The position numbers and the translations under genes are program-made. DNA of 64,000 bases from Candidatus Collierbacteria bacterium GW2011_GWB2_45_17 (GTDB taxonomy: Bacteria; Patescibacteriota; Microgenomatia; UBA1400; MFAQ01). Shown one piece after another: positions 1-64,000 of this stretch. The stretch's first letter is position 1; each line of letters opens with the position of its first letter. The notes beneath the pieces were generated by a model. It was not told where the DNA came from. It saw only the letters and a list, made by a program, of their open reading frames with translations, and searched no databases. Where the stretch lies: NCBI GenBank assembly GCA_001001485.1, contig LCKO01000001.1:76517-140516 (forward strand), written 5' to 3'.

Positions 1-1
1 C

Positions 2-1003
2 GTCCGTCAGTCCGCCGAGGATCGAGTCACCGGTTTCCTTCTAAATATCGATAAATATTTCGCCGACAAACCCAGGCCAAAAATAATTCTCACCGGCTGT
101 ATGCTCCATTTTAAGGAAAAGGAAATCATGGCTCTTCTTCCTCAAATAGATGAAATTCTCCCCATTGGTGAAGTAGGTTTCAATCAAAAAGCCATCAGAA
201 AAGATAAAGACAAAGCTTTTATTCCTATTTCCTCCGGCTGCAACTCTTTCTGTACTTTTTGTATCGTGCCTTTTTCCCGCGGACGGGAAAGATCCAGACC
301 ATTGGTAGATATTGTTAAAGAGGTTGAAGACTTGGCGTCTGAAGGTTACACAGAAGTTACCCTCCTAGGCCAAAACGTCAATTCTTGGGGTCTGGAAAAA
401 GTTGGTGTGGCTTTGCGCAAACTCTTTATGGACAAGGAAAACTTTAATGGTGAAACTATTCCTTCAAATCAATCGCAATACTTTAAGCCGCAGGACACTC
501 CACCCTTCGTCACTCTTCTCCGTGCCGTGAGCAAAATTAATGGAATCAAAAAAATCAGCTTTTTCACCAGTAATCCTTGGGACTTTTGGGACGAATTAAT
601 CGATGAAATTGCTGTCAACTCAAAAATTGATCGCTTTATTCATTTACCGGTTCAGTCTGGTAGCAACCGGATATTAAAATTGATGAATCGAGGATACACT
701 CGGGAGTCATATCTCTCTTTAATTAATCAAATTAAAACCAAAATTCCGGACGCGATCTTTGGTACCGACATCATTGTCGGCTTCCCGGGAGAAACGGACG
801 ACGATTTTAACGACTCTCTGTCTTTAATCAAAGACGTCGGCTTCAAGGTGGCTTTTATCGCCAGATACTCTCCCCGCCCCGGTACTGCGTCAGACCGCCT
901 ATTCCCCGATGATGTTTCCGCCAAAGTCAAGAAAGAGCGTTGGGAAATTCTTGATCAAATCGCCAACAAAGACAACCTTAAAACTCGCCCCATCGTCCCC
1001 TAA
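2..1003 (+). CDS. miaB: MiaB-family radical SAM tRNA methylthiotransferase (5'-partial, frame open to window edge)
   Basis: Radical-SAM CxxxCxxC motif 'CNSFCTFCIVP' and 'LLGQNVNSW'. No stop codon lies between nt 2 and the ATG at 101 in this frame. The gene is immediately followed by miaA. Confidence 0.85.
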   Translation, partial: VRQSAEDRVTGFLLNIDKYFADKPRPKIILTGCMLHFKEKEIMALLPQIDEILPIGEVGFNQKAIRKDKDKAFIPISSGCNSFCTFCIVPFSRGRERSRPLVDIVKEVEDLASEGYTEVTLLGQNVNSWGLEKVGVALRKLFMDKENFNGETIPSNQSQYFKPQDTPPFVTLLRAVSKINGIKKISFFTSNPWDFWDELIDEIAVNSKIDRFIHLPVQSGSNRILKLMNRGYTRESYLSLINQIKTKIPDAIFGTDIIVGFPGETDDDFNDSLSLIKDVGFKVAFIARYSPRPGTASDRLFPDDVSAKVKKERWEILDQIANKDNLKTRPIVP

Positions 1004-1004
1004 T

Positions 1005-2015
1005 ATGCCCAAAAAACCAGCAATCCTTGTCATCTGCGGTGCCACAGCCACCGGCAAAACCTCCTTAGCTCTCAAAGTAGCAACGGAAATTATTTCACTT
1101 TCGTCATTGCGAGGAGCGAAGCGACGTGGCTCTCCTGGATACCCCTTGCGGGTAAATCTCACTCCATCAACATCTGTGAACATCCTTTCCGCCGACTCCC
1201 GTCAAATTTATCGTGGTTTGGATATCGTCACCGGCAAAGATCTTCCTCGCGATCTTCCACCGATGATTCGGTTTTTTGGTCTCGACTTGGTCGAACCCAA
1301 TCAGCCCTTCAGCCTTTTAGATTATGTCCGGTATGCCAAAAAAGTTATTCAGGAATCACTAGATAAAGATATTCCCCTCATTATTGTCGGAGGCACCGGT
1401 CTGTATTTAAAAGCCATCACCTCTGATTTGTTAAACGTTCAAGTTCCTCCGAACCAAAGTCTTCGGTTAGAGCTTGAGAAGCTAACACTGGTAGAGCTTC
1501 AAAACCAACTTCAAGAAGTAAATTTCGAAAAATATAAATCATTAAACAATTCCGATATTCACAACCCACGGCGCCTCATCCGCGCTATCGAAATCTCCTC
1601 CGCCAATCCGTCATTGCGAGGAGGTATTCCGACGTGGCAATCTCACTCCACCCCCACATTCCTCTGGGTCGGTCTCCGCCAAGATAAAGAAGCTCAGAGC
1701 GCCAGCATCCGCCAAAGAGTTCTCAAGCGCCTAAACGCTGGAGCGATTGATGAAGTCAAGCAGTTAATCAAGAAATATCCCGAGAGAGACATGGCTCTTT
1801 TTACCAGTCTTGGAGTCAGAGAAATAATTGAATTTCTAAATAAAAAAATCTCACGGGAAGAATTAATTAACCTATGGACCGCCACCGAAAATGACTACGT
1901 TCGGAGACAAATGGTTTGGTTCAAGAAACAACCTGGCATAATTTGGTATGATAGAAACAAGATAAATAAAGATCTGGCCATCAAGCTGGCAGAATTATTC
2001 AAACAAAATGATTAA
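1005..2015 (+). CDS. miaA: tRNA dimethylallyltransferase
   Basis: P-loop 'ICGATATGKTSLA' and 'ILSADSRQIYRGLDIVTGK'. The ATG at 1005 follows the miaB stop (1001-1003). The 909 start in the ORF track overlaps miaB and is unlikely. The gene carries two in-frame repeat insertions. Confidence 0.9.
   Translation: MPKKPAILVICGATATGKTSLALKVATEIISLSSLRGAKRRGSPGYPLRVNLTPSTSVNILSADSRQIYRGLDIVTGKDLPRDLPPMIRFFGLDLVEPNQPFSLLDYVRYAKKVIQESLDKDIPLIIVGGTGLYLKAITSDLLNVQVPPNQSLRLELEKLTLVELQNQLQEVNFEKYKSLNNSDIHNPRRLIRAIEISSANPSLRGGIPTWQSHSTPTFLWVGLRQDKEAQSASIRQRVLKRLNAGAIDEVKQLIKKYPERDMALFTSLGVREIIEFLNKKISREELINLWTATENDYVRRQMVWFKKQPGIIWYDRNKINKDLAIKLAELFKQND
1102..1165 (+). repeat. R1 hairpin repeat, long variant (CGTCATTGCGAGG...GGTAAATCTCACTCC), in-frame inside miaA
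   Basis: Same termini as the copies at 1609, 8720, 15422 and 58688. The internal part matches 58715-58755 (GCTCTCCT[G/A]GATACCC[C]TTGCGGGTAAATCTCACTCC). It translates as 'SLRGAKRRGSPGYPLRVNLTP', lying between the MiaA P-loop helix and the 'SADS' motif. Confidence 0.8.
1609..1649 (+). repeat. R1 hairpin repeat, short variant, in-frame inside miaA
   Basis: Sequence CGTCATTGCGAGGAGGTATTCCGACGTGGCAATCTCACTCC, translating as 'PSLRGGIPTWQSHST'. Confidence 0.8.
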
Positions 2016-3003
2016 AAGAAGACACATAACTTTCGATATCTCCATTGGTAGTATCTTTTGGGTCTTACTTTCTCTGGCGGCAGTCTATGTCTTAGTTCAG
2101 TTGTCGGGGATCATCGTTCTTCTTCTCTGTGCAGCCTTGATTACCTTGGCGGTCTGCCCTTTAGTCGATTGGTTGGATAAGTTCAAAATAAAACGTGGTC
2201 TGTCCGCAATCGTCATTTTATTGTTAATTTTCGGCACAGTTGTCTCTATCGCCATTTATATCGCTACTCCTCTGTTGGAACAAACCCAACTTTTTATCCA
2301 AAAGCTTCCAGGCATCATCGATTCAGTGAGCCCGATCAAGTTTGTTGATGGCTCTTTCAACACCCAGTTTGCAGCCGTTCCCGGTAAAGTTTTAAATTTT
2401 GCCCTGGATACCTTCACTGGATTTATCACCGCCTTCACCGTGATCGTCCTAAGCTATTACATGATTCAAGAGATGCATAATCTTAAAACTTATTTAACCT
2501 TCTGGTTTGGAGAAAAGGGAGACGTTTACAACGCTATCGCTGAAAAACTTGAATTCCAGATTGGTAACTGGGTCAGAGGTCAACTGCTTCTCATGCTTAT
2601 TGTGGGTGTTCTGAGCTATATTGGCTATCTCATAATTGGGCTACCATTTGCCTTACCACTTGCTTTCTTTGCCGGCTTCTTAGAACTCATCCCGAACATT
2701 GGACCCACGATTGCGACCATTCCGGCTGTCTTGGTTGGGTTTTCCATTTCTCCCAATCATGGCATCGCCGCTCTCATCATTTCTCTGATTGTGCAACAGC
2801 TGGAAAATAACTTAATCGTTCCAAAAATCATGCAACAGGTCACCGGACTAAACCCAATTATTACTATTGTCGCTATCATGATCGGTTTTAACCTGGGAGG
2901 CCCCTTGCTCGCCATCCTGGCCTTACCCACAGTCCTCTCTGCTAGGGTTATTCTCAGTCATGTCAGACTCAATAAAGAAACCACCATCCCCGAAATCGAC
3001 TAA
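2008..3003 (+). CDS. AI-2E family transporter (PerM/UPF0118-like permease)
   Basis: Multi-pass membrane protein with 'FLELIPNIGPTIATIPAVL', which is typical of the AI-2E family. Confidence 0.75.
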   Translation: MIKRRHITFDISIGSIFWVLLSLAAVYVLVQLSGIIVLLLCAALITLAVCPLVDWLDKFKIKRGLSAIVILLLIFGTVVSIAIYIATPLLEQTQLFIQKLPGIIDSVSPIKFVDGSFNTQFAAVPGKVLNFALDTFTGFITAFTVIVLSYYMIQEMHNLKTYLTFWFGEKGDVYNAIAEKLEFQIGNWVRGQLLLMLIVGVLSYIGYLIIGLPFALPLAFFAGFLELIPNIGPTIATIPAVLVGFSISPNHGIAALIISLIVQQLENNLIVPKIMQQVTGLNPIITIVAIMIGFNLGGPLLAILALPTVLSARVILSHVRLNKETTIPEID

Positions 3004-3025
3004 ATGGTTAAATTGATTTACAGAG

Positions 3026-3967
3026 ATGGATACTGATTATCGGGAAGTTTCAGATACGATACTCAGAGAATATCCTAATATCCGACCAAAATATTTAATC
3101 ATCTCTAAACAATTCTTTTCTCCAACTGGTCGAGAATATAACACTTTCTTACTTCAAACTACGGATGGTCTATTAGTCGCTAAGGGCATAACCAAACACA
3201 CTAATAGTGTTTCCAAACTGGATACAGAGTGGGTAGCCCTAAAAATACTTAACGGCAAAAACGTTCCCAAATTGATATTTAAAGATCATCGACCGGAGCA
3301 GTATTTACTAATTGAGTTTTTAGAAGGTTTTGGTGCAGCCGATTTATTGACAGAAAACACTAAAATAGAAATTGTTTTTAATTTGATCGGCGATGCACTG
3401 GGAAAGATCCATGGTGTTCCTGTTAATAACTTTGGCAGTCTAGTTGATATACAGCCAGTGATCTGGTCAGAATATATCAAATCAAAATTCTCTGAAAGGA
3501 TGAGTGGTATCAAAAACCTTGTCGACAAAGATCTATTCAAAAAAACGATTTCCATTTTTCACAATCTTGAAGGTTTGTTAGAAAGGGAAAACCACCAACC
3601 ACCGGTAGTTATTCATCGTGACGCCTATTCCGAAAACTTTATTATCGCGAAGGACTTTAGTAAAGCCCTAATGATAGATTTTGCTATGGCGATGGGTGGA
3701 CGGCCCCTTTTTGATGTCGCCAAGTTTTTTACGACAGAGCTGTTTAGGAGGCCTCAGTACCGTGATGACTTCTTAAACTCCTATCAGAGACATATTCCTC
3801 TCGGTACCGACTTTTTCCAAGAATTGACTCTCTACATTCTATTAGAATGCGCCGGTTTCATCGCTTTTAATCATGCTACCAACAACTTCTCGAGCAGAGA
3901 TAGCTGTATCACCACACTCAAAGAAACGGTGGGGAACTTTGGAGTAATGAAATCTTTATTGGAATAA
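3026..3967 (+). CDS. Phosphotransferase-family kinase (APH/choline-kinase fold)
   Basis: Catalytic-loop-like 'VVIHRDAYSENFII' followed by 'MIDF' (HxD...N...D(F) pattern). Confidence 0.6.
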   Translation: MDTDYREVSDTILREYPNIRPKYLIISKQFFSPTGREYNTFLLQTTDGLLVAKGITKHTNSVSKLDTEWVALKILNGKNVPKLIFKDHRPEQYLLIEFLEGFGAADLLTENTKIEIVFNLIGDALGKIHGVPVNNFGSLVDIQPVIWSEYIKSKFSERMSGIKNLVDKDLFKKTISIFHNLEGLLERENHQPPVVIHRDAYSENFIIAKDFSKALMIDFAMAMGGRPLFDVAKFFTTELFRRPQYRDDFLNSYQRHIPLGTDFFQELTLYILLECAGFIAFNHATNNFSSRDSCITTLKETVGNFGVMKSLLE

Positions 3968-3976
3968 CACCTACCT

Positions 3977-4011
3977 GACCCCTTTCGGGGGCCTGCCCCG
4001 ACCCTTTCGGG
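3977..4011. terminator. Two short GC hairpins between convergent genes
   Basis: CCCC-TTTC-GGGG (3979-3990) and GCCCC-N9-GGGGC (3995-4013). They lie between the 3' end of the + strand CDS (stop at 3967) and the 3' end of the - strand rnpB. Confidence 0.45.
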
Positions 4012-4320
4012 GCCTCCAGGTCATAGTAAGCCGGATTCTGTCTAGGAGGAATATCTGTCTATGCTCGAGACTTTAGGGGCGGAAAAAGCACCTTAATCCC
4101 AGATCGTCGATTGCAGCGGGGCGGGTTACCACCCCTATACCGTTACTGGTATAGGGTCCCCGACTAATGCCGGGACGTTTCACCTTTAATCGTCTCTGTG
4201 GCCCTATCGTGCCTCACGAGTTGCCTCGTGAAGAGCCGAGTTTCCCCGGCCACCCTGCTTTTTAGCTGTCCGGACTTTCCTGTCGCCTAAGGCGACCATT
4301 CCCCACCAGATCCTGGAGGC
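4012..4320 (-). ncRNA. rnpB: RNase P RNA, bacterial type A, compact (about 309 nt)
   Basis: The reverse complement contains AGGAAAGTCCGGAC (CR-I), GCAGGGTG, CACAGAGA, AAAGGTGAAACG, GGTAACCCGCC and GACAGAATCCGGCTTA (CR-V). P1 closes the molecule as 5' GCCTCCAGG / 3' CCTGGAGGC. Confidence 0.9.
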
Positions 4321-4376
4321 AAGCTAATTTTACCAGAAATTTGACTTATAGATTAAAGGTATTATGATAAAAGTAT

Positions 4377-5066
4377 ATGCAAACAAATGTCGTTTCTTCC
4401 TTAGAAAACTCCCTCACTTTCGCCGGCAATCAGTTCCTCGTCGGCATCATTAGTATTCTTCCTAGTATCTTTGGTGCCTTGATTTTATTCCTTTTGGGCT
4501 GGATTCTGGCCGATTGGCTTAAGATTCTCACCACCAAAATCGTCAACATCACCAAGCTTGGTTCTCTTTTCAAAAATCCTGCCGTCACCGACTTTCTAAA
4601 AAATGCCCAGGTTTCTCAAAAAATCGAAGTCATCATTGGTGAAGTTGTTAAATGGTTGGTCGTTGCCCTCTTCTTTGTCGCCAGTATCAACATTCTCGGC
4701 ATTACCTCTATCAGCTTTTTCCTAAACAGTATCATCGCCGGTATTCCCACTCTCATCGCCGCCATTATTACTCTAGCTATCGGTGTCGTCGTCGCCGGTT
4801 TTCTGGAAAAAATAATGAAAGGCTCTCTTGGATCATCAGATCCATCTACCTCACGCTTGGTGAGCAAGGTGGTCAGCTATGCCGTCATGACTTTCTTTGT
4901 CTTGTCAGCCCTCTCTCAGCTAGGCATAGCCAGCTTCTTCATTAATACCGTCTTTATTGGCTTTATTTTCGCTCTAGCCCTCGCCCTCGGCATCGGTCTC
5001 GGTCTTGGATCAAAGGATCTCATCAAGACTCTCCTGGAAACCTGGTACAAAAAAATCGAAAAATAA
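4377..5066 (+). CDS. Membrane protein with repeated TM-helix modules (MscS-N-terminal-like 'TM helix' repeats)
   Basis: Four to five hydrophobic helices, repeated 'I..IL..I.GA.I.F..GW' type segments. No catalytic motif was seen. Confidence 0.5.
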   Translation: MQTNVVSSLENSLTFAGNQFLVGIISILPSIFGALILFLLGWILADWLKILTTKIVNITKLGSLFKNPAVTDFLKNAQVSQKIEVIIGEVVKWLVVALFFVASINILGITSISFFLNSIIAGIPTLIAAIITLAIGVVVAGFLEKIMKGSLGSSDPSTSRLVSKVVSYAVMTFFVLSALSQLGIASFFINTVFIGFIFALALALGIGLGLGSKDLIKTLLETWYKKIEK

Positions 5067-5103
5067 TTCGAAAATCTTCCCATCGAGCGAGACGTTGCAA
5101 ACT

Positions 5104-5730
5104 ATGATAGAAAAGAAAGATTCAGCCAGCCAGCTCGAGACATCTCCCGAAAAAAAAGAATTCAGTGGATCCTATGGTTTTGTAATTAAACCAGATTCTA
5201 AAACTCAAAAAAAGGCACAGGCTATAGCTATAAAATTGGCTCCGGGGGCAGAATTCCAAACAACAATTCCTCACATCACTCTTTATCATGGACGAATTGA
5301 ACATCTACCCCTCAGGGTGGTAAAAGAGATTCTCGCAGAATTAAAAGAGCATCGAGGAGAAAGTTTGACGCTTGATTCATTTGAGGTTTATGGAGGCAAC
5401 TTCTTATTTTGGGATATCAAAATGACTAACATTCTTCCCCCTATGCACAAAAAAGCTCTATCGATATCAGCATACCTCGAGAAGGATGGAATCGCGATGG
5501 CACATGATGAGGGATTAAAAATGACGTCAAAAGAATTAGATAACATAATGAGATATGGTCACCCTTTGGTTTTAGAGAGGTACATTCCTCACATTACCTT
5601 GGCTTACGACAGTCATGGTTTAACTCTATCTCCACAACTCCCCTTGGCACCCTGGGGGATAGAAATTGATGACGTGCTTTTCGCTGAAATGGGTAAATAT
5701 GGTGCTGTCGCTCGAATCGTCGATATATAA
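5104..5730 (+). CDS. 2H phosphoesterase superfamily protein (LigT / 2'-5' RNA ligase-like)
   Basis: Two HxT motifs, 'PHITLYH' and 'PHITLAY'. I chose the ATG at 5104 because the 5005 start overlaps the upstream gene. Confidence 0.65.
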   Translation: MIEKKDSASQLETSPEKKEFSGSYGFVIKPDSKTQKKAQAIAIKLAPGAEFQTTIPHITLYHGRIEHLPLRVVKEILAELKEHRGESLTLDSFEVYGGNFLFWDIKMTNILPPMHKKALSISAYLEKDGIAMAHDEGLKMTSKELDNIMRYGHPLVLERYIPHITLAYDSHGLTLSPQLPLAPWGIEIDDVLFAEMGKYGAVARIVDI

Positions 5731-5750
5731 AAATCGAGCGAGATTTTACC

Positions 5751-5790
5751 ACCAAAAAACCCGAGGTCGATTTCTCTAGTCGGGTTTTTT
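5751..5790. terminator. Possible bidirectional terminator
   Basis: An A-run, then CCCGA...TCGGG, then a T-run, lying between convergent genes (5730 and 5804). The stem is short and the loop long. Confidence 0.4.
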
Positions 5791-5803
5791 TGGATCGAAC
5801 CAA

Positions 5804-5944
5804 TTACTTGGCGCCGATTTTAAACATCTTGGTTCCGCATGTTGGACAAACGGATTTAACGGCTGGTTTACCATTTTTCATGGTCACTCTCTCAAATTCA
5901 CTAACTTCTTTTTTGGCTCTACATTTTACACAATAGATCTGCAT
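5804..5944 (-). CDS. Small zinc-ribbon protein (DUF5679-like), 46 aa
   Basis: Hand translation gives MQIYCVKCRAKKEVSEFERVTMKNGKPAVKSVCPTCGTKMFKIGAK, with a CxxC...CxxC pattern. A GAAAGGGGG Shine-Dalgarno-like sequence lies 8-10 nt upstream. The ORF is below the ORF-track length cutoff. Confidence 0.7.
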   Translation of the reverse strand: MQIYCVKCRAKKEVSEFERVTMKNGKPAVKSVCPTCGTKMFKIGAK

Positions 5945-5971
5945 TTACTTGGTTCACCCCCTTTCTTTTGT

Positions 5972-6211
5972 TTAGTGCCTGGACAAATAATTCCAAATAG
6001 CTAACTCCAAGGCTAGCACAAGCATAGTCAGGAGTAAGGTCTTTGTCAAGTCTGCCTTAAAATATTTTTTGTCTGTAGGTGAAGACTCTACCGTTTTAGC
6101 TTTAGATAGCCTTGTCTTTAGTAAGGCTTTATCGATTGTGAATCCCTGTGAAGCCAGCTTCCTCTCGGACGATCTTACCTTAGTTTTCTTTGTTTTTCTT
6201 TGTTTAGCCAT
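5972..6211 (-). CDS. Hypothetical small protein with basic N-terminus and one C-terminal TM helix
   Basis: ORF only; lies upstream of and on the same strand as the DUF5679 gene. Confidence 0.4.
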   Translation of the reverse strand: MAKQRKTKKTKVRSSERKLASQGFTIDKALLKTRLSKAKTVESSPTDKKYFKADLTKTLLLTMLVLALELAIWNYLSRH

Positions 6212-6236
6212 TTTTTATAGTAAAATTAATTAAACT

Positions 6237-6689
6237 ATGGATCCTACCTATTTATTTTATGCCATTTCTGGTCTGTGGCTACTTATTATAACTATTTTGC
6301 TGATTCGTACCATGGTTCATTACAACTCGTTAACCTCAAATGTTTCCAAAAAAGACCTGGTTACTGCCCTAAACCATCTTATTTCCGTCTCTAGTCAAAA
6401 CACGGACGACATCAAGTCTGTTTCGGAAAAATTCCTTAAAGAAACCGTAGAGAATCGGAAACATCTTCAAAGACTCGGTTTTCGTCGCTACAATCCTTTT
6501 ACCGACACCGGAGGCGATCAGAGTTTTTCGGCAGCCTTTCTTGATGATAATGGCGACGGCCTTATGATAAGCTCATTACACAGTCGGGAAAATACTCGGC
6601 TCTACGCTAAACAAGTCGAAAAAGGTCAGGTTACCAGTCAGGCACTTAGTAAAGAAGAACAGGAAGTCATCAAAGAGGCCCTAAAATAA
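6237..6689 (+). CDS. DUF4446 family protein
   Basis: N-terminal TM helix plus 'RLGFRRYNPFTDTGGDQSFSAAFLDDNGDGLMISSLHSRE..RLYAK'. Confidence 0.65.
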   Translation: MDPTYLFYAISGLWLLIITILLIRTMVHYNSLTSNVSKKDLVTALNHLISVSSQNTDDIKSVSEKFLKETVENRKHLQRLGFRRYNPFTDTGGDQSFSAAFLDDNGDGLMISSLHSRENTRLYAKQVEKGQVTSQALSKEEQEVIKEALK

Positions 6690-6704
6690 AATATAATAAA
6701 TTCC

Positions 6705-7904
6705 ATGAAACTAACCCCCAAACTAATCATTTCCCTGGTCATCACCTTTTTTCTTTCTGCCAGCCTGGCTTACGCCATTGTCCCCACGGGAGGTTCCTTA
6801 ATTTCTCCTAAATCCGATACTGCTACGACCAAAAAATCAGCCGGTTTTAGTCAGTTTGCCGGCGAACCAAGCACCGAAGCCTGTCCTTTAAACGGCAAGC
6901 TTTACACCAAATCCGAAAAAATTCTTTGGGAATCCCGTCGACCTATCCTCACCATGATTGAAAATCATGTCGACGCCCGTCCTCAGTCCGGTCTCTCCTA
7001 CGCCGATATCGTTTACGAAGCCGTCGCCGAGGGAGGTATCACCAGATTTATGGGAGTATTTTACTGTGGTGCCCAAGGAGACACTGCCAAAGTCGGACCT
7101 GTTCGGAGCGCCCGAATATACTTTGTGAATCTTGCGGCCGAGTACAACAATCCTATTTATATGCACGTCGGCGGGGGTAACTGTAGTGCTGAACAAGTTG
7201 GCGGACCATGTACTTCAAATAAAAAGGCTTTGGCTTTGGAAGAGCTGGCCAAGATGGGCTGGAGAAAGGCTGGAGGAAATGACTTTGATACTATCTCCGA
7301 TATCGGCTACCCCGTTCTCTTCAGGGACTACAATCGCCTAGGTGATGGTAAAACACTCGCTACCGAACATACCATGGTCGGTTCTCTTCCGGCGGCCTGG
7401 AAAGCAGCTCTTAAACGCGGTTACACCGGCACAGATGACAAAGGCAAGACCTGGTTTTCAGGGTTTAAGCTCTGGAAAATTAGCTCGGAGGGTCTAGTCG
7501 GTCAGCCGGCGACAGACATCAAATACGAGTTTTGGAAAAACTATGCCGACTTTGCTGTTGAATGGAAGTTTGACCAAACTACCAAAGAGTATCTCAGAAA
7601 TCAGGGTGGGGCGCCTCAGATAGACTTGGAAACTTCCAAACAAATTACCACTTCCAATGTCATAGTTCAGTTTACCAAGGAGGAAGGCCCGTTAGATGAT
7701 CACAAGCACATGTTCTACGCCGTCATCGGTGAGGGTACCGGTCTATTCTTCAGCCAGGGTCAGGCAACCGAAATAAAGTGGAAAAAAACCAAACAAACAG
7801 AACGGACTATTTTCATGGATAAATCCGGAAAAGAAATAAGCTTCACTCCAGGCTCAATTTGGATAAGTATTTTACCCATTGGGAACAAAGTGGACTATAA
7901 TTAG
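6705..7904 (+). CDS. DUF3048 domain protein (YerB-like secreted protein or lipoprotein)
   Basis: Signal/TM segment plus 'RPILTMIENHVDARPQSGLSYADIVYEAVAEGGITRFMGVFY'. Confidence 0.7.
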   Translation: MKLTPKLIISLVITFFLSASLAYAIVPTGGSLISPKSDTATTKKSAGFSQFAGEPSTEACPLNGKLYTKSEKILWESRRPILTMIENHVDARPQSGLSYADIVYEAVAEGGITRFMGVFYCGAQGDTAKVGPVRSARIYFVNLAAEYNNPIYMHVGGGNCSAEQVGGPCTSNKKALALEELAKMGWRKAGGNDFDTISDIGYPVLFRDYNRLGDGKTLATEHTMVGSLPAAWKAALKRGYTGTDDKGKTWFSGFKLWKISSEGLVGQPATDIKYEFWKNYADFAVEWKFDQTTKEYLRNQGGAPQIDLETSKQITTSNVIVQFTKEEGPLDDHKHMFYAVIGEGTGLFFSQGQATEIKWKKTKQTERTIFMDKSGKEISFTPGSIWISILPIGNKVDYN

Positions 7905-7907
7905 TCT

Positions 7908-8489
7908 GTGGCGAAACTATCGGACTTAATTATCTCCAAAGTCAGGGTCAAACTCTTGAAAATATTTCTTTCTCAAACGAAAGAAATGTATTATGTTAGA
8001 CAGTTAACCAGAATCACCAAGGAAGAAATCAATGCGGTTCGTCGTGAGCTGGATCATCTTCAAAAGGCCGGTCTTCTCTCCAGTGAAAAGAGAGGCAATC
8101 GTCTTTACTATTCAGTCAAAACCAATTTTCCTCTCTATCCGGAGCTTACCAATCTAGTTATCAAATCTACCGGCTTCGGACGTTTAATCACCAAAAACCG
8201 CAGTAAATTAGGTTTTGTAAAATTTGCCTTCGTCTCTCAAAAACTGGCTCGAGGCTTAAAAAGAGATTCGGAGGAAGTTGATTTAATGATCGTTGGCAAG
8301 ACCATCATGCCTCAGGTTGCTCTTCTGGTCAAGCAGTTAGAAAAAATGCTCGCTACAGAGTTAAACTACTCTTGCATGACGGAAGAGGAGTTCAGCTATC
8401 GCAAGACGCACAAAGATCCATTTATAGTGAAAGTCTTGCTCCAATCCCGCCTCACTTTAATCGGAGACGAAATTCAATTATTAAGTTGA
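7908..8489 (+). CDS. Putative winged-helix transcriptional regulator
   Basis: GTG start. The N-terminal wHTH-like segment is 'YVRQLTRITKEEINAVRRELDHLQKAGLL'. The C-terminal domain is unassigned. Confidence 0.45.
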   Translation: MAKLSDLIISKVRVKLLKIFLSQTKEMYYVRQLTRITKEEINAVRRELDHLQKAGLLSSEKRGNRLYYSVKTNFPLYPELTNLVIKSTGFGRLITKNRSKLGFVKFAFVSQKLARGLKRDSEEVDLMIVGKTIMPQVALLVKQLEKMLATELNYSCMTEEEFSYRKTHKDPFIVKVLLQSRLTLIGDEIQLLS

Positions 8490-8713
8490 TGCCAATTCAA
8501 AAAATTCTCAAAGTTGGAAATTCACTAGGGGTTACTCTTCCTTCAAACTTCGTCAAAAATTTATCTCTCAAGCCTGGAGATTCGGTCGAAGTCACTCAAG
8601 ACATTGGCAACTCTTTAACCTTCTTCTTTATCGACAGTCACCAGCTCAGTTTAGGTCTTAATCAGCCTGTCCGCCATGGAGGGCCTAAAAAAAATACCAA
8701 AAAGCAGATATAA
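8489..8713 (+). CDS. AbrB/MazE/SpoVT-type DNA-binding domain protein
   Basis: 'KVGNSLGVTLPSNFVKNLSLKPGDSVEV' is a swapped-hairpin motif. The ATG overlaps the upstream stop (TGATG). Confidence 0.6.
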   Translation: MPIQKILKVGNSLGVTLPSNFVKNLSLKPGDSVEVTQDIGNSLTFFFIDSHQLSLGLNQPVRHGGPKKNTKKQI

Positions 8714-8719
8714 TTTACA

Positions 8720-8763
8720 CGTCATTGCGAGGTCGCCTCAGGCGACCGTGGCAATCTCACTCC
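8720..8763 (+). repeat. R1 hairpin repeat, intergenic copy
   Basis: Sequence CGTCATTGCGAGGTCGCCTCAGGCGACCGTGGCAATCTCACTCC, with an internal GTCGCC-TCA-GGCGAC hairpin. Confidence 0.8.
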
Positions 8764-8780
8764 ATCAAGTAAAATAATCT

Positions 8781-10115
8781 ATGACTTTTTCCAAGCCACA
8801 AAAAACTTCTCTAGGTGTTTTGATTCTTGTCATCATCTCTCTTTATATTATCTTGCCTGCCAAAATTGGTAACTTTTCTATTCCCAGAATAAACTACAAA
8901 TGGGGTAGTCTGGATCTCTCAAAAGAGATAGAACTCAAGCAGGGTCTGGACATCAAAGGCGGTCTTCAGGTAGTTCTTAAAGCCGAAATGAAAGACATCT
9001 CGTTAGCGGACCGGACTTCTGCTCTAGAATCGCTCAAAAACGTCATCGGCCGTCGAGTTGACCTGTTTGGTGTTTCGGAATCAGGCATAAAAACTGCCGT
9101 CAGTGGCAACGACTTTCGTCTTATTCTCGAGCTTCCCGGTGTTACGGATTCTCAACAAGCACTTTCTTTAATTGGTCAAACTGCTCAAATGGTTTTTGCT
9201 CTCCCTGTTTACACCCCTGGCAAAACCGCCTCTGAATCTGCGACCTTAACTGACTTCCGGTCAACCGACCTGACTGGCGCCGATCTCCAGAGAGCTACCG
9301 TCACCTTTGAGTCTCAGGACCGCTCTCCTGCAGTTTCACTCACCTTTAAAGATAGTGGCAAGATCAAATTTGCTAAACTTACCAAAGACAACATCGGCAA
9401 GCCAATCGCCATTTTGCTCGACGGATATCCTCTTACTATGCCCACGGTCCAGACAGAAATCATCGATGGCAATGCCATCATCACCGGCCAGTTTACGACC
9501 GACGAAGCCAAAGCCCTCTCCGTTCAGCTCAACGCCGGTGCTCTACCGGTACCGGTTTCGATACTGAGCCAAAAAAACATCCCCGCTACTTTAGGTGCCG
9601 ATTCCATCAAGAAAAGTATTACTGCCGGAGCCATTGGTTTATCTATGGTTATTTTCTTTATGATTGTCTACTACGGCCGGCTCGGCTTTATTGCTTCCAT
9701 CGGCTTGGTTCTTTATGGCATTTTTACTTTAGCTCTCTACAAATTGATTCCGGTTGTTTTAAGTCTTCCAGGCATTGCCGGCTTTCTTCTTTCTGTTGGT
9801 ATGGCGGTCGATAGTAATATTCTGGTCTTTGAACGCTATAAAGAAGAAATTCGTGCCGGCCGTGACTGGCAGGTGGGCTTGGAACTGGCTTTTGGCCGTG
9901 CCTGGGACTCGATTAAAGATGCCAATACGGCCACCGTCATCACCGGTTTGATTTTATTTAATCCTTTGGAGTGGAGTTTCCTAAACACCTCAGGTTCTGT
10001 TAGAGGTTTTGCTCTCACCCTTATTCTTGGCATATTTATTTCTCTCTTCACCGGCATCATCGTCACCCGCAATCTTCTTAGATTATTTTTCAAAGGTACA
10101 ACCAAAAAAACATGA
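8781..10115 (+). CDS. secD: Protein translocase subunit SecD
   Basis: 'LKQGLDIKGG', a periplasmic domain, six C-terminal TM helices and 'AVDSNILVFERYKEE'. Followed by an overlapping secF. Confidence 0.9.
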   Translation: MTFSKPQKTSLGVLILVIISLYIILPAKIGNFSIPRINYKWGSLDLSKEIELKQGLDIKGGLQVVLKAEMKDISLADRTSALESLKNVIGRRVDLFGVSESGIKTAVSGNDFRLILELPGVTDSQQALSLIGQTAQMVFALPVYTPGKTASESATLTDFRSTDLTGADLQRATVTFESQDRSPAVSLTFKDSGKIKFAKLTKDNIGKPIAILLDGYPLTMPTVQTEIIDGNAIITGQFTTDEAKALSVQLNAGALPVPVSILSQKNIPATLGADSIKKSITAGAIGLSMVIFFMIVYYGRLGFIASIGLVLYGIFTLALYKLIPVVLSLPGIAGFLLSVGMAVDSNILVFERYKEEIRAGRDWQVGLELAFGRAWDSIKDANTATVITGLILFNPLEWSFLNTSGSVRGFALTLILGIFISLFTGIIVTRNLLRLFFKGTTKKT

Positions 10116-10966
10116 ACTGGATGAAGCACCTCTCTCTCTATTTTGTTATTTCTGCTCTGGTTATTGTCCCGGGCATTTACTCGCTGATCCGTTACGGCCT
10201 CAAACCATCCATTGAATTCACCGGTGGCTCCCGCCTCACCTTAGTTTCAGTCACGTCATCTCCGGATACAGTTCTTCAGTCATTTAAAGACTATACTCCT
10301 CAGTTAGAAATCTCTGACGATACAAGTCTCTCTATCAAATCAAAGGAAATCTCTCAGGAAAACACCCAGAAGATTATTGACGGTCTCAAAAAAGAAAATC
10401 CGGATATCAAATTAACCGACTTCGAAACCATCGGACCTTCCCTAGGCCAAGAAACTATCAAAAAAACCACCAACGCCTTAACCATCGCCTCCCTTCTCCT
10501 TCTGGCCTACATTAGCTTCGCTTTCAAACAGCTTAAATACGGCATTTGCGCCATACTGGCCATGTTCCACGACACTGCTGTTCTTTTAGGCATATTTTCC
10601 CTTCTGGGTCATTTCTGGGGGGTGGAAATAGATCTGCTCTTTGTTACCGCAGTTCTAACAATTCTTTCTTTTTCTGTTCACGACACTATCGTCGTTTACG
10701 ATCGAATCCGCGAACTGTCCCACAAAATCAAAAATGTAGACTACGTTACTCTGGTAAACCAAGCAGTGACCGAGACAATGACCAGGTCACTCAACAACTC
10801 TTTAACGATTATCTTTATGCTTCTTGCCATGTTCCTCATGGGTGGGGAGACTACCAAATATTTCTCTCTGGCCCTCCTCATCGGCACCGTCACCGGCACT
10901 TATTCCAGTACCTTCACCGCCGCCCCCTTGCTCATCCTCTGGGATCGCTTCTCAAAAAAGAAATAA
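10112..10966 (+). CDS. secF: Protein translocase subunit SecF
   Basis: 'GLKPSIEFTGGSRL' and 'HDTIVVYDRIRE'. A 4-nt overlap with secD. Confidence 0.9.
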   Translation: MNWMKHLSLYFVISALVIVPGIYSLIRYGLKPSIEFTGGSRLTLVSVTSSPDTVLQSFKDYTPQLEISDDTSLSIKSKEISQENTQKIIDGLKKENPDIKLTDFETIGPSLGQETIKKTTNALTIASLLLLAYISFAFKQLKYGICAILAMFHDTAVLLGIFSLLGHFWGVEIDLLFVTAVLTILSFSVHDTIVVYDRIRELSHKIKNVDYVTLVNQAVTETMTRSLNNSLTIIFMLLAMFLMGGETTKYFSLALLIGTVTGTYSSTFTAAPLLILWDRFSKKK

Positions 10967-10989
10967 CCAACAAGGTTTATAATCTTTCC

Positions 10990-11745
10990 ATGTTAGTAGG
11001 CGAGTCCGATACCAACAAAATTTTAGATTTCCTTAGACTTGCTCGTCGGATGGAAACAACCTATCGTTTCACCCCTAAGCCGGATGGTAGTTTCGAAAAC
11101 GATGCTGAGCATTCTTGGTCAGTCTCTTTAATTTGTATCCTAGTCGCGAGCCGAATAGAAGAAGAACTAGGAGTAAAGATAGACCAGCTAAAAATGCTCA
11201 AAATGGCCATCATCCACGACATAGCGGAAATTGTCACCGGCGATACTAAAACCTGGGACAACGTCAGTCGAGTCGACAAAGAGGAAAAGGAAAGAACAGC
11301 CATTAAAGATTCGTTGGGCAGACTCCCAAACGACCTGATGGAGGAATTAGTAAATATTTGGGAAGAATGTGAGAAGAGAGAATCTATTGAAGCCATGATC
11401 GTCAAGTCTGTCGATAGATTTGACCCGGTAATCCATCGCACGGTTTTTGATTTAGGTTGGGACAATGTTGAAGATGACCACGCTACTTCAGAGGCATTAG
11501 ATGAGAGACAGCTCCCCAGACACTCATTTTCCAAAACCTTAACCGGGCTTTACACTACTATCCGCGATGAAGCCATTTCAAAAGGGATGTTCAAGGTAGC
11601 GAAGCCTCAATCAGACACGGACGTAGAGGATGAACTCGATCAAGAGCGGGCAGACTCGGAAGGCATGATTCAAAAAGAGTGGATCGATGAGGAATTGATG
11701 AATGAATTAGCTGAAGACCTACATAACGGCAGCACCCCTGGCTAA
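10990..11745 (+). CDS. HD-domain phosphohydrolase (YfbR-like)
   Basis: 'AEHSWSV' and 'IIHDIAEIVTGD' (H...HD...D). I chose the ATG at 10990. The long 10546 start in the ORF track is an out-of-frame run through secF. Confidence 0.7.
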   Translation: MLVGESDTNKILDFLRLARRMETTYRFTPKPDGSFENDAEHSWSVSLICILVASRIEEELGVKIDQLKMLKMAIIHDIAEIVTGDTKTWDNVSRVDKEEKERTAIKDSLGRLPNDLMEELVNIWEECEKRESIEAMIVKSVDRFDPVIHRTVFDLGWDNVEDDHATSEALDERQLPRHSFSKTLTGLYTTIRDEAISKGMFKVAKPQSDTDVEDELDQERADSEGMIQKEWIDEELMNELAEDLHNGSTPG

Positions 11746-11774
11746 TAATTCCTCAACAGATGTAAAATTATTTT

Positions 11775-12329
11775 GTGCCCAATATTTTTCCAAGTAGAAA
11801 ATCTATAAGATTACCAGGATATGACTATTCACAATCTGGAACATATTTTGTAACGATTTGTTCGTACAAACACGAACGCATCTTTGGGGAAATTGTTAAC
11901 AGGGAAATGAAGTTAAACGAATTGGGGTATATTTTGGAAAAAGAATGGATCGGTTTACCTCAAAGATTTACCAATGTTGATCTGAATTCATTTGTCATTA
12001 TGCCAAATCACATACACATGATTATCAAAATTGTAGGGGTTTCATTTATGAAACCCTATCAAAACATGAAACCCGAAACAAGTATCGCCAAATCAAAATC
12101 CAATTGTCACATGGGTTTGATAAATCAAACCCCTACGATTGGAATGATGGTTCGACATTTCAAATCCAAATGTTCATATGAAATTCACCACAATGGATTA
12201 AATCAAATCGTCTGGCAACGTAATTATTTCGAACACATCATTCGGGATGATTCTGATTTGATTCGAATTGTTGAATATATCCAAACTAATCCATCAAATT
12301 GGGAAAAAGACAAATTATATATTCCGTAG
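11775..12329 (+). CDS. REP-associated tyrosine transposase (RAYT, IS200/IS605 Y1 family)
   Basis: 'IRLPGYDYSQSGTYFVTICSYKHERIFG', an HUH motif 'MPNHIHMII' and C-terminal 'WQRNYFEHIIRDD..L.RI.EYI..NP'. Flanked by its own hairpin repeats. Confidence 0.8.
   Translation: MPNIFPSRKSIRLPGYDYSQSGTYFVTICSYKHERIFGEIVNREMKLNELGYILEKEWIGLPQRFTNVDLNSFVIMPNHIHMIIKIVGVSFMKPYQNMKPETSIAKSKSNCHMGLINQTPTIGMMVRHFKSKCSYEIHHNGLNQIVWQRNYFEHIIRDDSDLIRIVEYIQTNPSNWEKDKLYIP
12033..12056 (+). repeat. REP-like hairpin, copy inside the RAYT gene
   Basis: GTAGGGGTTTCATTTATGAAACCC, a GGGTTTCAT/ATGAAACCC palindrome. It translates in-frame as 'VGVSFMKP', just after the HUH motif. Confidence 0.75.
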
Positions 12330-12354
12330 GGGTTTCATTTATGAAACCCGTCAC
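12321..12354 (+). repeat. REP-like hairpin, copy overlapping the RAYT stop codon
   Basis: ATTCCGTAGGGGTTTCATTTATGAAACCCGTCAC, identical over 34 nt to the copy at 12387. Confidence 0.8.
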
Positions 12355-12386
12355 ATCCTCCCGATAAATAACCAACCAAAAACATC

Positions 12387-12420
12387 ATTCCGTAGGGGTT
12401 TCATTTATGAAACCCGTCAC
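12387..12420 (+). repeat. REP-like hairpin, copy supplying the 3' end of cca
   Basis: A 34-nt sequence identical to 12321-12354. Its reverse complement encodes the last residues '..GDGFHK*' and the stop codon of the - strand cca gene. Confidence 0.8.
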
Positions 12421-13858
12421 CCAACTCCTTAATCTTTTTCAGTAAATATTCTCTATTATTTTTACTCGTATCTTCCAGCACTTCTTTAAATAATTCTTTC
12501 AGAACTTTTCCAATGATTGGCCCAGGGGTCACTTTCAGCACCTCCATCACATCCAGACCATTCACCGCCATATCATTTATCTCCATCGGCTCAAACAGTT
12601 GTTCGCCAATTCTTTTTTGTAGTTCCATGAATCTCCAGCTAGTGGTCTTAGCTCCACTGCCCTTACGATCGGCGATTCTCAACATCACCATGTCGCTAAT
12701 ATTCTCTTTCCCCACTTTTCTAATTAGTCTCCGAATAGCCGCATCGGTCATTTCCGGTTGGTAGGCAAACATATGCCACCTGACCAAGGTAATAATTTTA
12801 TCTATTTGTTTACGATTAAACTTTAGTCTTTCAATTATTTCCTTCGCCATCCTCGCCCCCACCACCTCATGTCCGTAAAAAGTGACCATTCCTCTGGTTG
12901 GCTGAGTGGAGCCACAGCTGGGACAAGTGGTCATTTCTTCCGCCAAATCGCGAAACATTTTGCCACACTTCCGGCATTTAAATCTCTGGGATCTGGGTTT
13001 CCCGATGTCATGAATTAAAGTGGCAAACCGCACAATTGGATCCGGTGAAGGACACTCCTTCAATGCTTCAATCATATGATCCAAGGTTGATAGAGTATGG
13101 TGCCCTCCCTGAACCACTCCTTTTCCTTCCAACATCTCCGGCATAAACTGATTCATGAGTCCGGTCGAAATTAACATCTTTACTCCATCCGCCGGATAAG
13201 GAGATTCCAGTATTCTTAAAAATTCATCTCGCACTCTCTCCTTACTAATTTTTGACAACAACTCCGACTTCTCTTGGATGGCCAGGAGAGTTTTTTCTTC
13301 AATCGAAAACCCGAGTTTCGCCGCAAATCTTATGGCTCGCATCATTCGTAGAGCATCTTCACCAAAACGCGATCTTGGGTCACCCACCGCTCGAATAAGC
13401 CCTTTATCAAAGTCAGCCAGTCCATCCACCAAATCTATTAACTCCGTTCGGCTAACTACCATGGCGTTTACAGTAAAATCTCTTCGGGTAACGTCTTCTT
13501 CCAGTGTCTTTCCCCACGAGACATTGTCAGGTCTTCTAAAGTCGGAGTACTCTTTCTCCGATCTATACGTTGTAATCTCGTAAAGTTCCTCTTTTCCATT
13601 CAAGGTCACGTTATATGAAACCGTGCCAAAATCATTATTATAAAAAGGACTTCTAGATTTTAGTACTTCCAGACTTTGTTCCGGTGTCGCGTTGGTCGTC
13701 AGATCGCAATTTTCCGGCACTTTACCGAGCACTAAGTTTCTTACTCCACCACCCACTAGATAGATTTCAAAGCCAGCCTTTTCATAGTCCTTCATCACCT
13801 TTTTTAAAGGTTCCGGCATGAGCATCAATTCGTCAGGCAAAAGAAGTCTTCTGTACAC
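12401..13858 (-). CDS. cca: CCA-adding enzyme / poly(A) polymerase-family nucleotidyltransferase with HD domain
   Basis: 'YLVGGGVRNLVLG' and 'RRDFTVNAM' plus an HD domain ('IHDIGKP...FYGHE'). The start is uncertain (several Met in the first 15 codons). An extra CxxC...CxxC insert lies in the HD region. Confidence 0.8.
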   Translation of the reverse strand: MYRRLLLPDELMLMPEPLKKVMKDYEKAGFEIYLVGGGVRNLVLGKVPENCDLTTNATPEQSLEVLKSRSPFYNNDFGTVSYNVTLNGKEELYEITTYRSEKEYSDFRRPDNVSWGKTLEEDVTRRDFTVNAMVVSRTELIDLVDGLADFDKGLIRAVGDPRSRFGEDALRMMRAIRFAAKLGFSIEEKTLLAIQEKSELLSKISKERVRDEFLRILESPYPADGVKMLISTGLMNQFMPEMLEGKGVVQGGHHTLSTLDHMIEALKECPSPDPIVRFATLIHDIGKPRSQRFKCRKCGKMFRDLAEEMTTCPSCGSTQPTRGMVTFYGHEVVGARMAKEIIERLKFNRKQIDKIITLVRWHMFAYQPEMTDAAIRRLIRKVGKENISDMVMLRIADRKGSGAKTTSWRFMELQKRIGEQLFEPMEINDMAVNGLDVMEVLKVTPGPIIGKVLKELFKEVLEDTSKNNREYLLKKIKELGDGFHK

Positions 13859-13892
13859 GTATAAATTTTATCACTTCGAGTACAATTGCCTC

Positions 13893-15380
13893 ATGGAGAT
13901 CGGTCTAAAAAATATTATTTCCGAACTGAAAAAAGGCGGCAACCTGAGTGATGGTGATCGCCTTACCCAAATTTTTACGTTTGCAAAAGAGAAACACACC
14001 GGTCAAATTCGCCAAACAGGGGACTCTCTTTTTACTCACCCCGTTTCCATTGCCTTCTCATTGGCGTGTTGGGGTTTGGATCAGACGACTGTCGAAGCCG
14101 CTCTTCTTCATGAGGTTCCGGAAATGTCTGGAGTCACCATTGATGAAATCGCGAGCCTTTTTGGAGAAGAATGTGCCAGGCTAGTTGATGGCGTCATCCG
14201 TGTCGGCCAGGTAAAACTCCGTGGCAGTCAGAACGAAGAGTTTCTCGAAAATCTCCGTAAAATGTTCGTCGCTATGGCTCAAGACGTTAGAGTGGTAATT
14301 ATTCGCTTAGCGGACAGACTCCACAACATCACCACTCTGGAGGCTGTTCCTTTATCGAAACAAAAAAGAATCGCTCTGGAAACTCTTGAAATTTACGCGC
14401 CTCTAGCGGACAGACTGGGTATGGGTAAATTAAAAGGGGATCTGGAAGATCTTGCTTTCCCCTTTGTTTACCCGGACGAATATACCTGGGTGTCGACCAT
14501 TGCCAAGCCTCATTTCAAGCACTCGGAGGACAACATTGTCGAAGTTCTCCATCGGATTAGACAACAATTGGCCAAAAATAATGTCAACGCTCGGACAGAG
14601 TCTCGCCTGAAACGAAAATACAGTTTGTTCAGAAAACTCATGCGGCCGGAAATAAATCGAGACATCAGCCAGATACACGATCTAATGGCCGTCAGAATCA
14701 TCACCGGGGACACCGCTTCTTGTTACTCGACTCTTGGAATTATTCATGAATACTGGAAACCGGTTCCCTTTTTAGGCATCTCCGATTTTATTTCTCAGCC
14801 CAAACCAAATGGTTATCAATCAATCCACACCAAAGTATTTGATAACCGAGGAAACATCGTCGAGATTCAAATTAGATCCGAAGAGATGCATTCCCATGCT
14901 GAGTTCGGAGCCGCAGCTCACTTTGCTTATGCCCACGCCAAGCACCAAGGGGCCACCGACGAAAAGTTAGAGAAAGGAACCGCCTTCAGCATTACCCAGA
15001 AAATGGCTTGGGTCAAACAATTAGCCGGTTGGCAACAGCAAATAGTGGGGGTCAAAGAAAGTTTATCCGATTTTCGCTTAGACGCCCTTTCTCATCACAT
15101 CTATGTTTTTTCTCCCAAAGGAGATGTTTACGATCTTCCGGAAAACTCCACTCCGGTTGACTACGCTTTTAACGTACACTCCAATTTAGGATTTTACATT
15201 CAGTCGGCCAAAATTAATGGGAAAATGGCTTCTATCGACTCGAAATTAAAAAGTGGCGATCTTGTCGAAATCATCAAGACTAAGTCTCAAAAAACTCCCA
15301 ATCGAAACTGGCTCCGTTTCGTAAAAACCCACAAAGCTAAAACCGAAATTAGAAAAGCTCTCGGAGAGAAAAAGGGTTAG
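13893..15380 (+). CDS. RelA/SpoT-family (p)ppGpp synthetase/hydrolase (HD + synthetase + TGS, no ACT domain)
   Basis: HD region 'THPVSIA...LLHEV', synthetase region 'YSLFRKLMR...IHDLMAVRII..GYQSIHT' and TGS 'IYVFSPKGDVYDLPENSTPVDYAF'. I chose the ATG at 13893 to avoid overlap with cca. Confidence 0.85.
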   Translation: MEIGLKNIISELKKGGNLSDGDRLTQIFTFAKEKHTGQIRQTGDSLFTHPVSIAFSLACWGLDQTTVEAALLHEVPEMSGVTIDEIASLFGEECARLVDGVIRVGQVKLRGSQNEEFLENLRKMFVAMAQDVRVVIIRLADRLHNITTLEAVPLSKQKRIALETLEIYAPLADRLGMGKLKGDLEDLAFPFVYPDEYTWVSTIAKPHFKHSEDNIVEVLHRIRQQLAKNNVNARTESRLKRKYSLFRKLMRPEINRDISQIHDLMAVRIITGDTASCYSTLGIIHEYWKPVPFLGISDFISQPKPNGYQSIHTKVFDNRGNIVEIQIRSEEMHSHAEFGAAAHFAYAHAKHQGATDEKLEKGTAFSITQKMAWVKQLAGWQQQIVGVKESLSDFRLDALSHHIYVFSPKGDVYDLPENSTPVDYAFNVHSNLGFYIQSAKINGKMASIDSKLKSGDLVEIIKTKSQKTPNRNWLRFVKTHKAKTEIRKALGEKKG

Positions 15381-15397
15381 TATAAACTGTGACCGAC

Positions 15398-16351
15398 ATG
15401 AAAAAATCCAAACCACACCACCGTCATTGCGAGGAACGAAGTGACGTGGCAATCTCACTCCACCCCTCACTCAGATTTTTTTTCAATATCTCAGCCTTAT
15501 TTTCTATCTGCCTCTTCTTTATTTTTTCTCCGGTTATGGGCAGGTTGCCTGGTCCCGTCAAACCCTCCGTCAAAGCCGCCTACACCAGCGAACCCAAGTC
15601 TCCGGTTTCCCAAAAATTATCCCCTCCCAGTTTTACCACCACCGGTATCTTCGTCATGGATCTGGATACTGGCATCGTTCTGTTGGATAAAAATCCTCCC
15701 CTCCGTCTCAAGCCTGCCTCTCTGACCAAAATTATGACTTCTCTGGTGGCGCTTGATTATTATTCCGAGGGCTCCGTCTTAAAAGTCATCAATGGTCAAA
15801 AATCTCTTGGTAACACGGTCAAGCTGGTGAAAGGCGACGAACTTACTGCTAGTGAAGTGATCTACGCCTTACTCGTTCCCTCCGGAAACGATGCCGCCGT
15901 TACTTTAGCCGAAAACTACCCGGGGGGTTATCAGCAGTTTGTCAAAAAAATGAATCAAAAAATTACCGAACTGGGCCTATCTAACACCAACTTCACCAAT
16001 GTCAGTGGAGTAGAAAGTCCCAATCACTACACTTCCGCTTACGACATTGCTATGATAGCTAGAACTGCCCTAAGAAGACCCGCTTTCTCCACCATCGTTT
16101 CTACAAAAAACATCACCATCACTAGCTTAAAAGGCCATACCTATCCCTTGGAATCTACCAATATTCTTCTGGGAAAACCGGGCATTGTGGGCGTTAAAAC
16201 CGGCTGGACTCCTGAAGCCGGCGAGTGCCTCGTTATCTTGGTCACGAAGGACAATCACCCTGTTCTCATTAGCCTACTAAATAGTAATGATCGCTTCGGC
16301 GAAGCCCAAAAAATCATCAATTGGGTCTACTCCAACTACCTTTGGCAATAA
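15398..16351 (+). CDS. D-alanyl-D-alanine carboxypeptidase (S11, PBP5/DacB-like)
   Basis: SxxK 'ASLTKIM', SxN 'PSGND' and KTG 'VKTGWT', with an N-terminal TM anchor. The start is either 15389 (GTG) or 15398 (ATG). Confidence 0.85.
   Translation: MKKSKPHHRHCEERSDVAISLHPSLRFFFNISALFSICLFFIFSPVMGRLPGPVKPSVKAAYTSEPKSPVSQKLSPPSFTTTGIFVMDLDTGIVLLDKNPPLRLKPASLTKIMTSLVALDYYSEGSVLKVINGQKSLGNTVKLVKGDELTASEVIYALLVPSGNDAAVTLAENYPGGYQQFVKKMNQKITELGLSNTNFTNVSGVESPNHYTSAYDIAMIARTALRRPAFSTIVSTKNITITSLKGHTYPLESTNILLGKPGIVGVKTGWTPEAGECLVILVTKDNHPVLISLLNSNDRFGEAQKIINWVYSNYLWQ
15422..15461 (+). repeat. R1 hairpin repeat inside the 5' end of the carboxypeptidase ORF
   Basis: CGTCATTGCGAGGAACGAAGTGACGTGGCAATCTCACTCC, translating as 'HCEERSDVAISLH' ahead of the TM anchor. 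Confidence 0.8.
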
Positions 16352-16354
16352 CAT

Positions 16355-17437
16355 CTACTTCGTGATCCAATCGTCCATTACCGCCGAGACGTAAGCAGTA
16401 AATCCTTGATCTCCCAAGAATACATAAATAGGCATGGCAAATTTTTGATTTTCATTTGAATCATAGTATCCTAGAAAAACCCTTCGGATCTTTATCTCAT
16501 CCGTCTTTGGTCCTCCCGTGCTTACAAATCCCCCCCCTGTAGAAAGTTCTTCCCAAGCTTTCTCTCCAGTTTTTATTGGGTAAGTACCGCTTTTGGCATA
16601 GTCAATATCGGTGTACTCGTAATCCATGGTAATAATCTTTTCACTTTGTATCTTCGATCCGGAAATAACGGTTCTGATGAGTCCCTTTGTCGGGTCTGTT
16701 CGGTAAAAAGGATAGCTGGCTACTACTTCTTTGGTCTTACTACCGGGGTCTATTTCATCCATGTTTTTTCTAAAAAAATCAATCTGTACAAAGTCGGCAT
16801 CAGACAAAGAAAGGGCATTCACCAGTTTACCGATATCATTTTTTAAATAAGTTATTTTTTCCACCCCAATGACATCCTCGTTTAGTAAACCAATTCTTTT
16901 GAGATAGTTTTCCGTCTCGGTAATTACCGCTTTGTCGGAGGTAAAGTCTCCCATGGTGGCTAAGGTGGGATTATTCTGCCACAGTCGTGACAGTTTGAAG
17001 TGTCCGGAGATAATGTTCATGTCTAGTCTGGAGTTCAGCTGATCTTGATTCGTCCAAATATAATTCGTCTCGGTTGGCTGTTGCGGTTTAAATAGAAATC
17101 CGAGCGCCGTCGCCGTATCAATCGCGTTAGCGGAATCGGCGAAGCCACTTCGCCTAGTTGGTGCCCAGTAAACCCTCATTCTATCCGGAAAGGCCGGAAT
17201 TTTTCCTGTTGGGAGCTCGAGCAGTATTTTGGGTCTATTTTTACTCATCGAAAAATTTACCCCCTGCAGTTTATTAAACTCCACTGAGGCCGGAGGTAGG
17301 GGGGGAGGATATAAGAATTTGTAATAATTTACCGCCGCGATACCGATATACCACATGACTGTAATTACCACAAATCCAATACCACCCCATCTTATTGTTT
17401 TTCGGGCAGAAACGGATGCTTCGGTTAGTGTAGCCAT
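16355..17437 (-). CDS. Hypothetical membrane-anchored extracytoplasmic protein
   Basis: Long ORF with an N-terminal TM helix ('IGFVVITVMWYIGIAAV'). No recognisable motif. Confidence 0.5.
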   Translation of the reverse strand: MATLTEASVSARKTIRWGGIGFVVITVMWYIGIAAVNYYKFLYPPPLPPASVEFNKLQGVNFSMSKNRPKILLELPTGKIPAFPDRMRVYWAPTRRSGFADSANAIDTATALGFLFKPQQPTETNYIWTNQDQLNSRLDMNIISGHFKLSRLWQNNPTLATMGDFTSDKAVITETENYLKRIGLLNEDVIGVEKITYLKNDIGKLVNALSLSDADFVQIDFFRKNMDEIDPGSKTKEVVASYPFYRTDPTKGLIRTVISGSKIQSEKIITMDYEYTDIDYAKSGTYPIKTGEKAWEELSTGGGFVSTGGPKTDEIKIRRVFLGYYDSNENQKFAMPIYVFLGDQGFTAYVSAVMDDWITK

Positions 17438-17461
17438 ATCTTAATAAAGTATACTATTCAT

Positions 17462-18883
17462 ATGGCCGATACGCACGTCAGAACCAGAAATGCTCCTTCT
17501 CCTACCGGAATTCCTCATGTAGGGAATACCCGTACGGCGCTTTACGACTATCTTCTTGCCAAAAAATATGGTGGAGAATTTATTTTACGTATCGAAGATA
17601 CCGATCAAGATCGTTTTGTTGAAGGCTCTATCGAAAAGATTTATGAGATCCACGATTTTTTAGGACTAGTTCGAGATGAAGATCCCGTTGTGGGTGGTCC
17701 GTACGGTCCATATATCCAAACCCAGCGCCTAGAACTCTATCAGCAATATGCTCAGCTTCTCATCGATTCCGGCACCGCTTATTACTGCTTTTGTTCCGAA
17801 GACCGCCTCAAATCGCTTCATGAAAAAAATCAATTCGCTAAATACGACCGTCATTGCCGTCATTTACCTCAAGAAGAAGTTAAAAAACAGTTGGGCTCCG
17901 GTACTCCTTACGTTATCCGGGCCAAAATGCCGGAAACTGGATTTACTACGTGGCACGATCTTGTTCAGGGCAAGTTAAGTTTGCCCAATACTGAGTGTGA
18001 TGACAAAGTCCTAATGAAGACCAATGGCATTCCCACCTATCATCTGGCCGTGGTCGTTGATGATCATCTAATGAAAATTAGTCATGTCCTCCGTGGTGTG
18101 GAATGGATGGCCTCTACCCCCATTCACCTGTTTTTATATGAGGCTCTAGGTTGGGAACCCCCAATCTTTGCTCACGTTCCCTTACTCTTAGGTCCGGATA
18201 AGACCAAGTTATCCAAGCGACATGGTGCCAAGTCAGTTTTAGAATACGCTGAAGATGGTTATCTCCCAGAAGCCATCAATAACTTCCTTTTCTATCTCGG
18301 TTTTTCTTACAAAGACAACTCTGATCTGCTGACTCTAGGGGAGATGGTCGAAATCTTCGACGAAAAGAAGATCCAAAGACAAAATGCCATCTTTGATATT
18401 CAGCGCCTTAACTATCTAAATAGCCAATGGATAAAAAAATTACCCGAAATCGATCTCTTTGATAGATTAAAGTCCTTTATTCCCGCTGATTGGCCCAAAG
18501 AAAAAGTTCTGGAAATTATATCTCTAGTCAAAGACCGTTTGTTCACTCTAAAAGAATTTTCTCCGGCAGTAGATTATTTCTTTAATCTCCCCGAGGTCAA
18601 TTTACAGTCGGTTCTGGAACAATCCGGTCACTCCGAACCGGAAACCAAAGCCTGGTTCGCTATCGCCTCCAACACCATCAGTAGTCTTACTGATTTTACT
18701 TCCGCCAATCTTCACGACGAACTAGCCAAAGCTCAGCAAGCGTCTGGCTTTTCACCCAGGGAAGCTTTTATGTCTCTCCGGGTCGCCATTTCCGGCCGTT
18801 TGGTAACACCACCACTTTTCGACTGTTTGGTAATTTTGGGTAAAGAAGAAACCCTCAGACGGCTTTCCGCTGTTTTTGCATAA
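17462..18883 (+). CDS. gltX: Glutamyl-tRNA synthetase
   Basis: HIGH-type motif 'PSPTGIPHVGNTRTALY' and KMSKS-type motif 'KLSKRHG'. Confidence 0.9.
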   Translation: MADTHVRTRNAPSPTGIPHVGNTRTALYDYLLAKKYGGEFILRIEDTDQDRFVEGSIEKIYEIHDFLGLVRDEDPVVGGPYGPYIQTQRLELYQQYAQLLIDSGTAYYCFCSEDRLKSLHEKNQFAKYDRHCRHLPQEEVKKQLGSGTPYVIRAKMPETGFTTWHDLVQGKLSLPNTECDDKVLMKTNGIPTYHLAVVVDDHLMKISHVLRGVEWMASTPIHLFLYEALGWEPPIFAHVPLLLGPDKTKLSKRHGAKSVLEYAEDGYLPEAINNFLFYLGFSYKDNSDLLTLGEMVEIFDEKKIQRQNAIFDIQRLNYLNSQWIKKLPEIDLFDRLKSFIPADWPKEKVLEIISLVKDRLFTLKEFSPAVDYFFNLPEVNLQSVLEQSGHSEPETKAWFAIASNTISSLTDFTSANLHDELAKAQQASGFSPREAFMSLRVAISGRLVTPPLFDCLVILGKEETLRRLSAVFA

Positions 18884-18885
18884 AT

Positions 18886-19761
18886 ATGGCCATCAGCAAT
18901 CTGTCAAGATCGATTCAAAGACTGGAAAAAAGATCCGGAATTCTTCGAAATCGTCTCCTGTTTCACAAAGCCGCCAAAAAATTCTTCTCCAAATCTTCAC
19001 TTATTGCCTACGATCTTCGTCAAAGATCCAGTCATCTTCTGGCCGGTGCCGGACTGATCGGCGCTTTAATTACTATGCCGGCACCTTCCGGTCTTGTCCG
19101 GCCCGCCACTTCCACTCACTCCTCACAGCCTTTGGAAAACGAATTAACGGTCAGACAGAAACTAATGTCTTCTCTCCAAGAAATTCTTCCTCACCAACCA
19201 ACTTGGTTAACGCCGGAAACCGCCCAAAAAATTGAGCAAATTATCTACGAAAATACCAATATCTCTACCAAAGCGGTTTTGGAGGATCAAACCCTAAAGC
19301 ATCAACTGGGCTATATCGGTTTCGAGCAACACCTCAGTCGTTTCCCCGGAGACTCTTTGGCCGAACACGACGACGTCCAGGAAGCCGGTCTGGCTCCCGG
19401 CCGTGGCGCTTTTGGTTACTTTGCCAAAGACAGAGGTGTATTTACCACCAGAGAATTTATGAGGGAAAAATACTACTGTGTGGTACAGACTCTTTATCTG
19501 GATAACTGGAACCAAGACCACCGCTTCTTAAAAGATTGGTATGCTTTTAGAAAAATGATCGTTATCAATCCGGTCAATGGCCTGGCTGTAGTCTGTGATA
19601 TTGGCGATGCCGGCCCGGCAGACTGGACTGGCAAACAGTTCGGTGGCTCTCCCGAAATCATGCAAATTCTTGATTTAAACAAGGGTCCGCGCAAAGGCCT
19701 GGTTTTGATGCTTTTCGTCGACGACCCAGACAATACAATTCCCCTAGGACCCATAAACTAA
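18886..19761 (+). CDS. Hypothetical protein
   Basis: ORF only, 2 nt after the gltX stop; hydrophobic segment 'LLAGAGLIGALITMPAP'. Confidence 0.5.
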   Translation: MAISNLSRSIQRLEKRSGILRNRLLFHKAAKKFFSKSSLIAYDLRQRSSHLLAGAGLIGALITMPAPSGLVRPATSTHSSQPLENELTVRQKLMSSLQEILPHQPTWLTPETAQKIEQIIYENTNISTKAVLEDQTLKHQLGYIGFEQHLSRFPGDSLAEHDDVQEAGLAPGRGAFGYFAKDRGVFTTREFMREKYYCVVQTLYLDNWNQDHRFLKDWYAFRKMIVINPVNGLAVVCDIGDAGPADWTGKQFGGSPEIMQILDLNKGPRKGLVLMLFVDDPDNTIPLGPIN

Positions 19762-19797
19762 CAACCAATAACTAACAACCAATAACTCCCAACACCC

Positions 19798-20118
19798 ATG
19801 GCCATCCTCTTCTACGATCATCTCATCATCAAATCAGAAATTGAAGAAGCTATCAGCGCTTCCCCCGAAGCCGAAAATCAAAAAGGCAAGGCTCTTCAGC
19901 TTATCGATGACATCATCTTTCAAGGCATTGTCAGTTTTCTTCTCGAAAAATTAGAGCCACATCATCACCGCACCTTTCTTACCCATGTCCACGAAAGACC
20001 ATACGATCCGGAAATTATTGCTTATCTTAGAGATCACGTCGGTCCCAACATCGAAGAAGACCTCCGTGCCGAGGCGGACAAGTTGATCAAAATGATACTA
20101 CAAGATTTGCAGAAATAG
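19798..20118 (+). CDS. Hypothetical protein
   Basis: ORF only. Confidence 0.4.
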   Translation: MAILFYDHLIIKSEIEEAISASPEAENQKGKALQLIDDIIFQGIVSFLLEKLEPHHHRTFLTHVHERPYDPEIIAYLRDHVGPNIEEDLRAEADKLIKMILQDLQK

Positions 20119-20134
20119 TGTTATTCTAATATCT

Positions 20135-20662
20135 ATGAACGAAGAAAAATGTCCAAAATGTAGCTCTCCGCTTGGAGAAATAGTCGAAACCGCCACCGGC
20201 CGGAAACTTCAGCGTTGTTCTACGGGTAGCTGGAATCGAGAAACCAAAACTTCAGACGGTTGTGATTATGTTAAGTGGCTGGAGGTACAGCCTCAACAGC
20301 TGGATGAAAAATGTCCCAAGTGTAGTTCTCCTTTGGTTCTTCAGGTCACTCGTTTTGGTAAAAAAATGAAAAAATGCAGCACTAATATCTGGAACAAAGA
20401 AACCAAAACTTCAGAAGGTTGCGACTACGTCGAATGGATAAACGGCACCACCGAGAAACTGGATGAAAAATGTCCTCAATGCAGTGAACCTTTGGTATTA
20501 TTTACCACGGCCAATGGCAAGAGACTAAAAAAGTGTTCTACCTCCGGCTGGGATAGAGATGCCAAAAGAGCCACTGGTTGCGACTATGTTCAGTGGCTTA
20601 AAGGCAATTTCAATCCTCCCGCCAACGGCGAGGAGTTTCTCCCACCGGAAGACATTTTCTAA
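20135..20662 (+). CDS. Protein made of three tandem zinc-ribbon modules (topoisomerase C4 zinc-finger-like)
   Basis: Three repeats of 'EKCPKCSSPL...KKCST..WN.ETKTS.GCDYV.W'. The DNA period is 159 bp (GAAAAATGTCC at 20147, 20306 and 20465). Confidence 0.6.
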   Translation: MNEEKCPKCSSPLGEIVETATGRKLQRCSTGSWNRETKTSDGCDYVKWLEVQPQQLDEKCPKCSSPLVLQVTRFGKKMKKCSTNIWNKETKTSEGCDYVEWINGTTEKLDEKCPQCSEPLVLFTTANGKRLKKCSTSGWDRDAKRATGCDYVQWLKGNFNPPANGEEFLPPEDIF

Positions 20663-21111
20663 TGAAGAAAAATATCCATTCAACTCTCGACACCATCTCT
20701 CGAAAGATGACCTACTATATTGGCACCAGTGCCTCTATCGTTATTCACACTCTGCTTTTTATCGGAATCTTTGCTCTGAAATTGTTTAAAGTTCCCACCG
20801 AAGAGATTCTCCTTGTCCTTACCACTGCCGTCTCTCTTGAAGCCATTTATTTAGCCATTTTTATCCAAATGACCGTCAATCGAACCACTCTGAGTCTTGC
20901 CGGAGTTGAGGAGGATATCGATGACATTCAGGAAGATGTGGATGATATTCAAGAAGATGTCGATAGTCTGGAAACCAACATCAAAGAGATTTCTGAGGAT
21001 TATATCGATGATTCAGGGGAGATCAGCATGGTCAATGTTCTGAAAGACATGGAGCTTCGACTCAAGGATCTCCAAAAAGACATCTCCGTCTTGAAAAAAA
21101 GAGAAACATAA
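20662..21111 (+). CDS. Membrane protein (DUF1003 / low-affinity iron permease-like) with acidic coiled-coil tail
   Basis: Two TM helices with 'SLEAIYLAIFIQMTVNR'. The start overlaps the upstream stop (TAATGA). The family assignment is tentative. Confidence 0.45.
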   Translation: MKKNIHSTLDTISRKMTYYIGTSASIVIHTLLFIGIFALKLFKVPTEEILLVLTTAVSLEAIYLAIFIQMTVNRTTLSLAGVEEDIDDIQEDVDDIQEDVDSLETNIKEISEDYIDDSGEISMVNVLKDMELRLKDLQKDISVLKKRET

Positions 21112-21115
21112 CGTT

Positions 21116-21367
21116 CTATTCTTCCTTTATCAAGGCCTCCTTTTTTGTTTTCGTCAGTTTTTTCAACTCCATCTCTCTTTTTATCGCTTCGGTTCTGGTT
21201 GGGAATTTTTCCGAATACACGAGTCTTACACTGTCAAAGTATCGAATATATTTTGCTCCCTTTCCAGATTTATCCCGATGTTCCTTGAGCCTTCGTTCCA
21301 GATTATTAGTCTGTCCGATATACAAAGTATCCGAAGATGTTCGCAGGATATAAACAAAAAAGGTCAT
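21116..21367 (-). CDS. GIY-YIG nuclease family protein
   Basis: 'FFVYILRTSSDTLYIGQTNNLERRLKEH'. Confidence 0.8.
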   Translation of the reverse strand: MTFFVYILRTSSDTLYIGQTNNLERRLKEHRDKSGKGAKYIRYFDSVRLVYSEKFPTRTEAIKREMELKKLTKTKKEALIKEE

Positions 21368-21370
21368 ACT

Positions 21371-22045
21371 CTAAAACGATTTCACCATCACCTCGGAAAA
21401 GAAAGACTCAACGATAAATTTTTTCATTTCTCTATTCAGTTTACCAGGAATCTCCGGCAGTAAATATTCCTCCGCAATGTGCCTATTTAATACCCAAGCC
21501 GAAATAGTTCCATCATCGTGATAATTCTCTGGGTGTATCAGTTTCCGGTACCCCTCTTTGAAGTCATACCCCAAATGAGGATCTTCAGCATCATCCACTC
21601 CGTTTAATAGCTTTACTCCTCGGTCTTTTAGCAAACGATTATGTTTTAATACAAATTCATTATTTATTTTTTTATAACCCACGTCGTAAAGGTAATAGTT
21701 TGTTTCTAGGGGATCTTCGTGAAATGATACAAACAGCTCAAAATCCTTATCCTTAATTGTCTCAATATTTATCTGTACTTCCGGGTCATCCGAGTCGGAG
21801 AAAAATTCTCTGTTCATATCGCTCCCGGCATTATTTTTCCTCGTCTTATTCTCCACCGCCGAAGGAGAAACACAGGGAACGAAAACAAAAGCTGGTAGGA
21901 TTTTTTCATATTTGATCAGTGCCTCCGTTACAAAGTCAGTCACTTCGTACTCATCTCCGTGAGTTCCAGAGTGAATTAGTAACTTTGGATTTTCTCCGGA
22001 AACAAAATAATGAAACTTTGAATTTTTCGTCTCTACCTTACGCAT
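21371..22045 (-). CDS. M14-like zinc carboxypeptidase / succinylglutamate desuccinylase-aspartoacylase family protein
   Basis: 'LLIHSGTHGDEYE' (HxxE zinc ligands) and 'FVSFHED'. Confidence 0.55.
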   Translation of the reverse strand: MRKVETKNSKFHYFVSGENPKLLIHSGTHGDEYEVTDFVTEALIKYEKILPAFVFVPCVSPSAVENKTRKNNAGSDMNREFFSDSDDPEVQINIETIKDKDFELFVSFHEDPLETNYYLYDVGYKKINNEFVLKHNRLLKDRGVKLLNGVDDAEDPHLGYDFKEGYRKLIHPENYHDDGTISAWVLNRHIAEEYLLPEIPGKLNREMKKFIVESFFSEVMVKSF

Positions 22046-22049
22046 ACCG

Positions 22050-22481
22050 CTAGTATTTAACCTTATACTTTTTGGTCACACTTTGGCCACTAGTCGTCTG
22101 ATAAGTAATTGTAAGCCGCACATTGCTAATGTTTTTATGAGCAGTACATACTCTATAGGAACATGTTCCCAAAAAAAGCGATTTTGATACACTATTTTCA
22201 CTAGCTTCTACCCGCCCGCCGGCTCCCTGGTCGATGCCATTACTGTTGTAAATCAATTCGTAATTTACTCCCTTGGTGTTTCCCAATCCCTTAAAACTGA
22301 CGTTCAAATACTGTTTCCATCCAGTCAGCTTTGCGGATACAGAGAACTGACTACTCCGAACGGTCGAGGTTGCCATGGTTTTGCTCCAAACTCGCTTTTT
22401 GGCTGCCAAGGCTGGAGTTGCCATCGAAAATAACAAAGCAGTGGCCAAAGCCAAAATCAAGAGGTAATTCCTTTTTTTCAT
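22050..22481 (-). CDS. Hypothetical secreted protein
   Basis: Signal peptide 'LLILALATALLFSMATPALA'; ORF only. Confidence 0.5.
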   Translation of the reverse strand: MKKRNYLLILALATALLFSMATPALAAKKRVWSKTMATSTVRSSQFSVSAKLTGWKQYLNVSFKGLGNTKGVNYELIYNSNGIDQGAGGRVEASENSVSKSLFLGTCSYRVCTAHKNISNVRLTITYQTTSGQSVTKKYKVKY

Positions 22482-22507
22482 CTTAGTCCATTATAATAAA
22501 GTTTAAT

Positions 22508-23074
22508 ATGTTTTCAAAACGAATTTTCATCACTGTAGCCTTCCTTCTTTTAATTGGTGGTTTGGCAACCTTCATTTATTCAAAAAACAAACCAACTTCG
22601 AAAAAAATCACGGAAGTACCATCAATTTCCCCAACACCGTCACCCGTTACCTTATTAACTTGGACCGATGAAGCTGGTTTTTCCTTTCAGTATCCCGAAG
22701 GCACCGTTATCGACAAACACCCGGAAGACATCAAAAATTATGCTAATCTAACCCTCACACTTCCATCACGGGAGACGGTCAACGTTTTAGTATCAGACAA
22801 TCAGTACAAAAATTTAGATGCCTGGGTGGGTCAAAATTCTGCCTTCGACACAACCTTAGATGGCCGACCGGCTAAAAAAATTCTCGAGAATGACTTGGAA
22901 ACAATCGCTTGTATCGATAATGAGGTGATTGTCAAAATTACTGGCAAGGATATATCTGAAATCGTTAAATCTTGGACTTTTATCTACCCAACACCAACCG
23001 CACCCAAAAATTCTACTAAGACCACTGCACCAACTTCTCCCTCCTCAGACGAAGACGTTTTGATAGAAGAATAA
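22508..23074 (+). CDS. Hypothetical membrane-anchored protein
   Basis: N-terminal TM helix and a Pro/Thr/Ser-rich linker; ORF only. Confidence 0.5.
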   Translation: MFSKRIFITVAFLLLIGGLATFIYSKNKPTSKKITEVPSISPTPSPVTLLTWTDEAGFSFQYPEGTVIDKHPEDIKNYANLTLTLPSRETVNVLVSDNQYKNLDAWVGQNSAFDTTLDGRPAKKILENDLETIACIDNEVIVKITGKDISEIVKSWTFIYPTPTAPKNSTKTTAPTSPSSDEDVLIEE

Positions 23075-23077
23075 GGA

Positions 23078-23165
23078 TTGTATCCCGACCTGCTCCGATT
23101 CGAGTCCTCGGGACTCTTATCGAGAGTCTCGGGACGGTCGGGATGATTTGCCTTCGGCAAAGCGG
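23078..23165 (+). repeat. R3 hairpin repeat (ATTGTATCCCGAC...GTCGGGATGATTTGCC)
   Basis: Shares its termini with 27567-27614 and carries nested hairpins (GAGTCC-TCG-GGACTC; TTGCC-TTCG-GGCAA). Confidence 0.7.
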
Positions 23166-23194
23166 TACATGGTTTTGCAAAATACAAGTATATT

Positions 23195-23647
23195 TTACGA
23201 ATTGATTAAAACCTGTTCCTCTAGCAACAAACGTAGTGACATAGTTATTTCTGGGTCATTATTGTGAATTAAGTTAGACTTTTCGTCACTGAGTTTTAAT
23301 ATACCCTCCTGACTTGTACTGTTTGATTCTTCATTGTCAATTGTGTTAAATTGGGTCTCAACTGCATAATAATAGTTAGGTCTACCTTGGTATAACTTTA
23401 ATCTTCTGTAGCATTGAGGTGGCCCCTCCTGAGTATCACTTACTAATATCGGTTTCGTTTTTAGATCTACTCCAAAAGCCTTAGCAACCGAACCCTTGTT
23501 AATTACGCGATCTTCACCCAAACGTCGTGTCCAAAGAATAGAGCCTTGATTTTCAACAAGTTTTATCGACTTCAGTCTGAATATCTCCTTTTTTATGGCT
23601 AGTGGGATTTCCGTGTCTAAAAGAGATAAAAGCGTCTCACTATACAT
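23195..23647 (-). CDS. Hypothetical protein
   Basis: AT-rich ORF between the R3 repeat and the first att-like remnant. Confidence 0.45.
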   Translation of the reverse strand: MYSETLLSLLDTEIPLAIKKEIFRLKSIKLVENQGSILWTRRLGEDRVINKGSVAKAFGVDLKTKPILVSDTQEGPPQCYRRLKLYQGRPNYYYAVETQFNTIDNEESNSTSQEGILKLSDEKSNLIHNNDPEITMSLRLLLEEQVLINS

Positions 23648-23667
23648 ATAGGAAATTATACATTGTG

Positions 23668-23745
23668 CCTCCGCGCGGGCGACCTCCCCAAAAACGGGCA
23701 GAGATTCCCAGAGTGTTGTCTGTTATAACGATATTCGAACTTGGT
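23668..23745 (+). repeat. att-like remnant A (decayed copy of the tRNA-Gln 3' flank and 3' end)
   Basis: CCTCCGCGCGGGCGACCTCCCCAAAAACGGGCAGAGATTCCCAGAGTGTTGTCTGTTATAACGATATTCGAACTTGG aligns by eye with 27361-27432 and 31905-31975. It aligns more loosely with 37060-37125, which contains the real tRNA T-arm (TTCGAA core). Confidence 0.65.
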
Positions 23746-23786
23746 TCCAACATTATAGCCATAAATAATATTGATATACTTCAGGT

Positions 23787-24413
23787 ATGAAACCATATTC
23801 CGACATGACCAAAAACAACACGGTACTGCTTGTAATCGACCCGGTAAATTCCTGTGCCCACGAAAAATGCGAAACCCCAGAAATAAATATTTATTTTTCC
23901 AAAATTAGAGCCATGCTTCCCAAACTAGCAAATTTTATTAAAGAATATAAGAAAAAGACAAACGGTTTAGTTATCTATACCACCATTACTCCTTGGAACA
24001 AAGAACACCTTGCTGAAAATCTAAACGAGCTTTATACCGATCCTCGAGCCCGTTACTACTCAGATGACACCACCGGGTTTGATGAAGAATTTCACACTGT
24101 AAATCCATCTCCGGAGGACTTGGTTTTTGATAAAAACACTTATGACGTTTTTACTAATGAAAAATTACTTCAAGAACTAAAGGATAGAAAAATTCACTAT
24201 ATCATTGTCACGGGGATATTTTCAGATGGCTGTGTCCTTTCTTCTGTCATAAGCGGATTTTCCAAAGGTTTCAATTTTGTCATTCTCAAGGATCTTATCG
24301 AGACAACGGATGACGAAAAGAGACAAAGACTCCAAGAGTTGTTAGTCAGTTTTACTTTCCCAAGATTGTATGGCAAAACCATCACCTCCAGTGAGTTATT
24401 GGAAATCTTGTAA
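23787..24413 (+). CDS. Isochorismatase-family cysteine hydrolase
   Basis: 'VLLVIDPVNSC' and 'IIVTGIFSDGCVLSSV' (catalytic Cys context). Confidence 0.75.
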   Translation: MKPYSDMTKNNTVLLVIDPVNSCAHEKCETPEINIYFSKIRAMLPKLANFIKEYKKKTNGLVIYTTITPWNKEHLAENLNELYTDPRARYYSDDTTGFDEEFHTVNPSPEDLVFDKNTYDVFTNEKLLQELKDRKIHYIIVTGIFSDGCVLSSVISGFSKGFNFVILKDLIETTDDEKRQRLQELLVSFTFPRLYGKTITSSELLEIL

Positions 24414-24422
24414 AGATTCTTT

Positions 24423-24719
24423 ATGAACAAAGTTCTTCGACTGTTTTTTATCGCCATAGTGATATTCTCCACATATCATCTGATTCGTGATTTACTCACA
24501 AACTTTGGAATTCATAACTACATTGTAGATTTTGCACATCGTTCTCACTTATGGTGTGGAAAATTTTATCCTTGGGTTTGTCATTGGATAACAGTTCCGT
24601 CAGAAATTTTTACTTTAGTCGTGTCGTTAATAATACTAAGACGAAATAGACCAGGAACACTTGGAGTTTTAGTTTTGATTCAAGTACCACTATGGTTATT
24701 ATTAGTTTTATTGCCTTAG
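24423..24719 (+). CDS. Small 3-TM membrane protein, island paralog 1
   Basis: 98 aa; 'YHLIRDLLTNFGIHNYIVDFAHRSHLWCGKFYPWVCHWITVP'. A near-identical paralog lies at 28848-29144. Confidence 0.6.
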   Translation: MNKVLRLFFIAIVIFSTYHLIRDLLTNFGIHNYIVDFAHRSHLWCGKFYPWVCHWITVPSEIFTLVVSLIILRRNRPGTLGVLVLIQVPLWLLLVLLP

Positions 24720-24721
24720 AT

Positions 24722-25504
24722 CTACTGACTTCCAAATTTTCTCCAGTTTCTATCGGTTCTGGTTCGATGAATCTTTTCGAGTTTACTTTGCTCTTTTTGC
24801 CATTTTAAAAAAGATCCGCGACAACGGACATCTTTTGTATATGCGATCAGCCATTGGGTTAGTGGCCATTCACCAACTGCCCTACATTTTGTAAATTTGA
24901 AAACTACAAAGTCACGATATTTACTCATGTCGTTATTAGAGATTAGTGGTGTTAGTCTCTTAATAATTTGCAAGAAGCATAAATCGACCTCAGGAGTAGG
25001 TGTGAAATCAGTTCTTTTGAAAACGTGACTGATTTTAATTTCAAACCAAGGATAAAAGAGAATTGAAAGCATACTATTCTTTCTCTGATTAACCATGAAT
25101 TTTTCAGCCGCCTCTTTTTGGACAATCAGACTACAAGAATCCGGTGGATTATCAGAAAACAACAGCTTTTTGACAATCTCCCCGGTTATAGAAAATGGAA
25201 TATTCGAAAAGACTTTGTATGGTTCTCTTGGAAGATCAAGGGCTAAAATATCACTACAAACAAGTTCCAAAGCTATATTGTTCCCCAGACGACTAGACAG
25301 ATGGGCAAATAAACCCTTGTCAATTTCGACTGCAATCACCTTCTTGGAAACAGATAGCAAGCCTTCAGTGAGTATGCCACTGCCGGCACCAATTTCCAAA
25401 ACCGTATTTTTCCACGAAATACCAGAGGCGGCAATGAGCCGCTTTACAAGGTCGCGTCCCCTAAGAAAGTTCTGCGATAGTAGTTTCCGCCGTGTTTTGA
25501 ACAT
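24722..25504 (-). CDS. rRNA adenine N6-methyltransferase family protein, Erm-like
   Basis: 'LSQNFL', SAM motif 'LEIGAGSGILT', 'VIAVEID' and 'YKVFSNIPFSITGEIVKKLL'. The C-terminal half runs parallel to ErmC as I remember it ('ISNNDMSKYRDFVVFKFT' versus 'ISHKDKQKYNYFVMKWV'). Confidence 0.7.
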   Translation of the reverse strand: MFKTRRKLLSQNFLRGRDLVKRLIAASGISWKNTVLEIGAGSGILTEGLLSVSKKVIAVEIDKGLFAHLSSRLGNNIALELVCSDILALDLPREPYKVFSNIPFSITGEIVKKLLFSDNPPDSCSLIVQKEAAEKFMVNQRKNSMLSILFYPWFEIKISHVFKRTDFTPTPEVDLCFLQIIKRLTPLISNNDMSKYRDFVVFKFTKCRAVGEWPLTQWLIAYTKDVRCRGSFLKWQKEQSKLEKIHRTRTDRNWRKFGSQ

Positions 25505-25537
25505 GGCAGAGGATTCTGCAAGTAATCATAATAGCCT

Positions 25538-25565
25538 CATTATATCAGAACCTAGTTGGTTGTCA
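25538..25565 (-). promoter_or_regulatory. Putative sigma70-type promoter of the Erm-like gene
   Basis: The minus strand reads TTGACA-16 nt-TATAAT, ending about 33 nt upstream of the ATG at 25504. Confidence 0.5.
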
Positions 25566-25672
25566 ACTGTTATAGGCTGATTAACTTGCCTGTTTTGCAG
25601 GCATACTTATAGTATCCTCACTGAAATATAATTAGCCTATGAATCGATATTTATCAATCATTCTAACATTCA

Positions 25673-25698
25673 ACAAAAAAACCCGCCATTCGGCGGGG
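25673..25698 (-). terminator. Rho-independent terminator downstream of the CBS gene
   Basis: The minus strand reads CCCCGCCGAATGGCGGG followed by TTTTTTT. Confidence 0.75.
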
Positions 25699-25708
25699 TC
25701 ATCTTTAT

Positions 25709-26164
25709 TTATCTGGCACCGAGAATGTAAGACTCAAACTGCTGTGCCACTAATTCCTGGTTTTTTAATAGAGCGTAGAGCACATCCCTTATTGAAACTA
25801 TCCCCACCAGCTTTTTCTTATCAATCACCGGCACGTGCCTGATTTTCTTATCTTTCATTAAGTTCAGACAGTCCATAATGTTGGTGAAAGGAGAAACGTA
25901 GGCCGGGTCAGCCGTCATATACTCGGCCACAAACACTTTTTTTGGATCTACTCTGTCTAGCAATACTTTAAAGGCCAGGTCGCGCTCTGTAATAATCCCG
26001 ACCATCTTCCCTTCATCAAGCACCGGCAAGGCTCCAAAACCTTTATCTCGCAGAATCTTGCCTGCCTCATAGACTGTGAACCGGGGACTGACAGCGAAGA
26101 CCTTTTCCGTATCCAAATGAGATACTTTCAGAACATCTAACACTCTCGACATTAATACCTCCAA
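25709..26164 (-). CDS. CBS domain pair protein
   Basis: Two CBS repeats: 'ALPVLDEGKMVGIITERDL' and 'IRHVPVIDKKKLVGIVSIRDV'. Confidence 0.8.
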   Translation of the reverse strand: MEVLMSRVLDVLKVSHLDTEKVFAVSPRFTVYEAGKILRDKGFGALPVLDEGKMVGIITERDLAFKVLLDRVDPKKVFVAEYMTADPAYVSPFTNIMDCLNLMKDKKIRHVPVIDKKKLVGIVSIRDVLYALLKNQELVAQQFESYILGAR

Positions 26165-26337
26165 TTTTGATAAGGTGCAGAACTCGGTGATTATACAACA
26201 AAGTCCCAGTCCAGGCTCGAGCCCGACCTATTCGTATCATTTTGATACGATTAAGGTATATGAATGATACGAAGAAGTGCGGTACGAAGCCATAAAACCA
26301 TTCGACACAATCCTAAATTATGCGAATAGTCAAAGTT

Positions 26338-26423
26338 GTTTCGCCACCCCCGTCAGCCTCAGGCAGAGTGGCAATCCAGAATCTTGTCATTCCGGTCCGC
26401 CAGTTGGCGGATGACCCGGAATC
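26338..26423 (+). repeat. R4 repeat (GTTTCGCCACCCCCGTCAGCCTC[A/T]GGC[A/T]GAG...CCGGTCCGCC..GGCGGA)
   Basis: The first 32 nt are nearly identical to 27481-27512. Both copies end in a CCGCC-N4-GGCGG hairpin. Confidence 0.7.
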
Positions 26424-26436
26424 TATACAAATTTCC

Positions 26437-26499
26437 ATCTGATATTTATGGATTGAGCCAGCCTTGGCCTAACGGCCAAAGTGCCTGCTTCGCAGGCAC
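26437..26499 (+). repeat. R2 twin-hairpin module, copy 1
   Basis: ATCTGATATTTATGGATTGAGCCAGCCTTGGCCTAACGGCCAAAGTGCCTGCTTCGCAGGCAC. It has two adjacent stem-loops; the second is GTGCCTGC-TTCG-GCAGGCAC. It ends 47 nt upstream of the ATG at 26547. Confidence 0.75.
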
Positions 26500-26546
26500 A
26501 AGAAACACTCTAACTTTATAGTAATCAAGAAGTGTAAAATTCACCT

Positions 26547-27266
26547 ATGGCGATAGAAGAAATTGCAGCTGAAACAGATGTACTCAAAAAACCAGAAGTA
26601 AAAGTTGAGACAGATAGAATAGTGTCGGAAAGCCAAGAGGCTATAACAACTGCGATACTTAAATACGGCTCCTTGTTAGATGAGTCTACTTTGCTTGGCA
26701 TGATTCAAGGAGCTGCTTTTGAAAGAATTGCTCTTGATTTTATTGAGTTACACAGAATTGGTTATGACTCTCTTGACGACAAGCGTCAAAAACTAATTCT
26801 TGAAAACATTAGAGCCAAGTCAATTCGTAACCCTGACGGAATAATTGCAAGGTCTGGTATAGAAATATATGGAGTATTTGAAGTTAAGTTAGACCCAATT
26901 AGAGATACAAATTATCGAGTATCGGATCAGATAAAACACTTTGGAGAAAACATCTGGGATGCGGTTCAAGAGTTAAGACAGCAGGGCAAACTGGATGAGA
27001 TTACCGTTGTCAACCCTGAAGAAATAAAAATAGTAGTTATTCACCCAAGAAGTGCTAAAAACGAATATGTCGAAATGGAAATCGAAGAGTTATCCTCAGG
27101 AGTTCTAAAAGGAACAAAGAAGGGTCGTTCTGATATTGAATATATTTTTATTCCTATTACAAAACAAGAAATAGTAGCTTTCGCAAAAACCATAAAGGAT
27201 AGAGTGGTAGATGGGCTTACTGATGATGTGAAATGTTGGATTGTTCCAGATGAATGGGTTGATTAA
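26547..27266 (+). CDS. Hypothetical protein, possible PD-(D/E)xK nuclease fold
   Basis: 'NPDGIIARSGIEIYGVFEVKLD' fits a D...E.K pattern. The fold call is weak. Confidence 0.45.
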   Translation: MAIEEIAAETDVLKKPEVKVETDRIVSESQEAITTAILKYGSLLDESTLLGMIQGAAFERIALDFIELHRIGYDSLDDKRQKLILENIRAKSIRNPDGIIARSGIEIYGVFEVKLDPIRDTNYRVSDQIKHFGENIWDAVQELRQQGKLDEITVVNPEEIKIVVIHPRSAKNEYVEMEIEELSSGVLKGTKKGRSDIEYIFIPITKQEIVAFAKTIKDRVVDGLTDDVKCWIVPDEWVD

Positions 27267-27312
27267 CATACTCTTTGGTGCACACATAGCCAAATCTCTA
27301 CCATTTTTAGAT

Positions 27313-27434
27313 CTGGTGGGCGGGCGCGCGTCCTCCAGAGGCGGATCAGCCTATGGCTGAGGCGACCTCCCCGAAAACGGGCGGGAAATCCCAGAGTGTT
27401 GCCTGTTATAACGAAATTCGAACTTATTTTCGGG
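27313..27434 (+). repeat. att-like remnant B (with a 31-nt internal insertion)
   Basis: CTGGTGGGCGGGCGCGCG...GCGACCTCCCCGAAAACGGGCGGGAAATCCCAGAGTGTTGCCTGTTATAACGAAATTCGAACTTATTTTCGGG. Collinear with remnants A and C and with the tRNA flank. Confidence 0.65.
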
Positions 27435-27480
27435 ACCATTACTAATCTATTGGCTCACCGCTCCACACTCCGTGTCTCGC

Positions 27481-27550
27481 GTTTCGCCACCCCCGTCAGC
27501 CTCTGGCTGAGCCTCCCCTGCCGGTCCGCCTTTGGCGGAGGCGGAACCAC
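27481..27550 (+). repeat. R4 repeat, copy 2
   Basis: GTTTCGCCACCCCCGTCAGCCTCTGGCTGAG...CCGGTCCGCCTTTGGCGGAGGCGGAACC. Confidence 0.7.
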
Positions 27551-27566
27551 TTGCGCGCGATTTAAT

Positions 27567-27614
27567 ATTGTATCCCGACTGCGGTCGGGATGAATTGCTC
27601 TGCGAGCAAGCGCC
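27567..27614 (+). repeat. R3 hairpin repeat, short copy
   Basis: ATTGTATCCCGAC-TGCG-GTCGGGATGAATTGCTC-TGCG-AGCAAGCGCC. Confidence 0.7.
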
Positions 27615-27688
27615 AGCTATCGCTGTCGCATCTTTATGTTCGCCCGCCTTAGGCGGACGAAGCTCTCTCAATATATGGCTCAGAACAT

Positions 27689-27734
27689 CGTCATTGCGAG
27701 GAGTGCAATGACGAAGCAATCTATATAGATTGCT
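27689..27734 (+). repeat. R1-related repeat variant
   Basis: CGTCATTGCGAGGAGTGCAATGACGAAGCAATCTATATAGATTGCT, with hairpins GTCATTGC/GCAATGAC and AGCAATCTAT/ATAGATTGCT. Confidence 0.65.
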
Positions 27735-27777
27735 CTTCCTCGCCATAAAATATCAGATAGTTAGGAGAAATTTTACT

Positions 27778-27840
27778 ATCTGATATTTAAGGGTTGAGAC
27801 AGCATTGGCCTTCGGCCAAAGTGCCTGCTTCGCAGGCACA
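27778..27840 (+). repeat. R2 twin-hairpin module, copy 2
   Basis: ATCTGATATTTAAGGGTTGAGACAGCATTGGCCTTCGGCCAAAGTGCCTGCTTCGCAGGCACA. Both loops are TTCG. It ends 20 nt upstream of the ATG at 27861. Confidence 0.75.
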
Positions 27841-27860
27841 GTAGATGGTAGAATTCAATT

Positions 27861-28418
27861 ATGAATGAAAAATTACTCGAAAGAGTTAAAGGATTTGAAG
27901 AAACGCTAGAGAAATTTCCAGAAGTTCGATATGCAGGAGATCCTGTACTTAGACAATCAGCATTAGAGGTAACTGTGGAAGAAGGGATTCAGTTAGGAAT
28001 ACTTCTTGGCGAAGTGTTATTGCGTTATCGAGAGGCTGTTGGATATGGTAGGGGATTTGCAGCTCCGCAGATAGGAGAAAACAAGGCTGTCTTTGTCACA
28101 TTTGTGGAAAATAAATTACAGACATTTATTAACCCAAAGATAGTTGAGAAATCAAAGGAAACAAATTTCTATAAGGAACTTTGTTTAAGTTCTGGAATTA
28201 TGTCCGCAGATGTCGAGAGATCTGTTTGGATAGTAATGGAATGGACTGATACAGAAGGTCATAATCATAGCGAAAGATTTGATGGTTTTCTCGCTAGGCT
28301 ATATCAACACGAGGAGGCACATTTAAGAGGAAAACTAAACTTAGATGAGGCAGTAGATGGTGGAATAGAATTTATGCTTTTTGACCCGCTGAAAGAACAA
28401 CTTAGGGACAAAAGATAA
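27861..28418 (+). CDS. def: Peptide deformylase homolog (island-borne)
   Basis: The three PDF motifs are recognisable: 'GRGFAAPQIG', 'KELCLSSG' (an EGCLS variant with the Cys retained) and 'QHEEAHLRG' (HExxH). Confidence 0.7.
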   Translation: MNEKLLERVKGFEETLEKFPEVRYAGDPVLRQSALEVTVEEGIQLGILLGEVLLRYREAVGYGRGFAAPQIGENKAVFVTFVENKLQTFINPKIVEKSKETNFYKELCLSSGIMSADVERSVWIVMEWTDTEGHNHSERFDGFLARLYQHEEAHLRGKLNLDEAVDGGIEFMLFDPLKEQLRDKR

Positions 28419-28419
28419 A

Positions 28420-28794
28420 ATGAGTGGTTTCTCTGGGCAATCAATTATTGACGAAAAAAGTCATAAAGTACGTCAGTATATTTTTGCGCTGATTTGGATT
28501 GTTATTCTGATTCACTTTCTTAAAGACATCACGCAAGATATTCTAAATATACCCACCTTCCTTGATGCCTTTGGAAATATTCAAGAAGATGTTAGCTGGT
28601 TACCCATCTGGGCACAATCTTTGGTATATGGGACAGGAGTAAGTTCATTTCTGGCGGAAATATTTTTATTGATATCGATTCCTATTATAAAAAAACGAGA
28701 AAAGGGATCAAATTTGGAAAAATGGGTCATTGGAGTCGTTATTTTTATGCTGATATATTTTCCAGTTGTCATATTTCTCGATCCGCGCTACTGA
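28420..28794 (+). CDS. Hypothetical 3-4 TM membrane protein
   Basis: ORF with hydrophobic helices. N-terminal 'LIHFLKDITQDIL' resembles 'YHLIRDLLTNF' of the small paralog pair. Confidence 0.5.
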   Translation: MSGFSGQSIIDEKSHKVRQYIFALIWIVILIHFLKDITQDILNIPTFLDAFGNIQEDVSWLPIWAQSLVYGTGVSSFLAEIFLLISIPIIKKREKGSNLEKWVIGVVIFMLIYFPVVIFLDPRY

Positions 28795-28847
28795 ACCAGA
28801 CTCTCCTGGAAGAAAAATGTAAAAATACTAATAGCTACAATACAAAT

Positions 28848-29144
28848 ATGAACAAAGTACTACGACTACTTTTTACTACAATACTAGTATTCTCTGTATA
28901 TCATCTGGTTCGTGATTTACTCACAAATTTTGGAATTCATAACTATATTGTAGATTTTGCACATCGTCCTCACTTGTGGTGTGGAAAATTTTATCCTTGG
29001 GTTTGTCATTGGATTACAGTTCCTCCTGAGATTTTTACGTTAATAGTGTCACTAATCGTATTAAAGCGAAACAGAGTAGGAGTACTTGGGTTTTTAGTTT
29101 TATTACAAGTACCACTGTGGTTATTATTAGTCTTATTACCTTAG
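28848..29144 (+). CDS. Small 3-TM membrane protein, island paralog 2
   Basis: 98 aa, collinear with 24423-24719 with few substitutions. 'HLWCGKFYPWVCHWITVP' is conserved. Confidence 0.6.
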   Translation: MNKVLRLLFTTILVFSVYHLVRDLLTNFGIHNYIVDFAHRPHLWCGKFYPWVCHWITVPPEIFTLIVSLIVLKRNRVGVLGFLVLLQVPLWLLLVLLP

Positions 29145-29147
29145 CAA

Positions 29148-29522
29148 ATGATGTTTCGATCACTTTTTCAAAAAATTGTAAGACAAAGATCTGAAGTTGT
29201 TATTAGTCGCATCTTTCCATTTCTCAAAGACTCAAAAAAGATTTTAGATATTGGTTCTGGGACTGGTGATGTAGCATTTCTGCTAGGGGAACATGGAAAA
29301 GACGTAACGCCTGTTGATGTTAGCGATTTTCATGGTCCTAGACTTGTAAAAACCACGATCTACGACGGACGAAAACTACCATTTCCGAATAACTCATTTG
29401 ATACTGCCATGCTACTTATGGTTATGCACCACACCTCTAACCCAGAAATTGTCTTTGATGAAGCATCAAGGGTAGCCAAAGAATTAGTGGTTATTGAAAC
29501 GTCTGGGGTAGAAAGGTTGTAG
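29148..29522 (+). CDS. Class I SAM-dependent methyltransferase, probably C-terminally truncated
   Basis: 'ILDIGSGTGDVAFLL'. At only 124 aa it ends soon after motif post-II. Confidence 0.5.
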   Translation: MMFRSLFQKIVRQRSEVVISRIFPFLKDSKKILDIGSGTGDVAFLLGEHGKDVTPVDVSDFHGPRLVKTTIYDGRKLPFPNNSFDTAMLLMVMHHTSNPEIVFDEASRVAKELVVIETSGVERL

Positions 29523-29582
29523 AAAAACTAGCCGGTCTAGGGTAATTGTTATAGTGAAGAATCTAAAAACGAACTAACGAAA

Positions 29583-30005
29583 ATGATTCTAGGTAAAGAA
29601 GTCCGCTTAACCGGTTTACAAGCAGATCACTACGGAAGAGTGGTGGCGGATGTTTTCCTTAAAGACGGAACATATATAAATCTGCACATGGTCAAGAGTG
29701 GTTTTACTGCATATATTAGAGCTTACGACCAAAATCTCACCCATATGAAAGAAGCGGGAGATTATGCTCGGCAAAATAAACTAGGTGTATTTAGTCCTGC
29801 CTGTTTCCAGACAGTGCCGGAAAATCCAAAGTGCAAAATCAAAGGAAATCTGGACGAGAAAAACCCCGACAGAAAATTTTACTTAAAGCCAAGTTGTGCC
29901 TATTACGATTCAGTAGTTGTAGAAAAATATTTAGGTGAGCAATGGTTCTGTACGGAGCAAGAAGCAATTCAAGCAGGTTATGTAAAATCCCCGAATTGTA
30001 AATAA
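29583..30005 (+). pseudogene. Thermonuclease (SNase)-like fragment lacking the N-terminal half
   Basis: The ORF begins inside the SNase fold ('EVRLTGLQADHYGRVVADVFLKDG..NLHMVKSGFTAY'). The usual N-terminal 'DGDT...RL.GID.PE' part is absent. The C-terminal 'WFCTEQEAIQAGY' tail is present. Confidence 0.5.
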
Positions 30006-30087
30006 ATATAGAAAATAATCAATCGTTATTTTGAGATGTAGCGGGATTTGGCCTATTGGCCAGAGTGAGTGCTACGCAGATACACTA

Positions 30088-31071
30088 TTATTCACGATCT
30101 TGATCAAAAATATGATCAATATCACTCCATCGATTTGCTTTTCCTGTTTTAAAAAAGCTTTTTGGATTCTCTTGTATATATCTAATCTCATCGTCCTGCA
30201 GCTCTAGTCCACACATTGGACACTTCATATACCTATATGGAAATTGTAGGGTTCCGTCTGGATTCCAGTCATAATCGATACCAATAATCAACCACAACGT
30301 ATCATTCTTACATGACGGACACTGACAATCTTCTATAAATGCATCTACATCATCAGGACCAAGCACGACATTTGTCTTTGAGAACTCTTTGATTTGCCCA
30401 GGAGTAAGTCTTTCATATTTGTCCTCAAAAAAAGTTATCTTTTTCATTAAATTTCCTTCAAATAGGTCTATCATGCTTTTGGTGACCTTCTCGAGTCTTT
30501 TCCAGAGAGATACATCAAGTGAAACAATCTTTGGTGAGGCAATGTGTACAGGTCTTTGGGCTAATGGTTCTAAAAACGAATACATAAACGGAAAAATATC
30601 CTTCGCCAGCAACAGATTAATATCGTCTAAATTGATATTTATCTCGTGATGTACAACTTCATTCCGCAGTTTAGATAATTCTAATAGTTTATCCATAATT
30701 GCAGATAAATCTACAAATTGGTTCAATCTTTTTAAGATAATTACAAAATTGGCTGTTCTCAACTCTTGTTTATTATTTTTTGTTCTATTAGTTGTTTTTC
30801 CCTCTAGTGAAAAAATTTTGATAACTTGTATACCTTCGTCATCAATTCGTTCCAAAATTAAAGCAGGGCAGATTCCCTTTAAGTATTCCTTAAATATTAA
30901 TTCAATAGAAATTTGAGTTTTGATCAAACAACTAACTATTCTTCGAGCATCGTTCCCAGATTCTAAAAATTCTTTTAAGCCTTCCTCTAGCAAATCAACA
31001 GAATCATACCCATATGATGTGTGAGTTTCGTCTCCGAACCTAGTTTTTTTGTGTCGATATACGCCTCCCAT
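30088..31071 (-). CDS. Hypothetical protein: N-terminal HEPN-like helical domain plus C-terminal zinc ribbon
   Basis: An Rx4H motif 'LSKLRNEVVHHE' sits at the end of an approximately 150-aa helical region. The C-terminus has 'CQCPSCKND...KCPMCG'. Confidence 0.45.
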   Translation of the reverse strand: MGGVYRHKKTRFGDETHTSYGYDSVDLLEEGLKEFLESGNDARRIVSCLIKTQISIELIFKEYLKGICPALILERIDDEGIQVIKIFSLEGKTTNRTKNNKQELRTANFVIILKRLNQFVDLSAIMDKLLELSKLRNEVVHHEININLDDINLLLAKDIFPFMYSFLEPLAQRPVHIASPKIVSLDVSLWKRLEKVTKSMIDLFEGNLMKKITFFEDKYERLTPGQIKEFSKTNVVLGPDDVDAFIEDCQCPSCKNDTLWLIIGIDYDWNPDGTLQFPYRYMKCPMCGLELQDDEIRYIQENPKSFFKTGKANRWSDIDHIFDQDRE

Positions 31072-31140
31072 TAAAGTAATATAACATCCCCGGTCGCTTG
31101 AAGTACGGAGTAAATAAAATCCACTTATTCAGCGACTTTT

Positions 31141-31728
31141 CTAGATTTCTTCACTCATATCAAGAATATCAACGGGCAAGTCATCCTCAACTCCTTCATC
31201 AAGCATTTTTATTGCTTTCCAAAACTCATCAGGAATTTCGAGACTCCCTATCTTTGTTGTACCTTCTGGAACTGTAACTAATTTAGCAAGACTGAATCCT
31301 GGTTGTTCACACTCAACTATTTCTCCTGGTTTGTCATTTTCTTTCAGAACGTAGAGACACATTAATTCTCCCTGGTGAACTTGCAGGGAAAAACTAACTT
31401 CCTCAATCAAAGAATCATATTTATATACTGCTAGACCATCGGGGGTAATGTGGAACAATAAAAATTTTCCTTGTTGGATGTTTTCGTCAAAAACATGATC
31501 TGTCTCTACATATTGAACGGGTGTTCTGTGTCCTGGCATTACTTCAACTAAGGCCCCATCAACTATTTCATCAGAGACATCTTCATATTTCCAAGTTTTG
31601 AATCTAACTCCTTTAATTTCTTCCAAAACCGTCCACTCACTCGCAACTATTGGTCCAGAAAATTCCTCATTGGCAATAATGCCTCCATTTGGACTCTCAA
31701 AATCAATTCCGTGTTCTTTGGTTGTCAT
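31141..31728 (-). CDS. Hypothetical acidic protein (possibly cupin-like)
   Basis: ORF only; 'VEVMPGHRTPVQYVETDHVF' is weakly cupin-like. Confidence 0.4.
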   Translation of the reverse strand: MTTKEHGIDFESPNGGIIANEEFSGPIVASEWTVLEEIKGVRFKTWKYEDVSDEIVDGALVEVMPGHRTPVQYVETDHVFDENIQQGKFLLFHITPDGLAVYKYDSLIEEVSFSLQVHQGELMCLYVLKENDKPGEIVECEQPGFSLAKLVTVPEGTTKIGSLEIPDEFWKAIKMLDEGVEDDLPVDILDMSEEI

Positions 31729-31828
31729 GGCACAAATTATACTTCAATTGGGATACTCAACAACAATTTGGGAATAATTGTTCTATATCCGATAATATAT
31801 TTATATTAAATTTTTGCGTTTTCTGTCG

Positions 31829-31909
31829 CTTTTTGAAAGATAAACAGATTATTGTGGAATGGGAAAAGCCCTTCGCATCGCTCCGCGCGTGGGCGGGCGC
31901 GCGGGCGAC
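31829..31909 (+). repeat. 81-bp direct repeat, left copy (orphan recombinase 3' end)
   Basis: CTTTTTGAAAGATAAACAGATTATTGTGGAATGGGAAAAGCCCTTCGCATCGCTCCGCGCGTGGGCGGGCGCGCGGGCGAC, identical to 36984-37064. It would encode '..LKDKQIIVEWEKPFASLRAWAGARA', but no recombinase gene lies upstream of it. Confidence 0.9.
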
Positions 31910-31942
31910 CTCCCCGAATGTGGGCGAGATTTCCCAGAGTGT

Positions 31943-32035
31943 TGGCGGTTTACGAAAAATGTCGAACTTCATTTGATTAGCTCGGCCTTCGGCCTCGCTT
32001 GCTCCGGCGCGGCGCCCCCACCCGCCGCGCCTCCG
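31943..32035 (+). repeat. 93-bp perfect inverted repeat, left arm
   Basis: TGGCGGTTTACGAAAAATGTCGAACTTCATTTGATTAGCTCGGCCTTCGGCCTCGCTTGCTCCGGCGCGGCGCCCCCACCCGCCGCGCCTCCG is the exact reverse complement of 35304-35396. Confidence 0.9.
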
Positions 32036-32167
32036 CTATTTTTTGAGCGCGCGATTTTCTCGCCCTTCGGGCGAGCGAGGAAGAAATTTTTAGTTTTCCT
32101 TGCCCCGTCCGCCCACGCGCGGAAATAATTTTAGCTCCCACAATAATATCAGAATTAAATTACAAAT

Positions 32168-32893
32168 TTAATTCGAATTCATAATTTCTGATACCTTGTT
32201 ATTTTCTTCTATTAAAAAGATCCTAGTAAAATTATGATTAATTCCATTAATAGCTGTTTTAAAGATATTAGCGTCAGCCAAAGGATAATTGTTTATAACA
32301 CCTAGCCATTTTTCACCATTATTGCTATTTATTTCTTTGAGCTTTGACTCTTTTTCTTTAATTATTTTGTCTAGTATTAATTGCGTTTGCTCTTGAATGA
32401 CAATAATGGGGTTTTTGTCTGTTATTGCTCCTATAATTGCTTTACGCCTGTTGTCACCATGACTAATTTCATGAACTTCAACGATTTCTCCATAAATTTT
32501 CAAGTTTCTATTTCCAGGTGGCTTATTTTTTCTTATTAACTTATCCAAAGTTCTCACGAGACCTTTTTTGAATTTATTGAAATTTTTTACAGGCACTTTG
32601 AAAACCAACATTATAGATTTTCCTTTAGGAACCAGATTTTTGTATTTATTATCTAGTTGATTGCAAAATTTAATAAGGGTTTCCGTAGAAGTTCTTTTCT
32701 TGCTTTTCTCGTTTTCATCTTTATAAATAGATTCTGCCGTGGTAATTTCTAATGGGGTTTTATTACCACTACTATCGACACAATAGTAATCTGGAGGATC
32801 TCCACCCGGTACTATTTCAAAAGGTGGATATGAGATTGATTCAAGATAAACCTTTATCGACTTTTTCGCGTATTCTTCATCAACTCGCATCAT
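32168..32893 (-). CDS. Hypothetical protein (possible PD-(D/E)xK-like N-terminus)
   Basis: 'GGDPPDYYCVDSSGNKTPLEITTAE'. The assignment is weak. Lies inside the inverted-repeat-bounded segment. Confidence 0.4.
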   Translation of the reverse strand: MMRVDEEYAKKSIKVYLESISYPPFEIVPGGDPPDYYCVDSSGNKTPLEITTAESIYKDENEKSKKRTSTETLIKFCNQLDNKYKNLVPKGKSIMLVFKVPVKNFNKFKKGLVRTLDKLIRKNKPPGNRNLKIYGEIVEVHEISHGDNRRKAIIGAITDKNPIIVIQEQTQLILDKIIKEKESKLKEINSNNGEKWLGVINNYPLADANIFKTAINGINHNFTRIFLIEENNKVSEIMNSN

Positions 32894-33036
32894 AAATAAT
32901 GATTCGTCCTTAAACTGAAGACATTGTGTATAAAAATCATAATCATAAGTAGTTTATCATATAGAAGTATATCTGTTTGCACTATCACAATCCCCATTGA
33001 GTTTTTTATGATAAAGATTTACAATTGGAGTAGCTT

Positions 33037-34338
33037 ATGAAGACAATAATTATCTGGCTTTTTGGTTTGGGTTTTCTTTTAGGCCTTCTTATTACATTAC
33101 TTTTAAGAATGTGGTTGATCGTACCAATTTATTTGATACTGACTTTAGTAACTATTCCTCCTCTACATAATTTTTTATCAAAACGAGTTAATTTAAAACT
33201 AAATAGAGTGAGTCGTTTAATTTTAATTTTTTTACTTGTTCCATTGTCTATGCTAATCGCCACTCTTTACGGATTCGTTGATGGAACAACTACACTTAAA
33301 AAAACAGCTCAATTTTTTGCTGATGACGGTTCCTCTTTATATATGTATCCCAGCTTATACTGGCCCACTGATAAAGGCGGTTATGATGACGCTTCTAAAA
33401 ATCCAGCTATTGCAAGTGACAAGATGATATTTAATGTGTTTGATTTAAGAGAAGGATATAATGCTGGATTCGGAACGATAATGGCTCCTTTTAAGCCAAA
33501 CTTGAGACATGAAATTGAAAAAATATTGAAATATAAACCAAGTAAAATATTCAATTATTCGGATATCGTTGTATTCAATAAAGAAGTACAAAAAGACGAT
33601 AAGAGAGTTTTCATCCAACGAGTCATTGCTAAAGGTGGTGATAAAGTTCGTTTTGAAAATGGATATGTATATGTTAACGGAAAAAAGATTGATGAACCAT
33701 ATTTAGCAAAAGACCAATCAACCTATGCAGGTATTTTTTACAATCAAGAAAAGTTTATCAAAAATTGTGAGGAAATAATCGTACCTGCAAATCAATTGTT
33801 TGTTCTAGGTGACAATAGGATGCTTTCCGATGGTGATAGTAGAAATTTTGGCACAATTTCAGAAGATGAAATACTTGGATATTTACCAAAGGATTATCAA
33901 ACAACATTTTCAAAATATTGGTTAAAGAATAATCAAATGAAGGTTGTAAGTGATGGGGATAGTAACGAATTATTAACTTATTTTAATCAAATAAGGCAAA
34001 AAAAAGGAATGTCTAACTTAACCACATCAAATGATTTAAACATAATAATAAAAAATTATCTTAAAAGTGCTATTGAAAATAATGACTTCTCTAATATCCC
34101 AAAAAAATTAGCCACTCAAAAGGCATTACAGGAAATTATAAACAGAAATCCAATAGGAGTGACAATAATAGAAGGGGTGTATGATCTGGATACTTATAAG
34201 GGATATTTATATTTGGTTGCAGGCGACGCGAATTCCCAAGAGGCACAGAAAAATAGTTCAAAATTTGCTTTTTCAAGCTTTAGGACAGAAATCGATGGTT
34301 GTATGAAGTCTGGAACAATTATTGCTACTTTTAAATGA
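33037..34338 (+). CDS. Signal peptidase I (S26)-like membrane protein with a C-terminal extra domain; catalytic residues look substituted
   Basis: S26 boxes 'IQRVIAKGGDKVRFENGYVYVNGKKIDEPY' and 'VLGDNRMLSDGDSRNFGTISEDEILG'. The expected 'SM.P' nucleophile box reads 'YMYPSL', and the 'KR' general-base position reads 'QR'. Confidence 0.55.
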   Translation: MKTIIIWLFGLGFLLGLLITLLLRMWLIVPIYLILTLVTIPPLHNFLSKRVNLKLNRVSRLILIFLLVPLSMLIATLYGFVDGTTTLKKTAQFFADDGSSLYMYPSLYWPTDKGGYDDASKNPAIASDKMIFNVFDLREGYNAGFGTIMAPFKPNLRHEIEKILKYKPSKIFNYSDIVVFNKEVQKDDKRVFIQRVIAKGGDKVRFENGYVYVNGKKIDEPYLAKDQSTYAGIFYNQEKFIKNCEEIIVPANQLFVLGDNRMLSDGDSRNFGTISEDEILGYLPKDYQTTFSKYWLKNNQMKVVSDGDSNELLTYFNQIRQKKGMSNLTTSNDLNIIIKNYLKSAIENNDFSNIPKKLATQKALQEIINRNPIGVTIIEGVYDLDTYKGYLYLVAGDANSQEAQKNSSKFAFSSFRTEIDGCMKSGTIIATFK

Positions 34339-34355
34339 AACTTTGTGACACCTAA

Positions 34356-35102
34356 TTAAATAGCTGACTGATTTAGTTCTTCAACTAACTTTTGCGATTT
34401 CTCCATTAGTCGTTTTTCGTTATAATCTGGGGATATATTCAAAGATGCTCCTAATACTACCAAAGAAAACAGTAAGGTATTAAATAATCTTTTGAGTCCC
34501 ATTTTAAGTATGTCATCAGAATATAATTGCGGGCCCATAATAAGCTCGTGGTTATTTTGGGAAGTACGAATATTATTTTTTGTGATATCGTAAATTACAT
34601 TCGGATTATTGTGTAAAAAACGAGAAGACTCTTTGAATAAATTTAGAAAAACGATTTTGTGCCATTTGACTTGTTTTGCCTTTTGTTTGTCAGAAATAAA
34701 AACTTTTCCATCCTCTTCAACTCGTTTTAACATAGCCTCAATTTTATGATTTCTGAAAAAATTTCGGTAGTTCGTAGTGCGATATTCAATTTCTGTATCT
34801 GGAAATTCCTTAAAATAAGCAGAAAGTATAACTGCCTCCGCCACTACTCTTATCATGATTTCTGATGATCGGATATATCCGGAACTCAACAAATAAAAGG
34901 CGTTATCCATCAATGGTAAGGTTTGAGAGAGTAGAATTAGCAATGTCCAATTAGGATATTCGTTATCCTTTACTTTTCCTGATGTTGCCTGTAGAAATGA
35001 AGTGTAAACTTCAAGTAATTGATTAAACAAAATTTCTTCGTTTTGAAACTTTGTTTTGAATGCAGATAAAATAGTTTTTTCTTCTTTATCAAAAATTCCC
35101 AT
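34356..35102 (-). CDS. Hypothetical all-helical protein
   Basis: ORF only; lies inside the inverted-repeat-bounded segment. Confidence 0.45.
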   Translation of the reverse strand: MGIFDKEEKTILSAFKTKFQNEEILFNQLLEVYTSFLQATSGKVKDNEYPNWTLLILLSQTLPLMDNAFYLLSSGYIRSSEIMIRVVAEAVILSAYFKEFPDTEIEYRTTNYRNFFRNHKIEAMLKRVEEDGKVFISDKQKAKQVKWHKIVFLNLFKESSRFLHNNPNVIYDITKNNIRTSQNNHELIMGPQLYSDDILKMGLKRLFNTLLFSLVVLGASLNISPDYNEKRLMEKSQKLVEELNQSAI

Positions 35103-35162
35103 ATCTTATTTTATCATTTTTGTTCGCTTGTAGTTTTATTTGAAAAAGTTTATATTAAATTC

Positions 35163-35248
35163 GGAACCAGTAGTTTACAGATTGTCTTTTTTAATGGCGC
35201 ACTCGTCAGCAAGGAGACAGTCTAAGCTGGTTCCAACGGTGCGCCATT
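35163..35248 (+). ncRNA. Candidate structured RNA or DNA element with pseudoknot-type interleaved complementarity
   Basis: Three pairings: GGAACCAG (35163-70) with CTGGTTCC (35227-34); AGATTGTCT (35179-87) with AGACAGTCT (35215-23; one G-T pair that is a wobble only on the + strand); AATGGCGCAC (35193-202) with GTGCGCCATT (35239-48). Confidence 0.3.
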
Positions 35249-35303
35249 TAAAATTTTTGCGTTTTTTTAGTCGCTTTCAGTGACTTTTACGAGCCGACAG
35301 TTT

Positions 35304-35396
35304 CGGAGGCGCGGCGGGTGGGGGCGCCGCGCCGGAGCAAGCGAGGCCGAAGGCCGAGCTAATCAAATGAAGTTCGACATTTTTCGTAAACCGCCA
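35304..35396 (-). repeat. 93-bp perfect inverted repeat, right arm
   Basis: Exact reverse complement of 31943-32035. Its outer flank (35397-35470) is a degenerate inverted copy of the GGGCGGGCGCG..ACCTCCC att-like flank. Confidence 0.9.
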
Positions 35397-35601
35397 GCCA
35401 GTAAAGAGAAGAAAGAGATTGGGAGGTAGCGCTTTCCGCGCCCGCCTCCGCGGAAAGCGCGTCAAATCCGCCTTTTTTGAAACTTGCGGACAGGCGCCGA
35501 AAAAAGAAGGAAGAAAAAACGCAAAAATTGGGCTTCTTGAAAGAAGCCCTGCTCACTATCGTTCGCTTAAAGAACTTTTAGGAGATAAGATATAAAACGA
35601 C

Positions 35602-37158
35602 ATGATTAAATACATCGCCTATTGCAGGAAATCTACAGACGAACCAGACAGACAAATTTTGTCTATTGAGGCGCAAGTTGCCGAACTTGAGGAATTCGCC
35701 GCAAAGGAGAATTTAAAAATAGTTTCTTTCATTACTGAGAGTAAAACTGCCAAAGAGCCGGGAAGACAGAAATTTGCGGAGGTTTTGGAAAAGATTGAAA
35801 ACGGCGGAGCCGCCGGTATCATCTCGTGGCATCCAGACAGACTTGCAAGAAATTCTGTTGATGGCGGAAAGATTATCTATTTATTGGATACAGGAAAATT
35901 GCTTGATTTAAAATTTCCGTCTTTTTGGTTTGAAAATACACCGCAAGGCAAGTTTATGTTAGGAATGGCCTTTAATCAGTCTAAGTATTATGTGGATAAT
36001 CTTTCCGAAAATGTTAAACGAGGTAACCGCCAAAAACTCCGCCGTGGCGAGTGGCCGAATCAAGCAACTTTTGGTTACTTAAATATCAACAAAAAGATCG
36101 AAGTTGATAAGAAACGAGCCAAGTATGTGCAAAAAGCTTTTCAGCTTTTTGCTTCCGGCGGCTACGGATATGCGGACATCCGAAAATTTTTCAACCAAAA
36201 CAAAATTTTCAACAAGTCCGGTCATGAACTCCACCTTGATAAAGTCAAAAGAATTTTGACCGATCCGTTCTACTATGGAGTGATGAGATTTTGCGGCGAA
36301 CTTTATGAAGGAAAACACCAGCCCTTAATTAGCAAGAAGCTTTTTGATAAATGTCAAGAAGTTGTGAAACTCAAAAGCAGAAAGGTTAAAAACAACAAAC
36401 ATCTTTTTGATTTTCTGGGACTTGTAAAGTGCGGCGAATGTGGCGGCGCAATCACCGCTGAAATGCATACAAAGAATTACAAACGAACTAATAGAACGGT
36501 TGAGTATGTATATTACCGTTGTTCAAAAAAGAAAGGTGCTTGCTCGCAAAAATATATTGATAAAGAGGAAATTCAGAAACAACTAAAAGAGATTGTTTTG
36601 CGAGCATCTCTGCCGCCGCACGCCGCCAAAAAATTTCTTGAGTGGGCGGATAAAGACGTAAGTCAAGAAAAGGATAAATCATCGAGAATTATTTCGACTT
36701 ATCAACTGCAACTCAAGGAAACTGAGGAGAAAACTGATCGTTTGCTTGAAGGATATTTAGACAAGATAATTTCTCCTGAAGATTACCAAAAGAAAAAGAA
36801 CGAACTGGTTGAAACAAAATCGCTTCTAAGTTCCAAAATTAAGGAGATTTCTACAAACGGCGTTGAATGGCTCGAACCTTTCCAGGAATTCGTAAATAGT
36901 GCGCTTTCAGCGCAAAAAATCGCGCGCAAGGGTTCCGCGGACTCAGAACTGCGGTTCTTCGTCCAAAACATCGGTTCGAACTTCTTTTTGAAAGATAAAC
37001 AGATTATTGTGGAATGGGAAAAGCCCTTCGCATCGCTCCGCGCGTGGGCGGGCGCGCGGGCGACTGACCCCGTTCCTACCGAAATGTCCCGAAGTGTTGC
37101 CGGACTAGGACTCGAACCTAGAATATTCGCCTTCAGAGGGCGACGTCCTACCAATTAG
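35602..37158 (+). CDS. Large serine recombinase (resolvase/invertase N-domain + recombinase domain + zinc ribbon + coiled coil)
   Basis: 'IAYCRKSTDEPDRQILSIEAQ' (Ser nucleophile context), 'SWHPDRLARN' and zinc ribbon 'CGECGG...YYRCSKKKGACSQ'. The ORF tail reads through the att repeat into the antisense of tRNA-Gln, so the last 40 aa or so are probably fortuitous. Confidence 0.85.
   Translation: MIKYIAYCRKSTDEPDRQILSIEAQVAELEEFAAKENLKIVSFITESKTAKEPGRQKFAEVLEKIENGGAAGIISWHPDRLARNSVDGGKIIYLLDTGKLLDLKFPSFWFENTPQGKFMLGMAFNQSKYYVDNLSENVKRGNRQKLRRGEWPNQATFGYLNINKKIEVDKKRAKYVQKAFQLFASGGYGYADIRKFFNQNKIFNKSGHELHLDKVKRILTDPFYYGVMRFCGELYEGKHQPLISKKLFDKCQEVVKLKSRKVKNNKHLFDFLGLVKCGECGGAITAEMHTKNYKRTNRTVEYVYYRCSKKKGACSQKYIDKEEIQKQLKEIVLRASLPPHAAKKFLEWADKDVSQEKDKSSRIISTYQLQLKETEEKTDRLLEGYLDKIISPEDYQKKKNELVETKSLLSSKIKEISTNGVEWLEPFQEFVNSALSAQKIARKGSADSELRFFVQNIGSNFFLKDKQIIVEWEKPFASLRAWAGARATDPVPTEMSRSVAGLGLEPRIFAFRGRRPTN
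36984..37064 (+). repeat. 81-bp direct repeat, right copy (true recombinase 3' end plus att flank)
   Basis: Identical to 31829-31909. Confidence 0.9.
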
Positions 37159-37169
37159 ACGATCCGGCA
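37097..37169 (-). tRNA. tRNA-Gln (anticodon CUG), no encoded CCA
   Basis: Hand-folded from the reverse complement: TGCCGGA TC GTCT AATTGGTA GGAC G TCGCC CTCTGAA GGCGA ATATT CTAGG TTCGAGT CCTAG TCCGGCA A. It has a 7-bp acceptor stem, a GTTCGAGTC T-loop and a CU-CUG-AA anticodon loop. Confidence 0.85.
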
Positions 37170-37228
37170 ATATGAGCTTATTTTACCTTATTTGGCCATA
37201 AAAACTTCACTATTTTTCTTTCGTAAAC

Positions 37229-37969
37229 TTATTCATCAAAGGTATAAACATGGGCAAACTGATCTAGATATCCGGACTTTTTAGTATCCGGATCGATGTC
37301 AATCGTCATTAGAGAAATAATGGCTTGGGGGTTCATTTCTTTAATTTTTGCAATCATTACTCTGGATGTGTAGGTTTCCATGACAGCATCATCGGCAATC
37401 AGAATATGTTCTCCGGAGAGGGAAAGATTTTCGGGGAGGTAGCCATTAACCGGCTGAATTCCACTGCGGGAAAAAACCATATGATCTACCGGCAAGGGGT
37501 GTTGAAATTTCTTGGACATTATTAGACCCAAATATTCTCCTATTATGCAACCGGACACCGCCGCTGTAATAATATGTGTCACCCTATCTTTAATGGCCGC
37601 CTCCGCGACATCACCAAACTGTCCTATGACTCGGCGCATTTCCCAAAAACCACTGTTTCGGTAACGCTGCTGTTCACTCGCCCTGGTGATATCCTCTTGG
37701 GTTATTCCGAGAATGTTGTTCACCGAAAAAAGTGAACTATGAAACCGTCCAAGAGCATCAGAAGAAATATGACCATTGTCCACAATCTCGGACGCAAAGT
37801 CTTGTGAATAGAATTTAATAAGCTCAAATACATACTCTGTCGGTTGGGGTAAAGAGGAAATTGGTGGATCTCTCTTGTAAAGAGTGATCCACAAAGCCAA
37901 AGCCCTCAGCTGATCCATGTCTCGCTCATAGCGAAGCATTTCGTTGTAGTTACTCAAAAAAATCTCCAC
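37229..37969 (-). CDS. Phosphoribosyltransferase-fold protein with a unique N-terminal domain
   Basis: PRPP-loop-like 'HILIADDAVMETYTS' in the C-terminal half. The N-terminal 110 aa or so are unassigned. Confidence 0.55.
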   Translation of the reverse strand: MEIFLSNYNEMLRYERDMDQLRALALWITLYKRDPPISSLPQPTEYVFELIKFYSQDFASEIVDNGHISSDALGRFHSSLFSVNNILGITQEDITRASEQQRYRNSGFWEMRRVIGQFGDVAEAAIKDRVTHIITAAVSGCIIGEYLGLIMSKKFQHPLPVDHMVFSRSGIQPVNGYLPENLSLSGEHILIADDAVMETYTSRVMIAKIKEMNPQAIISLMTIDIDPDTKKSGYLDQFAHVYTFDE

Positions 37970-37974
37970 GAATC

Positions 37975-38778
37975 CTACTTCCTCGCCACAATTATTCCCG
38001 TCGAACGGAAGCTTTCCAGCTCGCCATCTGAGAAGCCAAAGTCATCCTTCCACTTGTTTTTGAGATAGGGGATAGTCGAAGATCGCTGGAAAAGAACCGA
38101 CATCCCCAGAAGCCTAAATATCTGGTCGTATTCTTCAAAACTTACCGGTACATAATTTTCCTTTCCCTCTCTTTCCCAGTTATCATCATACATATATTTC
38201 AGCAAAAAGTGATTTAATTGTTTGACACTATTCATCACCCCAAAAATATTTTCAAAGTCGGCCAGCAGGGGAGCTATTTCCGCCTTAGCTTTTACTTTTT
38301 CTTTCATTTCCTTTACCCAAAGTTGAGATTTACCGGCATAGTCATAGAGAATCATGTCGCGGATAATCAAAGTTCCTTGGGGATTCAAAATCTCATGAGC
38401 ATCGGCCAGGGCTTTGACGACAGTGGAGATACCCTCACCGTAAGAAAAAAATTCATGCAATACCGAGCAAAATAAAGCCACGTCAAATCTTTCCGGATTA
38501 ACAAGTCTTTCTCTCAAAAAGCCGCATTCGAACTTTACATTTTTCCTCTCTCCAACACACTCTTGAGCTTTCTTAACAAACTCTTCATCCAAGTCGATCC
38601 CCACAAAGCTAATAGTAGGGTACATATCAGCCAAAGCCAGAGTTACCGTTCCATCGGCACAGCCCACATCCAGAATCGACCGTGTGTCTTGGGGGATAAA
38701 ACGGGCAATTTTCAGTTTTTCCTGAAGTGGTTTGCTCATACGCTCAAGGTAGAGTTTTGGGTTGGCGATTTCCTCCAT
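37975..38778 (-). CDS. Class I SAM-dependent methyltransferase
   Basis: 'ILDVGCADGTVT', 'GIDLDEEFV' and 'LFCSVLHE'. Lies upstream of, and 5 nt from, the PRTase-like gene. Confidence 0.7.
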   Translation of the reverse strand: MEEIANPKLYLERMSKPLQEKLKIARFIPQDTRSILDVGCADGTVTLALADMYPTISFVGIDLDEEFVKKAQECVGERKNVKFECGFLRERLVNPERFDVALFCSVLHEFFSYGEGISTVVKALADAHEILNPQGTLIIRDMILYDYAGKSQLWVKEMKEKVKAKAEIAPLLADFENIFGVMNSVKQLNHFLLKYMYDDNWEREGKENYVPVSFEEYDQIFRLLGMSVLFQRSSTIPYLKNKWKDDFGFSDGELESFRSTGIIVARK

Positions 38779-38837
38779 TCGTCTATTTTATGCTACAATC
38801 GGCCAGTTGGAAACAGAACCCTAAAAAGGAGCCTAGC

Positions 38838-39239
38838 ATGACCCAAAGTTGGATATTTGATGCCAAAATTAAAGTCTTGATGGAAAATGAAGCCAAATGG
38901 GCAGAACATCAGGATAAAAGGCGTGAGCGCGCCCAAACAATTCGTACTTTTGAAGAAAAAATAGCCCAAACCAGGTACGAAATAGAAATGGTGCTGGAGG
39001 AAGCACGAAGGCAAGGACTGGGAGTGGAGGGTCCCGACATTAACTATTCACAAAATTTCAGGGACACTTCCCCGCTCTATTTATGGAAGGTGACCGATTA
39101 CGCCCAAAACCAGTCGTATCTTATCCTTCTCTACTTGATTACCTGGCAGGGAAACTTAGTTCCCTCAACCAACGCTCAAGAAATCGAGCGGGATATAAAG
39201 GAATGGTTGTTCCGGATATACTCCAAAAATTATAAGTAG
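38838..39239 (+). CDS. Hypothetical protein
   Basis: ATG at 38838 preceded by AAAGGAG. The 38727 start in the ORF track overlaps the divergent gene. Confidence 0.45.
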   Translation: MTQSWIFDAKIKVLMENEAKWAEHQDKRRERAQTIRTFEEKIAQTRYEIEMVLEEARRQGLGVEGPDINYSQNFRDTSPLYLWKVTDYAQNQSYLILLYLITWQGNLVPSTNAQEIERDIKEWLFRIYSKNYK

Positions 39240-39250
39240 CAATCTCACCA

Positions 39251-39276
39251 GGTGCCCTCACGGGCACCATTTTTTT
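39251..39276 (+). terminator. Rho-independent terminator
   Basis: GGTGCCC-TCAC-GGGCACC followed by ATTTTTTT. Confidence 0.75.
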
Positions 39277-39308
39277 GATACCATTGACGTAAACTAACAT
39301 ATCTCTAT

Positions 39309-40463
39309 ATGAAAAATCTGGCCGAACCATTGGCTTCCAAGATCCGCCCAAAATCCCTAGACGAGTTTATCGGTCAGGATCACTTAGTGGGTGTTGGTAA
39401 ACCTCTCCGGCTAGCCATCAAAAACAAATTGATTTTTTCCTATCTCCTTTGGGGTTCCCCGGGTACCGGTAAAACCACTATCGCCAGAATTTATGCCGAC
39501 GCTATCGATGCTGATTTCCATGAACTTTCGGCTGTCTCCGCCGGCAAAGACGATATTCGTCAGATTGCTAGCGAAAAAAACCAAAGCACCAAACCAATTG
39601 TTATATTTTTAGATGAAATTCATCGTTTCAACAAAGCCCAGCAAGATTATCTCCTGCCTTTTGTTGAGTCGGGCAAGATCACTCTCATCGGCGCCACCAC
39701 CGAAAACCCCAGTTTCGAAATTATTCCCCCGCTTCTCTCCCGTTGTCGAGTATTTGTGCTTAAAGAACACACTCCGGAAGACATCGGCAAAATTATCGAC
39801 CGCGCCATCAAATCCCTCAAAACCAAAATGGACAACGACGTCCGAGATTGGCTTTCGGAATTTGCCAATGGAGATGCTCGTCAAGCCATCGGTCTTATCG
39901 AGTCCACCTTTAATCTATATAAGTCTCTCACTATAGACAACTTCAAAAACGCCATCCAAAATAAATTTTTAAGATTCGATAAAAAAGGCGAAGAGCACTA
40001 CAACATTATTTCTGCTTTTATCAAGTCCATGAGAGCCAGCAATCCGGACGCCGCCATTTACTACTTGGCTCGTATGGTAGATAGCGGTGAGGATCCTCTT
40101 TTTATCGCCCGCCGTATGGTCATCTTTGCCAGTGAGGATATTGGACTTGCCCAGCCTACAGCTCTGGTAGTTGCCAATGCTGTTTTTGCCGCCTGTCAGC
40201 AAATAGGTTATCCCGAATGCGCTATCAATCTGGCCCACGGTGTTGCTTATCTAGCCGGCTGTGCCAAAAACAGATCCGCTTACGATGCTCTCAGATCTGC
40301 CCAAGCAGATGTTAGTCAGCACGGTAATTTACCTATTCCTCTGAATCTTAGAAACGCCCCCACCAAATTAATGAAAAGTCTGGGTTACGGCAAAGATTAC
40401 GAACAGTACACCGACGCTGATCTTCTTCCGGAAAAACTCAAAGGCAAAAAATACCTTAAATAA
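39309..40463 (+). CDS. rarA: Replication-associated recombination protein A (AAA+ ATPase)
   Basis: 'RPKSLDEFIGQDHLVG', Walker A 'GSPGTGKTT', Walker B 'LDEIHRFNK' and the MgsA C-terminal 'DPLFIARRMVIFASEDIG'. Confidence 0.85.
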   Translation: MKNLAEPLASKIRPKSLDEFIGQDHLVGVGKPLRLAIKNKLIFSYLLWGSPGTGKTTIARIYADAIDADFHELSAVSAGKDDIRQIASEKNQSTKPIVIFLDEIHRFNKAQQDYLLPFVESGKITLIGATTENPSFEIIPPLLSRCRVFVLKEHTPEDIGKIIDRAIKSLKTKMDNDVRDWLSEFANGDARQAIGLIESTFNLYKSLTIDNFKNAIQNKFLRFDKKGEEHYNIISAFIKSMRASNPDAAIYYLARMVDSGEDPLFIARRMVIFASEDIGLAQPTALVVANAVFAACQQIGYPECAINLAHGVAYLAGCAKNRSAYDALRSAQADVSQHGNLPIPLNLRNAPTKLMKSLGYGKDYEQYTDADLLPEKLKGKKYLK

Positions 40464-40494
40464 AAAAAGCTCTGGGTCTTATCCAGAGCTTTTA
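40464..40494. terminator. Bidirectional hairpin between convergent genes
   Basis: AAAAGCTCTGG-N7-CCAGAGCTTTT. It overlaps the last codons of the - strand protease gene. Confidence 0.65.
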
Positions 40495-41171
40495 ATAATC
40501 CAGTCTAGTGTATCTTTATTCATTAAGTTGATGTAAAACGAACTTGGTCGCAGTTTTCCAATAAAACTATGATTTCCACCAGAAACCAACCCAATCAATC
40601 TGCAGTTCTTGTCCAAAAGTGATCCTCCGGAATCACCTGCCGAAGTAGCTCCGTTGTGAAACACAATCATCGTCTTTGGTTCATGTTGAGATAAGAGTTC
40701 ATCCATATTCACCACTTCAAAACGGCTACCAACATATTTTACTGAGTTTAGACCGTTTCTAAGACCGGAAACAACATATGGAGGTTGGTTATTCTCTAAC
40801 CTACCCTCACTCAGAATAGCCACTGGCAAGGGGAGAGGTTTGCTTAATATTAATATCGCCAAGTCCAAGTCGGGGTGGATGATAACTTTCAAGACCTTCA
40901 CGTCACTTACAAATCCCAAAATAGTCTTGAAAGAAACATCCTTGTCTGCCAAATGTTTGTTGGTCAGCACCACCGAGTTTCCGATATAAACCCCATTTCC
41001 CAGCACATACAATCCATCCTCTTGTTGTCTCCACGTCGCTACCGAAGAAGCAAAGTCCTCGCAGGGGTTGGAAAATCGCGCACTCTCGAACCAATAAACG
41101 ACATTATCATTAATTACCACCCAGAGAACAGCCAAAATAGCACTTATTACTAAAAGGTTGGTTTTTTTCAT
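40479..41171 (-). CDS. Trypsin-like (S1) serine protease, membrane-anchored or secreted
   Basis: 'GDSGGSL' around the catalytic Ser, 'TNKHLAD' (His context) and an N-terminal TM helix. Confidence 0.7.
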   Translation of the reverse strand: MKKTNLLVISAILAVLWVVINDNVVYWFESARFSNPCEDFASSVATWRQQEDGLYVLGNGVYIGNSVVLTNKHLADKDVSFKTILGFVSDVKVLKVIIHPDLDLAILILSKPLPLPVAILSEGRLENNQPPYVVSGLRNGLNSVKYVGSRFEVVNMDELLSQHEPKTMIVFHNGATSAGDSGGSLLDKNCRLIGLVSGGNHSFIGKLRPSSFYINLMNKDTLDWIIKSSG

Positions 41172-41241
41172 TTCTCCTCCGAAGGGACAGTTTTAAGGTT
41201 CTGTACCCGATATTTTAACCTAATACCTCTATAATAGAAAC

Positions 41242-41694
41242 ATGAAGCGTGGCTTTGTCCTGATAATCATTGGTTTTGCTATTTTTTCTTCCCTGGTTCT
41301 TTACAACTACCTCCAGGCTCAGTCAGCCATAAAAGACACCCGCCCCTCGCCCCTCACGATCGATCTGGTTTCTTATCCGGAAGTGGTTAAAGCTGGTCAC
41401 ACCGGTACTTTTATCTGGAGAATCGAGGCTTCCCCAGACCTTTCTACTCCTTCCACCACTATTTACTGGGGGTACGAGGCTTCCCCCGGTGCCCTAACCA
41501 AACAAGACTCGCCCCAAGCCGTTGGTTATCCGAGTTCTCAGCCGGACTATCTGAGTGGTAATTTCAGTCTTCCAAGTAGTTTTGATCTCAATATCAAGCT
41601 TACCCAGCCCGGCCAAGTTTTCTTCCGTGCCTATGCCAAGGTTAAAGGGGATCATCTTTGGTCGGAAGAAATGTCTCTTAATGTGGAAAAATAA
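41242..41694 (+). CDS. Hypothetical secreted protein
   Basis: N-terminal TM/signal 'FVLIIIGFAIFSSLVLY'; ORF only. Confidence 0.5.
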   Translation: MKRGFVLIIIGFAIFSSLVLYNYLQAQSAIKDTRPSPLTIDLVSYPEVVKAGHTGTFIWRIEASPDLSTPSTTIYWGYEASPGALTKQDSPQAVGYPSSQPDYLSGNFSLPSSFDLNIKLTQPGQVFFRAYAKVKGDHLWSEEMSLNVEK

Positions 41695-41840
41695 CATGCC
41701 TGAAACTACTAAATTTTCCAAATCTTTTTTTACCATCATTACCATTCTTACCGTGATCGCAACCATACTTATCGGACTAAGATTTCTCACCAATTAACTT
41801 AATTAGCAATTTATGGCTTGTTCTGCTAAAATCTAAAACT

Positions 41841-44204
41841 ATGGCAGGAAACGAAGCTAAAAAAGATATCTCTCAGACAAGTTTGATCCCCTTCATTGGT
41901 CTAAAGGAGGGTGTTATTTTTCCCGATACCGAAGCCGTCTTAACCTTCGGTAGACCAACTTCCATTACCGGTATACTCGAAGCCTTGACGAATGATCAAG
42001 TGGTTTGTTTTGTTTCTCAAATCGACCCCAAACTAGTTCCATCGAGTCTGTCTAACTACTATACGGTGGGTACCGTTTGTAAAATAATCAAAACTTTACC
42101 CGTTAACGAGGAGCTACACGCCATCGTCAGAGGTTTGTTTAGAGTCAAAATTAGGCAACTGGATCAACGGGACGATCGTACCTGGGCTGTGGTGGAAGTC
42201 ATCGATGAACCTCAGGACTCTTCCAACGAAATTCAAGCTTTGGCCAATCGTACTGTCGCTGAGATAAAAAGAGCTGCCGAACTTGGAAAAACCAACATCG
42301 AGCCAGGAGTCTTGACCAAAATAATTAGTTCTTTCGATCCCCTTTTGATCGCCAATCAAATTTCCGCCGTTATCAATATCAAAAATGAAGAAAAACAAAA
42401 ACTTTTGGAAGAAAATTCTCTTGAAATTAGGTTGAGATTTATTGAAAATCACCTAAATGAAGAGATAAAAATACTCGAGTTGGAAAAGAAGATTGAAAAT
42501 AAAACTCAGAAACGTTTTGACGAAAATATGAAAGAGGCTGTTCTTCGTGAGAGAATGCGCGCCATTCAAAAAGAGCTCGGAGAAGGCTCAGAAGAAGAGG
42601 AAATTTCAGAGTTGAAAAAGAAACTAAAAAAAACCAATTTACCTAAAGATATTCACACTAAAGTGGTCAAAGAAGTGGACAGACTAGCCAAGCTCTCCAT
42701 CCACAATCCGGAGGCATCATATCTTCGTGCTTGGATTGAGATCGTTCTGGAACTTCCCTGGGGGTTGTTCACCAAAAGTAGGTACTCTTTATCGAAAGCT
42801 GAAAAAATTCTGGATCGGGATCACTATGGTCTGGAAAAAGTTAAAGAAAGAATTCTGGAATACATCGCGGTTCTAAAACTGAAATCAGATCAAGTCAAGA
42901 ATACCAAGAAACGCATCGTCAACCCACCCACCATTCTTTGCTTTGTCGGCCCCCCTGGTGTTGGAAAAACTTCGGTTGGCCGGTCCATCGCCAAAGCCAT
43001 TGGTCGTAAATTTGTCAAAATGTCTCTTGGAGGAGTCAAAGACGAGGCTGAAATTCGTGGCCATCGTCGCACCTATGTTGGAGCCATGCCGGGTAGAGTA
43101 ATTCAGTCTATTAAAGACAGTGGTGTAAACAATCCGATTTTTATGTTGGATGAAATAGACAAAATCGGCGCTGATTTCCGAGGAGATCCCAGCTCGGCCC
43201 TTCTCGAAGCCTTGGATCCGGAACAAAACTACGCTTTTCAAGATCACTATCTTGACATTCCTTACGATCTTTCTCAAGTACTGTTTATTACTACAGCCAA
43301 CGTTCTCGATACTATCCCGTCGGCTTTGAGAGATCGTCTGGAAATTATCGAGTTCTCCGGTTACACCGAAGAAGAAAAGTTCAACATTGCCAAAAAATAT
43401 CTCATCAAAAAACAAGCAGAAATAAATGCCCTAAACCTTAAAGACATCCAGCTAAGTTCTCCCATGCTCCGTTATCTGGTAAGGTACTATACTCGAGAAG
43501 CCGGTGTTCGTAATTTGGAACGCCAAATTGCCTCTCTTATGCGCAAGGTCGCTAGGGTAAAAGCTTCAGGTAAAGAGCTTCCTATCACTATCAGCAAAGA
43601 AAAAATCCATAAGTATCTTGGCCCCATTATTTATAGCCACACTCTGGCCGAAGAAACTGACCAGATCGGTCTGGTTACCGGTATGGCTTACACCAAAGTC
43701 GGCGGCGACATTCTCTTTATCGAGGTGGCCATCATGCCCGGACAGGGGAAAATTACTCTTACCGGCCAACTTGGAGATGTCATGAAGGAGTCGGCCAAAG
43801 CGGCCTACTCTTATGTGCGTTCACACTGTGTCCAGCTGGGGATAAAACAAGAAAAAATCGCCAAATCGGATATTCATGTCCACGTTCCGGAAGGAGCTGT
43901 TCCCAAAGACGGTCCCAGTGCCGGTTTGGCCATAACTACTGCTATAATCTCCGCCTTTACTCACAGACCGGTCAAGAGAGACCTCTCCATGACCGGAGAA
44001 GTCACTCTTCGCGGTCGTGCTTTGGAGATTGGCGGAGTTAGAGAAAAGGTCGTTGCCGCTCATCGAGCCGGAATCAAACAAGTCATTCTTCCAAAAGATA
44101 ATGAAAGGAACCTGGTTGATCTTCCGGAGAAGGTGAAGCAGGATCTCAAGTTCCATTTTGTGAGAAACATGGACGAAGTTGTCAAGATCGTCTTCGGAAA
44201 ATAA
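41841..44204 (+). CDS. lon: ATP-dependent Lon protease
   Basis: Walker A 'GPPGVGKTS', 'LDEIDK' and protease motif 'PKDGPSAGLA'. Confidence 0.95.
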   Translation: MAGNEAKKDISQTSLIPFIGLKEGVIFPDTEAVLTFGRPTSITGILEALTNDQVVCFVSQIDPKLVPSSLSNYYTVGTVCKIIKTLPVNEELHAIVRGLFRVKIRQLDQRDDRTWAVVEVIDEPQDSSNEIQALANRTVAEIKRAAELGKTNIEPGVLTKIISSFDPLLIANQISAVINIKNEEKQKLLEENSLEIRLRFIENHLNEEIKILELEKKIENKTQKRFDENMKEAVLRERMRAIQKELGEGSEEEEISELKKKLKKTNLPKDIHTKVVKEVDRLAKLSIHNPEASYLRAWIEIVLELPWGLFTKSRYSLSKAEKILDRDHYGLEKVKERILEYIAVLKLKSDQVKNTKKRIVNPPTILCFVGPPGVGKTSVGRSIAKAIGRKFVKMSLGGVKDEAEIRGHRRTYVGAMPGRVIQSIKDSGVNNPIFMLDEIDKIGADFRGDPSSALLEALDPEQNYAFQDHYLDIPYDLSQVLFITTANVLDTIPSALRDRLEIIEFSGYTEEEKFNIAKKYLIKKQAEINALNLKDIQLSSPMLRYLVRYYTREAGVRNLERQIASLMRKVARVKASGKELPITISKEKIHKYLGPIIYSHTLAEETDQIGLVTGMAYTKVGGDILFIEVAIMPGQGKITLTGQLGDVMKESAKAAYSYVRSHCVQLGIKQEKIAKSDIHVHVPEGAVPKDGPSAGLAITTAIISAFTHRPVKRDLSMTGEVTLRGRALEIGGVREKVVAAHRAGIKQVILPKDNERNLVDLPEKVKQDLKFHFVRNMDEVVKIVFGK

Positions 44205-44856
44205 TCCAAATTCCAACACCTACGGCCGCCACTCCGAAAATAATCGCCATTGGCACACCGCCTACTCGCCAGATTATTTCCCCAGGTCTTATCCCCTCCA
44301 GAAAAATTCTTATTACTCCATAGCCGATTAGGTAGACTCCTGCAAGATAACCGGATCTTGACTTTTTTTTGGCGCTTTTCCACAGTAATCCAAACAAAAT
44401 TAAATTCAAGACCGCTTCATAAGCAAAAAGTGGTTCGCCATTTTTTCCAAAAAGTTCTCCATTCACTCGGTTCCCCACTCGGCCTATTGCCTGCGCCAAG
44501 GGTACTCCTACTATCAGATCATCTAGAGTTTTCAAAAAATTCAGTTTCTTAGTTAAGCCATAAATATAAAGGGCCATCACTCCTCCTACTATCGCTCCCC
44601 AAATCCCCAAACCACCCTCCCAGACATAAAAAATCTTTAGTGGATTATAGGTGTAATATCTAGACCAAAAATCGATGACATGATACAGTCTGGCGCCCAC
44701 GATCCCTCCAAGCACCACCCAAGGAAAAGCTTTTTCTAAAAGTTTCTTTTCAGCCTGAGTCTTTTTGCGCGCCAGAGCTATTTCAATTGCCGCCCAAACC
44801 CCAACACCAATCAGGAGTCCATAGAGATATATCTTGAGTCCAAAAATCTCAAACAC
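44182..44856 (-). CDS. lgt: Prolipoprotein diacylglyceryl transferase
   Basis: 'GARLYHV', 'GGLGIWGAI' and 'GRVGNRVNGELFG'. Confidence 0.85.
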   Translation of the reverse strand: MFEIFGLKIYLYGLLIGVGVWAAIEIALARKKTQAEKKLLEKAFPWVVLGGIVGARLYHVIDFWSRYYTYNPLKIFYVWEGGLGIWGAIVGGVMALYIYGLTKKLNFLKTLDDLIVGVPLAQAIGRVGNRVNGELFGKNGEPLFAYEAVLNLILFGLLWKSAKKKSRSGYLAGVYLIGYGVIRIFLEGIRPGEIIWRVGGVPMAIIFGVAAVGVGIWIIFRRRS

Positions 44857-46087
44857 TTTGTAGATTTTTTACAAACTGTTCCACGCTCATCATCTTTGGC
44901 TCATCACTTTGTCTGGCTTTCACTTCGATTTCGTTGGTGGCCAAACTTCTTTCCGATACCACTACTCTCCATGGACAACCAATCAAGTCGGCAGAGGTGA
45001 ACTTTCCTCCGACATTGATATCACGATCATCCCATAAAACTTCAATACCTTTGGCTTTCAGAACTTCGTATATTTCTTGAGCCTTTTCGTTTTGTTGGAT
45101 ATCGATTAGGTGGACATCGAAAGGAGCTACGCCCAAAGGCCAAATAATTCCCTTATCATCATGAAATTTTTCCACAATTACCCCCATAGTCCTACTAATA
45201 CCAATGCCATAACAGCCCATTATCGGATATACCTGTTCTCCGGTATTGGTTGCCACTTTAAGATCAAAGGCCTTTGAGTATTTTTGGCCCAAGTCAAACA
45301 CATTTCCCACTTCCGCCGCCACCGAAGGTTTTAGGGTAGATTCTCCACATTTGGAGCATTTATCTCCTTGTTTGATAGTACTAAAATCGTCAACGTTTAC
45401 ACAAAACTCACAAGAGTCACAGTACAAGATGTTTACCTCACCGGCCTCCGTCAACACTTCAAATTCATAAGAAACCTTTTCGGTAAATGCTCCACCGGAA
45501 GCCTCCGTTACTTTTGCCTCAAGTCCCATCCGCGCAAAAACTTTGAGATACGCCTTTTTAGCTATTTCATAAAACTTATCAAAATCAGCTTGGTCAAGGT
45601 GAAAAGAATACATGTCTTTCATCAAAAATTCTCTACCTCTTAGTATTCCCGACCTCGATCTAAGTTCGTCTCGAAACTTCCATTGAATGTGGTACGGCAT
45701 TCTGGGCAGATCTCGATAAGACTTGACAAATTCGCGCATCAGAGGTGTTACCACTTCTTCCTGAGACTGTCCCAAAGCATAGTCTCTATCGGTTCGACTT
45801 TTTAATTTAAACAAAACTCCAATGTTGTCCCATCCTCCTGATTTTTTCCAAATCTCGGCCGGGTGGAGCATGGGCATGAGAACTTCTTCTCCGCCAATAG
45901 CATCCATTTCTTCACGCACAATTTTTTCAATCTTTCTCAGCACTCTTAAACCGAAAGGTAAATAGGTGTAAACTCCCGCCATTAGTTGTCTAACAAAGCC
46001 TGCCTGAACCAATAATTTGTGGTTAATTGTTTCGGCATCTTTAGGGGCTTGTTTTTCTGGCTTCACGCTCATCTTGCTCATCTTCAT
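44849..46087 (-). CDS. proS: Prolyl-tRNA synthetase (short form without the large editing insertion)
   Basis: 'AGFVRQLMAGVYTYLPFGLRVLRKIEKIVREEM' and class II motifs. I chose the start at the Met cluster 'MKMSKMS' (46087) to avoid overlap with the divergent gene. Confidence 0.85.
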   Translation of the reverse strand: MKMSKMSVKPEKQAPKDAETINHKLLVQAGFVRQLMAGVYTYLPFGLRVLRKIEKIVREEMDAIGGEEVLMPMLHPAEIWKKSGGWDNIGVLFKLKSRTDRDYALGQSQEEVVTPLMREFVKSYRDLPRMPYHIQWKFRDELRSRSGILRGREFLMKDMYSFHLDQADFDKFYEIAKKAYLKVFARMGLEAKVTEASGGAFTEKVSYEFEVLTEAGEVNILYCDSCEFCVNVDDFSTIKQGDKCSKCGESTLKPSVAAEVGNVFDLGQKYSKAFDLKVATNTGEQVYPIMGCYGIGISRTMGVIVEKFHDDKGIIWPLGVAPFDVHLIDIQQNEKAQEIYEVLKAKGIEVLWDDRDINVGGKFTSADLIGCPWRVVVSERSLATNEIEVKARQSDEPKMMSVEQFVKNLQSV

Positions 46088-46118
46088 ACCGTTATTATAC
46101 CTGCTAATATTATGAGTA

Positions 46119-46967
46119 GTGATTACTCTCAGTCCCCTTACTATTACCAAGGCATCGGGTGAATCAGAACATTTCGACGAGTCAAAACTGATCAAGTCTC
46201 TAACCGCTTCAGGTATTTCTGCGGCAGTCTCTACACATACGGTCGATTATCTAAAAGATCATCTCAGAACCGGCATCACCACCAAAGACATTCACGAACA
46301 TGTTTCGACCTATCTAAAGGAAAATGCTCCTATAACCAGCTACTACAACTACGGTCTCAAACGGGCCATTATGGAACTCGGGCCATCAGGCCACCCCTTC
46401 GAAATTATTGTCTCAGATATCTTAAACGGTTACGATTACAAAACCGAAGTTGGTGTTATAGTCCTCGGTAAATGCGTCACTCATGAGGTAGATGTGGTAG
46501 CCAAAAAAGGCCACAAACAATTTTTTATCGAGTGTAAGTTTCATAACGGCTCTGGAGTCAAAACCGATATTCAAGTAGCTCTCTATACCTACGCCAGATA
46601 CTTGGATATAAACTCGGCTATGCAACAAAGTCATGGGACAGATATTTCCTACTATCCGTGGTTAGTTACCAATACCAAAGTCACCTCCGAAGTCTTTGAC
46701 TATGCCACCTGTGTCGGTTTAGAGCTCACCTCCTGGCTTCACCCTCAAGGTCACGGTTTGGCTGATCTTATCGTGGCCACCGGTCTACACCCCGTTACCT
46801 TGATTTACCATCTTCCCAGATTCAAACTTCATCGACTTTTCGAGCGTAAAATAGTTTCTTGTGCCAGACTAAAAACAGCTATTGAAACCGATTCGGTTTC
46901 GGACATACTCACTCGTGAAGAAATATCTAGATCTCTGGAAGATATAAAAGTTATTTGCAAAGTATAG
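46119..46967 (+). CDS. ATP-cone domain protein fused to a PD-(D/E)xK nuclease-like domain
   Basis: The N-terminal 'ITKASGESEHFDESKLIKSL..SG' is ATP-cone-like. 'HEVDVVAKKGHKQFFIECKFH' fits a D..E.K pattern. GTG start. Confidence 0.55.
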   Translation: MITLSPLTITKASGESEHFDESKLIKSLTASGISAAVSTHTVDYLKDHLRTGITTKDIHEHVSTYLKENAPITSYYNYGLKRAIMELGPSGHPFEIIVSDILNGYDYKTEVGVIVLGKCVTHEVDVVAKKGHKQFFIECKFHNGSGVKTDIQVALYTYARYLDINSAMQQSHGTDISYYPWLVTNTKVTSEVFDYATCVGLELTSWLHPQGHGLADLIVATGLHPVTLIYHLPRFKLHRLFERKIVSCARLKTAIETDSVSDILTREEISRSLEDIKVICKV

Positions 46968-46974
46968 TAATATT

Positions 46975-47343
46975 ATGAACAATATTTTTATACGTATACT
47001 CCTTATTAGTCTCGCCTTGTTTGGGGTGTACAAAATATTTCCTCAAATTTCCGAACCGGTTGATTATTATTTAAAGAATCCTCAATTTCAAGCCTCGGTC
47101 GTCGTTCCGGTCATCAAAGGCGCCAACAAAATACTTCCAGACAAGCTACAACTGCCTTCCATAAAAGTCATGGGGGTAAACACCGGGTACACAGATGAGC
47201 CACCCCTGAAAACCTTGACCGATGAGATCAGCAAGCAAGCCGCCAGTGTAGCCGCCGGTCTAGTGGAGAAATCATCAAAAGCCGTTTCGGATCAGTTTTG
47301 TAACGCTCTCCTGGAAAAAATCAAGACCGAGTGCGGCCAATAA
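46975..47343 (+). CDS. Hypothetical secreted protein
   Basis: N-terminal TM helix; ORF only. Confidence 0.45.
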   Translation: MNNIFIRILLISLALFGVYKIFPQISEPVDYYLKNPQFQASVVVPVIKGANKILPDKLQLPSIKVMGVNTGYTDEPPLKTLTDEISKQAASVAAGLVEKSSKAVSDQFCNALLEKIKTECGQ

Positions 47344-47392
47344 AATTTTACACCTCATCTTGAGTTCTTGATTCCTTGAGTTCTGGAGTTCT

Positions 47393-47689
47393 TTATCCTA
47401 TCGTCACCCCAATCATATCCAACTTTGGTAGGTATCTTTTAATTTCCCCCCTAAATTTTTCTGCCAAATTTGCCGAATAAGTTGCGTTCTGAGTGTTTTC
47501 CATGTGTCCACACAGTCTATTTTCATACTCGTGGACAATCTCCATAATCTTTACTCCTTCAGCGTTAAAATCGTTCTGAAACTTTCTTGGATCAGTTTCG
47601 TACTTATCATGAAGTTCTTGAAAAGCATCAAACTCCTTCTCATACTTGCTCACCATTTCGTCAAACATTTCTTTGAATTTTGCCGCCAT
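47393..47689 (-). CDS. Hypothetical helical protein
   Basis: Start taken at the internal Met 'MAAKFKEMF'. The longer 47797 start would overlap the divergent kinase gene. Confidence 0.4.
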   Translation of the reverse strand: MAAKFKEMFDEMVSKYEKEFDAFQELHDKYETDPRKFQNDFNAEGVKIMEIVHEYENRLCGHMENTQNATYSANLAEKFRGEIKRYLPKLDMIGVTIG

Positions 47690-47735
47690 GAAAACAATAG
47701 TACCAAAAATGTTCCAAAAAATGTACACTTGATTT

Positions 47736-48344
47736 ATGAAAAGGACAGTCATTTGTTTAGTCGGTTCCATGGTTTCCGGAAAAGGTGATGTTGGCAAACA
47801 CCTAGAAAGGGAACTTGGTTTTACTTACGAAAGTCTTTCTGATCGAGTAAGGGAAGAAGTTGATGCCAGGGGAGTGGAGAGACTTAGGGAGAACCTCATG
47901 GATATTGGAAACGATCTCCGTGAAACTAACGGTAATGCTGTCTTAGCCGAAAGAACCTTTGAGTTACTAAGAAATACCACTGGAGATATTGTTATTGACG
48001 CCGTGAGGAATCCCGGAGAAATCGAATTTTTAAGACGGGAGTTGGGAGCTCTAGTCTTTGGCATAGACGCCCCACAAGGAAAAAGACTCGAATGGTACTT
48101 AGCTAGAGCAGAGGTAAGAGGTGAAGATAGAGCCACTCCGGAAGATTTTTATAGAGCTGACAGTCGGGACTACGGCGTGGGCGAAGCAGACTCTGGTCAA
48201 CAAGTTGGCCGTTGTTTGGAGTTGGCCGATTGCATCATCTTCAACGACGGTTCAAAGAAACAACTTTTCGAAAAGGCTGAGTACTATCTGATTTTGAATG
48301 GTTTTAGTCCTGAGGGTGCTAGAAGATCCCAAGAAATAAAATAA
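47736..48344 (+). CDS. P-loop nucleotide kinase-like protein (CoaE/dNMP-kinase-like)
   Basis: Variant Walker A 'LVGSMVSGKGDV'. The size and layout match small nucleotide kinases. Confidence 0.5.
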   Translation: MKRTVICLVGSMVSGKGDVGKHLERELGFTYESLSDRVREEVDARGVERLRENLMDIGNDLRETNGNAVLAERTFELLRNTTGDIVIDAVRNPGEIEFLRRELGALVFGIDAPQGKRLEWYLARAEVRGEDRATPEDFYRADSRDYGVGEADSGQQVGRCLELADCIIFNDGSKKQLFEKAEYYLILNGFSPEGARRSQEIK

Positions 48345-48347
48345 AAT

Positions 48348-48363
48348 CCCCGCCTAAGCGGGG
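48348..48363. terminator. Hairpin between convergent genes
   Basis: CCCCGC-CTAA-GCGGGG, with A-rich sequence upstream and T-rich sequence downstream. Confidence 0.6.
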
Positions 48364-48369
48364 TTTCTG

Positions 48370-48687
48370 TTACAAGATTTCAGTTTCTACTTCTTCAAAA
48401 ATGGTACAGGTAATAGCCGTGGCAACGGATACACCCTTGAGGGAATCTCCGAAATGAAATGCCACCGCAACGACGATGTTATTCCGGATTACTTCCACGT
48501 CGTCCGTTTCTATATACCCGGCCAAGGTTAAGTTCAGACACACCTTATTTGAAGTCATCTTACTTACTCTGACCTCAACTTTTGGTTTGAAAACTTTTTG
48601 TATTGCCCGGCACAGTTTGAACTCCAGATCATCGTTATTGGTTTTTGCCAATAAAGCCTTCGGCAAAATCACCGTCAAATCGTTCAT
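48370..48687 (-). CDS. Hypothetical protein
   Basis: ORF only. Confidence 0.4.
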   Translation of the reverse strand: MNDLTVILPKALLAKTNNDDLEFKLCRAIQKVFKPKVEVRVSKMTSNKVCLNLTLAGYIETDDVEVIRNNIVVAVAFHFGDSLKGVSVATAITCTIFEEVETEIL

Positions 48688-48710
48688 TTATACCTCCGAT
48701 TTAGATTTTT

Positions 48711-49481
48711 TCAAGAACTCCTGTATTCTACACCCTTATTAGGGGTCTTTTCTTGCCTAACCTTCTCAAACAGCACCAAAGCCGTGGCTACACTCACGTT
48801 CAGCGAGGCTACTTCCTGGTTCATAGGGATATGGACAAACAAGTCGCACTCAGCCTGTAGAGGCTTGGAGATTCCCTCAGCCTCACCGCCCATCAAAAAA
48901 GCCATCGGCCCTACGAGTTTAGTCTCATATATCGGTTTACCCATGCCTACCTCTACCCCTATAACCGGTACGGCATATTTATGAAGCAGATTCATGGCTT
49001 GAAAAAGACTCATGGGGATCAGTGGTACATAGGCCGCCGCTCCCATCGAGATCTTGGCTACCACCGGTGTTATTTGATGAACACCGTTGGGTGAGGCTAC
49101 CACCGCGTCCACTCCAGCCGCCCAAGTGGTTCTCATAATGGCGCCCAGATTTTGCTCGTAGTCTATGTGATTAAGCAGTAGTATAAAGACGTCTCTTTTG
49201 AGCCTAAGAATTTGTTCGAGGGACTTTGTCTCTGGCGCCTCCATCATGGCGATTATTCCTTGGGCATTTTTTGACTCAGACATCTTTTCTAGTTCTTCTG
49301 ATCTAATTATTTGAACTTTTATACCTTTATTTCTAGCCAGCTTCTCAATCTCATTTATTTTTAAGTCCTTCAGCGACCCTGAACCGATCATGAGAGCCGT
49401 AATTCTTTGGTCGGAAGTCAGGGCATCCCGCACCATATTTCTGCCCTCCAGTGTAATAAAATCAGCTTGTTTCGCCATCAT
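48711..49481 (-). CDS. TrmH/SpoU-family RNA 2'-O-methyltransferase (RlmB-like)
   Basis: 'NLGAIMRT', 'FLMGGEAEGIS' and 'IPM...VASLNVSVA'. Confidence 0.8.
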   Translation of the reverse strand: MMAKQADFITLEGRNMVRDALTSDQRITALMIGSGSLKDLKINEIEKLARNKGIKVQIIRSEELEKMSESKNAQGIIAMMEAPETKSLEQILRLKRDVFILLLNHIDYEQNLGAIMRTTWAAGVDAVVASPNGVHQITPVVAKISMGAAAYVPLIPMSLFQAMNLLHKYAVPVIGVEVGMGKPIYETKLVGPMAFLMGGEAEGISKPLQAECDLFVHIPMNQEVASLNVSVATALVLFEKVRQEKTPNKGVEYRSS

Positions 49482-49659
49482 CCAATTTTACCTCATCTAA
49501 AAAACCCACCTCTGTGACGGGTTCGGAAAAATACTTGTCGACCACAAAAGCTACTTGCTTTCCCACTTTGGGAATATATGCCGATATTTGCACCAGAGCT
49601 TCGATCATGTCGGAAACACCAAAATCGGAAGCCAACTCGGCTATCTCTATAATCAAGTT

Positions 49660-50205
49660 ATGGAAAAAGAATTAACCCAAAAAACCTACTACGTTTTTCT
49701 AGGACGTTTTTGCCCTTTTCATCTAGGTCATCAGAAAACTATCAATGCCATGATTGTGAGACATGGAATAGACAATATTATCGTTATGATCGGTTCTTCA
49801 AATGCCTATAATTCAAGAACCCCATATACTTATGAAGATAGAAAAGCCATGATAAAAGCCGTCTATCCAGGTATCTTAGTAATTCCAATTCCGGACTCCA
49901 ACCCTTCTTTGATCCATTTCGACGGCACAGGCAACAGCCTTTGGCTAGCAGGTATCAAAAAGATTGAGTCTGAAATGAAAGCCCACTTCATTTTTTATGG
50001 TGGTTCAGTGGAGGATCTTGAAGTTCTTTCTCAAAGCTTTGAAACAGCCATTCTAGTCGAGCGAGATCAGCCTGAAAACGGGATTTCCGCCACTCGTGTT
50101 CGCCAAGCACTGGATACAGGAGACGAGGTCACTCTTGGATTGCTACTCGACCCCAAAGTCCTACCACTTACCATTTCTGGCTTCACCAGGTTCAAAAGCA
50201 CCTAG
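49660..50205 (+). CDS. Nicotinamide/nicotinate mononucleotide adenylyltransferase (NadM-like cytidylyltransferase fold)
   Basis: 'GRFCPFHLGHQ' ((H/T)xGH motif) and 'ISATRVR' (ISxTxxR). I chose the ATG at 49660. Lies upstream of nadE. Confidence 0.7.
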   Translation: MEKELTQKTYYVFLGRFCPFHLGHQKTINAMIVRHGIDNIIVMIGSSNAYNSRTPYTYEDRKAMIKAVYPGILVIPIPDSNPSLIHFDGTGNSLWLAGIKKIESEMKAHFIFYGGSVEDLEVLSQSFETAILVERDQPENGISATRVRQALDTGDEVTLGLLLDPKVLPLTISGFTRFKST

Positions 50206-50237
50206 CTAGTTAGTGTACTTTATACTATAATTAAATT

Positions 50238-52091
50238 ATGAAAACAAAACTTAAAGTTGCTCTAGCTCAATTAGATGTTCAAGCTGGGCACCCGGATATA
50301 AATGTTCGCAAAATTCTCTCAGAGATCAGTAAGGCTAAAGATAGAGGTGTCGACATCGTTATCTTCTCTGAACTGGTCGTTTCCGGTTATCTTCTGTGCG
50401 ACGAATGGGAAAACGACAGCTTCATAAAAGATCTCACCGATTACAACGAAGATATCAGAAAAGCTAGTCAAGGCATCGCCGTAATTTGGGGAAATGTCTA
50501 CGCCGACTGGGACAAAAAAGGTGAAGATGGTAGAACCAGAAAATACAACGCAGCCTTTATTGCCCAGAATGGGCAGTGGGTCAGTAATGGATTGTTTAGT
50601 GGTCACACCTTTAAGACTTTAATGCCTAAGTATCGTGAGTTCGATGATGAAAGACATTTTTATTCTTTAACTAAATTATCTATTGAAAAAGGTGTTCCCC
50701 TAGAAAGTCTCCTCCAGCCATTTCCTCTGGATATTAAAGGTGAGACAGTCAAGCTCGGTGCCATCATGTGCGAGGACATGTGGTCTGATGACTACTTAGT
50801 CAGCCCAACACACTTTCTAGTGAACAACGGCGCCGAAATTATTGCCAATCTTTCTTGTTCTCCCTGGACTTGGAGAAAAAATGACAAACGCCATCGGGTC
50901 GTAAGGTCATTACTCAAAAAAGATCCGGTACCTTTTATCTACTGCAACAACGTCGGTACTCAAAATAACGGCAAAACTATTTTTCTCTTCGATGGTAACT
51001 CAACTATTTACAATTCCGAAGGTACTTTACAAGCCGTCGCCACAGACTATTTGGAGGAAACACTCGATGTCGTCATCGATGAAAAGAACCCTTCTTCGAT
51101 TAGTCCGATAATTCTCTCAGACAAACAGGACATTACCGAGCTATATAACGGTTTAGTCTACGGTCTTTCTCACTTCTTTTCTTCACTTTCCCAAAAAAAA
51201 GTGGTCATTGGTCTCAGTGGAGGAGTGGATAGTGCTGTTGTCGCCTACCTTTTAGCCGACTCACTTGGAAAAGAAAATGTTTACGGCATCAACATGCCCT
51301 CAAAGTTCAACTCAGCTCTTACCAAAAACTCCGCCGAACTCTTAGCCAAAAATTTGGGGATTCATTATCTTATTTTTCCCATTCAGTCTTCAGTCGATCT
51401 TACCGTCAAACAGCTTCTGGAAAAATCATTACCGGTAACTACTCTGACTATCGAAAATATTCAGGCTCGAGATCGTAGCAGTCGACTTTTGGCAGCCATA
51501 TCAAGTAGTCTCGAAGCAGTTTTCGTCAATAATGGTAACAAGACTGAGACAGCGCTAGGTTACTGTACTTTGTACGGAGATGTCGACGGCGCTATCGCTC
51601 CAATAGCCGATATTTACAAGAGTGAGATTTATCAATTAGCTAGCTTCATTAATGAGAAGGAAAGCAAGGAAATCATTCCCCAGTCGATTCTGGATGTCGT
51701 TCCTTCAGCCGAGCTAAGCGCCGATCAGGATGTAACTAAGGGAAAGGGAGATCCAATTCTCTATCCCTATCATGACAAACTTCTCCGTTCGTTTATTGAA
51801 TTTCGCTTCGATCCTGAGCACGTTCTAGAGTTATACCTCAACGGCACTCTGGAAAAGGAGCTAAAAATTGAACAGGGATTGGTCAAGAAGTACTTTCCTT
51901 CAGACCAAGGGTTTATTGCCGATCTGGAACACAAGTGGGAACTTTTTAAATCCAATATTTTTAAAAGGATCCAAGCTCCGCCCATTATTGCCGTCAGCCG
52001 CCGGGCTTTTGGCTTTGATCTGCGCGAAGCCCAAAATGGAGTTAACTTCACCCGAGGCTACCAAAAACTCAAAATAAGTATCCTGTCTTGA
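50238..52091 (+). CDS. nadE: Glutamine-dependent NAD+ synthetase (CN-hydrolase + PP-loop synthetase)
   Basis: N-terminal nitrilase-like domain ('FSELVVSGY', 'CEDMW') and PP-loop 'GLSGGVDSAV'. Confidence 0.85.
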   Translation: MKTKLKVALAQLDVQAGHPDINVRKILSEISKAKDRGVDIVIFSELVVSGYLLCDEWENDSFIKDLTDYNEDIRKASQGIAVIWGNVYADWDKKGEDGRTRKYNAAFIAQNGQWVSNGLFSGHTFKTLMPKYREFDDERHFYSLTKLSIEKGVPLESLLQPFPLDIKGETVKLGAIMCEDMWSDDYLVSPTHFLVNNGAEIIANLSCSPWTWRKNDKRHRVVRSLLKKDPVPFIYCNNVGTQNNGKTIFLFDGNSTIYNSEGTLQAVATDYLEETLDVVIDEKNPSSISPIILSDKQDITELYNGLVYGLSHFFSSLSQKKVVIGLSGGVDSAVVAYLLADSLGKENVYGINMPSKFNSALTKNSAELLAKNLGIHYLIFPIQSSVDLTVKQLLEKSLPVTTLTIENIQARDRSSRLLAAISSSLEAVFVNNGNKTETALGYCTLYGDVDGAIAPIADIYKSEIYQLASFINEKESKEIIPQSILDVVPSAELSADQDVTKGKGDPILYPYHDKLLRSFIEFRFDPEHVLELYLNGTLEKELKIEQGLVKKYFPSDQGFIADLEHKWELFKSNIFKRIQAPPIIAVSRRAFGFDLREAQNGVNFTRGYQKLKISILS

Positions 52092-52121
52092 CAAACCCTA
52101 TAATATTATGGTATCTTACTC

Positions 52122-52136
52122 TTGCCAATTTGGCAA
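52122..52136. promoter_or_regulatory. 15-bp palindrome, possible operator
   Basis: TTGCCAA-T-TTGGCAA, lying between a TTGACA box (52088-52093) and the small ORF at 52142. Confidence 0.35.
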
Positions 52137-52141
52137 ACAAC

Positions 52142-52243
52142 ATGAGAAATATAAACCTAAATATTAAACTTGACCTTCCACAAATCCTTGCGGGAGGCTC
52201 TCAAGGCCTTAACTGTGCCTCGGCATTTGCGTATATTATGTAA
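52142..52243 (+). CDS. Candidate 33-aa peptide with a double-glycine-type leader
   Basis: Hand translation gives MRNINLNIKLDLPQILAGG|SQGLNCASAFAYIM. No clear Shine-Dalgarno sequence. Followed by a strong terminator and then an ABC exporter gene. Confidence 0.3.
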   Translation: MRNINLNIKLDLPQILAGGSQGLNCASAFAYIM

Positions 52244-52270
52244 TTAAATTAATTAAAATAGATTTACTCA

Positions 52271-52297
52271 AACGCCGCGGCATACGCGGCGTTTTTG
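52271..52297 (+). terminator. Rho-independent terminator
   Basis: ACGCCGCG-GCATA-CGCGGCGT followed by TTTT. Confidence 0.8.
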
Positions 52298-52327
52298 TGC
52301 GTACTTTAAAATTCTAAAGGAGGTAGT

Positions 52328-54001
52328 GTGTTTAAGAAACTTTGGTCACTTTTGGCCCCATTTCATCGTACTTTTTATGTCTTTATTCTTTTGGCATTTC
52401 TCTATGAGACGGTTCAGTTGGGTGCCAGCTACGTCATCAGTTTGGTGGTGACTCTCTTTGGGACAGGTGTCGCCCCTTGGGCCTTTGACTGGCACATCAT
52501 TTCGAAGCAAAGCCATCCCATATTCCGCCACCTAAAGCTCTCGGCCATTACCAAGTTTCTGAAGATGAACATCCCTTGGCACCACCAGCACAACTCAGGC
52601 ACTCTGGTCGGCAAGGTAGGTGATGGCGTCTGGAAAACTCTGGACATTATCGATGTCATGAGCTGGGAATTTGTGCCCACCGTGGTTCAAACCGTCATTA
52701 GCTTGATCCCGCTTTTTATCATCAGTCCCTGGGTGGCTCTGGTGGCTATCATTACCTTCGTTCTCTTTGCCTGGCTCACTCTTAAGGGGAACCGTGAAAA
52801 ACAGCCTTTTAGGTCAAAGCGACAAGATTACTACGAAGAGGAATGGAACAAGTCCATTGCTTCGGTTCAATCAGTCGAAACCAATTTGATGTTTGGTCAA
52901 CAGCCTCGCCTCTTAAACGATCAGGCAGTTATTCATAACGGCATTATCTCTGAAGCTCTCAAAGAGCACCGTTTGGGTATCTTTAAGTACAACCGTTGGC
53001 GAATTAGAGTCCTCACCATTGCCCGCAGGATCATCTTGGTTGTTTGGATCCTTCAACTGATTCAGGGCAGTCTCACAATCGCCGGCTTGATCTTCGTCAG
53101 TGTCCTGGTCGAGCGTCTATTTAATAGCTGTTGGCGTTTTGCCAGGCTCCTCGATCGTGCGGCCGAAAACAGTGAAGGAGCAGAGAGACTAGCCAATCTA
53201 CTGCTGGAACCTGAACCTATCGAAACCGGCTCCATCCAATCCGTCCCAGCAGGACCCATCGGTGTTAGTCTTTCTGACGTTTGTTTTGCCTATGAAGGAG
53301 ATTACTCAGAAGCAGATGGAGCTCTCCACGACTTTAGTCTGGAGATAGAACCAGGCCAGATCGTTGCTTTGGTCGGTCAATCCGGAGCCGGTAAAACTAC
53401 CATTCGTAAAGTCATCACCAGGCTTGCTCCTTGTCAGATGGGTACCATCACTGTTGCCGGTATCGATATCAATGATTGGAACGGTTCTCAGCTCCTGGAG
53501 CAGTTTAGTTACGTCCCCCAAGGTGACGATGTCTACATCTTCGACGAAAGCATCCGCTACAACATCGCCTTTCCTCGTCCGGAAGCTACCGAAGAAGAGG
53601 TTGAAAAAGCGGCCCACCTAGCCGGTATTCACGAGTTTGTCATTGGTCTAAAGGATGGTTATGACACTCAGGTTGGGGAGCGCGGCATTCGTCTGTCCGG
53701 TGGCCAAAAACAACGAGTGGCTCTAGCTCGCGCGGTGCTAGCCGATCGTCCGATTCTTATTCTCGACGAAGCTACCAGTTCGGTCGACGCTATTACCGAG
53801 AAAGAGATTCAAACCAACATGCGCGCTATCCTCACCGGTAAGACGGCCATCATCATCGCTCATCGCCTTTCCACGATCTGGGGACTGGCTGACAAAATTG
53901 TCGTCATGGATCAAGGAAAGAAAGTTGAAGAGGGGACACATGAAGAGCTTATAAAAAGCCACGGAATTTATGCTCAAATGGTCTCTCTCCAAACAAATTA
54001 A
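52328..54001 (+). CDS. ABC transporter, fused permease/ATPase (exporter type)
   Basis: GTG start after AAGGAGG. Walker A 'GQSGAGKTT', signature 'LSGGQKQRVALARA' and Walker B 'ILILDEATS'. There is no N-terminal C39 peptidase domain. Confidence 0.85.
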   Translation: MFKKLWSLLAPFHRTFYVFILLAFLYETVQLGASYVISLVVTLFGTGVAPWAFDWHIISKQSHPIFRHLKLSAITKFLKMNIPWHHQHNSGTLVGKVGDGVWKTLDIIDVMSWEFVPTVVQTVISLIPLFIISPWVALVAIITFVLFAWLTLKGNREKQPFRSKRQDYYEEEWNKSIASVQSVETNLMFGQQPRLLNDQAVIHNGIISEALKEHRLGIFKYNRWRIRVLTIARRIILVVWILQLIQGSLTIAGLIFVSVLVERLFNSCWRFARLLDRAAENSEGAERLANLLLEPEPIETGSIQSVPAGPIGVSLSDVCFAYEGDYSEADGALHDFSLEIEPGQIVALVGQSGAGKTTIRKVITRLAPCQMGTITVAGIDINDWNGSQLLEQFSYVPQGDDVYIFDESIRYNIAFPRPEATEEEVEKAAHLAGIHEFVIGLKDGYDTQVGERGIRLSGGQKQRVALARAVLADRPILILDEATSSVDAITEKEIQTNMRAILTGKTAIIIAHRLSTIWGLADKIVVMDQGKKVEEGTHEELIKSHGIYAQMVSLQTN

Positions 54002-54005
54002 CTCC

Positions 54006-54030
54006 AACGCCCCTTAATCGGGGCGTTTTC
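54006..54030 (+). terminator. Rho-independent terminator
   Basis: ACGCCCC-TTAATC-GGGGCGT followed by TTTTC. Confidence 0.8.
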
Positions 54031-54065
54031 TTGTCTTATTTTTCTTATTGTCCTATGATACGCGC

Positions 54066-54629
54066 ATGACAGAATTAGGGAAACAATTTCCTTATGACGC
54101 TTTAAAAGCCTCAGGGGAAACAGCAGTTCATCGCTACGGTCCTTCTTTTTCAGCCCGGATTTTAGTCGAAAGAGATTTATTGGAAGGTAATATTTTTGAT
54201 TGGGGTTGTGGTCGTGGTTACGATTTAAATTATTTCAGAAGTAAAGGTTTTTCGGCCGAAGGCTGGGACCCTGTTCATTTACCGGAAAATCCGCCAGAAA
54301 AATATTCGGCCGGTTCTTTCGACTTGGTTCACTGCGCTTTCGTTTTAAATACCCTTCCCGATTCGGAGGAAAGACTAAAAATTCTTCGAGCTATTCATGA
54401 TTTTCTCCCTGCTTCAGGAGAAATTTCCTTGACCGTTCGATCTCAAAGTAACATTAAAACTAATCTAAAACCGACCTGGAAAAGATTCGGCGATGGCTGG
54501 CTCACTCCCAAAGGAACTTTCCAAAGAGGTTACACCGCCGAAGAGCTGGTAGAAATAATAACACCACTTTTTAAAGACATAATCGTTTTCTCAAGAGATC
54601 CAGTATTTATTATCGCCTCTCCCGTCTAA
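54066..54629 (+). CDS. SAM-dependent methyltransferase
   Basis: 'IFDWGCGRGYD' and 'LVHCAFVLNTL'. Start is ATG 54066 (or TTG 54048). Confidence 0.65.
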   Translation: MTELGKQFPYDALKASGETAVHRYGPSFSARILVERDLLEGNIFDWGCGRGYDLNYFRSKGFSAEGWDPVHLPENPPEKYSAGSFDLVHCAFVLNTLPDSEERLKILRAIHDFLPASGEISLTVRSQSNIKTNLKPTWKRFGDGWLTPKGTFQRGYTAEELVEIITPLFKDIIVFSRDPVFIIASPV

Positions 54630-54673
54630 AGGATTTGTTATAATCCCAGTGAACCTTGACAAACAGGAGAAAT

Positions 54674-55816
54674 ATGTCGAAACGTAAAAGTAAAAACTCA
54701 TGGATTTACACTCTACTCGTTATCGCCTTGGTTGGCATTTATCTACTCGCTGGACCAGATCAATTTTTTATACAAGACCAACCAGTATTTAGCCCCCCAA
54801 CTCAAGAGGTAAAAGGCATCACGGCAACAGTGGCCACGGAGAAGACTTGGTACGAGGTTTACTTCACCTCTCCCAAGATTCCCTTTGACGAGGTAATTAC
54901 CGGAGGAATTGAGAACAACTTAATCGACAAAATAAACGCGGCTCAAATTTCCATCGATCTAGCGGTCTATGAGTTTGATCTGGAAAATGTTGCCCTAGCC
55001 TTAATCGCCGCCGATAACCGAGGTGTTCTGGTTCGGGTGGTTTACGACAACGAATTTTCAGACCCAGATCCTCAAATGCAGGAACTAAAACAAGCGGGGA
55101 TTCAGACCATTCCGGACGAACGCTCCGCTTTTATGCACAATAAATTTTTCGTTTTTGATAACCGGTGTGTCTGGACCGGTTCATTCAATCTCAGCCTTAA
55201 TGCCGCTTACCGCAACAACGAAAACGCCCTGTACTTTTGTTCGACCGAAGCCGCTCAGAACTACACGACGGAATTTGAAGAAATGTTCGCTGGTCAATTT
55301 GGGGTTACTTCGCCATCAGACACCCCTTTTCCAAACTTCACCATTGGGGAGTTTGCTATCGAAAGCTATTTCGCCCCTGAGGACGAAGTCATGAATCAAG
55401 TTGTTTCGGAAGTGCTGAGTTCCAACACATCTATTCATTTTATGGCCTTTTCTTTCACGAATGATCCACTGGGAGAAGCCATGCGTAGTATGTTGGAGCA
55501 GGGGATTGATATTTCTGGAATCTTCGAAACTAGAGGCGCCGATAGCCAATACTCAGAGTGTTTGCCCCTTCTCAAGTCTGGGGCCGATATCACTCTAGAC
55601 GGAAACCCTCGAACCTTTCACCATAAAGTCATCGTCATTGATGGTCAGACGGTCATTCTTGGTTCGTTTAACTTTAGCGCAAGTGCCGATGAGGAAAATG
55701 ATGAAAATTTACTCATCATTCACGATCCTGCTCTTGCCCAAGTCTACGAGCAAGAGTTTCAGCGCATGAAGGCACAGTCTCTTCTACCGGTAAATGGCAC
55801 CTGCAAAACCAAATGA
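54674..55816 (+). CDS. Phospholipase D-family protein (two HKD motifs), membrane-anchored
   Basis: 'FMHNKFFVFDNRCVWTGSFN' and 'FHHKVIVIDGQTVILGSFN', with an N-terminal TM helix. Confidence 0.8.
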   Translation: MSKRKSKNSWIYTLLVIALVGIYLLAGPDQFFIQDQPVFSPPTQEVKGITATVATEKTWYEVYFTSPKIPFDEVITGGIENNLIDKINAAQISIDLAVYEFDLENVALALIAADNRGVLVRVVYDNEFSDPDPQMQELKQAGIQTIPDERSAFMHNKFFVFDNRCVWTGSFNLSLNAAYRNNENALYFCSTEAAQNYTTEFEEMFAGQFGVTSPSDTPFPNFTIGEFAIESYFAPEDEVMNQVVSEVLSSNTSIHFMAFSFTNDPLGEAMRSMLEQGIDISGIFETRGADSQYSECLPLLKSGADITLDGNPRTFHHKVIVIDGQTVILGSFNFSASADEENDENLLIIHDPALAQVYEQEFQRMKAQSLLPVNGTCKTK

Positions 55817-55823
55817 CCCATTC

Positions 55824-55848
55824 GTCCCGCTACCAAGCGGGGCTTTTT
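55824..55848 (+). terminator. Rho-independent terminator
   Basis: GTCCCGC-TACCAA-GCGGGGC followed by TTTTT. Confidence 0.75.
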
Positions 55849-55903
55849 CAATTCACTAAACTGCCACTATACAAATAATACAACTAGTTGTAACATATGA
55901 ATA

Positions 55904-56086
55904 ATGACAACTACATCTACATCAGCTAAGAACACTCAGCGGGTAACCTTATTTATCAAGCCGGAAATTCTCAAACATTCCCGTGCCCAAGCAATTGTGG
56001 AAGATATCACTCTCACCAAACTAGTTACAAACGCTTTGATTGCTTATTTACCTGTTGTTACGGTTATTAAAAAAGCAGAGTTATAA
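55904..56086 (+). CDS. Small ribbon-helix-helix-like protein
   Basis: 'QRVTLFIKPEILKHSRAQAIVEDITLTKLVTNALIAYL' has a beta-alpha-alpha pattern. Confidence 0.4.
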   Translation: MTTTSTSAKNTQRVTLFIKPEILKHSRAQAIVEDITLTKLVTNALIAYLPVVTVIKKAEL

Positions 56087-56098
56087 ATAATAAAAAAT

Positions 56099-56446
56099 AT
56101 GACAAACTTAGTCTCCGAAACAAAAGTTGAAGCTTCAAATACCCAAACCGCCGAGTATTTGATTTATTACGTTCTTGGTACACTCGAGATTCTTTTGGCT
56201 TTTCGCCTTCTTTTAAAACTTGCCGGAGCCAGTCTGTCTAGTGGTTTCGTCAGAATGATATATGGTTTGACCAGTATTTTCGTTTGGCCATTTGAGGGAA
56301 TTTTTCGCAAAGGTTTTGCTCAAGGTGTAGAGACCACCTCAGTCCTGGAGCCCGCCACCATCGTCGCTCTTATCGTCTACGCCATTTTGGCCTGGGGGAT
56401 CGTCAAGCTGGTCCGCATATCATCCGGAGAGAAACAAATTAATTAA
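56099..56446 (+). CDS. YggT family membrane protein
   Basis: 'YLIYYVLGTLEILLAFRLLLKLAGAS..SGFVRMIYGLTSIFVWPFEGIF'. Confidence 0.65.
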   Translation: MTNLVSETKVEASNTQTAEYLIYYVLGTLEILLAFRLLLKLAGASLSSGFVRMIYGLTSIFVWPFEGIFRKGFAQGVETTSVLEPATIVALIVYAILAWGIVKLVRISSGEKQIN

Positions 56447-56463
56447 TAAAAATATAAAAAAAT

Positions 56464-56715
56464 ATGGGAATAATACTTTGGATAATTTTTGGAGCTATCG
56501 CAGGATGGCTTGCTTCAATGCTAATGGATACAAATTCCAGTCAGGGCACTACAGGTGACATCATCATGGGCATCGTCGGTTCAGTTGTTGGCGGATTTAT
56601 TATGAATCTAATTGGTAAGTCTGGGGTAAACGGTTTTAACCTCTATAGTATGTTTGTCGCTGTAGTTGGTGCGATTATAGTTATCTACATCGGACGAAAG
56701 CTCAGAAAGGCGTAA
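56464..56715 (+). CDS. GlsB/YeaQ/YmgE (transglycosylase-associated) family membrane protein
   Basis: 'IILWIIFGAIAGWLASMLM' and 'GIVGSVVGGFI'. Confidence 0.75.
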   Translation: MGIILWIIFGAIAGWLASMLMDTNSSQGTTGDIIMGIVGSVVGGFIMNLIGKSGVNGFNLYSMFVAVVGAIIVIYIGRKLRKA

Positions 56716-56726
56716 ATCCTAATCTA

Positions 56727-57068
56727 ATGCTCAACTTAATTTTTTTACTTTTGATGGGCTCCGCGTTAGCTTATATTTCCAAATTTAACCTGGCACCCAT
56801 ATCGGTCAATCTTGGTTATTATGTTATTTCTAATGTTCCTCTCTTTTATGTCATTGTAGGATCACTCCTGATTGGTTTAGTGATTTCTTTTCTCATGCAA
56901 CTTTTGAAAAACATATCCAATGCCTTTATCTTAAGAAGTAAAAAGAAGGAAATAAAAACTAGCCAAGAAGAAATTCTAGAGCTTACCAAACGGGTACACC
57001 AACTTGAGCTAGAAAACGAAAAACTCAAGCACACCGATGCCGAGATTTCTGACCCCAATGCTTTATGA
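56727..57068 (+). CDS. LapA/DUF1049-like membrane protein with coiled-coil tail
   Basis: Two TM helices and then 'EILELTKRVHQLELENEKLK'. Confidence 0.5.
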   Translation: MLNLIFLLLMGSALAYISKFNLAPISVNLGYYVISNVPLFYVIVGSLLIGLVISFLMQLLKNISNAFILRSKKKEIKTSQEEILELTKRVHQLELENEKLKHTDAEISDPNAL

Positions 57069-57562
57069 AATCTCTCTTTGCCAGGCTTTGGAAAGTTCTC
57101 AATTTTTCAAAAAAGATACAGATAGCAATTATGCATCTGTTCCAAGACAAATTTCTGGTTGGGGTAACCGGAATTATTTTTAACGATCAGAACGAAGTTC
57201 TCCTTTTTAAACATCTCTATCGCGCACACGCTTGGAGCTTACCCGGGGGATATTTGAAGGGTGGAGAACACCCCAAGGAGGGATTAGAGAGAGAAATAAA
57301 AGAAGAGTCGGGTTTGGTTGTCAGTGCCGACTCACCTCTCAAAACCCGCACCGACAGAGATGCGGCCAGACTTGACATGTGTTACACCGGGATCTTAATT
57401 GGCGGCGAGTTCACACCTTCTCACGAAGTGTCTGAGTTTGGTTTTTTTGCCCAAGATAAATTACCTCTTTTACGTAGCAACCAAGTTTTCCTTATCGACA
57501 CCGCTCTCCAAGAGCGCCGTCCAAAATTTATCTCCCATGAACTACTCTCAAATATCGAATGA
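57065..57562 (+). CDS. NUDIX hydrolase
   Basis: Nudix box 'GGYLKGGEHPKEGLEREIKEESGL'. Confidence 0.85.
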   Translation: MKSLFARLWKVLNFSKKIQIAIMHLFQDKFLVGVTGIIFNDQNEVLLFKHLYRAHAWSLPGGYLKGGEHPKEGLEREIKEESGLVVSADSPLKTRTDRDAARLDMCYTGILIGGEFTPSHEVSEFGFFAQDKLPLLRSNQVFLIDTALQERRPKFISHELLSNIE

Positions 57563-58581
57563 ATTTTCATCCAAATTTTTCGAGTTAGTTGAAAAGGCAA
57601 ACAAGATTGTAATCACCGCCCACGAATCTCCAGATGATGACTCCATAGGATCGGTACTGTCTATTTATGAGATTCTTATCACTAAATATCCAAGGAAAAA
57701 TATAAGAATCATCTATTCCAGCGAACCGGAACCTAGATTCAGCGTCTTCAAAAACTACAGCAAAATTGAGTTCGTCCCAGATTTAGCCGATGAAATTGGG
57801 AATACAGATTTGCTAGTTGTACTCGATGGAAGTCAATTTAGTCGATTTTCGAAGCAGCCCGAAAAACTAAAGATAATTCCCAAAAATATCTGTATTGATC
57901 ACCACGCATCACCAATTAATGAATTTTCATTGAGTCTGGTATCTCCAGACTATCCCTCTTGCACAGAAATAATTTATCTTGCTTTATGTCGCGACTTTGT
58001 AGTTAGTAGAGAACTTGCCGAAATTTTTCTTTTGGGAATACTTGGAGATACGGGTAACTTTACTTATTTAAAGCCTCATCAGACCGAAACACTAGCAACA
58101 GCCAAAAAGTTACTAGAGATTAGTAAAATCGAAATTCAAGAATTCCAGTCCAGATATAGAACAATCTCCAAGCGATCATTTGCCGTTATACAAGAGTTAA
58201 TGAAGAACACTTGTTATTTCTTCCGTGATTGGTTGGCCTGATTTTCAATATACTTATATCGAGAGGAAATTTGCGGAAGATGATAAATATACGGATAGTG
58301 AAATTAGTGAGGGGAATCACCTCTACATGTCAAACTATTTAAGAATGATTGAAGGACATACTTGGGGTTTTGTAATAACACCAAAAAATAACGGTGAATG
58401 TGGTATATCTGGAAGATCGTTACCAAAGAGTGTTAGTATAAGAGATTTAATGGAAAGAATGAAAATCGGAGGGGGACATGATAGGGCGGCTGGAGGAACG
58501 TTTAAAAACGAGAAAGATGTAAAAAACTGTATCAATGAAGTCATAGAATGGACCAAAAATAATAAACCTATAATACTATAA
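57537..58581 (+). pseudogene. DHH/DHHA1 phosphoesterase (NrnA-like) split by a +1 frame change near 58225-58241
   Basis: The DHH half ('ITAHESPDDDSIGS', 'CIDHHAS') ends at the stop at 58241. The DHHA1 half ('GGGHDRAAGG') continues in the next frame from about 58225. This could be a real frameshift or an assembly error. Confidence 0.6.
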
Positions 58582-58687
58582 GTTTTGCTTTGAGGCTTAT
58601 GCCTCTGCGAAATCTCGTGTACCCCAACGGGAGCTCTGCGCGGCCTGTCCCTGTACTTCTGGAGCCACACTCGGCTCCCGCCCTTAT

Positions 58688-58755
58688 CGTCATTGCGAGT
58701 TTCGGTACTCCGAACCGTAGCTCTCCTAGATACCCTTGCGGGTAAATCTCACTCC
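58688..58755 (+). repeat. R1 hairpin repeat, long variant
   Basis: CGTCATTGCGAG...GTAGCTCTCCTAGATACCCTTGCGGGTAAATCTCACTCC. Its 3' part matches 1127-1165. Confidence 0.8.
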
Positions 58756-58780
58756 ACCCTGTCATTCAGGGCTTGACATA

Positions 58781-58808
58781 TCGGTCAAAGTGCCTGCTTC
58801 GCAGGCAC
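58781..58808 (+). repeat. R2 module, partial copy (second hairpin only)
   Basis: TCGGTCAAAGTGCCTGCTTCGCAGGCAC. Confidence 0.7.
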
Positions 58809-58822
58809 AAAAGTGGAAACTA

Positions 58823-58851
58823 TTGACAAGTTATCCATATGGGAGTATATT
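58823..58851 (+). promoter_or_regulatory. Putative sigma70-type promoter of the nucleotide-modification-like operon
   Basis: TTGACA (58823-58828), a 17-nt spacer, then TATATT (58846-58851); about 29 nt upstream of the ATG at 58880. Confidence 0.5.
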
Positions 58852-58858
58852 CCCATCT

Positions 58859-58876
58859 ATTGCGCCATGGCGCAAT
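58859..58876. promoter_or_regulatory. 18-bp perfect palindrome between the -10 box and the start codon (operator or 5'-UTR hairpin)
   Basis: ATTGCGCCA|TGGCGCAAT. Confidence 0.45.
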
Positions 58877-58879
58877 GCT

Positions 58880-59461
58880 ATGAACAAATTAATTTTTGCG
58901 ACGGGGAACCGGGCAAAGTTATTAGACGCTTCAAAAGCTCTATCTGAATTAGGGATAGAAATTATTGGGCAAAAAATAGAAATAGAGGAGATTCAAAGTT
59001 TAGATCAGGAAGAAATTATTATGAAAAAGGCCAAAAAAGCCTTTGAGATGGTCAACTTACCTCTTTTTGTAGACGACACGGGTTTTTATCTAGATTCGTA
59101 TCCACAGTTTCCAGGAACTCTCACCAAATACGTAAATAAGACTTTGGGAATAAATGGTCTTTCAAAGCTTTTTGAGGAGGGTCAGACAGCCCATTTCAAA
59201 ACCCTTCTTTGCTTGATAACTTCTGACACAGTAGTTATTGCTGAGGGGAAACTATCAGGTAAACTCACAAAAAAGATGTCTTCCAACTTCAATCCCGATA
59301 CTCCCATAAATAGTATTTTTGTTCCCGAAGGATACAACAAACCACTAATAGATCTCATCGAGAATTCCAACATAGGTAACCTCCATCGTACAAGGGCATT
59401 CGTCGATTTGGGTACAAAAATCAAAACATTACAAATTAATTTAATAAATGACTCCATCTGA
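58880..59461 (+). CDS. rdgB: HAM1/RdgB-family non-canonical NTP pyrophosphatase
   Basis: 'LIFATGNRAKLLDASKAL', 'IEEIQS' and 'LFVDDTGFYLDSYPQFPGTLTKY'. The ATG at 58880 follows the promoter; the 58736 start in the ORF track runs through repeats. Confidence 0.8.
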   Translation: MNKLIFATGNRAKLLDASKALSELGIEIIGQKIEIEEIQSLDQEEIIMKKAKKAFEMVNLPLFVDDTGFYLDSYPQFPGTLTKYVNKTLGINGLSKLFEEGQTAHFKTLLCLITSDTVVIAEGKLSGKLTKKMSSNFNPDTPINSIFVPEGYNKPLIDLIENSNIGNLHRTRAFVDLGTKIKTLQINLINDSI

Positions 59462-60224
59462 AAAAGTTCTTAAAGACAACAGAGGCTATGTTAGTCAGTA
59501 TCCAAAAAACAAAAAGGTTGTCATGATTGTCTCTGGCGGTCTTGACTCAATAGCGACATCGGCAAGGCTAATGGAAGAATTTGATCTGGAAATCTTTCCT
59601 CTACATATACACAGGGGACAAACTAACACAAATGCTGAAAATAATGCTGTCAATTTTTTTACTGATTATTTTCAAAACAGGTATGGTAAAAATAAATTCC
59701 ATACTCCTCAGATGATATCTGTCAACGTGCCTCCTGTAGAATTTAAAAAGGATTTATTACCCTACACAAAGGTAAAAGGACATCCAATGAGAGATCCCAT
59801 AATGCACCTATTGGGAGTCGAATACGCCGTTGCAGTATCTCAGGCATCAGATGAGCCAGTAAAAACAATCTATTGTGCTATTGTTCCAGAAGATTATTTT
59901 CCTCATAGCTCTTTAGATGGTTTAAGAGCCAATACGGTGAATACCTGTATCAATATGGGTGATTGGGACTGGCAAATTTCTTCACCCAACATAGATCCTT
60001 TTCTCTCTACTCCATTTGGCAAAAAAGAAGAAATCGCCTGGTGTATGGAAAGACAGATTTCGATAGGAAAAACGATTTCTTGTAACGAAGCTAGCGAAAA
60101 AACAAACCACCTTGCTTGTGGATTATGTAAATCTTGTTTCAGAAGACATACTGCTTTCACCAATCTTGGGTTTGAAGACCCTACAGAATATTATGAAAAA
60201 CCCCACTTTGAACAATTCATCTAA
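59448..60224 (+). CDS. QueC-like PP-loop ATPase, paralog 1
   Basis: 'VVMIVSGGLDSIATS' and a C-terminal Cys cluster 'SCNE...ACGLCKSCFRRHTAF'. 'FPHSSL' replaces QueC's 'YPDCR'. Overlaps rdgB by 14 nt. Confidence 0.7.
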   Translation: MTPSEKVLKDNRGYVSQYPKNKKVVMIVSGGLDSIATSARLMEEFDLEIFPLHIHRGQTNTNAENNAVNFFTDYFQNRYGKNKFHTPQMISVNVPPVEFKKDLLPYTKVKGHPMRDPIMHLLGVEYAVAVSQASDEPVKTIYCAIVPEDYFPHSSLDGLRANTVNTCINMGDWDWQISSPNIDPFLSTPFGKKEEIAWCMERQISIGKTISCNEASEKTNHLACGLCKSCFRRHTAFTNLGFEDPTEYYEKPHFEQFI

Positions 60225-61266
60225 AACATACTTAGAAGAAAAAAGGGGTTCTTCAAAAATTTCACCTTCCAAAGAAGGAAAAATTAGATTTGATTTAGCT
60301 GAGGGTCTCTGGGAAAAATCTGACTTGGCATCCCTACCTGACAGAACATCTTCAAAACTAAAAGATAAATTATCTAATTTTTTAAACCTCGATAGCTCTA
60401 ACTTATCGATTCATGCTGGAGCGGATGAAATAATCGAAATAATTCCCAGAATGTATCTAGATCGTGATGACAGGGTTATTGTTATCGTTCCCACTTTCGA
60501 TAGATTGCTTGCGACAAATAAAAAAGTAGGGGCAGAAGTAATTAACTTTGAACTCTCAGCTACCAAGAATTTTCGCTTTGAAGATGAAGAATACCAAAAT
60601 CTTGAAGTTGCGATAAAAAGCAAGAAACCAAAGATTATCTGGATGTGTACTCCGAATAACCCCACAGGACAGATAATTGATCTCCAGTTTATTGATAAGA
60701 TCGCAGGTGAATCCCCCGACATTTTGATAGTGGTTGATGAGGCGTATCAGGAATATAGTAGTTTGAATCCGAAAGAGTCGGCAGTAAGTTTGCTAAGTAA
60801 ACATAATAACTTACTTGTAATAAGATCTTTTTCCAAAGCGTTTGCTCTTGCAGGTGCAAGGGTGGGTTGTGCGATCTCAAACCCTGAAATGATTTCAAAA
60901 ATTGAAAACTTCAGAACCATGTTTAATGTGTCGACTTCAGCCCAAAGAATGGGAATAAAATCATTAACTCAATCAAAGATAAATTATGTGGAGGATAAAA
61001 TTTCAAAGATACATAATCAAATGATTAGGTTTGTTTCAAAGATCAAGTCTTTATCAAATTATGAACTAATAGAAGACTCAAAGACAAATTTCATCTTTAT
61101 TAGACACAAATCCAAAGATCTTTTTGAGGAGCTATACAAAAGAGGACTTGCTGTAAGTGACTGGAGATTTGCTCCTGGAGTTATTGGGAAAGGTTATGTG
61201 AGGATTTCGATTAACACGCCATCATTGAATACAAAGATATTAGATATCTTAGAAAAAATTAATTAG
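60193..61266 (+). CDS. Fold-type I PLP enzyme, HisC/CobD-like aminotransferase or decarboxylase
   Basis: 'CTPNNPTGQ', 'VVDEAYQEY' and 'SFSKAFALAGARVGC' (PLP lysine context). The start at ATG 60193 is tentative. Confidence 0.75.
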   Translation: MKNPTLNNSSKTYLEEKRGSSKISPSKEGKIRFDLAEGLWEKSDLASLPDRTSSKLKDKLSNFLNLDSSNLSIHAGADEIIEIIPRMYLDRDDRVIVIVPTFDRLLATNKKVGAEVINFELSATKNFRFEDEEYQNLEVAIKSKKPKIIWMCTPNNPTGQIIDLQFIDKIAGESPDILIVVDEAYQEYSSLNPKESAVSLLSKHNNLLVIRSFSKAFALAGARVGCAISNPEMISKIENFRTMFNVSTSAQRMGIKSLTQSKINYVEDKISKIHNQMIRFVSKIKSLSNYELIEDSKTNFIFIRHKSKDLFEELYKRGLAVSDWRFAPGVIGKGYVRISINTPSLNTKILDILEKIN

Positions 61267-61294
61267 CATCTTTTAAAAATTATTAACAAAAATA

Positions 61295-61912
61295 ATGAAA
61301 CAAATAATCGCAAAAACTGCAGGTCTTGCTTGGCAAAGTGCGCTCAAATACGTATCTACTGAAGGACACGATATCAAAGATGGAGAGAAAGATCTAAAGG
61401 AGGTAATGAATGTTTTTCTAACCGTTGAAAGTCCTAGTGGATCAGATCCAATACTAGAGAAATTTGCAGATCAGGCAATGATCGATTGGATGAGAAAAAA
61501 CTTTCTATCATTAGATCCAGTGGCAAATTGGAGATACAGTTATGGCCAAAGGTTTACAGATTACTATGGTATTGATCAGATAAAGGGAATCATCGAGAAA
61601 CTAAAGAAAAATCCAGAATCGAAGTCAGCAACAATCACACTTATGGATCCGAAAGGAGATGGAGGACATATACCCTGTATAGTCGCCCTTGATTTTAAGA
61701 TTCGTGACGGCAAACTCATGACCACAGCATTTTTCAGAAGCCAAGACGTTGGAAAGAAAATTTATGCTGACATAATCTGTTTGGGTGAAATTGCCCAAAA
61801 AATAGCTAATGAGGTTAACGCTCAAAATGGGGAATTAAATATTTTAATCGTCTCACTTCACTTATACGAAGAAGATCGAGACAAGATTAACCAATTACTT
61901 AATGCATCATGA
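61295..61912 (+). CDS. Short thymidylate-synthase-fold protein (ThyA / pyrimidine hydroxymethylase superfamily, methanogen-type length)
   Basis: 'IDQIKGIIEKLKKNPESKSATITLMDPKGDGGHIPCIVALDFKIRDGKLMTTAFFRSQDVGKK' runs parallel to the ThyA core ('DQ...l..nP.SRR......P.....PC......f.....L.....RS.D...G'). The protein is only 205 aa. Confidence 0.65.
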   Translation: MKQIIAKTAGLAWQSALKYVSTEGHDIKDGEKDLKEVMNVFLTVESPSGSDPILEKFADQAMIDWMRKNFLSLDPVANWRYSYGQRFTDYYGIDQIKGIIEKLKKNPESKSATITLMDPKGDGGHIPCIVALDFKIRDGKLMTTAFFRSQDVGKKIYADIICLGEIAQKIANEVNAQNGELNILIVSLHLYEEDRDKINQLLNAS

Positions 61913-62715
61913 AAAAATCAACTTTTCCTATTAGGGTTTTCAGTAACCGTGATGAGGATTCAAAAATTTTAGAAATGATGAATAACATATTCCTCTATCG
62001 TCGAGGGTATATTTCTAAAGTACCAAAAAATGAAGATGTTGTCTTTATCTTTTCTGGTGGTCTAGATTCTAGTATCACTTTGGACATGATCATTAATGAG
62101 TGGGGAGTGAATGTCTTCCCTCTATTTGTAAGAAGGAGTGCTAGAGCCACGAAGTTTGAAGAGGAGTCGGTACGGTTCTTTGTTGATTTTTACCAAAAAA
62201 AATATCCCGGTCGCATGCAAAATCTAGAAGTAGTTGAAATCGAAGTACCACCACTACCATTCAAGAAGTATCCGGAAGTAGATAGATTGAAGAAACTTGG
62301 ACATCCGATGAGGAATGCGGTTTTGCAATCATTAGGAGTTCAGTATGCACAGAAACTAAGGGCCACCGTGTCGCCAAAACTAAACACAGTACTAACTGCT
62401 ACAGTGGGAGACGATAGCTTCCCCCACTCTTCTCTTCAGGCGCTAAGGAGTGTTAATCTGGGAGTCTGCATCGATACGGGAGATTGGGGATGGCAAGTTA
62501 CTTCTCCTCTGGTAGATGTTGTATATGAGGGGAGACCTCTATTCAAAAAAGATCTAATTGGATATGCCATAAAGCACAATCTCCCTTTAGACAAAACCAG
62601 AACTTGTATTGAAGGTGGTGAGAAACCAGATGGTACATGCCCTGAGTGCTTATGTAGACTTCGGGCTTTTGAGGCGGCAGGAGTTATTGATCCATTAGAT
62701 TATCAAAATCAATAG
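61909..62715 (+). CDS. QueC-like PP-loop ATPase, paralog 2
   Basis: 'VVFIFSGGLDSSITL', 'FPHSSLQALR' and 'CIEGG..PDGTCPECLCRLRAF'. Collinear with paralog 1 along its full length. A 4-nt overlap with the upstream gene. Confidence 0.7.
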   Translation: MKKSTFPIRVFSNRDEDSKILEMMNNIFLYRRGYISKVPKNEDVVFIFSGGLDSSITLDMIINEWGVNVFPLFVRRSARATKFEEESVRFFVDFYQKKYPGRMQNLEVVEIEVPPLPFKKYPEVDRLKKLGHPMRNAVLQSLGVQYAQKLRATVSPKLNTVLTATVGDDSFPHSSLQALRSVNLGVCIDTGDWGWQVTSPLVDVVYEGRPLFKKDLIGYAIKHNLPLDKTRTCIEGGEKPDGTCPECLCRLRAFEAAGVIDPLDYQNQ

Positions 62716-62717
62716 AC

Positions 62718-63356
62718 ATGTTTATTAGAATTGGTGGAATTCCAGGAGTCGGAAAATCAACGGTTATAGATAAGTTATCGAAAGTTGGGAAAATGTATGG
62801 GTTGCCGATTGAAAAAGTCAAAGGTGGAGATGTTTTGCTAAAACTCGCTGGCGTTTCTACTTATGACGAGCTTAGGAAGCTTCCAGAAAGTTTTCGAGCC
62901 TCACTCCGCCCAGAAATGTTTCGCATTATGTATGAGGAAGATAGGCAGAACCCTCAAGTAATTCGACTTCGAGATGCTCATTTCAGCCTTATTGATCCAG
63001 AAACAGGTCAGATCGTTACATTCCCTCTTCAGCATGAAGATAGTGAGCAGATGTTGGCAATGATAGTTCTAACTGCCGATCCTGAAATCATTCTTACCAG
63101 AAGACTCGGGGACAAAAGTAGATCTGATCGATTTATGGACTTGGATGTTATCATTGAAGAACAAAGGATAGAGATCGAAACTGCAGAAGCCCAATCAAAA
63201 CAGCTCGACAGAGAACTAGTTATTGTAGACAATTCTCCAGAGGGACTATCTGTATACAAAGAAATCATCAACAAGGCATTTCCTGAAGGTAATCTTTCCT
63301 CTACTTTGGAAGCTGCTATCTTTGGATCGGGTGGAAAATTAGAAACAAACAGATAA
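62718..63356 (+). CDS. P-loop kinase (archaeal adenylate-kinase / NMP-kinase-like)
   Basis: Walker A 'IGGIPGVGKSTVIDKL'. The size and layout match small nucleotide kinases. Confidence 0.6.
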   Translation: MFIRIGGIPGVGKSTVIDKLSKVGKMYGLPIEKVKGGDVLLKLAGVSTYDELRKLPESFRASLRPEMFRIMYEEDRQNPQVIRLRDAHFSLIDPETGQIVTFPLQHEDSEQMLAMIVLTADPEIILTRRLGDKSRSDRFMDLDVIIEEQRIEIETAEAQSKQLDRELVIVDNSPEGLSVYKEIINKAFPEGNLSSTLEAAIFGSGGKLETNR

Positions 63357-63360
63357 ACAT

Positions 63361-64000
63361 ATGTCAATTCTTGCAGATAACCAAGTCAAAGAGATGATCT
63401 CAGCAAAAATGCTGAATATTGATCCATTTTTTTCAGATTTCTTAGGACCTAACCTCTATTATTGCCATTTGGGAAATAAGTTTCTTGTACCAAAGAATGA
63501 AGTCAGGACTTTTGACCCTCTAACTATGGAGTCCAAAGACATTTTCGAATCAGTTGAGACTAACCTGCCTATCACCATAAAAACCCAAGGCTTTCTACTA
63601 GCTGAAACATTTGAATATTTTGGCGTAGATGACAAGCATGTTGTAAAACTCATGAACTCAAGTTCTTTGGCTCGTTGCGGAATTTCCCATGCTGCCATAG
63701 GGATGATTAACGCTGGTTGTGGTATGGAGAAGCCCGTTAAGTTAACTCTTGAACTCGTTAATAACGCACCTTTTGATGTTATCCTTACACCCACCTCAAT
63801 TGACGAAAATAAAAAAATTATCTGGGGAACTGAAGTCTTGAAAATTGCTGTTGAAACAATGAGTTTTAAACCTGATTCCTCTTATGATAAGTGGAGATTC
63901 GCTGCGTACAACAAAGACCAAAAACCCAGTGGTTCGAAAATGAAAAATCGCTTTGAATCGGGAAAGGAATTTATTGTTCCAACAAACTCCCTATACAACA
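63361..64000 (+). CDS. dCTP deaminase / dUTPase-superfamily protein (3'-partial, runs off the window)
   Basis: Hand translation from the ATG at 63361 gives 'MSILADNQVKEMISAKMLNIDPFFSDFLGPNLYYCHLGNKFLV...LLAETFEYFGVDDKHVVKLMNSSSLARCGISHAAIGMINAGCGMEKPVKLTLELVNNAPFDV', which runs parallel to Dcd ('GRSSl.R.G......g.idpGf.g..tLEl.N'). No stop occurs before nt 64000. The ORF is not in the ORF track. Confidence 0.7.
   Translation, partial: MSILADNQVKEMISAKMLNIDPFFSDFLGPNLYYCHLGNKFLVPKNEVRTFDPLTMESKDIFESVETNLPITIKTQGFLLAETFEYFGVDDKHVVKLMNSSSLARCGISHAAIGMINAGCGMEKPVKLTLELVNNAPFDVILTPTSIDENKKIIWGTEVLKIAVETMSFKPDSSYDKWRFAAYNKDQKPSGSKMKNRFESGKEFIVPTNSLYN

Follow-up and report, generated by a model that had tools for sequence, protein, structure and literature searches.

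The question raised by this locus is what kind of pathway is encoded by an operon that joins a HAM1-type pyrophosphatase, a TS-fold enzyme, two QueC-like ATPases, a PLP enzyme, a kinase and a Dcd-like protein. An earlier note on this DNA proposed a dedicated pathway to a C5-modified, further aminated or amidated pyrimidine nucleotide that matches no described one. That proposal is supported in part: the TS-fold protein is not an ordinary ThyA, neither of the QueC-like proteins is a bona fide QueC and the linkage of the genes is conserved, while the proposed order of steps calls for revision. No published description of the module was found. We hold with moderate confidence that it is a dedicated, horizontally mobile CPR/DPANN pathway that builds, at the level of the mononucleotide, a pyrimidine deoxynucleotide substituted at C5. 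If true, an altered DNA pyrimidine building block, so far almost only viral, would be made in ultra-small bacteria and archaea.

The operon consists of seven packed genes in the region 58823-64000 of the window (the whole 64-kb stretch of DNA that was analyzed). The features of the operon and of the DNA ahead of it are as follows.

57065..57562, + strand: Nudix hydrolase, in its own transcription unit upstream of the promoter
58582..58822, no strand: GC-rich structured intergenic stretch of hairpins (52% GC; folding z = -4.55 / -4.31 for the two strands)
58823..58851, + strand: sigma-70-type promoter TTGACA-17-TATATT (11 of 12 consensus positions; best site within 58400-64000)
58859..58876, no strand: perfect 18-bp palindrome ATTGCGCCATGGCGCAAT, lying after the -10 hexamer and ahead of the start codon
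58880..59461, + strand: HAM1-A, Ham1/RdgB NTP pyrophosphatase, 193 aa (PF01725, E = 3.5e-24)
59448..60224, + strand: QueC-like PP-loop ATPase 1, 258 aa (PF06508, E = 1.5e-12)
60193..61266, + strand: HisC/CobD-like PLP enzyme, 357 aa (PF00155, E = 7.6e-46)
61295..61912, + strand: small archaeal-type TS-fold enzyme, 205 aa (PF00303, E = 1.3e-13)
61909..62715, + strand: QueC-like PP-loop ATPase 2, 268 aa (PF06508, E = 2.2e-11)
62718..63356, + strand: P-loop nucleotide kinase (AAA_17), 212 aa (PF13207, E = 1e-12)
63361..64000, + strand: Dcd-family deaminase variant, 214 aa (PF22769, E = 2.2e-16)

The promoter, the palindrome, the tight packing on the + strand (gene-to-gene spacings of -14, -32, +28, -4, +2 and +4 nt, in order) and the families named in the earlier note were all confirmed. 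The palindrome ends 3 nt ahead of the ATG at 58880 and is a candidate operator or 5'-UTR hairpin. In L029, a second Collierbacteria locus, the -35 and -10 hexamers are identical and the palindrome is unchanged (9376-9393), while the spacer, the upstream DNA and the DNA surrounding the palindrome have diverged. For the PLP enzyme an alternative upstream TTG start at 60112 is possible (the JGI call is 357 aa). Just the last codon and stop of the Dcd-like gene lie beyond the window, and its product is 214 aa in L001. When the source contig was followed past position 64,000, the module was found to go on with a second HAM1 gene (HAM1-B), a deoxyribosyltransferase-like (NDT-like) gene and a transposase-like gene.

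The adjacency of these genes is not due to chance, as the genes stay linked in organisms as far apart as CPR bacteria and DPANN archaea, and gene fusions reinforce the linkage. A QueC-like-seeded survey yielded 26 loci, of which 21 have HAM1, 20 the TS-fold gene, 12 the kinase, nine the NDT-like gene and eight the Dcd-like gene, and the same partners were recovered in a TS-fold-seeded survey of 57 metagenome loci; these counts overstate independence since many loci come from related lineages. Linked HAM1, TS-fold and QueC-like genes were seen in CPR bacteria, in DPANN archaea and in a small number of further lineages, and the order HAM1-TS-QueC, often after a pyruvate-kinase-barrel gene, is found in Nano-, Pace- and Aenigmarchaeota. 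Of the 47 loci that span 5 kb or more, 41 have a HAM1 gene linked to the TS-fold gene, and in P0190 both are joined in a single protein. The fusions seen are TS::HAM1, TS::NUDIX, TS::methyltransferase, methyltransferase::HAM1 and PK-barrel::QueC-like. The variable partners (PLP decarboxylases, AsnB-type amidotransferases, an aldehyde dehydrogenase with a flavoprotein, radical SAM enzymes, a deacylase, methyltransferases and glycosyltransferases) share an amine/amide theme. A QueC-like gene is absent from about a third of the TS-HAM1 loci of the Asp type (described below). The core of the module is HAM1 and the TS-fold protein, with a QueC-like protein in a large subset of loci, and the PLP enzyme and Dcd-like protein are accessory. 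Members of the family are scarce, with 115 clusters at 50% identity (E <= 1e-30) in a set of 1.84 billion representatives. The module-bearing MAGs were assembled from ordinary short reads.

The TS-fold protein scores 135.7 against TIGR03283 (cut-off 174.55), and its AF2 model (pLDDT 95.5) best matches the CMP hydroxymethylase MilA (TM 0.87) and the phage dCMP hydroxylase AfhB. The residue equivalences, given as E. coli ThyA position = TS-fold position, are C146 = C128, N177 = D159, L143 = H125, D169 = D151, S167 = S149, R126/R127 = K110/S111 and H207/Y209 = H189/Y191. The equivalent of C146 and Asp151 are kept, while Arg126-Arg127 are replaced by Lys-Ser. The retention of Asp151 indicates an enzyme of the pterin/folate type and not of the flavin 5-hydroxylase type. 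In T4 dCH and MilA, an Asp in place of E. coli Asn177 is the mark of a cytosine substrate (PMC13326640, PMC5175136), and a His or Tyr at the Leu143 position favors a non-methyl product (PMC13326640); the polar His125 suggests a hydroxymethyl over a methyl product. Lys at the Arg126 position is the residue of the ribo-preferring MilA and BcmA (PMC5175136), so CMP is also a possible substrate; Ser149 is a deoxy-type residue. A true methanogen ThyA, that of Methanosphaera, has Asn and Arg-Arg where the TS-fold protein has Asp and Lys-Ser. We predict that the TS-fold protein acts as a dCMP C5-(hydroxy)methylase and is not a ThyA. A TS of the same signature class occurs in a QueC-less sister module, where it adjoins glycosyltransferases, Tmk-like kinases, NDK and an HD 5'-deoxynucleotidase, a setting that points to a deoxynucleotide whose 5-substituent bears a hydroxyl.

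The order of steps is informed by the Dcd-like protein, which scores 70.4 against TIGR02274 (cut-off 92.8). In the eight aligned members the IDPG-motif Asp is changed to Asn (His in one), and in all eight the GRSS Arg is changed to Asn and the deaminase Glu (TLEL) is kept. The protein is thus without the dUTPase Asp, and its substrate would be a 5-substituted dC nucleotide. Among modules with both an Asp-type TS and QueC, 14 of 21 have the gene, whereas it is in none of 12 Asn-type and none of 13 QueC-less modules (Fisher p = 1.6e-4, for loci that are not phylogenetically independent); in L030 a dCMP-deaminase-domain gene takes its place. The earlier proposal that Dcd and the pyrophosphatase make dUMP for the TS needs to be revised, because the TS has the Asp specific for cytosine and this TS type is the only one that the Dcd-like gene accompanies; the deaminase more likely acts after the TS. 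Orthologs of QueC-like 2 (66% identical) adjoin Asn-type TS in Woesebacteria-type loci. Since these orthologs pair with either type of TS, the same uracil-form substrate is probable.

The two QueC-like proteins both carry the 'FPHSSL' motif reported in the earlier note and are 37% identical to each other. They are not bona fide QueC, as they score 20.4 (QueC-like 1) and 32.1 (QueC-like 2) against TIGR00364 (cut-off 150.3) and no queD, queE or folE lies within 10 kb of the operon on the source contig. QueC-like 1 has the PP-loop SGGLDS and a C-x2-C-x2-C Cys motif. Both proteins have the PP-loop fold with Cap9, QueC and YcfA as nearest solved relatives, and these three are the top Foldseek matches of the AF2 model of QueC-like 2 (pLDDT 93.6); GMP synthase and argininosuccinate synthase are also among the structural matches. 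Cap9 carries out amide ligation and QueC forms amides and nitriles, while YcfA, the partner of a PLP lyase, adenylates a ring carbonyl of a nucleotide (PMC12494993). QueC-like 1 overlaps the PLP gene in five of five genome-set loci having both, as well as in the metagenome loci mapped in detail. The PLP enzyme scores 236.7 against TIGR01141 hisC (cut-off 276.55) and 159 against CobD, its nearest solved structure is HisC (3ffh, E = 6.5e-33) and its PLP lysine lies in 'SFSK'. It is confined to Asp-type-TS modules (12 of 21, vs none of 12 Asn-type) and would act as an aminotransferase or decarboxylase specific to the module. We know of no precedent for PP-loop adenylation of a hydroxymethyl group, and to our knowledge QueC-family enzymes act solely on the carboxylate of carboxy-deazaguanine. 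None of this operon's genes encodes an oxidoreductase able to make a C5 carboxylate.

HAM1-A scores 113 (NCBIfam equivalog cut-off 203), and its nearest solved structure is Mj0226 of M. jannaschii (1b78, E = 4e-20). Its ITPase-like motifs are kept and it is closest to a purine XTP/ITPase, so that its use of dCTP or dUTP is assumed here; its role would be the supply of an NMP substrate from dCTP. The kinase resembles archaeal adenylate kinase (PRK04040 score 54.3, cut-off 155; nearest solved structure 1nks, E = 6e-10). It is present in 12 of the 26 QueC-seeded loci and replaced elsewhere by Tmk/dNK-like kinases, NDK or a pyruvate-kinase-barrel protein, and may convert the modified nucleotide from NMP to NDP.

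The family assignments, active-site signatures, conserved linkage and fusions are the observed basis from which we infer substrates, step order and final product. The HAM1 pyrophosphatase would convert dCTP to dCMP, and the TS-fold enzyme would bind dCMP via Asp159 and add a C5 one-carbon unit from a methylene-pterin. The Dcd-family deaminase would then turn the cytosine form into its uracil counterpart, a nucleotide of the 5-hm-dU type. Using ATP, the two QueC-family ATPases and the PLP enzyme would adenylate an oxygen (of the activated 5-substituent, a side-chain carboxylate or a ring carbonyl), which would be replaced by, or coupled to, nitrogen or possibly sulfur to give an aminated or amidated thymidine-type base. 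The kinase and cellular NDK would return the nucleotide to the di- and triphosphate, and HAM1-B and the NDT-like protein may serve in sanitation or salvage. The pathway would follow phage logic for pre-replicative DNA base replacement.

An unlikely alternative is housekeeping pyrimidine interconversion in organisms unable to make nucleotides de novo. Here the TS would methylate dCMP and the Dcd-like protein would deaminate the product, giving thymidylate without a dUMP/dUTP intermediate; the Asn-type TS would be ThyA, the QueC-like proteins would aminate a uracil nucleotide to the cytosine form in place of CTP synthase, HAM1 would replace dUTPase and the kinase would be thymidylate kinase. All of the genes belong to nucleotide-metabolism families, the hosts are CPR/DPANN with reduced genomes, Asn-type TS versions occur in the same module and no other ThyA or ThyX was found in the 64-kb window. 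PP-loop enzymes are able to aminate ring carbonyls, with GMP synthase and argininosuccinate synthase both among the structural matches, and loss of the dUTPase Asp would be sensible if the product were dTTP. However, the rarity, patchiness and differing genomic contexts fit an accessory module and not an essential one, and interconversion leaves no role for the tailoring partners (methyltransferases, glycosyltransferases, radical SAM enzymes, PLP decarboxylases, AsnB-like proteins and an aldehyde dehydrogenase). In Asp-type modules, U-to-C amination beside a C-to-U deaminase would be a futile cycle, and the His/Tyr at the Leu143 position favors a non-methyl product (PMC13326640).

It is rather improbable that the module resembles bacimethrin or mildiomycin synthesis in making a free pyrimidine base or a nucleoside antimetabolite, with the TS homolog hydroxymethylating (d)CMP, the NDT-like protein acting as an N-glycosidase (as MilB and BcmB) to free the base, and the methyltransferases, PP-loop and PLP enzymes tailoring it. 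MilA is the best structural match of the TS-fold protein and Lys110 is shared with MilA and BcmA (PMC5175136), but Ser149 is of the deoxy type. An NDT-like gene is present in nine of the 26 loci, including this operon's just beyond the window, yet kinases toward di- and triphosphates (adenylate-kinase-like, Tmk/dNK-like, NDK, and the pyruvate-kinase barrel with intact catalytic motifs) are commoner partners. Methyltransferase genes adjoin or are fused to the TS, like BcmC with BcmA, and L021 has a SLOG/LOG-like gene; no transporter or ThiD-like gene, however, is recurrent in the 26 QueC-seeded loci. Secondary metabolism is also unusual in genomes as small as those of these hosts.

An anti-virus or conflict system, making a toxic or chain-terminating nucleotide or depleting dCTP upon infection, is very improbable. 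It would be loosely akin to dCTP-deaminase defense genes and, through QatC and Cap9, to known QueC-like proteins, and the QueC-like proteins do weakly match QatC (PADLOC, NCBIfam) and have Cap9 as nearest solved structure, but QatA, QatB, QatD, the TGT-like Cap10 and a CD-NTase are all absent and the other five proteins match no PADLOC model. The Vecturithrix module adjoins EVE-domain and HATPase_c_3 genes, but no sensor or effector domain is recurrent among the 26 loci. While the conserved palindrome suggests tight repression, the gene content (pyrophosphatase, TS, kinase, NDK) is biosynthetic.

Chance adjacency of a dTMP-supply set (Dcd, methanogen-type ThyA, kinase) to true QueC genes and a stray HisC fits the Pfam names at face value and the presence of TGT and QueA 4-6 kb downstream on the source contig, but is hardly credible and is contradicted by the conservation and active-site data. 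The linkage spans two domains of life, with gene fusions to fix it. Of the seven proteins, five (HAM1-A, both QueC-like, TS-fold and Dcd-like) fall below the cut-off of the NCBIfam equivalog that they resemble, and the PLP enzyme and kinase also fall below their nearest equivalogs (hisC and archaeal adenylate kinase). The TS has the cytosine-type Asp, TGT and QueA occur in this one locus only and queD, queE and folE are absent from the 10 kb around the operon.

The preferred reading, a mobile pathway for a C5-substituted pyrimidine deoxynucleotide, agrees with the horizontal acquisition suggested in the earlier note, although the compositional argument offered there is weak. The GC content of the operon is 37.4% vs 41.8% for the remainder of the window, and it is equally low in 21 of 216 same-sized windows elsewhere. 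The operon is more AT-rich than the upstream Nudix gene, as had been claimed, but not than the upstream DHH genes. Likewise, the hairpin cluster at 58582..58822 is a genuine structured stretch, but pieces of it recur at 1125-1166, 26463 and 27812, with the hairpin GTGCCTGCTTCGCAGGCAC at 26481 and 27821; it is therefore a dispersed repeat that is not specific to the operon and probably lies outside the pathway. The stretch had no Rfam match at E <= 1 and is missing upstream of the same operon in L029. Better support for horizontal transfer comes from the differing genomic context of L029, from the transposase-like gene at the flank and from a distribution that is patchy and crosses domains. The upstream Nudix hydrolase is possibly linked to the module, which we suggest with low confidence; its family (cluster 14) recurs in three loci and a TS::NUDIX fusion is known (P0196).

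The promoter, the palindrome and the seven tightly packed genes of the operon described in the earlier note were borne out in both coordinates and spacing, and all of the family names given to the genes were upheld by Pfam and NCBIfam. The features are as follows.

58823-58851: promoter, TTGACA-17-TATATT, 11/12 consensus positions matched; the top-scoring site of the region
58859-58876: perfect 18-bp palindrome between the promoter and the ATG
58880-59461, + strand: Ham1 pyrophosphatase (HAM1-A), ATG at 58880
59448-60224, + strand: first QueC-family PP-loop ATPase (QueC1)
60193-61266, + strand: HisC/CobD-like PLP enzyme
61295-61912, + strand: protein of the thymidylate synthase (TS) fold
61909-62715, + strand: second QueC-family PP-loop ATPase (QueC2)
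62718-63356, + strand: AAA_17 kinase
63361 to the window end, + strand: Dcd-family protein, whose gene ends one codon beyond the window on L001, a longer source contig

Successive genes are spaced by -14, -32, +28, -4, +2 and +4 nt, and the operon proteins match their counterparts in Candidatus Collierbacteria GW2011_GWB1_45_35 exactly. Following the contig beyond 64,000, as the earlier note had proposed, showed that the module continues on L001, where the Dcd-like gene is followed by a convergent second Ham1 gene (HAM1-B), a nucleoside-2-deoxyribosyltransferase-like gene and a transposase-like gene. A second Collierbacteria genome (L029) has exactly the same promoter hexamers and palindrome as the window; there the surrounding DNA differs, the module follows tRNA-Gln and not Nudix/DHH genes, and the internal gene order is also different. 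The conserved palindrome is a candidate operator.

The TS-fold protein matches PF00303 (E = 1.3e-13) and scores 135.7 against the methanogen-type model TIGR03283 (cut-off 174.55), while all other ThyA models fall far below their cut-offs. Its AF2 model (pLDDT 95.5) matches many TS structures in Foldseek, the best being the CMP hydroxymethylase MilA (TM 0.87) and the next the phage dCMP 5-hydroxylase AfhB. Residues were equated by profile alignment to E. coli ThyA (reference sequence entered by hand, numbering checked). Retention of the active-site residues, which the earlier note had asked to be checked, is partial: the catalytic Cys (C146 = C128), the 3'-OH-binding residues (H207/Y209 = H189/Y191) and the pterin-contacting Asp (D169 = D151, invariant) are kept, as is S167 (S149), but the Arg126-Arg127 phosphate clamp is replaced by Lys110-Ser111. 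The hydrophobic Leu143 position is likewise replaced (H125, polar but not acidic), and N177 corresponds to D159. Asp at the Asn177 position is found in 25/26 aligned members and in all loci of this window's module type. Asp at this position selects cytosine nucleotides (PMC13326640, PMC5175136), a polar or acidic residue at the 143 position admits water (PMC13326640), and D169N is the mark of flavin-dependent hydroxylases (PMC13326640). Ser at 167 goes with deoxy substrates, and Lys at 126 is found in the ribo-preferring MilA and BcmA (PMC5175136). Two features of the cytosine-nucleotide C5 hydroxymethylases (T4 gp42, MilA, BcmA) are present, Asp159 and the retained Asp151; at the Leu143 position, where an acidic residue would be expected for the admission of water, stands His125.

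Among 148 representatives, the top-scoring clade has the signature K-S-H...D, and a clade fused to pterin-binding and MtrA domains, to which Methanosphaera ThyA belongs, has R-R-(E/D)...N. The module's protein resembles the methanogen-type enzymes in its compact fold of ~200 residues, its full-length match to their model and its pterin-contacting Asp. However, true members such as Methanosphaera P0264 and the fusions to a pterin-binding domain combine Asn159 and Arg-Arg with an acidic residue at 125, whereas the module clade has Asp159, Lys-Ser and His125. With these residues and a TIGR03283 score below cut-off, the TS-fold protein is, as judged from its sequence, not a ThyA, ordinary or otherwise, the possibility that the earlier note had left standing against its own proposal. 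It is predicted to be a dCMP-preferring, pterin-dependent C5 transferase, and the group transferred is probably hydroxymethyl. A flavin-dependent 5-hydroxylase of the phage AfhB or RB69 gp48 type was rejected, D169N being absent and Asp151 invariant. C5 carboxylation, by analogy with LarB/LarE, was considered because a carboxylate would suit QueC-type enzymes; it was set aside given the invariant pterin-contacting Asp and the pairing of TS proteins of the same signature with glycosyltransferases in a sister module that contains no QueC-like gene. That pairing also lends indirect support to a hydroxymethyl product. A third signature class, made up of small TS-fold proteins, combines D169N with Asn at 177 (representatives P0219, P0220, P0227, P0235, P0240, P0253 and others). 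These could be dUMP 5-hydroxylases, an activity of which we know no description so far.

The two QueC-like proteins are 37% identical and both belong to PF06508, but they score 20.4 and 32.1 against TIGR00364 (true QueC), far under its cut-off of 150.3. Both carry an SGGLDS PP-loop. QueC1 has C-x2-C-x2-C and a further Cys upstream of it; in QueC2, three of these Cys are accompanied by an Asp. The family profile finds Cap9 of type IV CBASS (E = 2e-9), argininosuccinate synthase (E = 2e-6) and then B. subtilis QueC (E = 7e-4). The AF2 model (pLDDT 93.6) has Cap9, QueC and YcfA as its nearest structural matches, ahead of TtuA, argininosuccinate synthase and GMP synthase. All of these enzymes activate the oxygen of a carboxyl or carbonyl group by adenylation, after which nitrogen or sulfur takes its place or is coupled to it. 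The module's proteins share with QueC and Cap9 the Pfam family, the SGGxDS PP-loop and the C-terminal Cys-rich Zn ribbon. They differ from QueC in having FPHSS in place of YPDCR, in the Asp that takes the place of one Zn-binding Cys in QueC2, in a new invariant Cys187, and in lacking a 7-deazaguanine gene context: queD, queE, folE and queF are absent within 10 kb on the source contig, and none of them recurs among the 26 loci surveyed below. TGT and QueA genes lie further downstream on the source contig, in this locus only. On scores, motif and gene context, the QueC-like proteins are not the bona fide preQ0-pathway enzymes that would have made the earlier proposal untenable, and a true queuosine pathway was rejected.

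YcfA, which acts with YcfC in the formation of 6-thioguanine, is a PP-loop ATPase that adenylates a nucleotide carbonyl and is partnered by a PLP lyase (PMC12494993), an arrangement like that of the module. The YcfA substrate is a purine nucleotide (GTP), though, and YcfC is a class-V C-S lyase, whereas the module's PLP enzyme is HisC-like and nothing here points to sulfur. The one small ORF inspected is not a ThiS/TtuB-like sulfur carrier, and thiolation is a possible but unsupported reading. The PLP enzyme scores 236.7 against TIGR01141 (HisC; cut-off 276.55), no his genes lie near its gene on the source contig, and the gene overlaps that of QueC1 in every locus that has both. HAM1-A has the Ham1 fold over its full length (PF01725, residues 4-177; match to 1b78, E = 4e-20), and its best score at the equivalog level, at which ITP/XTP specificity is assigned, is 113 against a cut-off of 203.

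The Dcd-like protein matches PF22769 (E = 2.2e-16) and scores 70.4 against TIGR02274 (cut-off 92.8). The catalytic Glu of Dcd (E. coli E138) is kept, its 'TLEL' aligning with 'VLEF' and 'TLEL' of solved enzymes, but throughout the subfamily Asn stands in for two residues, the Asp of the IDPG motif and the Arg of GRSS. The E. coli Dcd reference was entered by hand, and an alignment to the M. tuberculosis PDB sequence shows the same substitutions. The IDPG Asp is needed by dUTPases. Two TS signatures, named here for their residue at the Asn177 position, accompany the QueC-like genes. The Asp type occurs with QueC-like genes in this window, in other Collierbacteria, in Vecturithrix and in loci L016, L021, L027 and L030; the Asn type (K-(K/S)-Y...N) is that of the Woesebacteria, Uhrbacteria and DPANN loci. 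A Dcd-like gene is found in 14/21 Asp-type loci with QueC, 0/12 Asn-type loci and 0/13 Asp-type loci without QueC (Fisher p = 1.6e-4, the loci being related), and in L030 a dCMP-deaminase-domain gene takes its place. Orthologs of QueC2 with 66% identity are found beside TS proteins of either type. The simplest reading is that an Asp-type TS plus a deaminase would be equivalent to an Asn-type TS, both providing the same uracil-form 5-substituted deoxynucleotide as substrate for the QueC-like enzymes.

From the families, signatures and linkage found in this computational analysis we infer substrates, an order of steps and a product. HAM1 would convert dCTP to dCMP, the TS-fold enzyme would convert this to 5-(hydroxy)methyl-dCMP, and the Dcd-like enzyme would turn the latter into the uracil form. 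The QueC-like pair and the PLP enzyme would then form a C-N (or C-S) bond at the expense of ATP, and the kinase and a nucleoside diphosphate kinase (NDK) would bring the product back to the di- and triphosphate level. We consider it somewhat probable that the module encodes such a dedicated pathway to a modified pyrimidine deoxynucleotide; we are much less sure of the exact reaction at the PP-loop step. If the pathway is real, its chemistry would be new in two respects: PP-loop ATPases of the QueC family would work on pyrimidine mononucleotides, and a variant of Dcd on a 5-substituted substrate. It would also supply new enzymes for the production of modified nucleotides. Nucleotide-level C5 modification of pyrimidines around a TS homolog is already known. 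Novelty here lies in its occurrence in cellular CPR/DPANN genomes and in its parts: an archaeal mini-TS clade of the Asp type, a variant Dcd and, most of all, PP-loop partners that are obligatory; full-text searching of the literature found no description of this gene combination.

The same genes could instead serve plain pyrimidine interconversion in nucleotide auxotrophs. The 64-kb window contains no thyA, thyX or pyrG, and this more mundane role would also be new, since thymidylate would be made via 5-methyl-dC without dUMP and uracil would be aminated to cytosine independently of CTP synthase. We hold this to be unlikely. The partners that are added in other loci include Tmk/dNK-like kinases, an HD 5'-deoxynucleotidase, GT1/GT4 glycosyltransferases, group-II PLP decarboxylases, SAM methyltransferases, two radical SAM/SPASM enzymes, an AstE/AspA-type deacylase, an aldehyde dehydrogenase with an HI0933-type flavoprotein, and AsnB-type amidotransferases. 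The pattern is that of a diversifying tailoring pathway with a deoxynucleotide core and an amine/amide/carboxylate theme, reminiscent of phage thymidine hypermodification. AsnB-type glutamine amidotransferases, enzymes that amidate carboxylates, are inserted beside the QueC-like gene at L052 2688-4136 and L070 5419-7005, and this adjacency hints that pathway intermediates carry a carboxylate.

In phage T4, the dCTPase gp56, the dCMP hydroxymethylase gp42, the dNMP kinase gp1 and host NDK act in turn, followed by glucosyltransferases. The module agrees with this route in logic and order, from an NTP pyrophosphatase to a TS-fold enzyme with Asp at the Asn177 position and on to kinases. It differs in that its pyrophosphatase is of the HAM1 fold, its TS, of 205 aa, is of the archaeal type and carries His where ThyA has Leu143, its genes are in cellular CPR/DPANN genomes, and the PP-loop, PLP and Dcd-like steps are extra. 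Closer to T4 is the sister module, which has a glycosyltransferase and the order Ham1, Asp-type TS, methyltransferase-like, Tmk/dNK-like, GT4/GT1, HD (YfbR-like 5'-deoxynucleotidase) and NDK (L055 6379-10921 and L071 6439-11656; also L056, L057, L060, L065 and L066). It lies on metagenomic contigs from outside the viral collection and looks like an analogue, possibly cell-borne, of the T4 route of hydroxymethyl-dC formation and glycosylation.

The biosynthesis of mildiomycin and bacimethrin, in which the CMP hydroxymethylases MilA/BcmA act with the N-glycosidases MilB/BcmB, offers a second comparison. The module's TS has in common with MilA/BcmA the Asp that replaces Asn177 and the Lys that replaces Arg126, and a deoxyribosyltransferase-family gene and methyltransferases lie close to the module. 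By contrast, the module's Ser149 replaces the Ala of the ribo-preferring enzymes, the large C-terminal domain of MilA is absent from the module's TS (identity only ~20%), and the partners include kinases and NDK. A free-base product of the bacimethrin or mildiomycin kind is, in our judgement, very unlikely.

In phage thymidine hypermodification, amino-acid and polyamine adducts are trimmed by PLP and radical SAM enzymes (PMC11472151). The intermediate inferred for the module is likewise a uracil-form 5-hydroxymethyl nucleotide, and the accessory set is similar (PLP decarboxylase/aminotransferase, radical SAM enzyme, flavoprotein, glycosyltransferase). However, the phage reactions take place on DNA after replication, via aGPT-Pplase transferases and a kinase acting on 5-hmdU DNA, two families that were not recognised among the module's recurrent neighbours, whereas the activators in the module would be PP-loop ATPases working on mononucleotides.

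Pre-replicative synthesis of modified pyrimidine dNTPs is a bacteriophage hallmark. We regard it as quite unlikely that some CPR/DPANN organisms replace a chromosomal pyrimidine, wholly or partly, with a thymidine-type base that has an aminated or amidated C5 side chain and is made before replication as a dNTP. Were this so, they would be the first cellular organisms known with phage-style wholesale base replacement, built on new nucleotide-level PP-loop chemistry. A conserved pathway of this kind, encoded by the cells themselves, would make it conceivable that the ultra-small, host-dependent CPR/DPANN carry non-canonical DNA, which would bear on resistance to host and virus nucleases, on biases in metagenomic sequencing and on the distinction of self from scavenged DNA.

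A conflict system is highly improbable. PADLOC returned generic QueC and QatC model matches only, and QatA/B/D, or a TGT-like Cap10 with CD-NTase, are absent from the source-contig and 26-locus neighbourhoods; the known defence systems Qat and type IV CBASS were therefore rejected. In Vecturithrix granuli (L005), the module is near EVE-domain and HATPase_c_3 proteins (3023-4051 and 15873-17435). The EVE domain is a family of modified-base readers, and this neighbourhood would fit a link to DNA modification or conflict systems.

A search of a species-level genome set with the QueC-like family gave 24 loci in CPR bacteria (Collier-, Woese-, Uhr- and Saccharibacteria, Magasanikiibacteria), in DPANN archaea (Nano-, Pace-, Woese- and Aenigmarchaeota) and in a few further hosts including Vecturithrix. 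Together with L001 and L008 these make 26 non-redundant loci, which are phylogenetically non-independent and whose ORFs were called mechanically and matched with phmmer. The partners are Ham1 (21/26), the TS-fold gene (20/26), a kinase (12/26), a deoxyribosyltransferase-like gene (9/26), a Dcd-like gene (8/26), a PLP gene (5/26) and NDK (4/26). DPANN genomes have the compact order Ham1-TS-QueC, which in L022 is preceded by a pyruvate-kinase-barrel protein with intact catalytic motifs; in L027 the QueC-like gene is itself fused to such a barrel. Searching in the opposite direction, with the TS-fold protein, recovered the same partners in 57 metagenome loci, and the TS-fold family comprises 115 clusters at E <= 1e-30 among 1.84 billion representative proteins. 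Among the best representative matches are TS proteins fused to Ham1, Nudix or a SAM methyltransferase, and a methyltransferase::Ham1 fusion is found elsewhere. The linkage assumed in the earlier note is thus not peculiar to this contig, and the partners conserved in both searches, with the gene fusions, therefore exclude chance adjacency, whose probability we put close to nil.

Horizontal mobility of the module is supported by the differing context in L029, the flanking transposase-like gene, the rarity of the family and the gene orders of two loci. The transposase-like gene (L001 14019-15266, - strand, 415 aa) lies ~2 kb past the window end and has weak transposase matches (PHROGs E = 6e-12). 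Of the four source contigs, three (L002-L004) terminate at or just ahead of it, which suggests that a repeated mobile element borders the module. The loci in a Nanoarchaeota MAG (L017 240-5536) and a Saccharibacteria MAG (L018 9980-15762) have nearly the same order, namely QueC-like, kinase, GT1, PLP decarboxylase, HD, (Ham1) and TS; this similarity suggests that the module has passed between ultra-small archaea and ultra-small bacteria. IMG/VR viral contigs, scanned with profiles of both the QueC-like and the TS family, yielded no relative, and INPHARED phages have only distant homologs (<=28% identical) in 7-deazaguanine or ordinary TS contexts; a phage origin was rejected.

The two features that the earlier note took as fitting horizontal acquisition fared less well. 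The operon is mildly AT-rich (37.4% vs 41.8% GC), but ~10% of equal-sized windows elsewhere are equally low; the difference is not significant, and transfer was not accepted on base composition. The hairpin cluster at 58582-58822 is strongly structured, but its repeat recurs at three other window sites. GC-rich hairpin repeats (GTGCCTGCTTCGCAGGCAC and neighbouring sequence) are dispersed between genes of this AT-rich genome at 26481-26499, 27821-27839 and 58790-58808, and 1125-1166 also matches 58716-58756, an occurrence far above chance (0.01 matches expected). An Rfam search of the 300-nt leader region that includes the cluster gave no match even at E <= 1, and a riboswitch or other known RNA was rejected, the hairpins being dispersed-repeat copies.

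The window carries a class A RNase P RNA at 4012-4316 (- strand; 105.5 bits vs a gathering score of 100, several helices shortened) and tRNA-Gln(CTG) at 37096-37169 (- strand), and is therefore cellular chromosome. The same tRNA species sits directly ahead of the module in L029. Upstream of the operon, a nanoRNase/pAp-phosphatase-like protein has its DHH and DHHA1 domains on two overlapping ORFs (57537-58241 and 58225-58581). The four independent source contigs all show this split, so it is not an assembly error: the gene is truly split or has a programmed frameshift.
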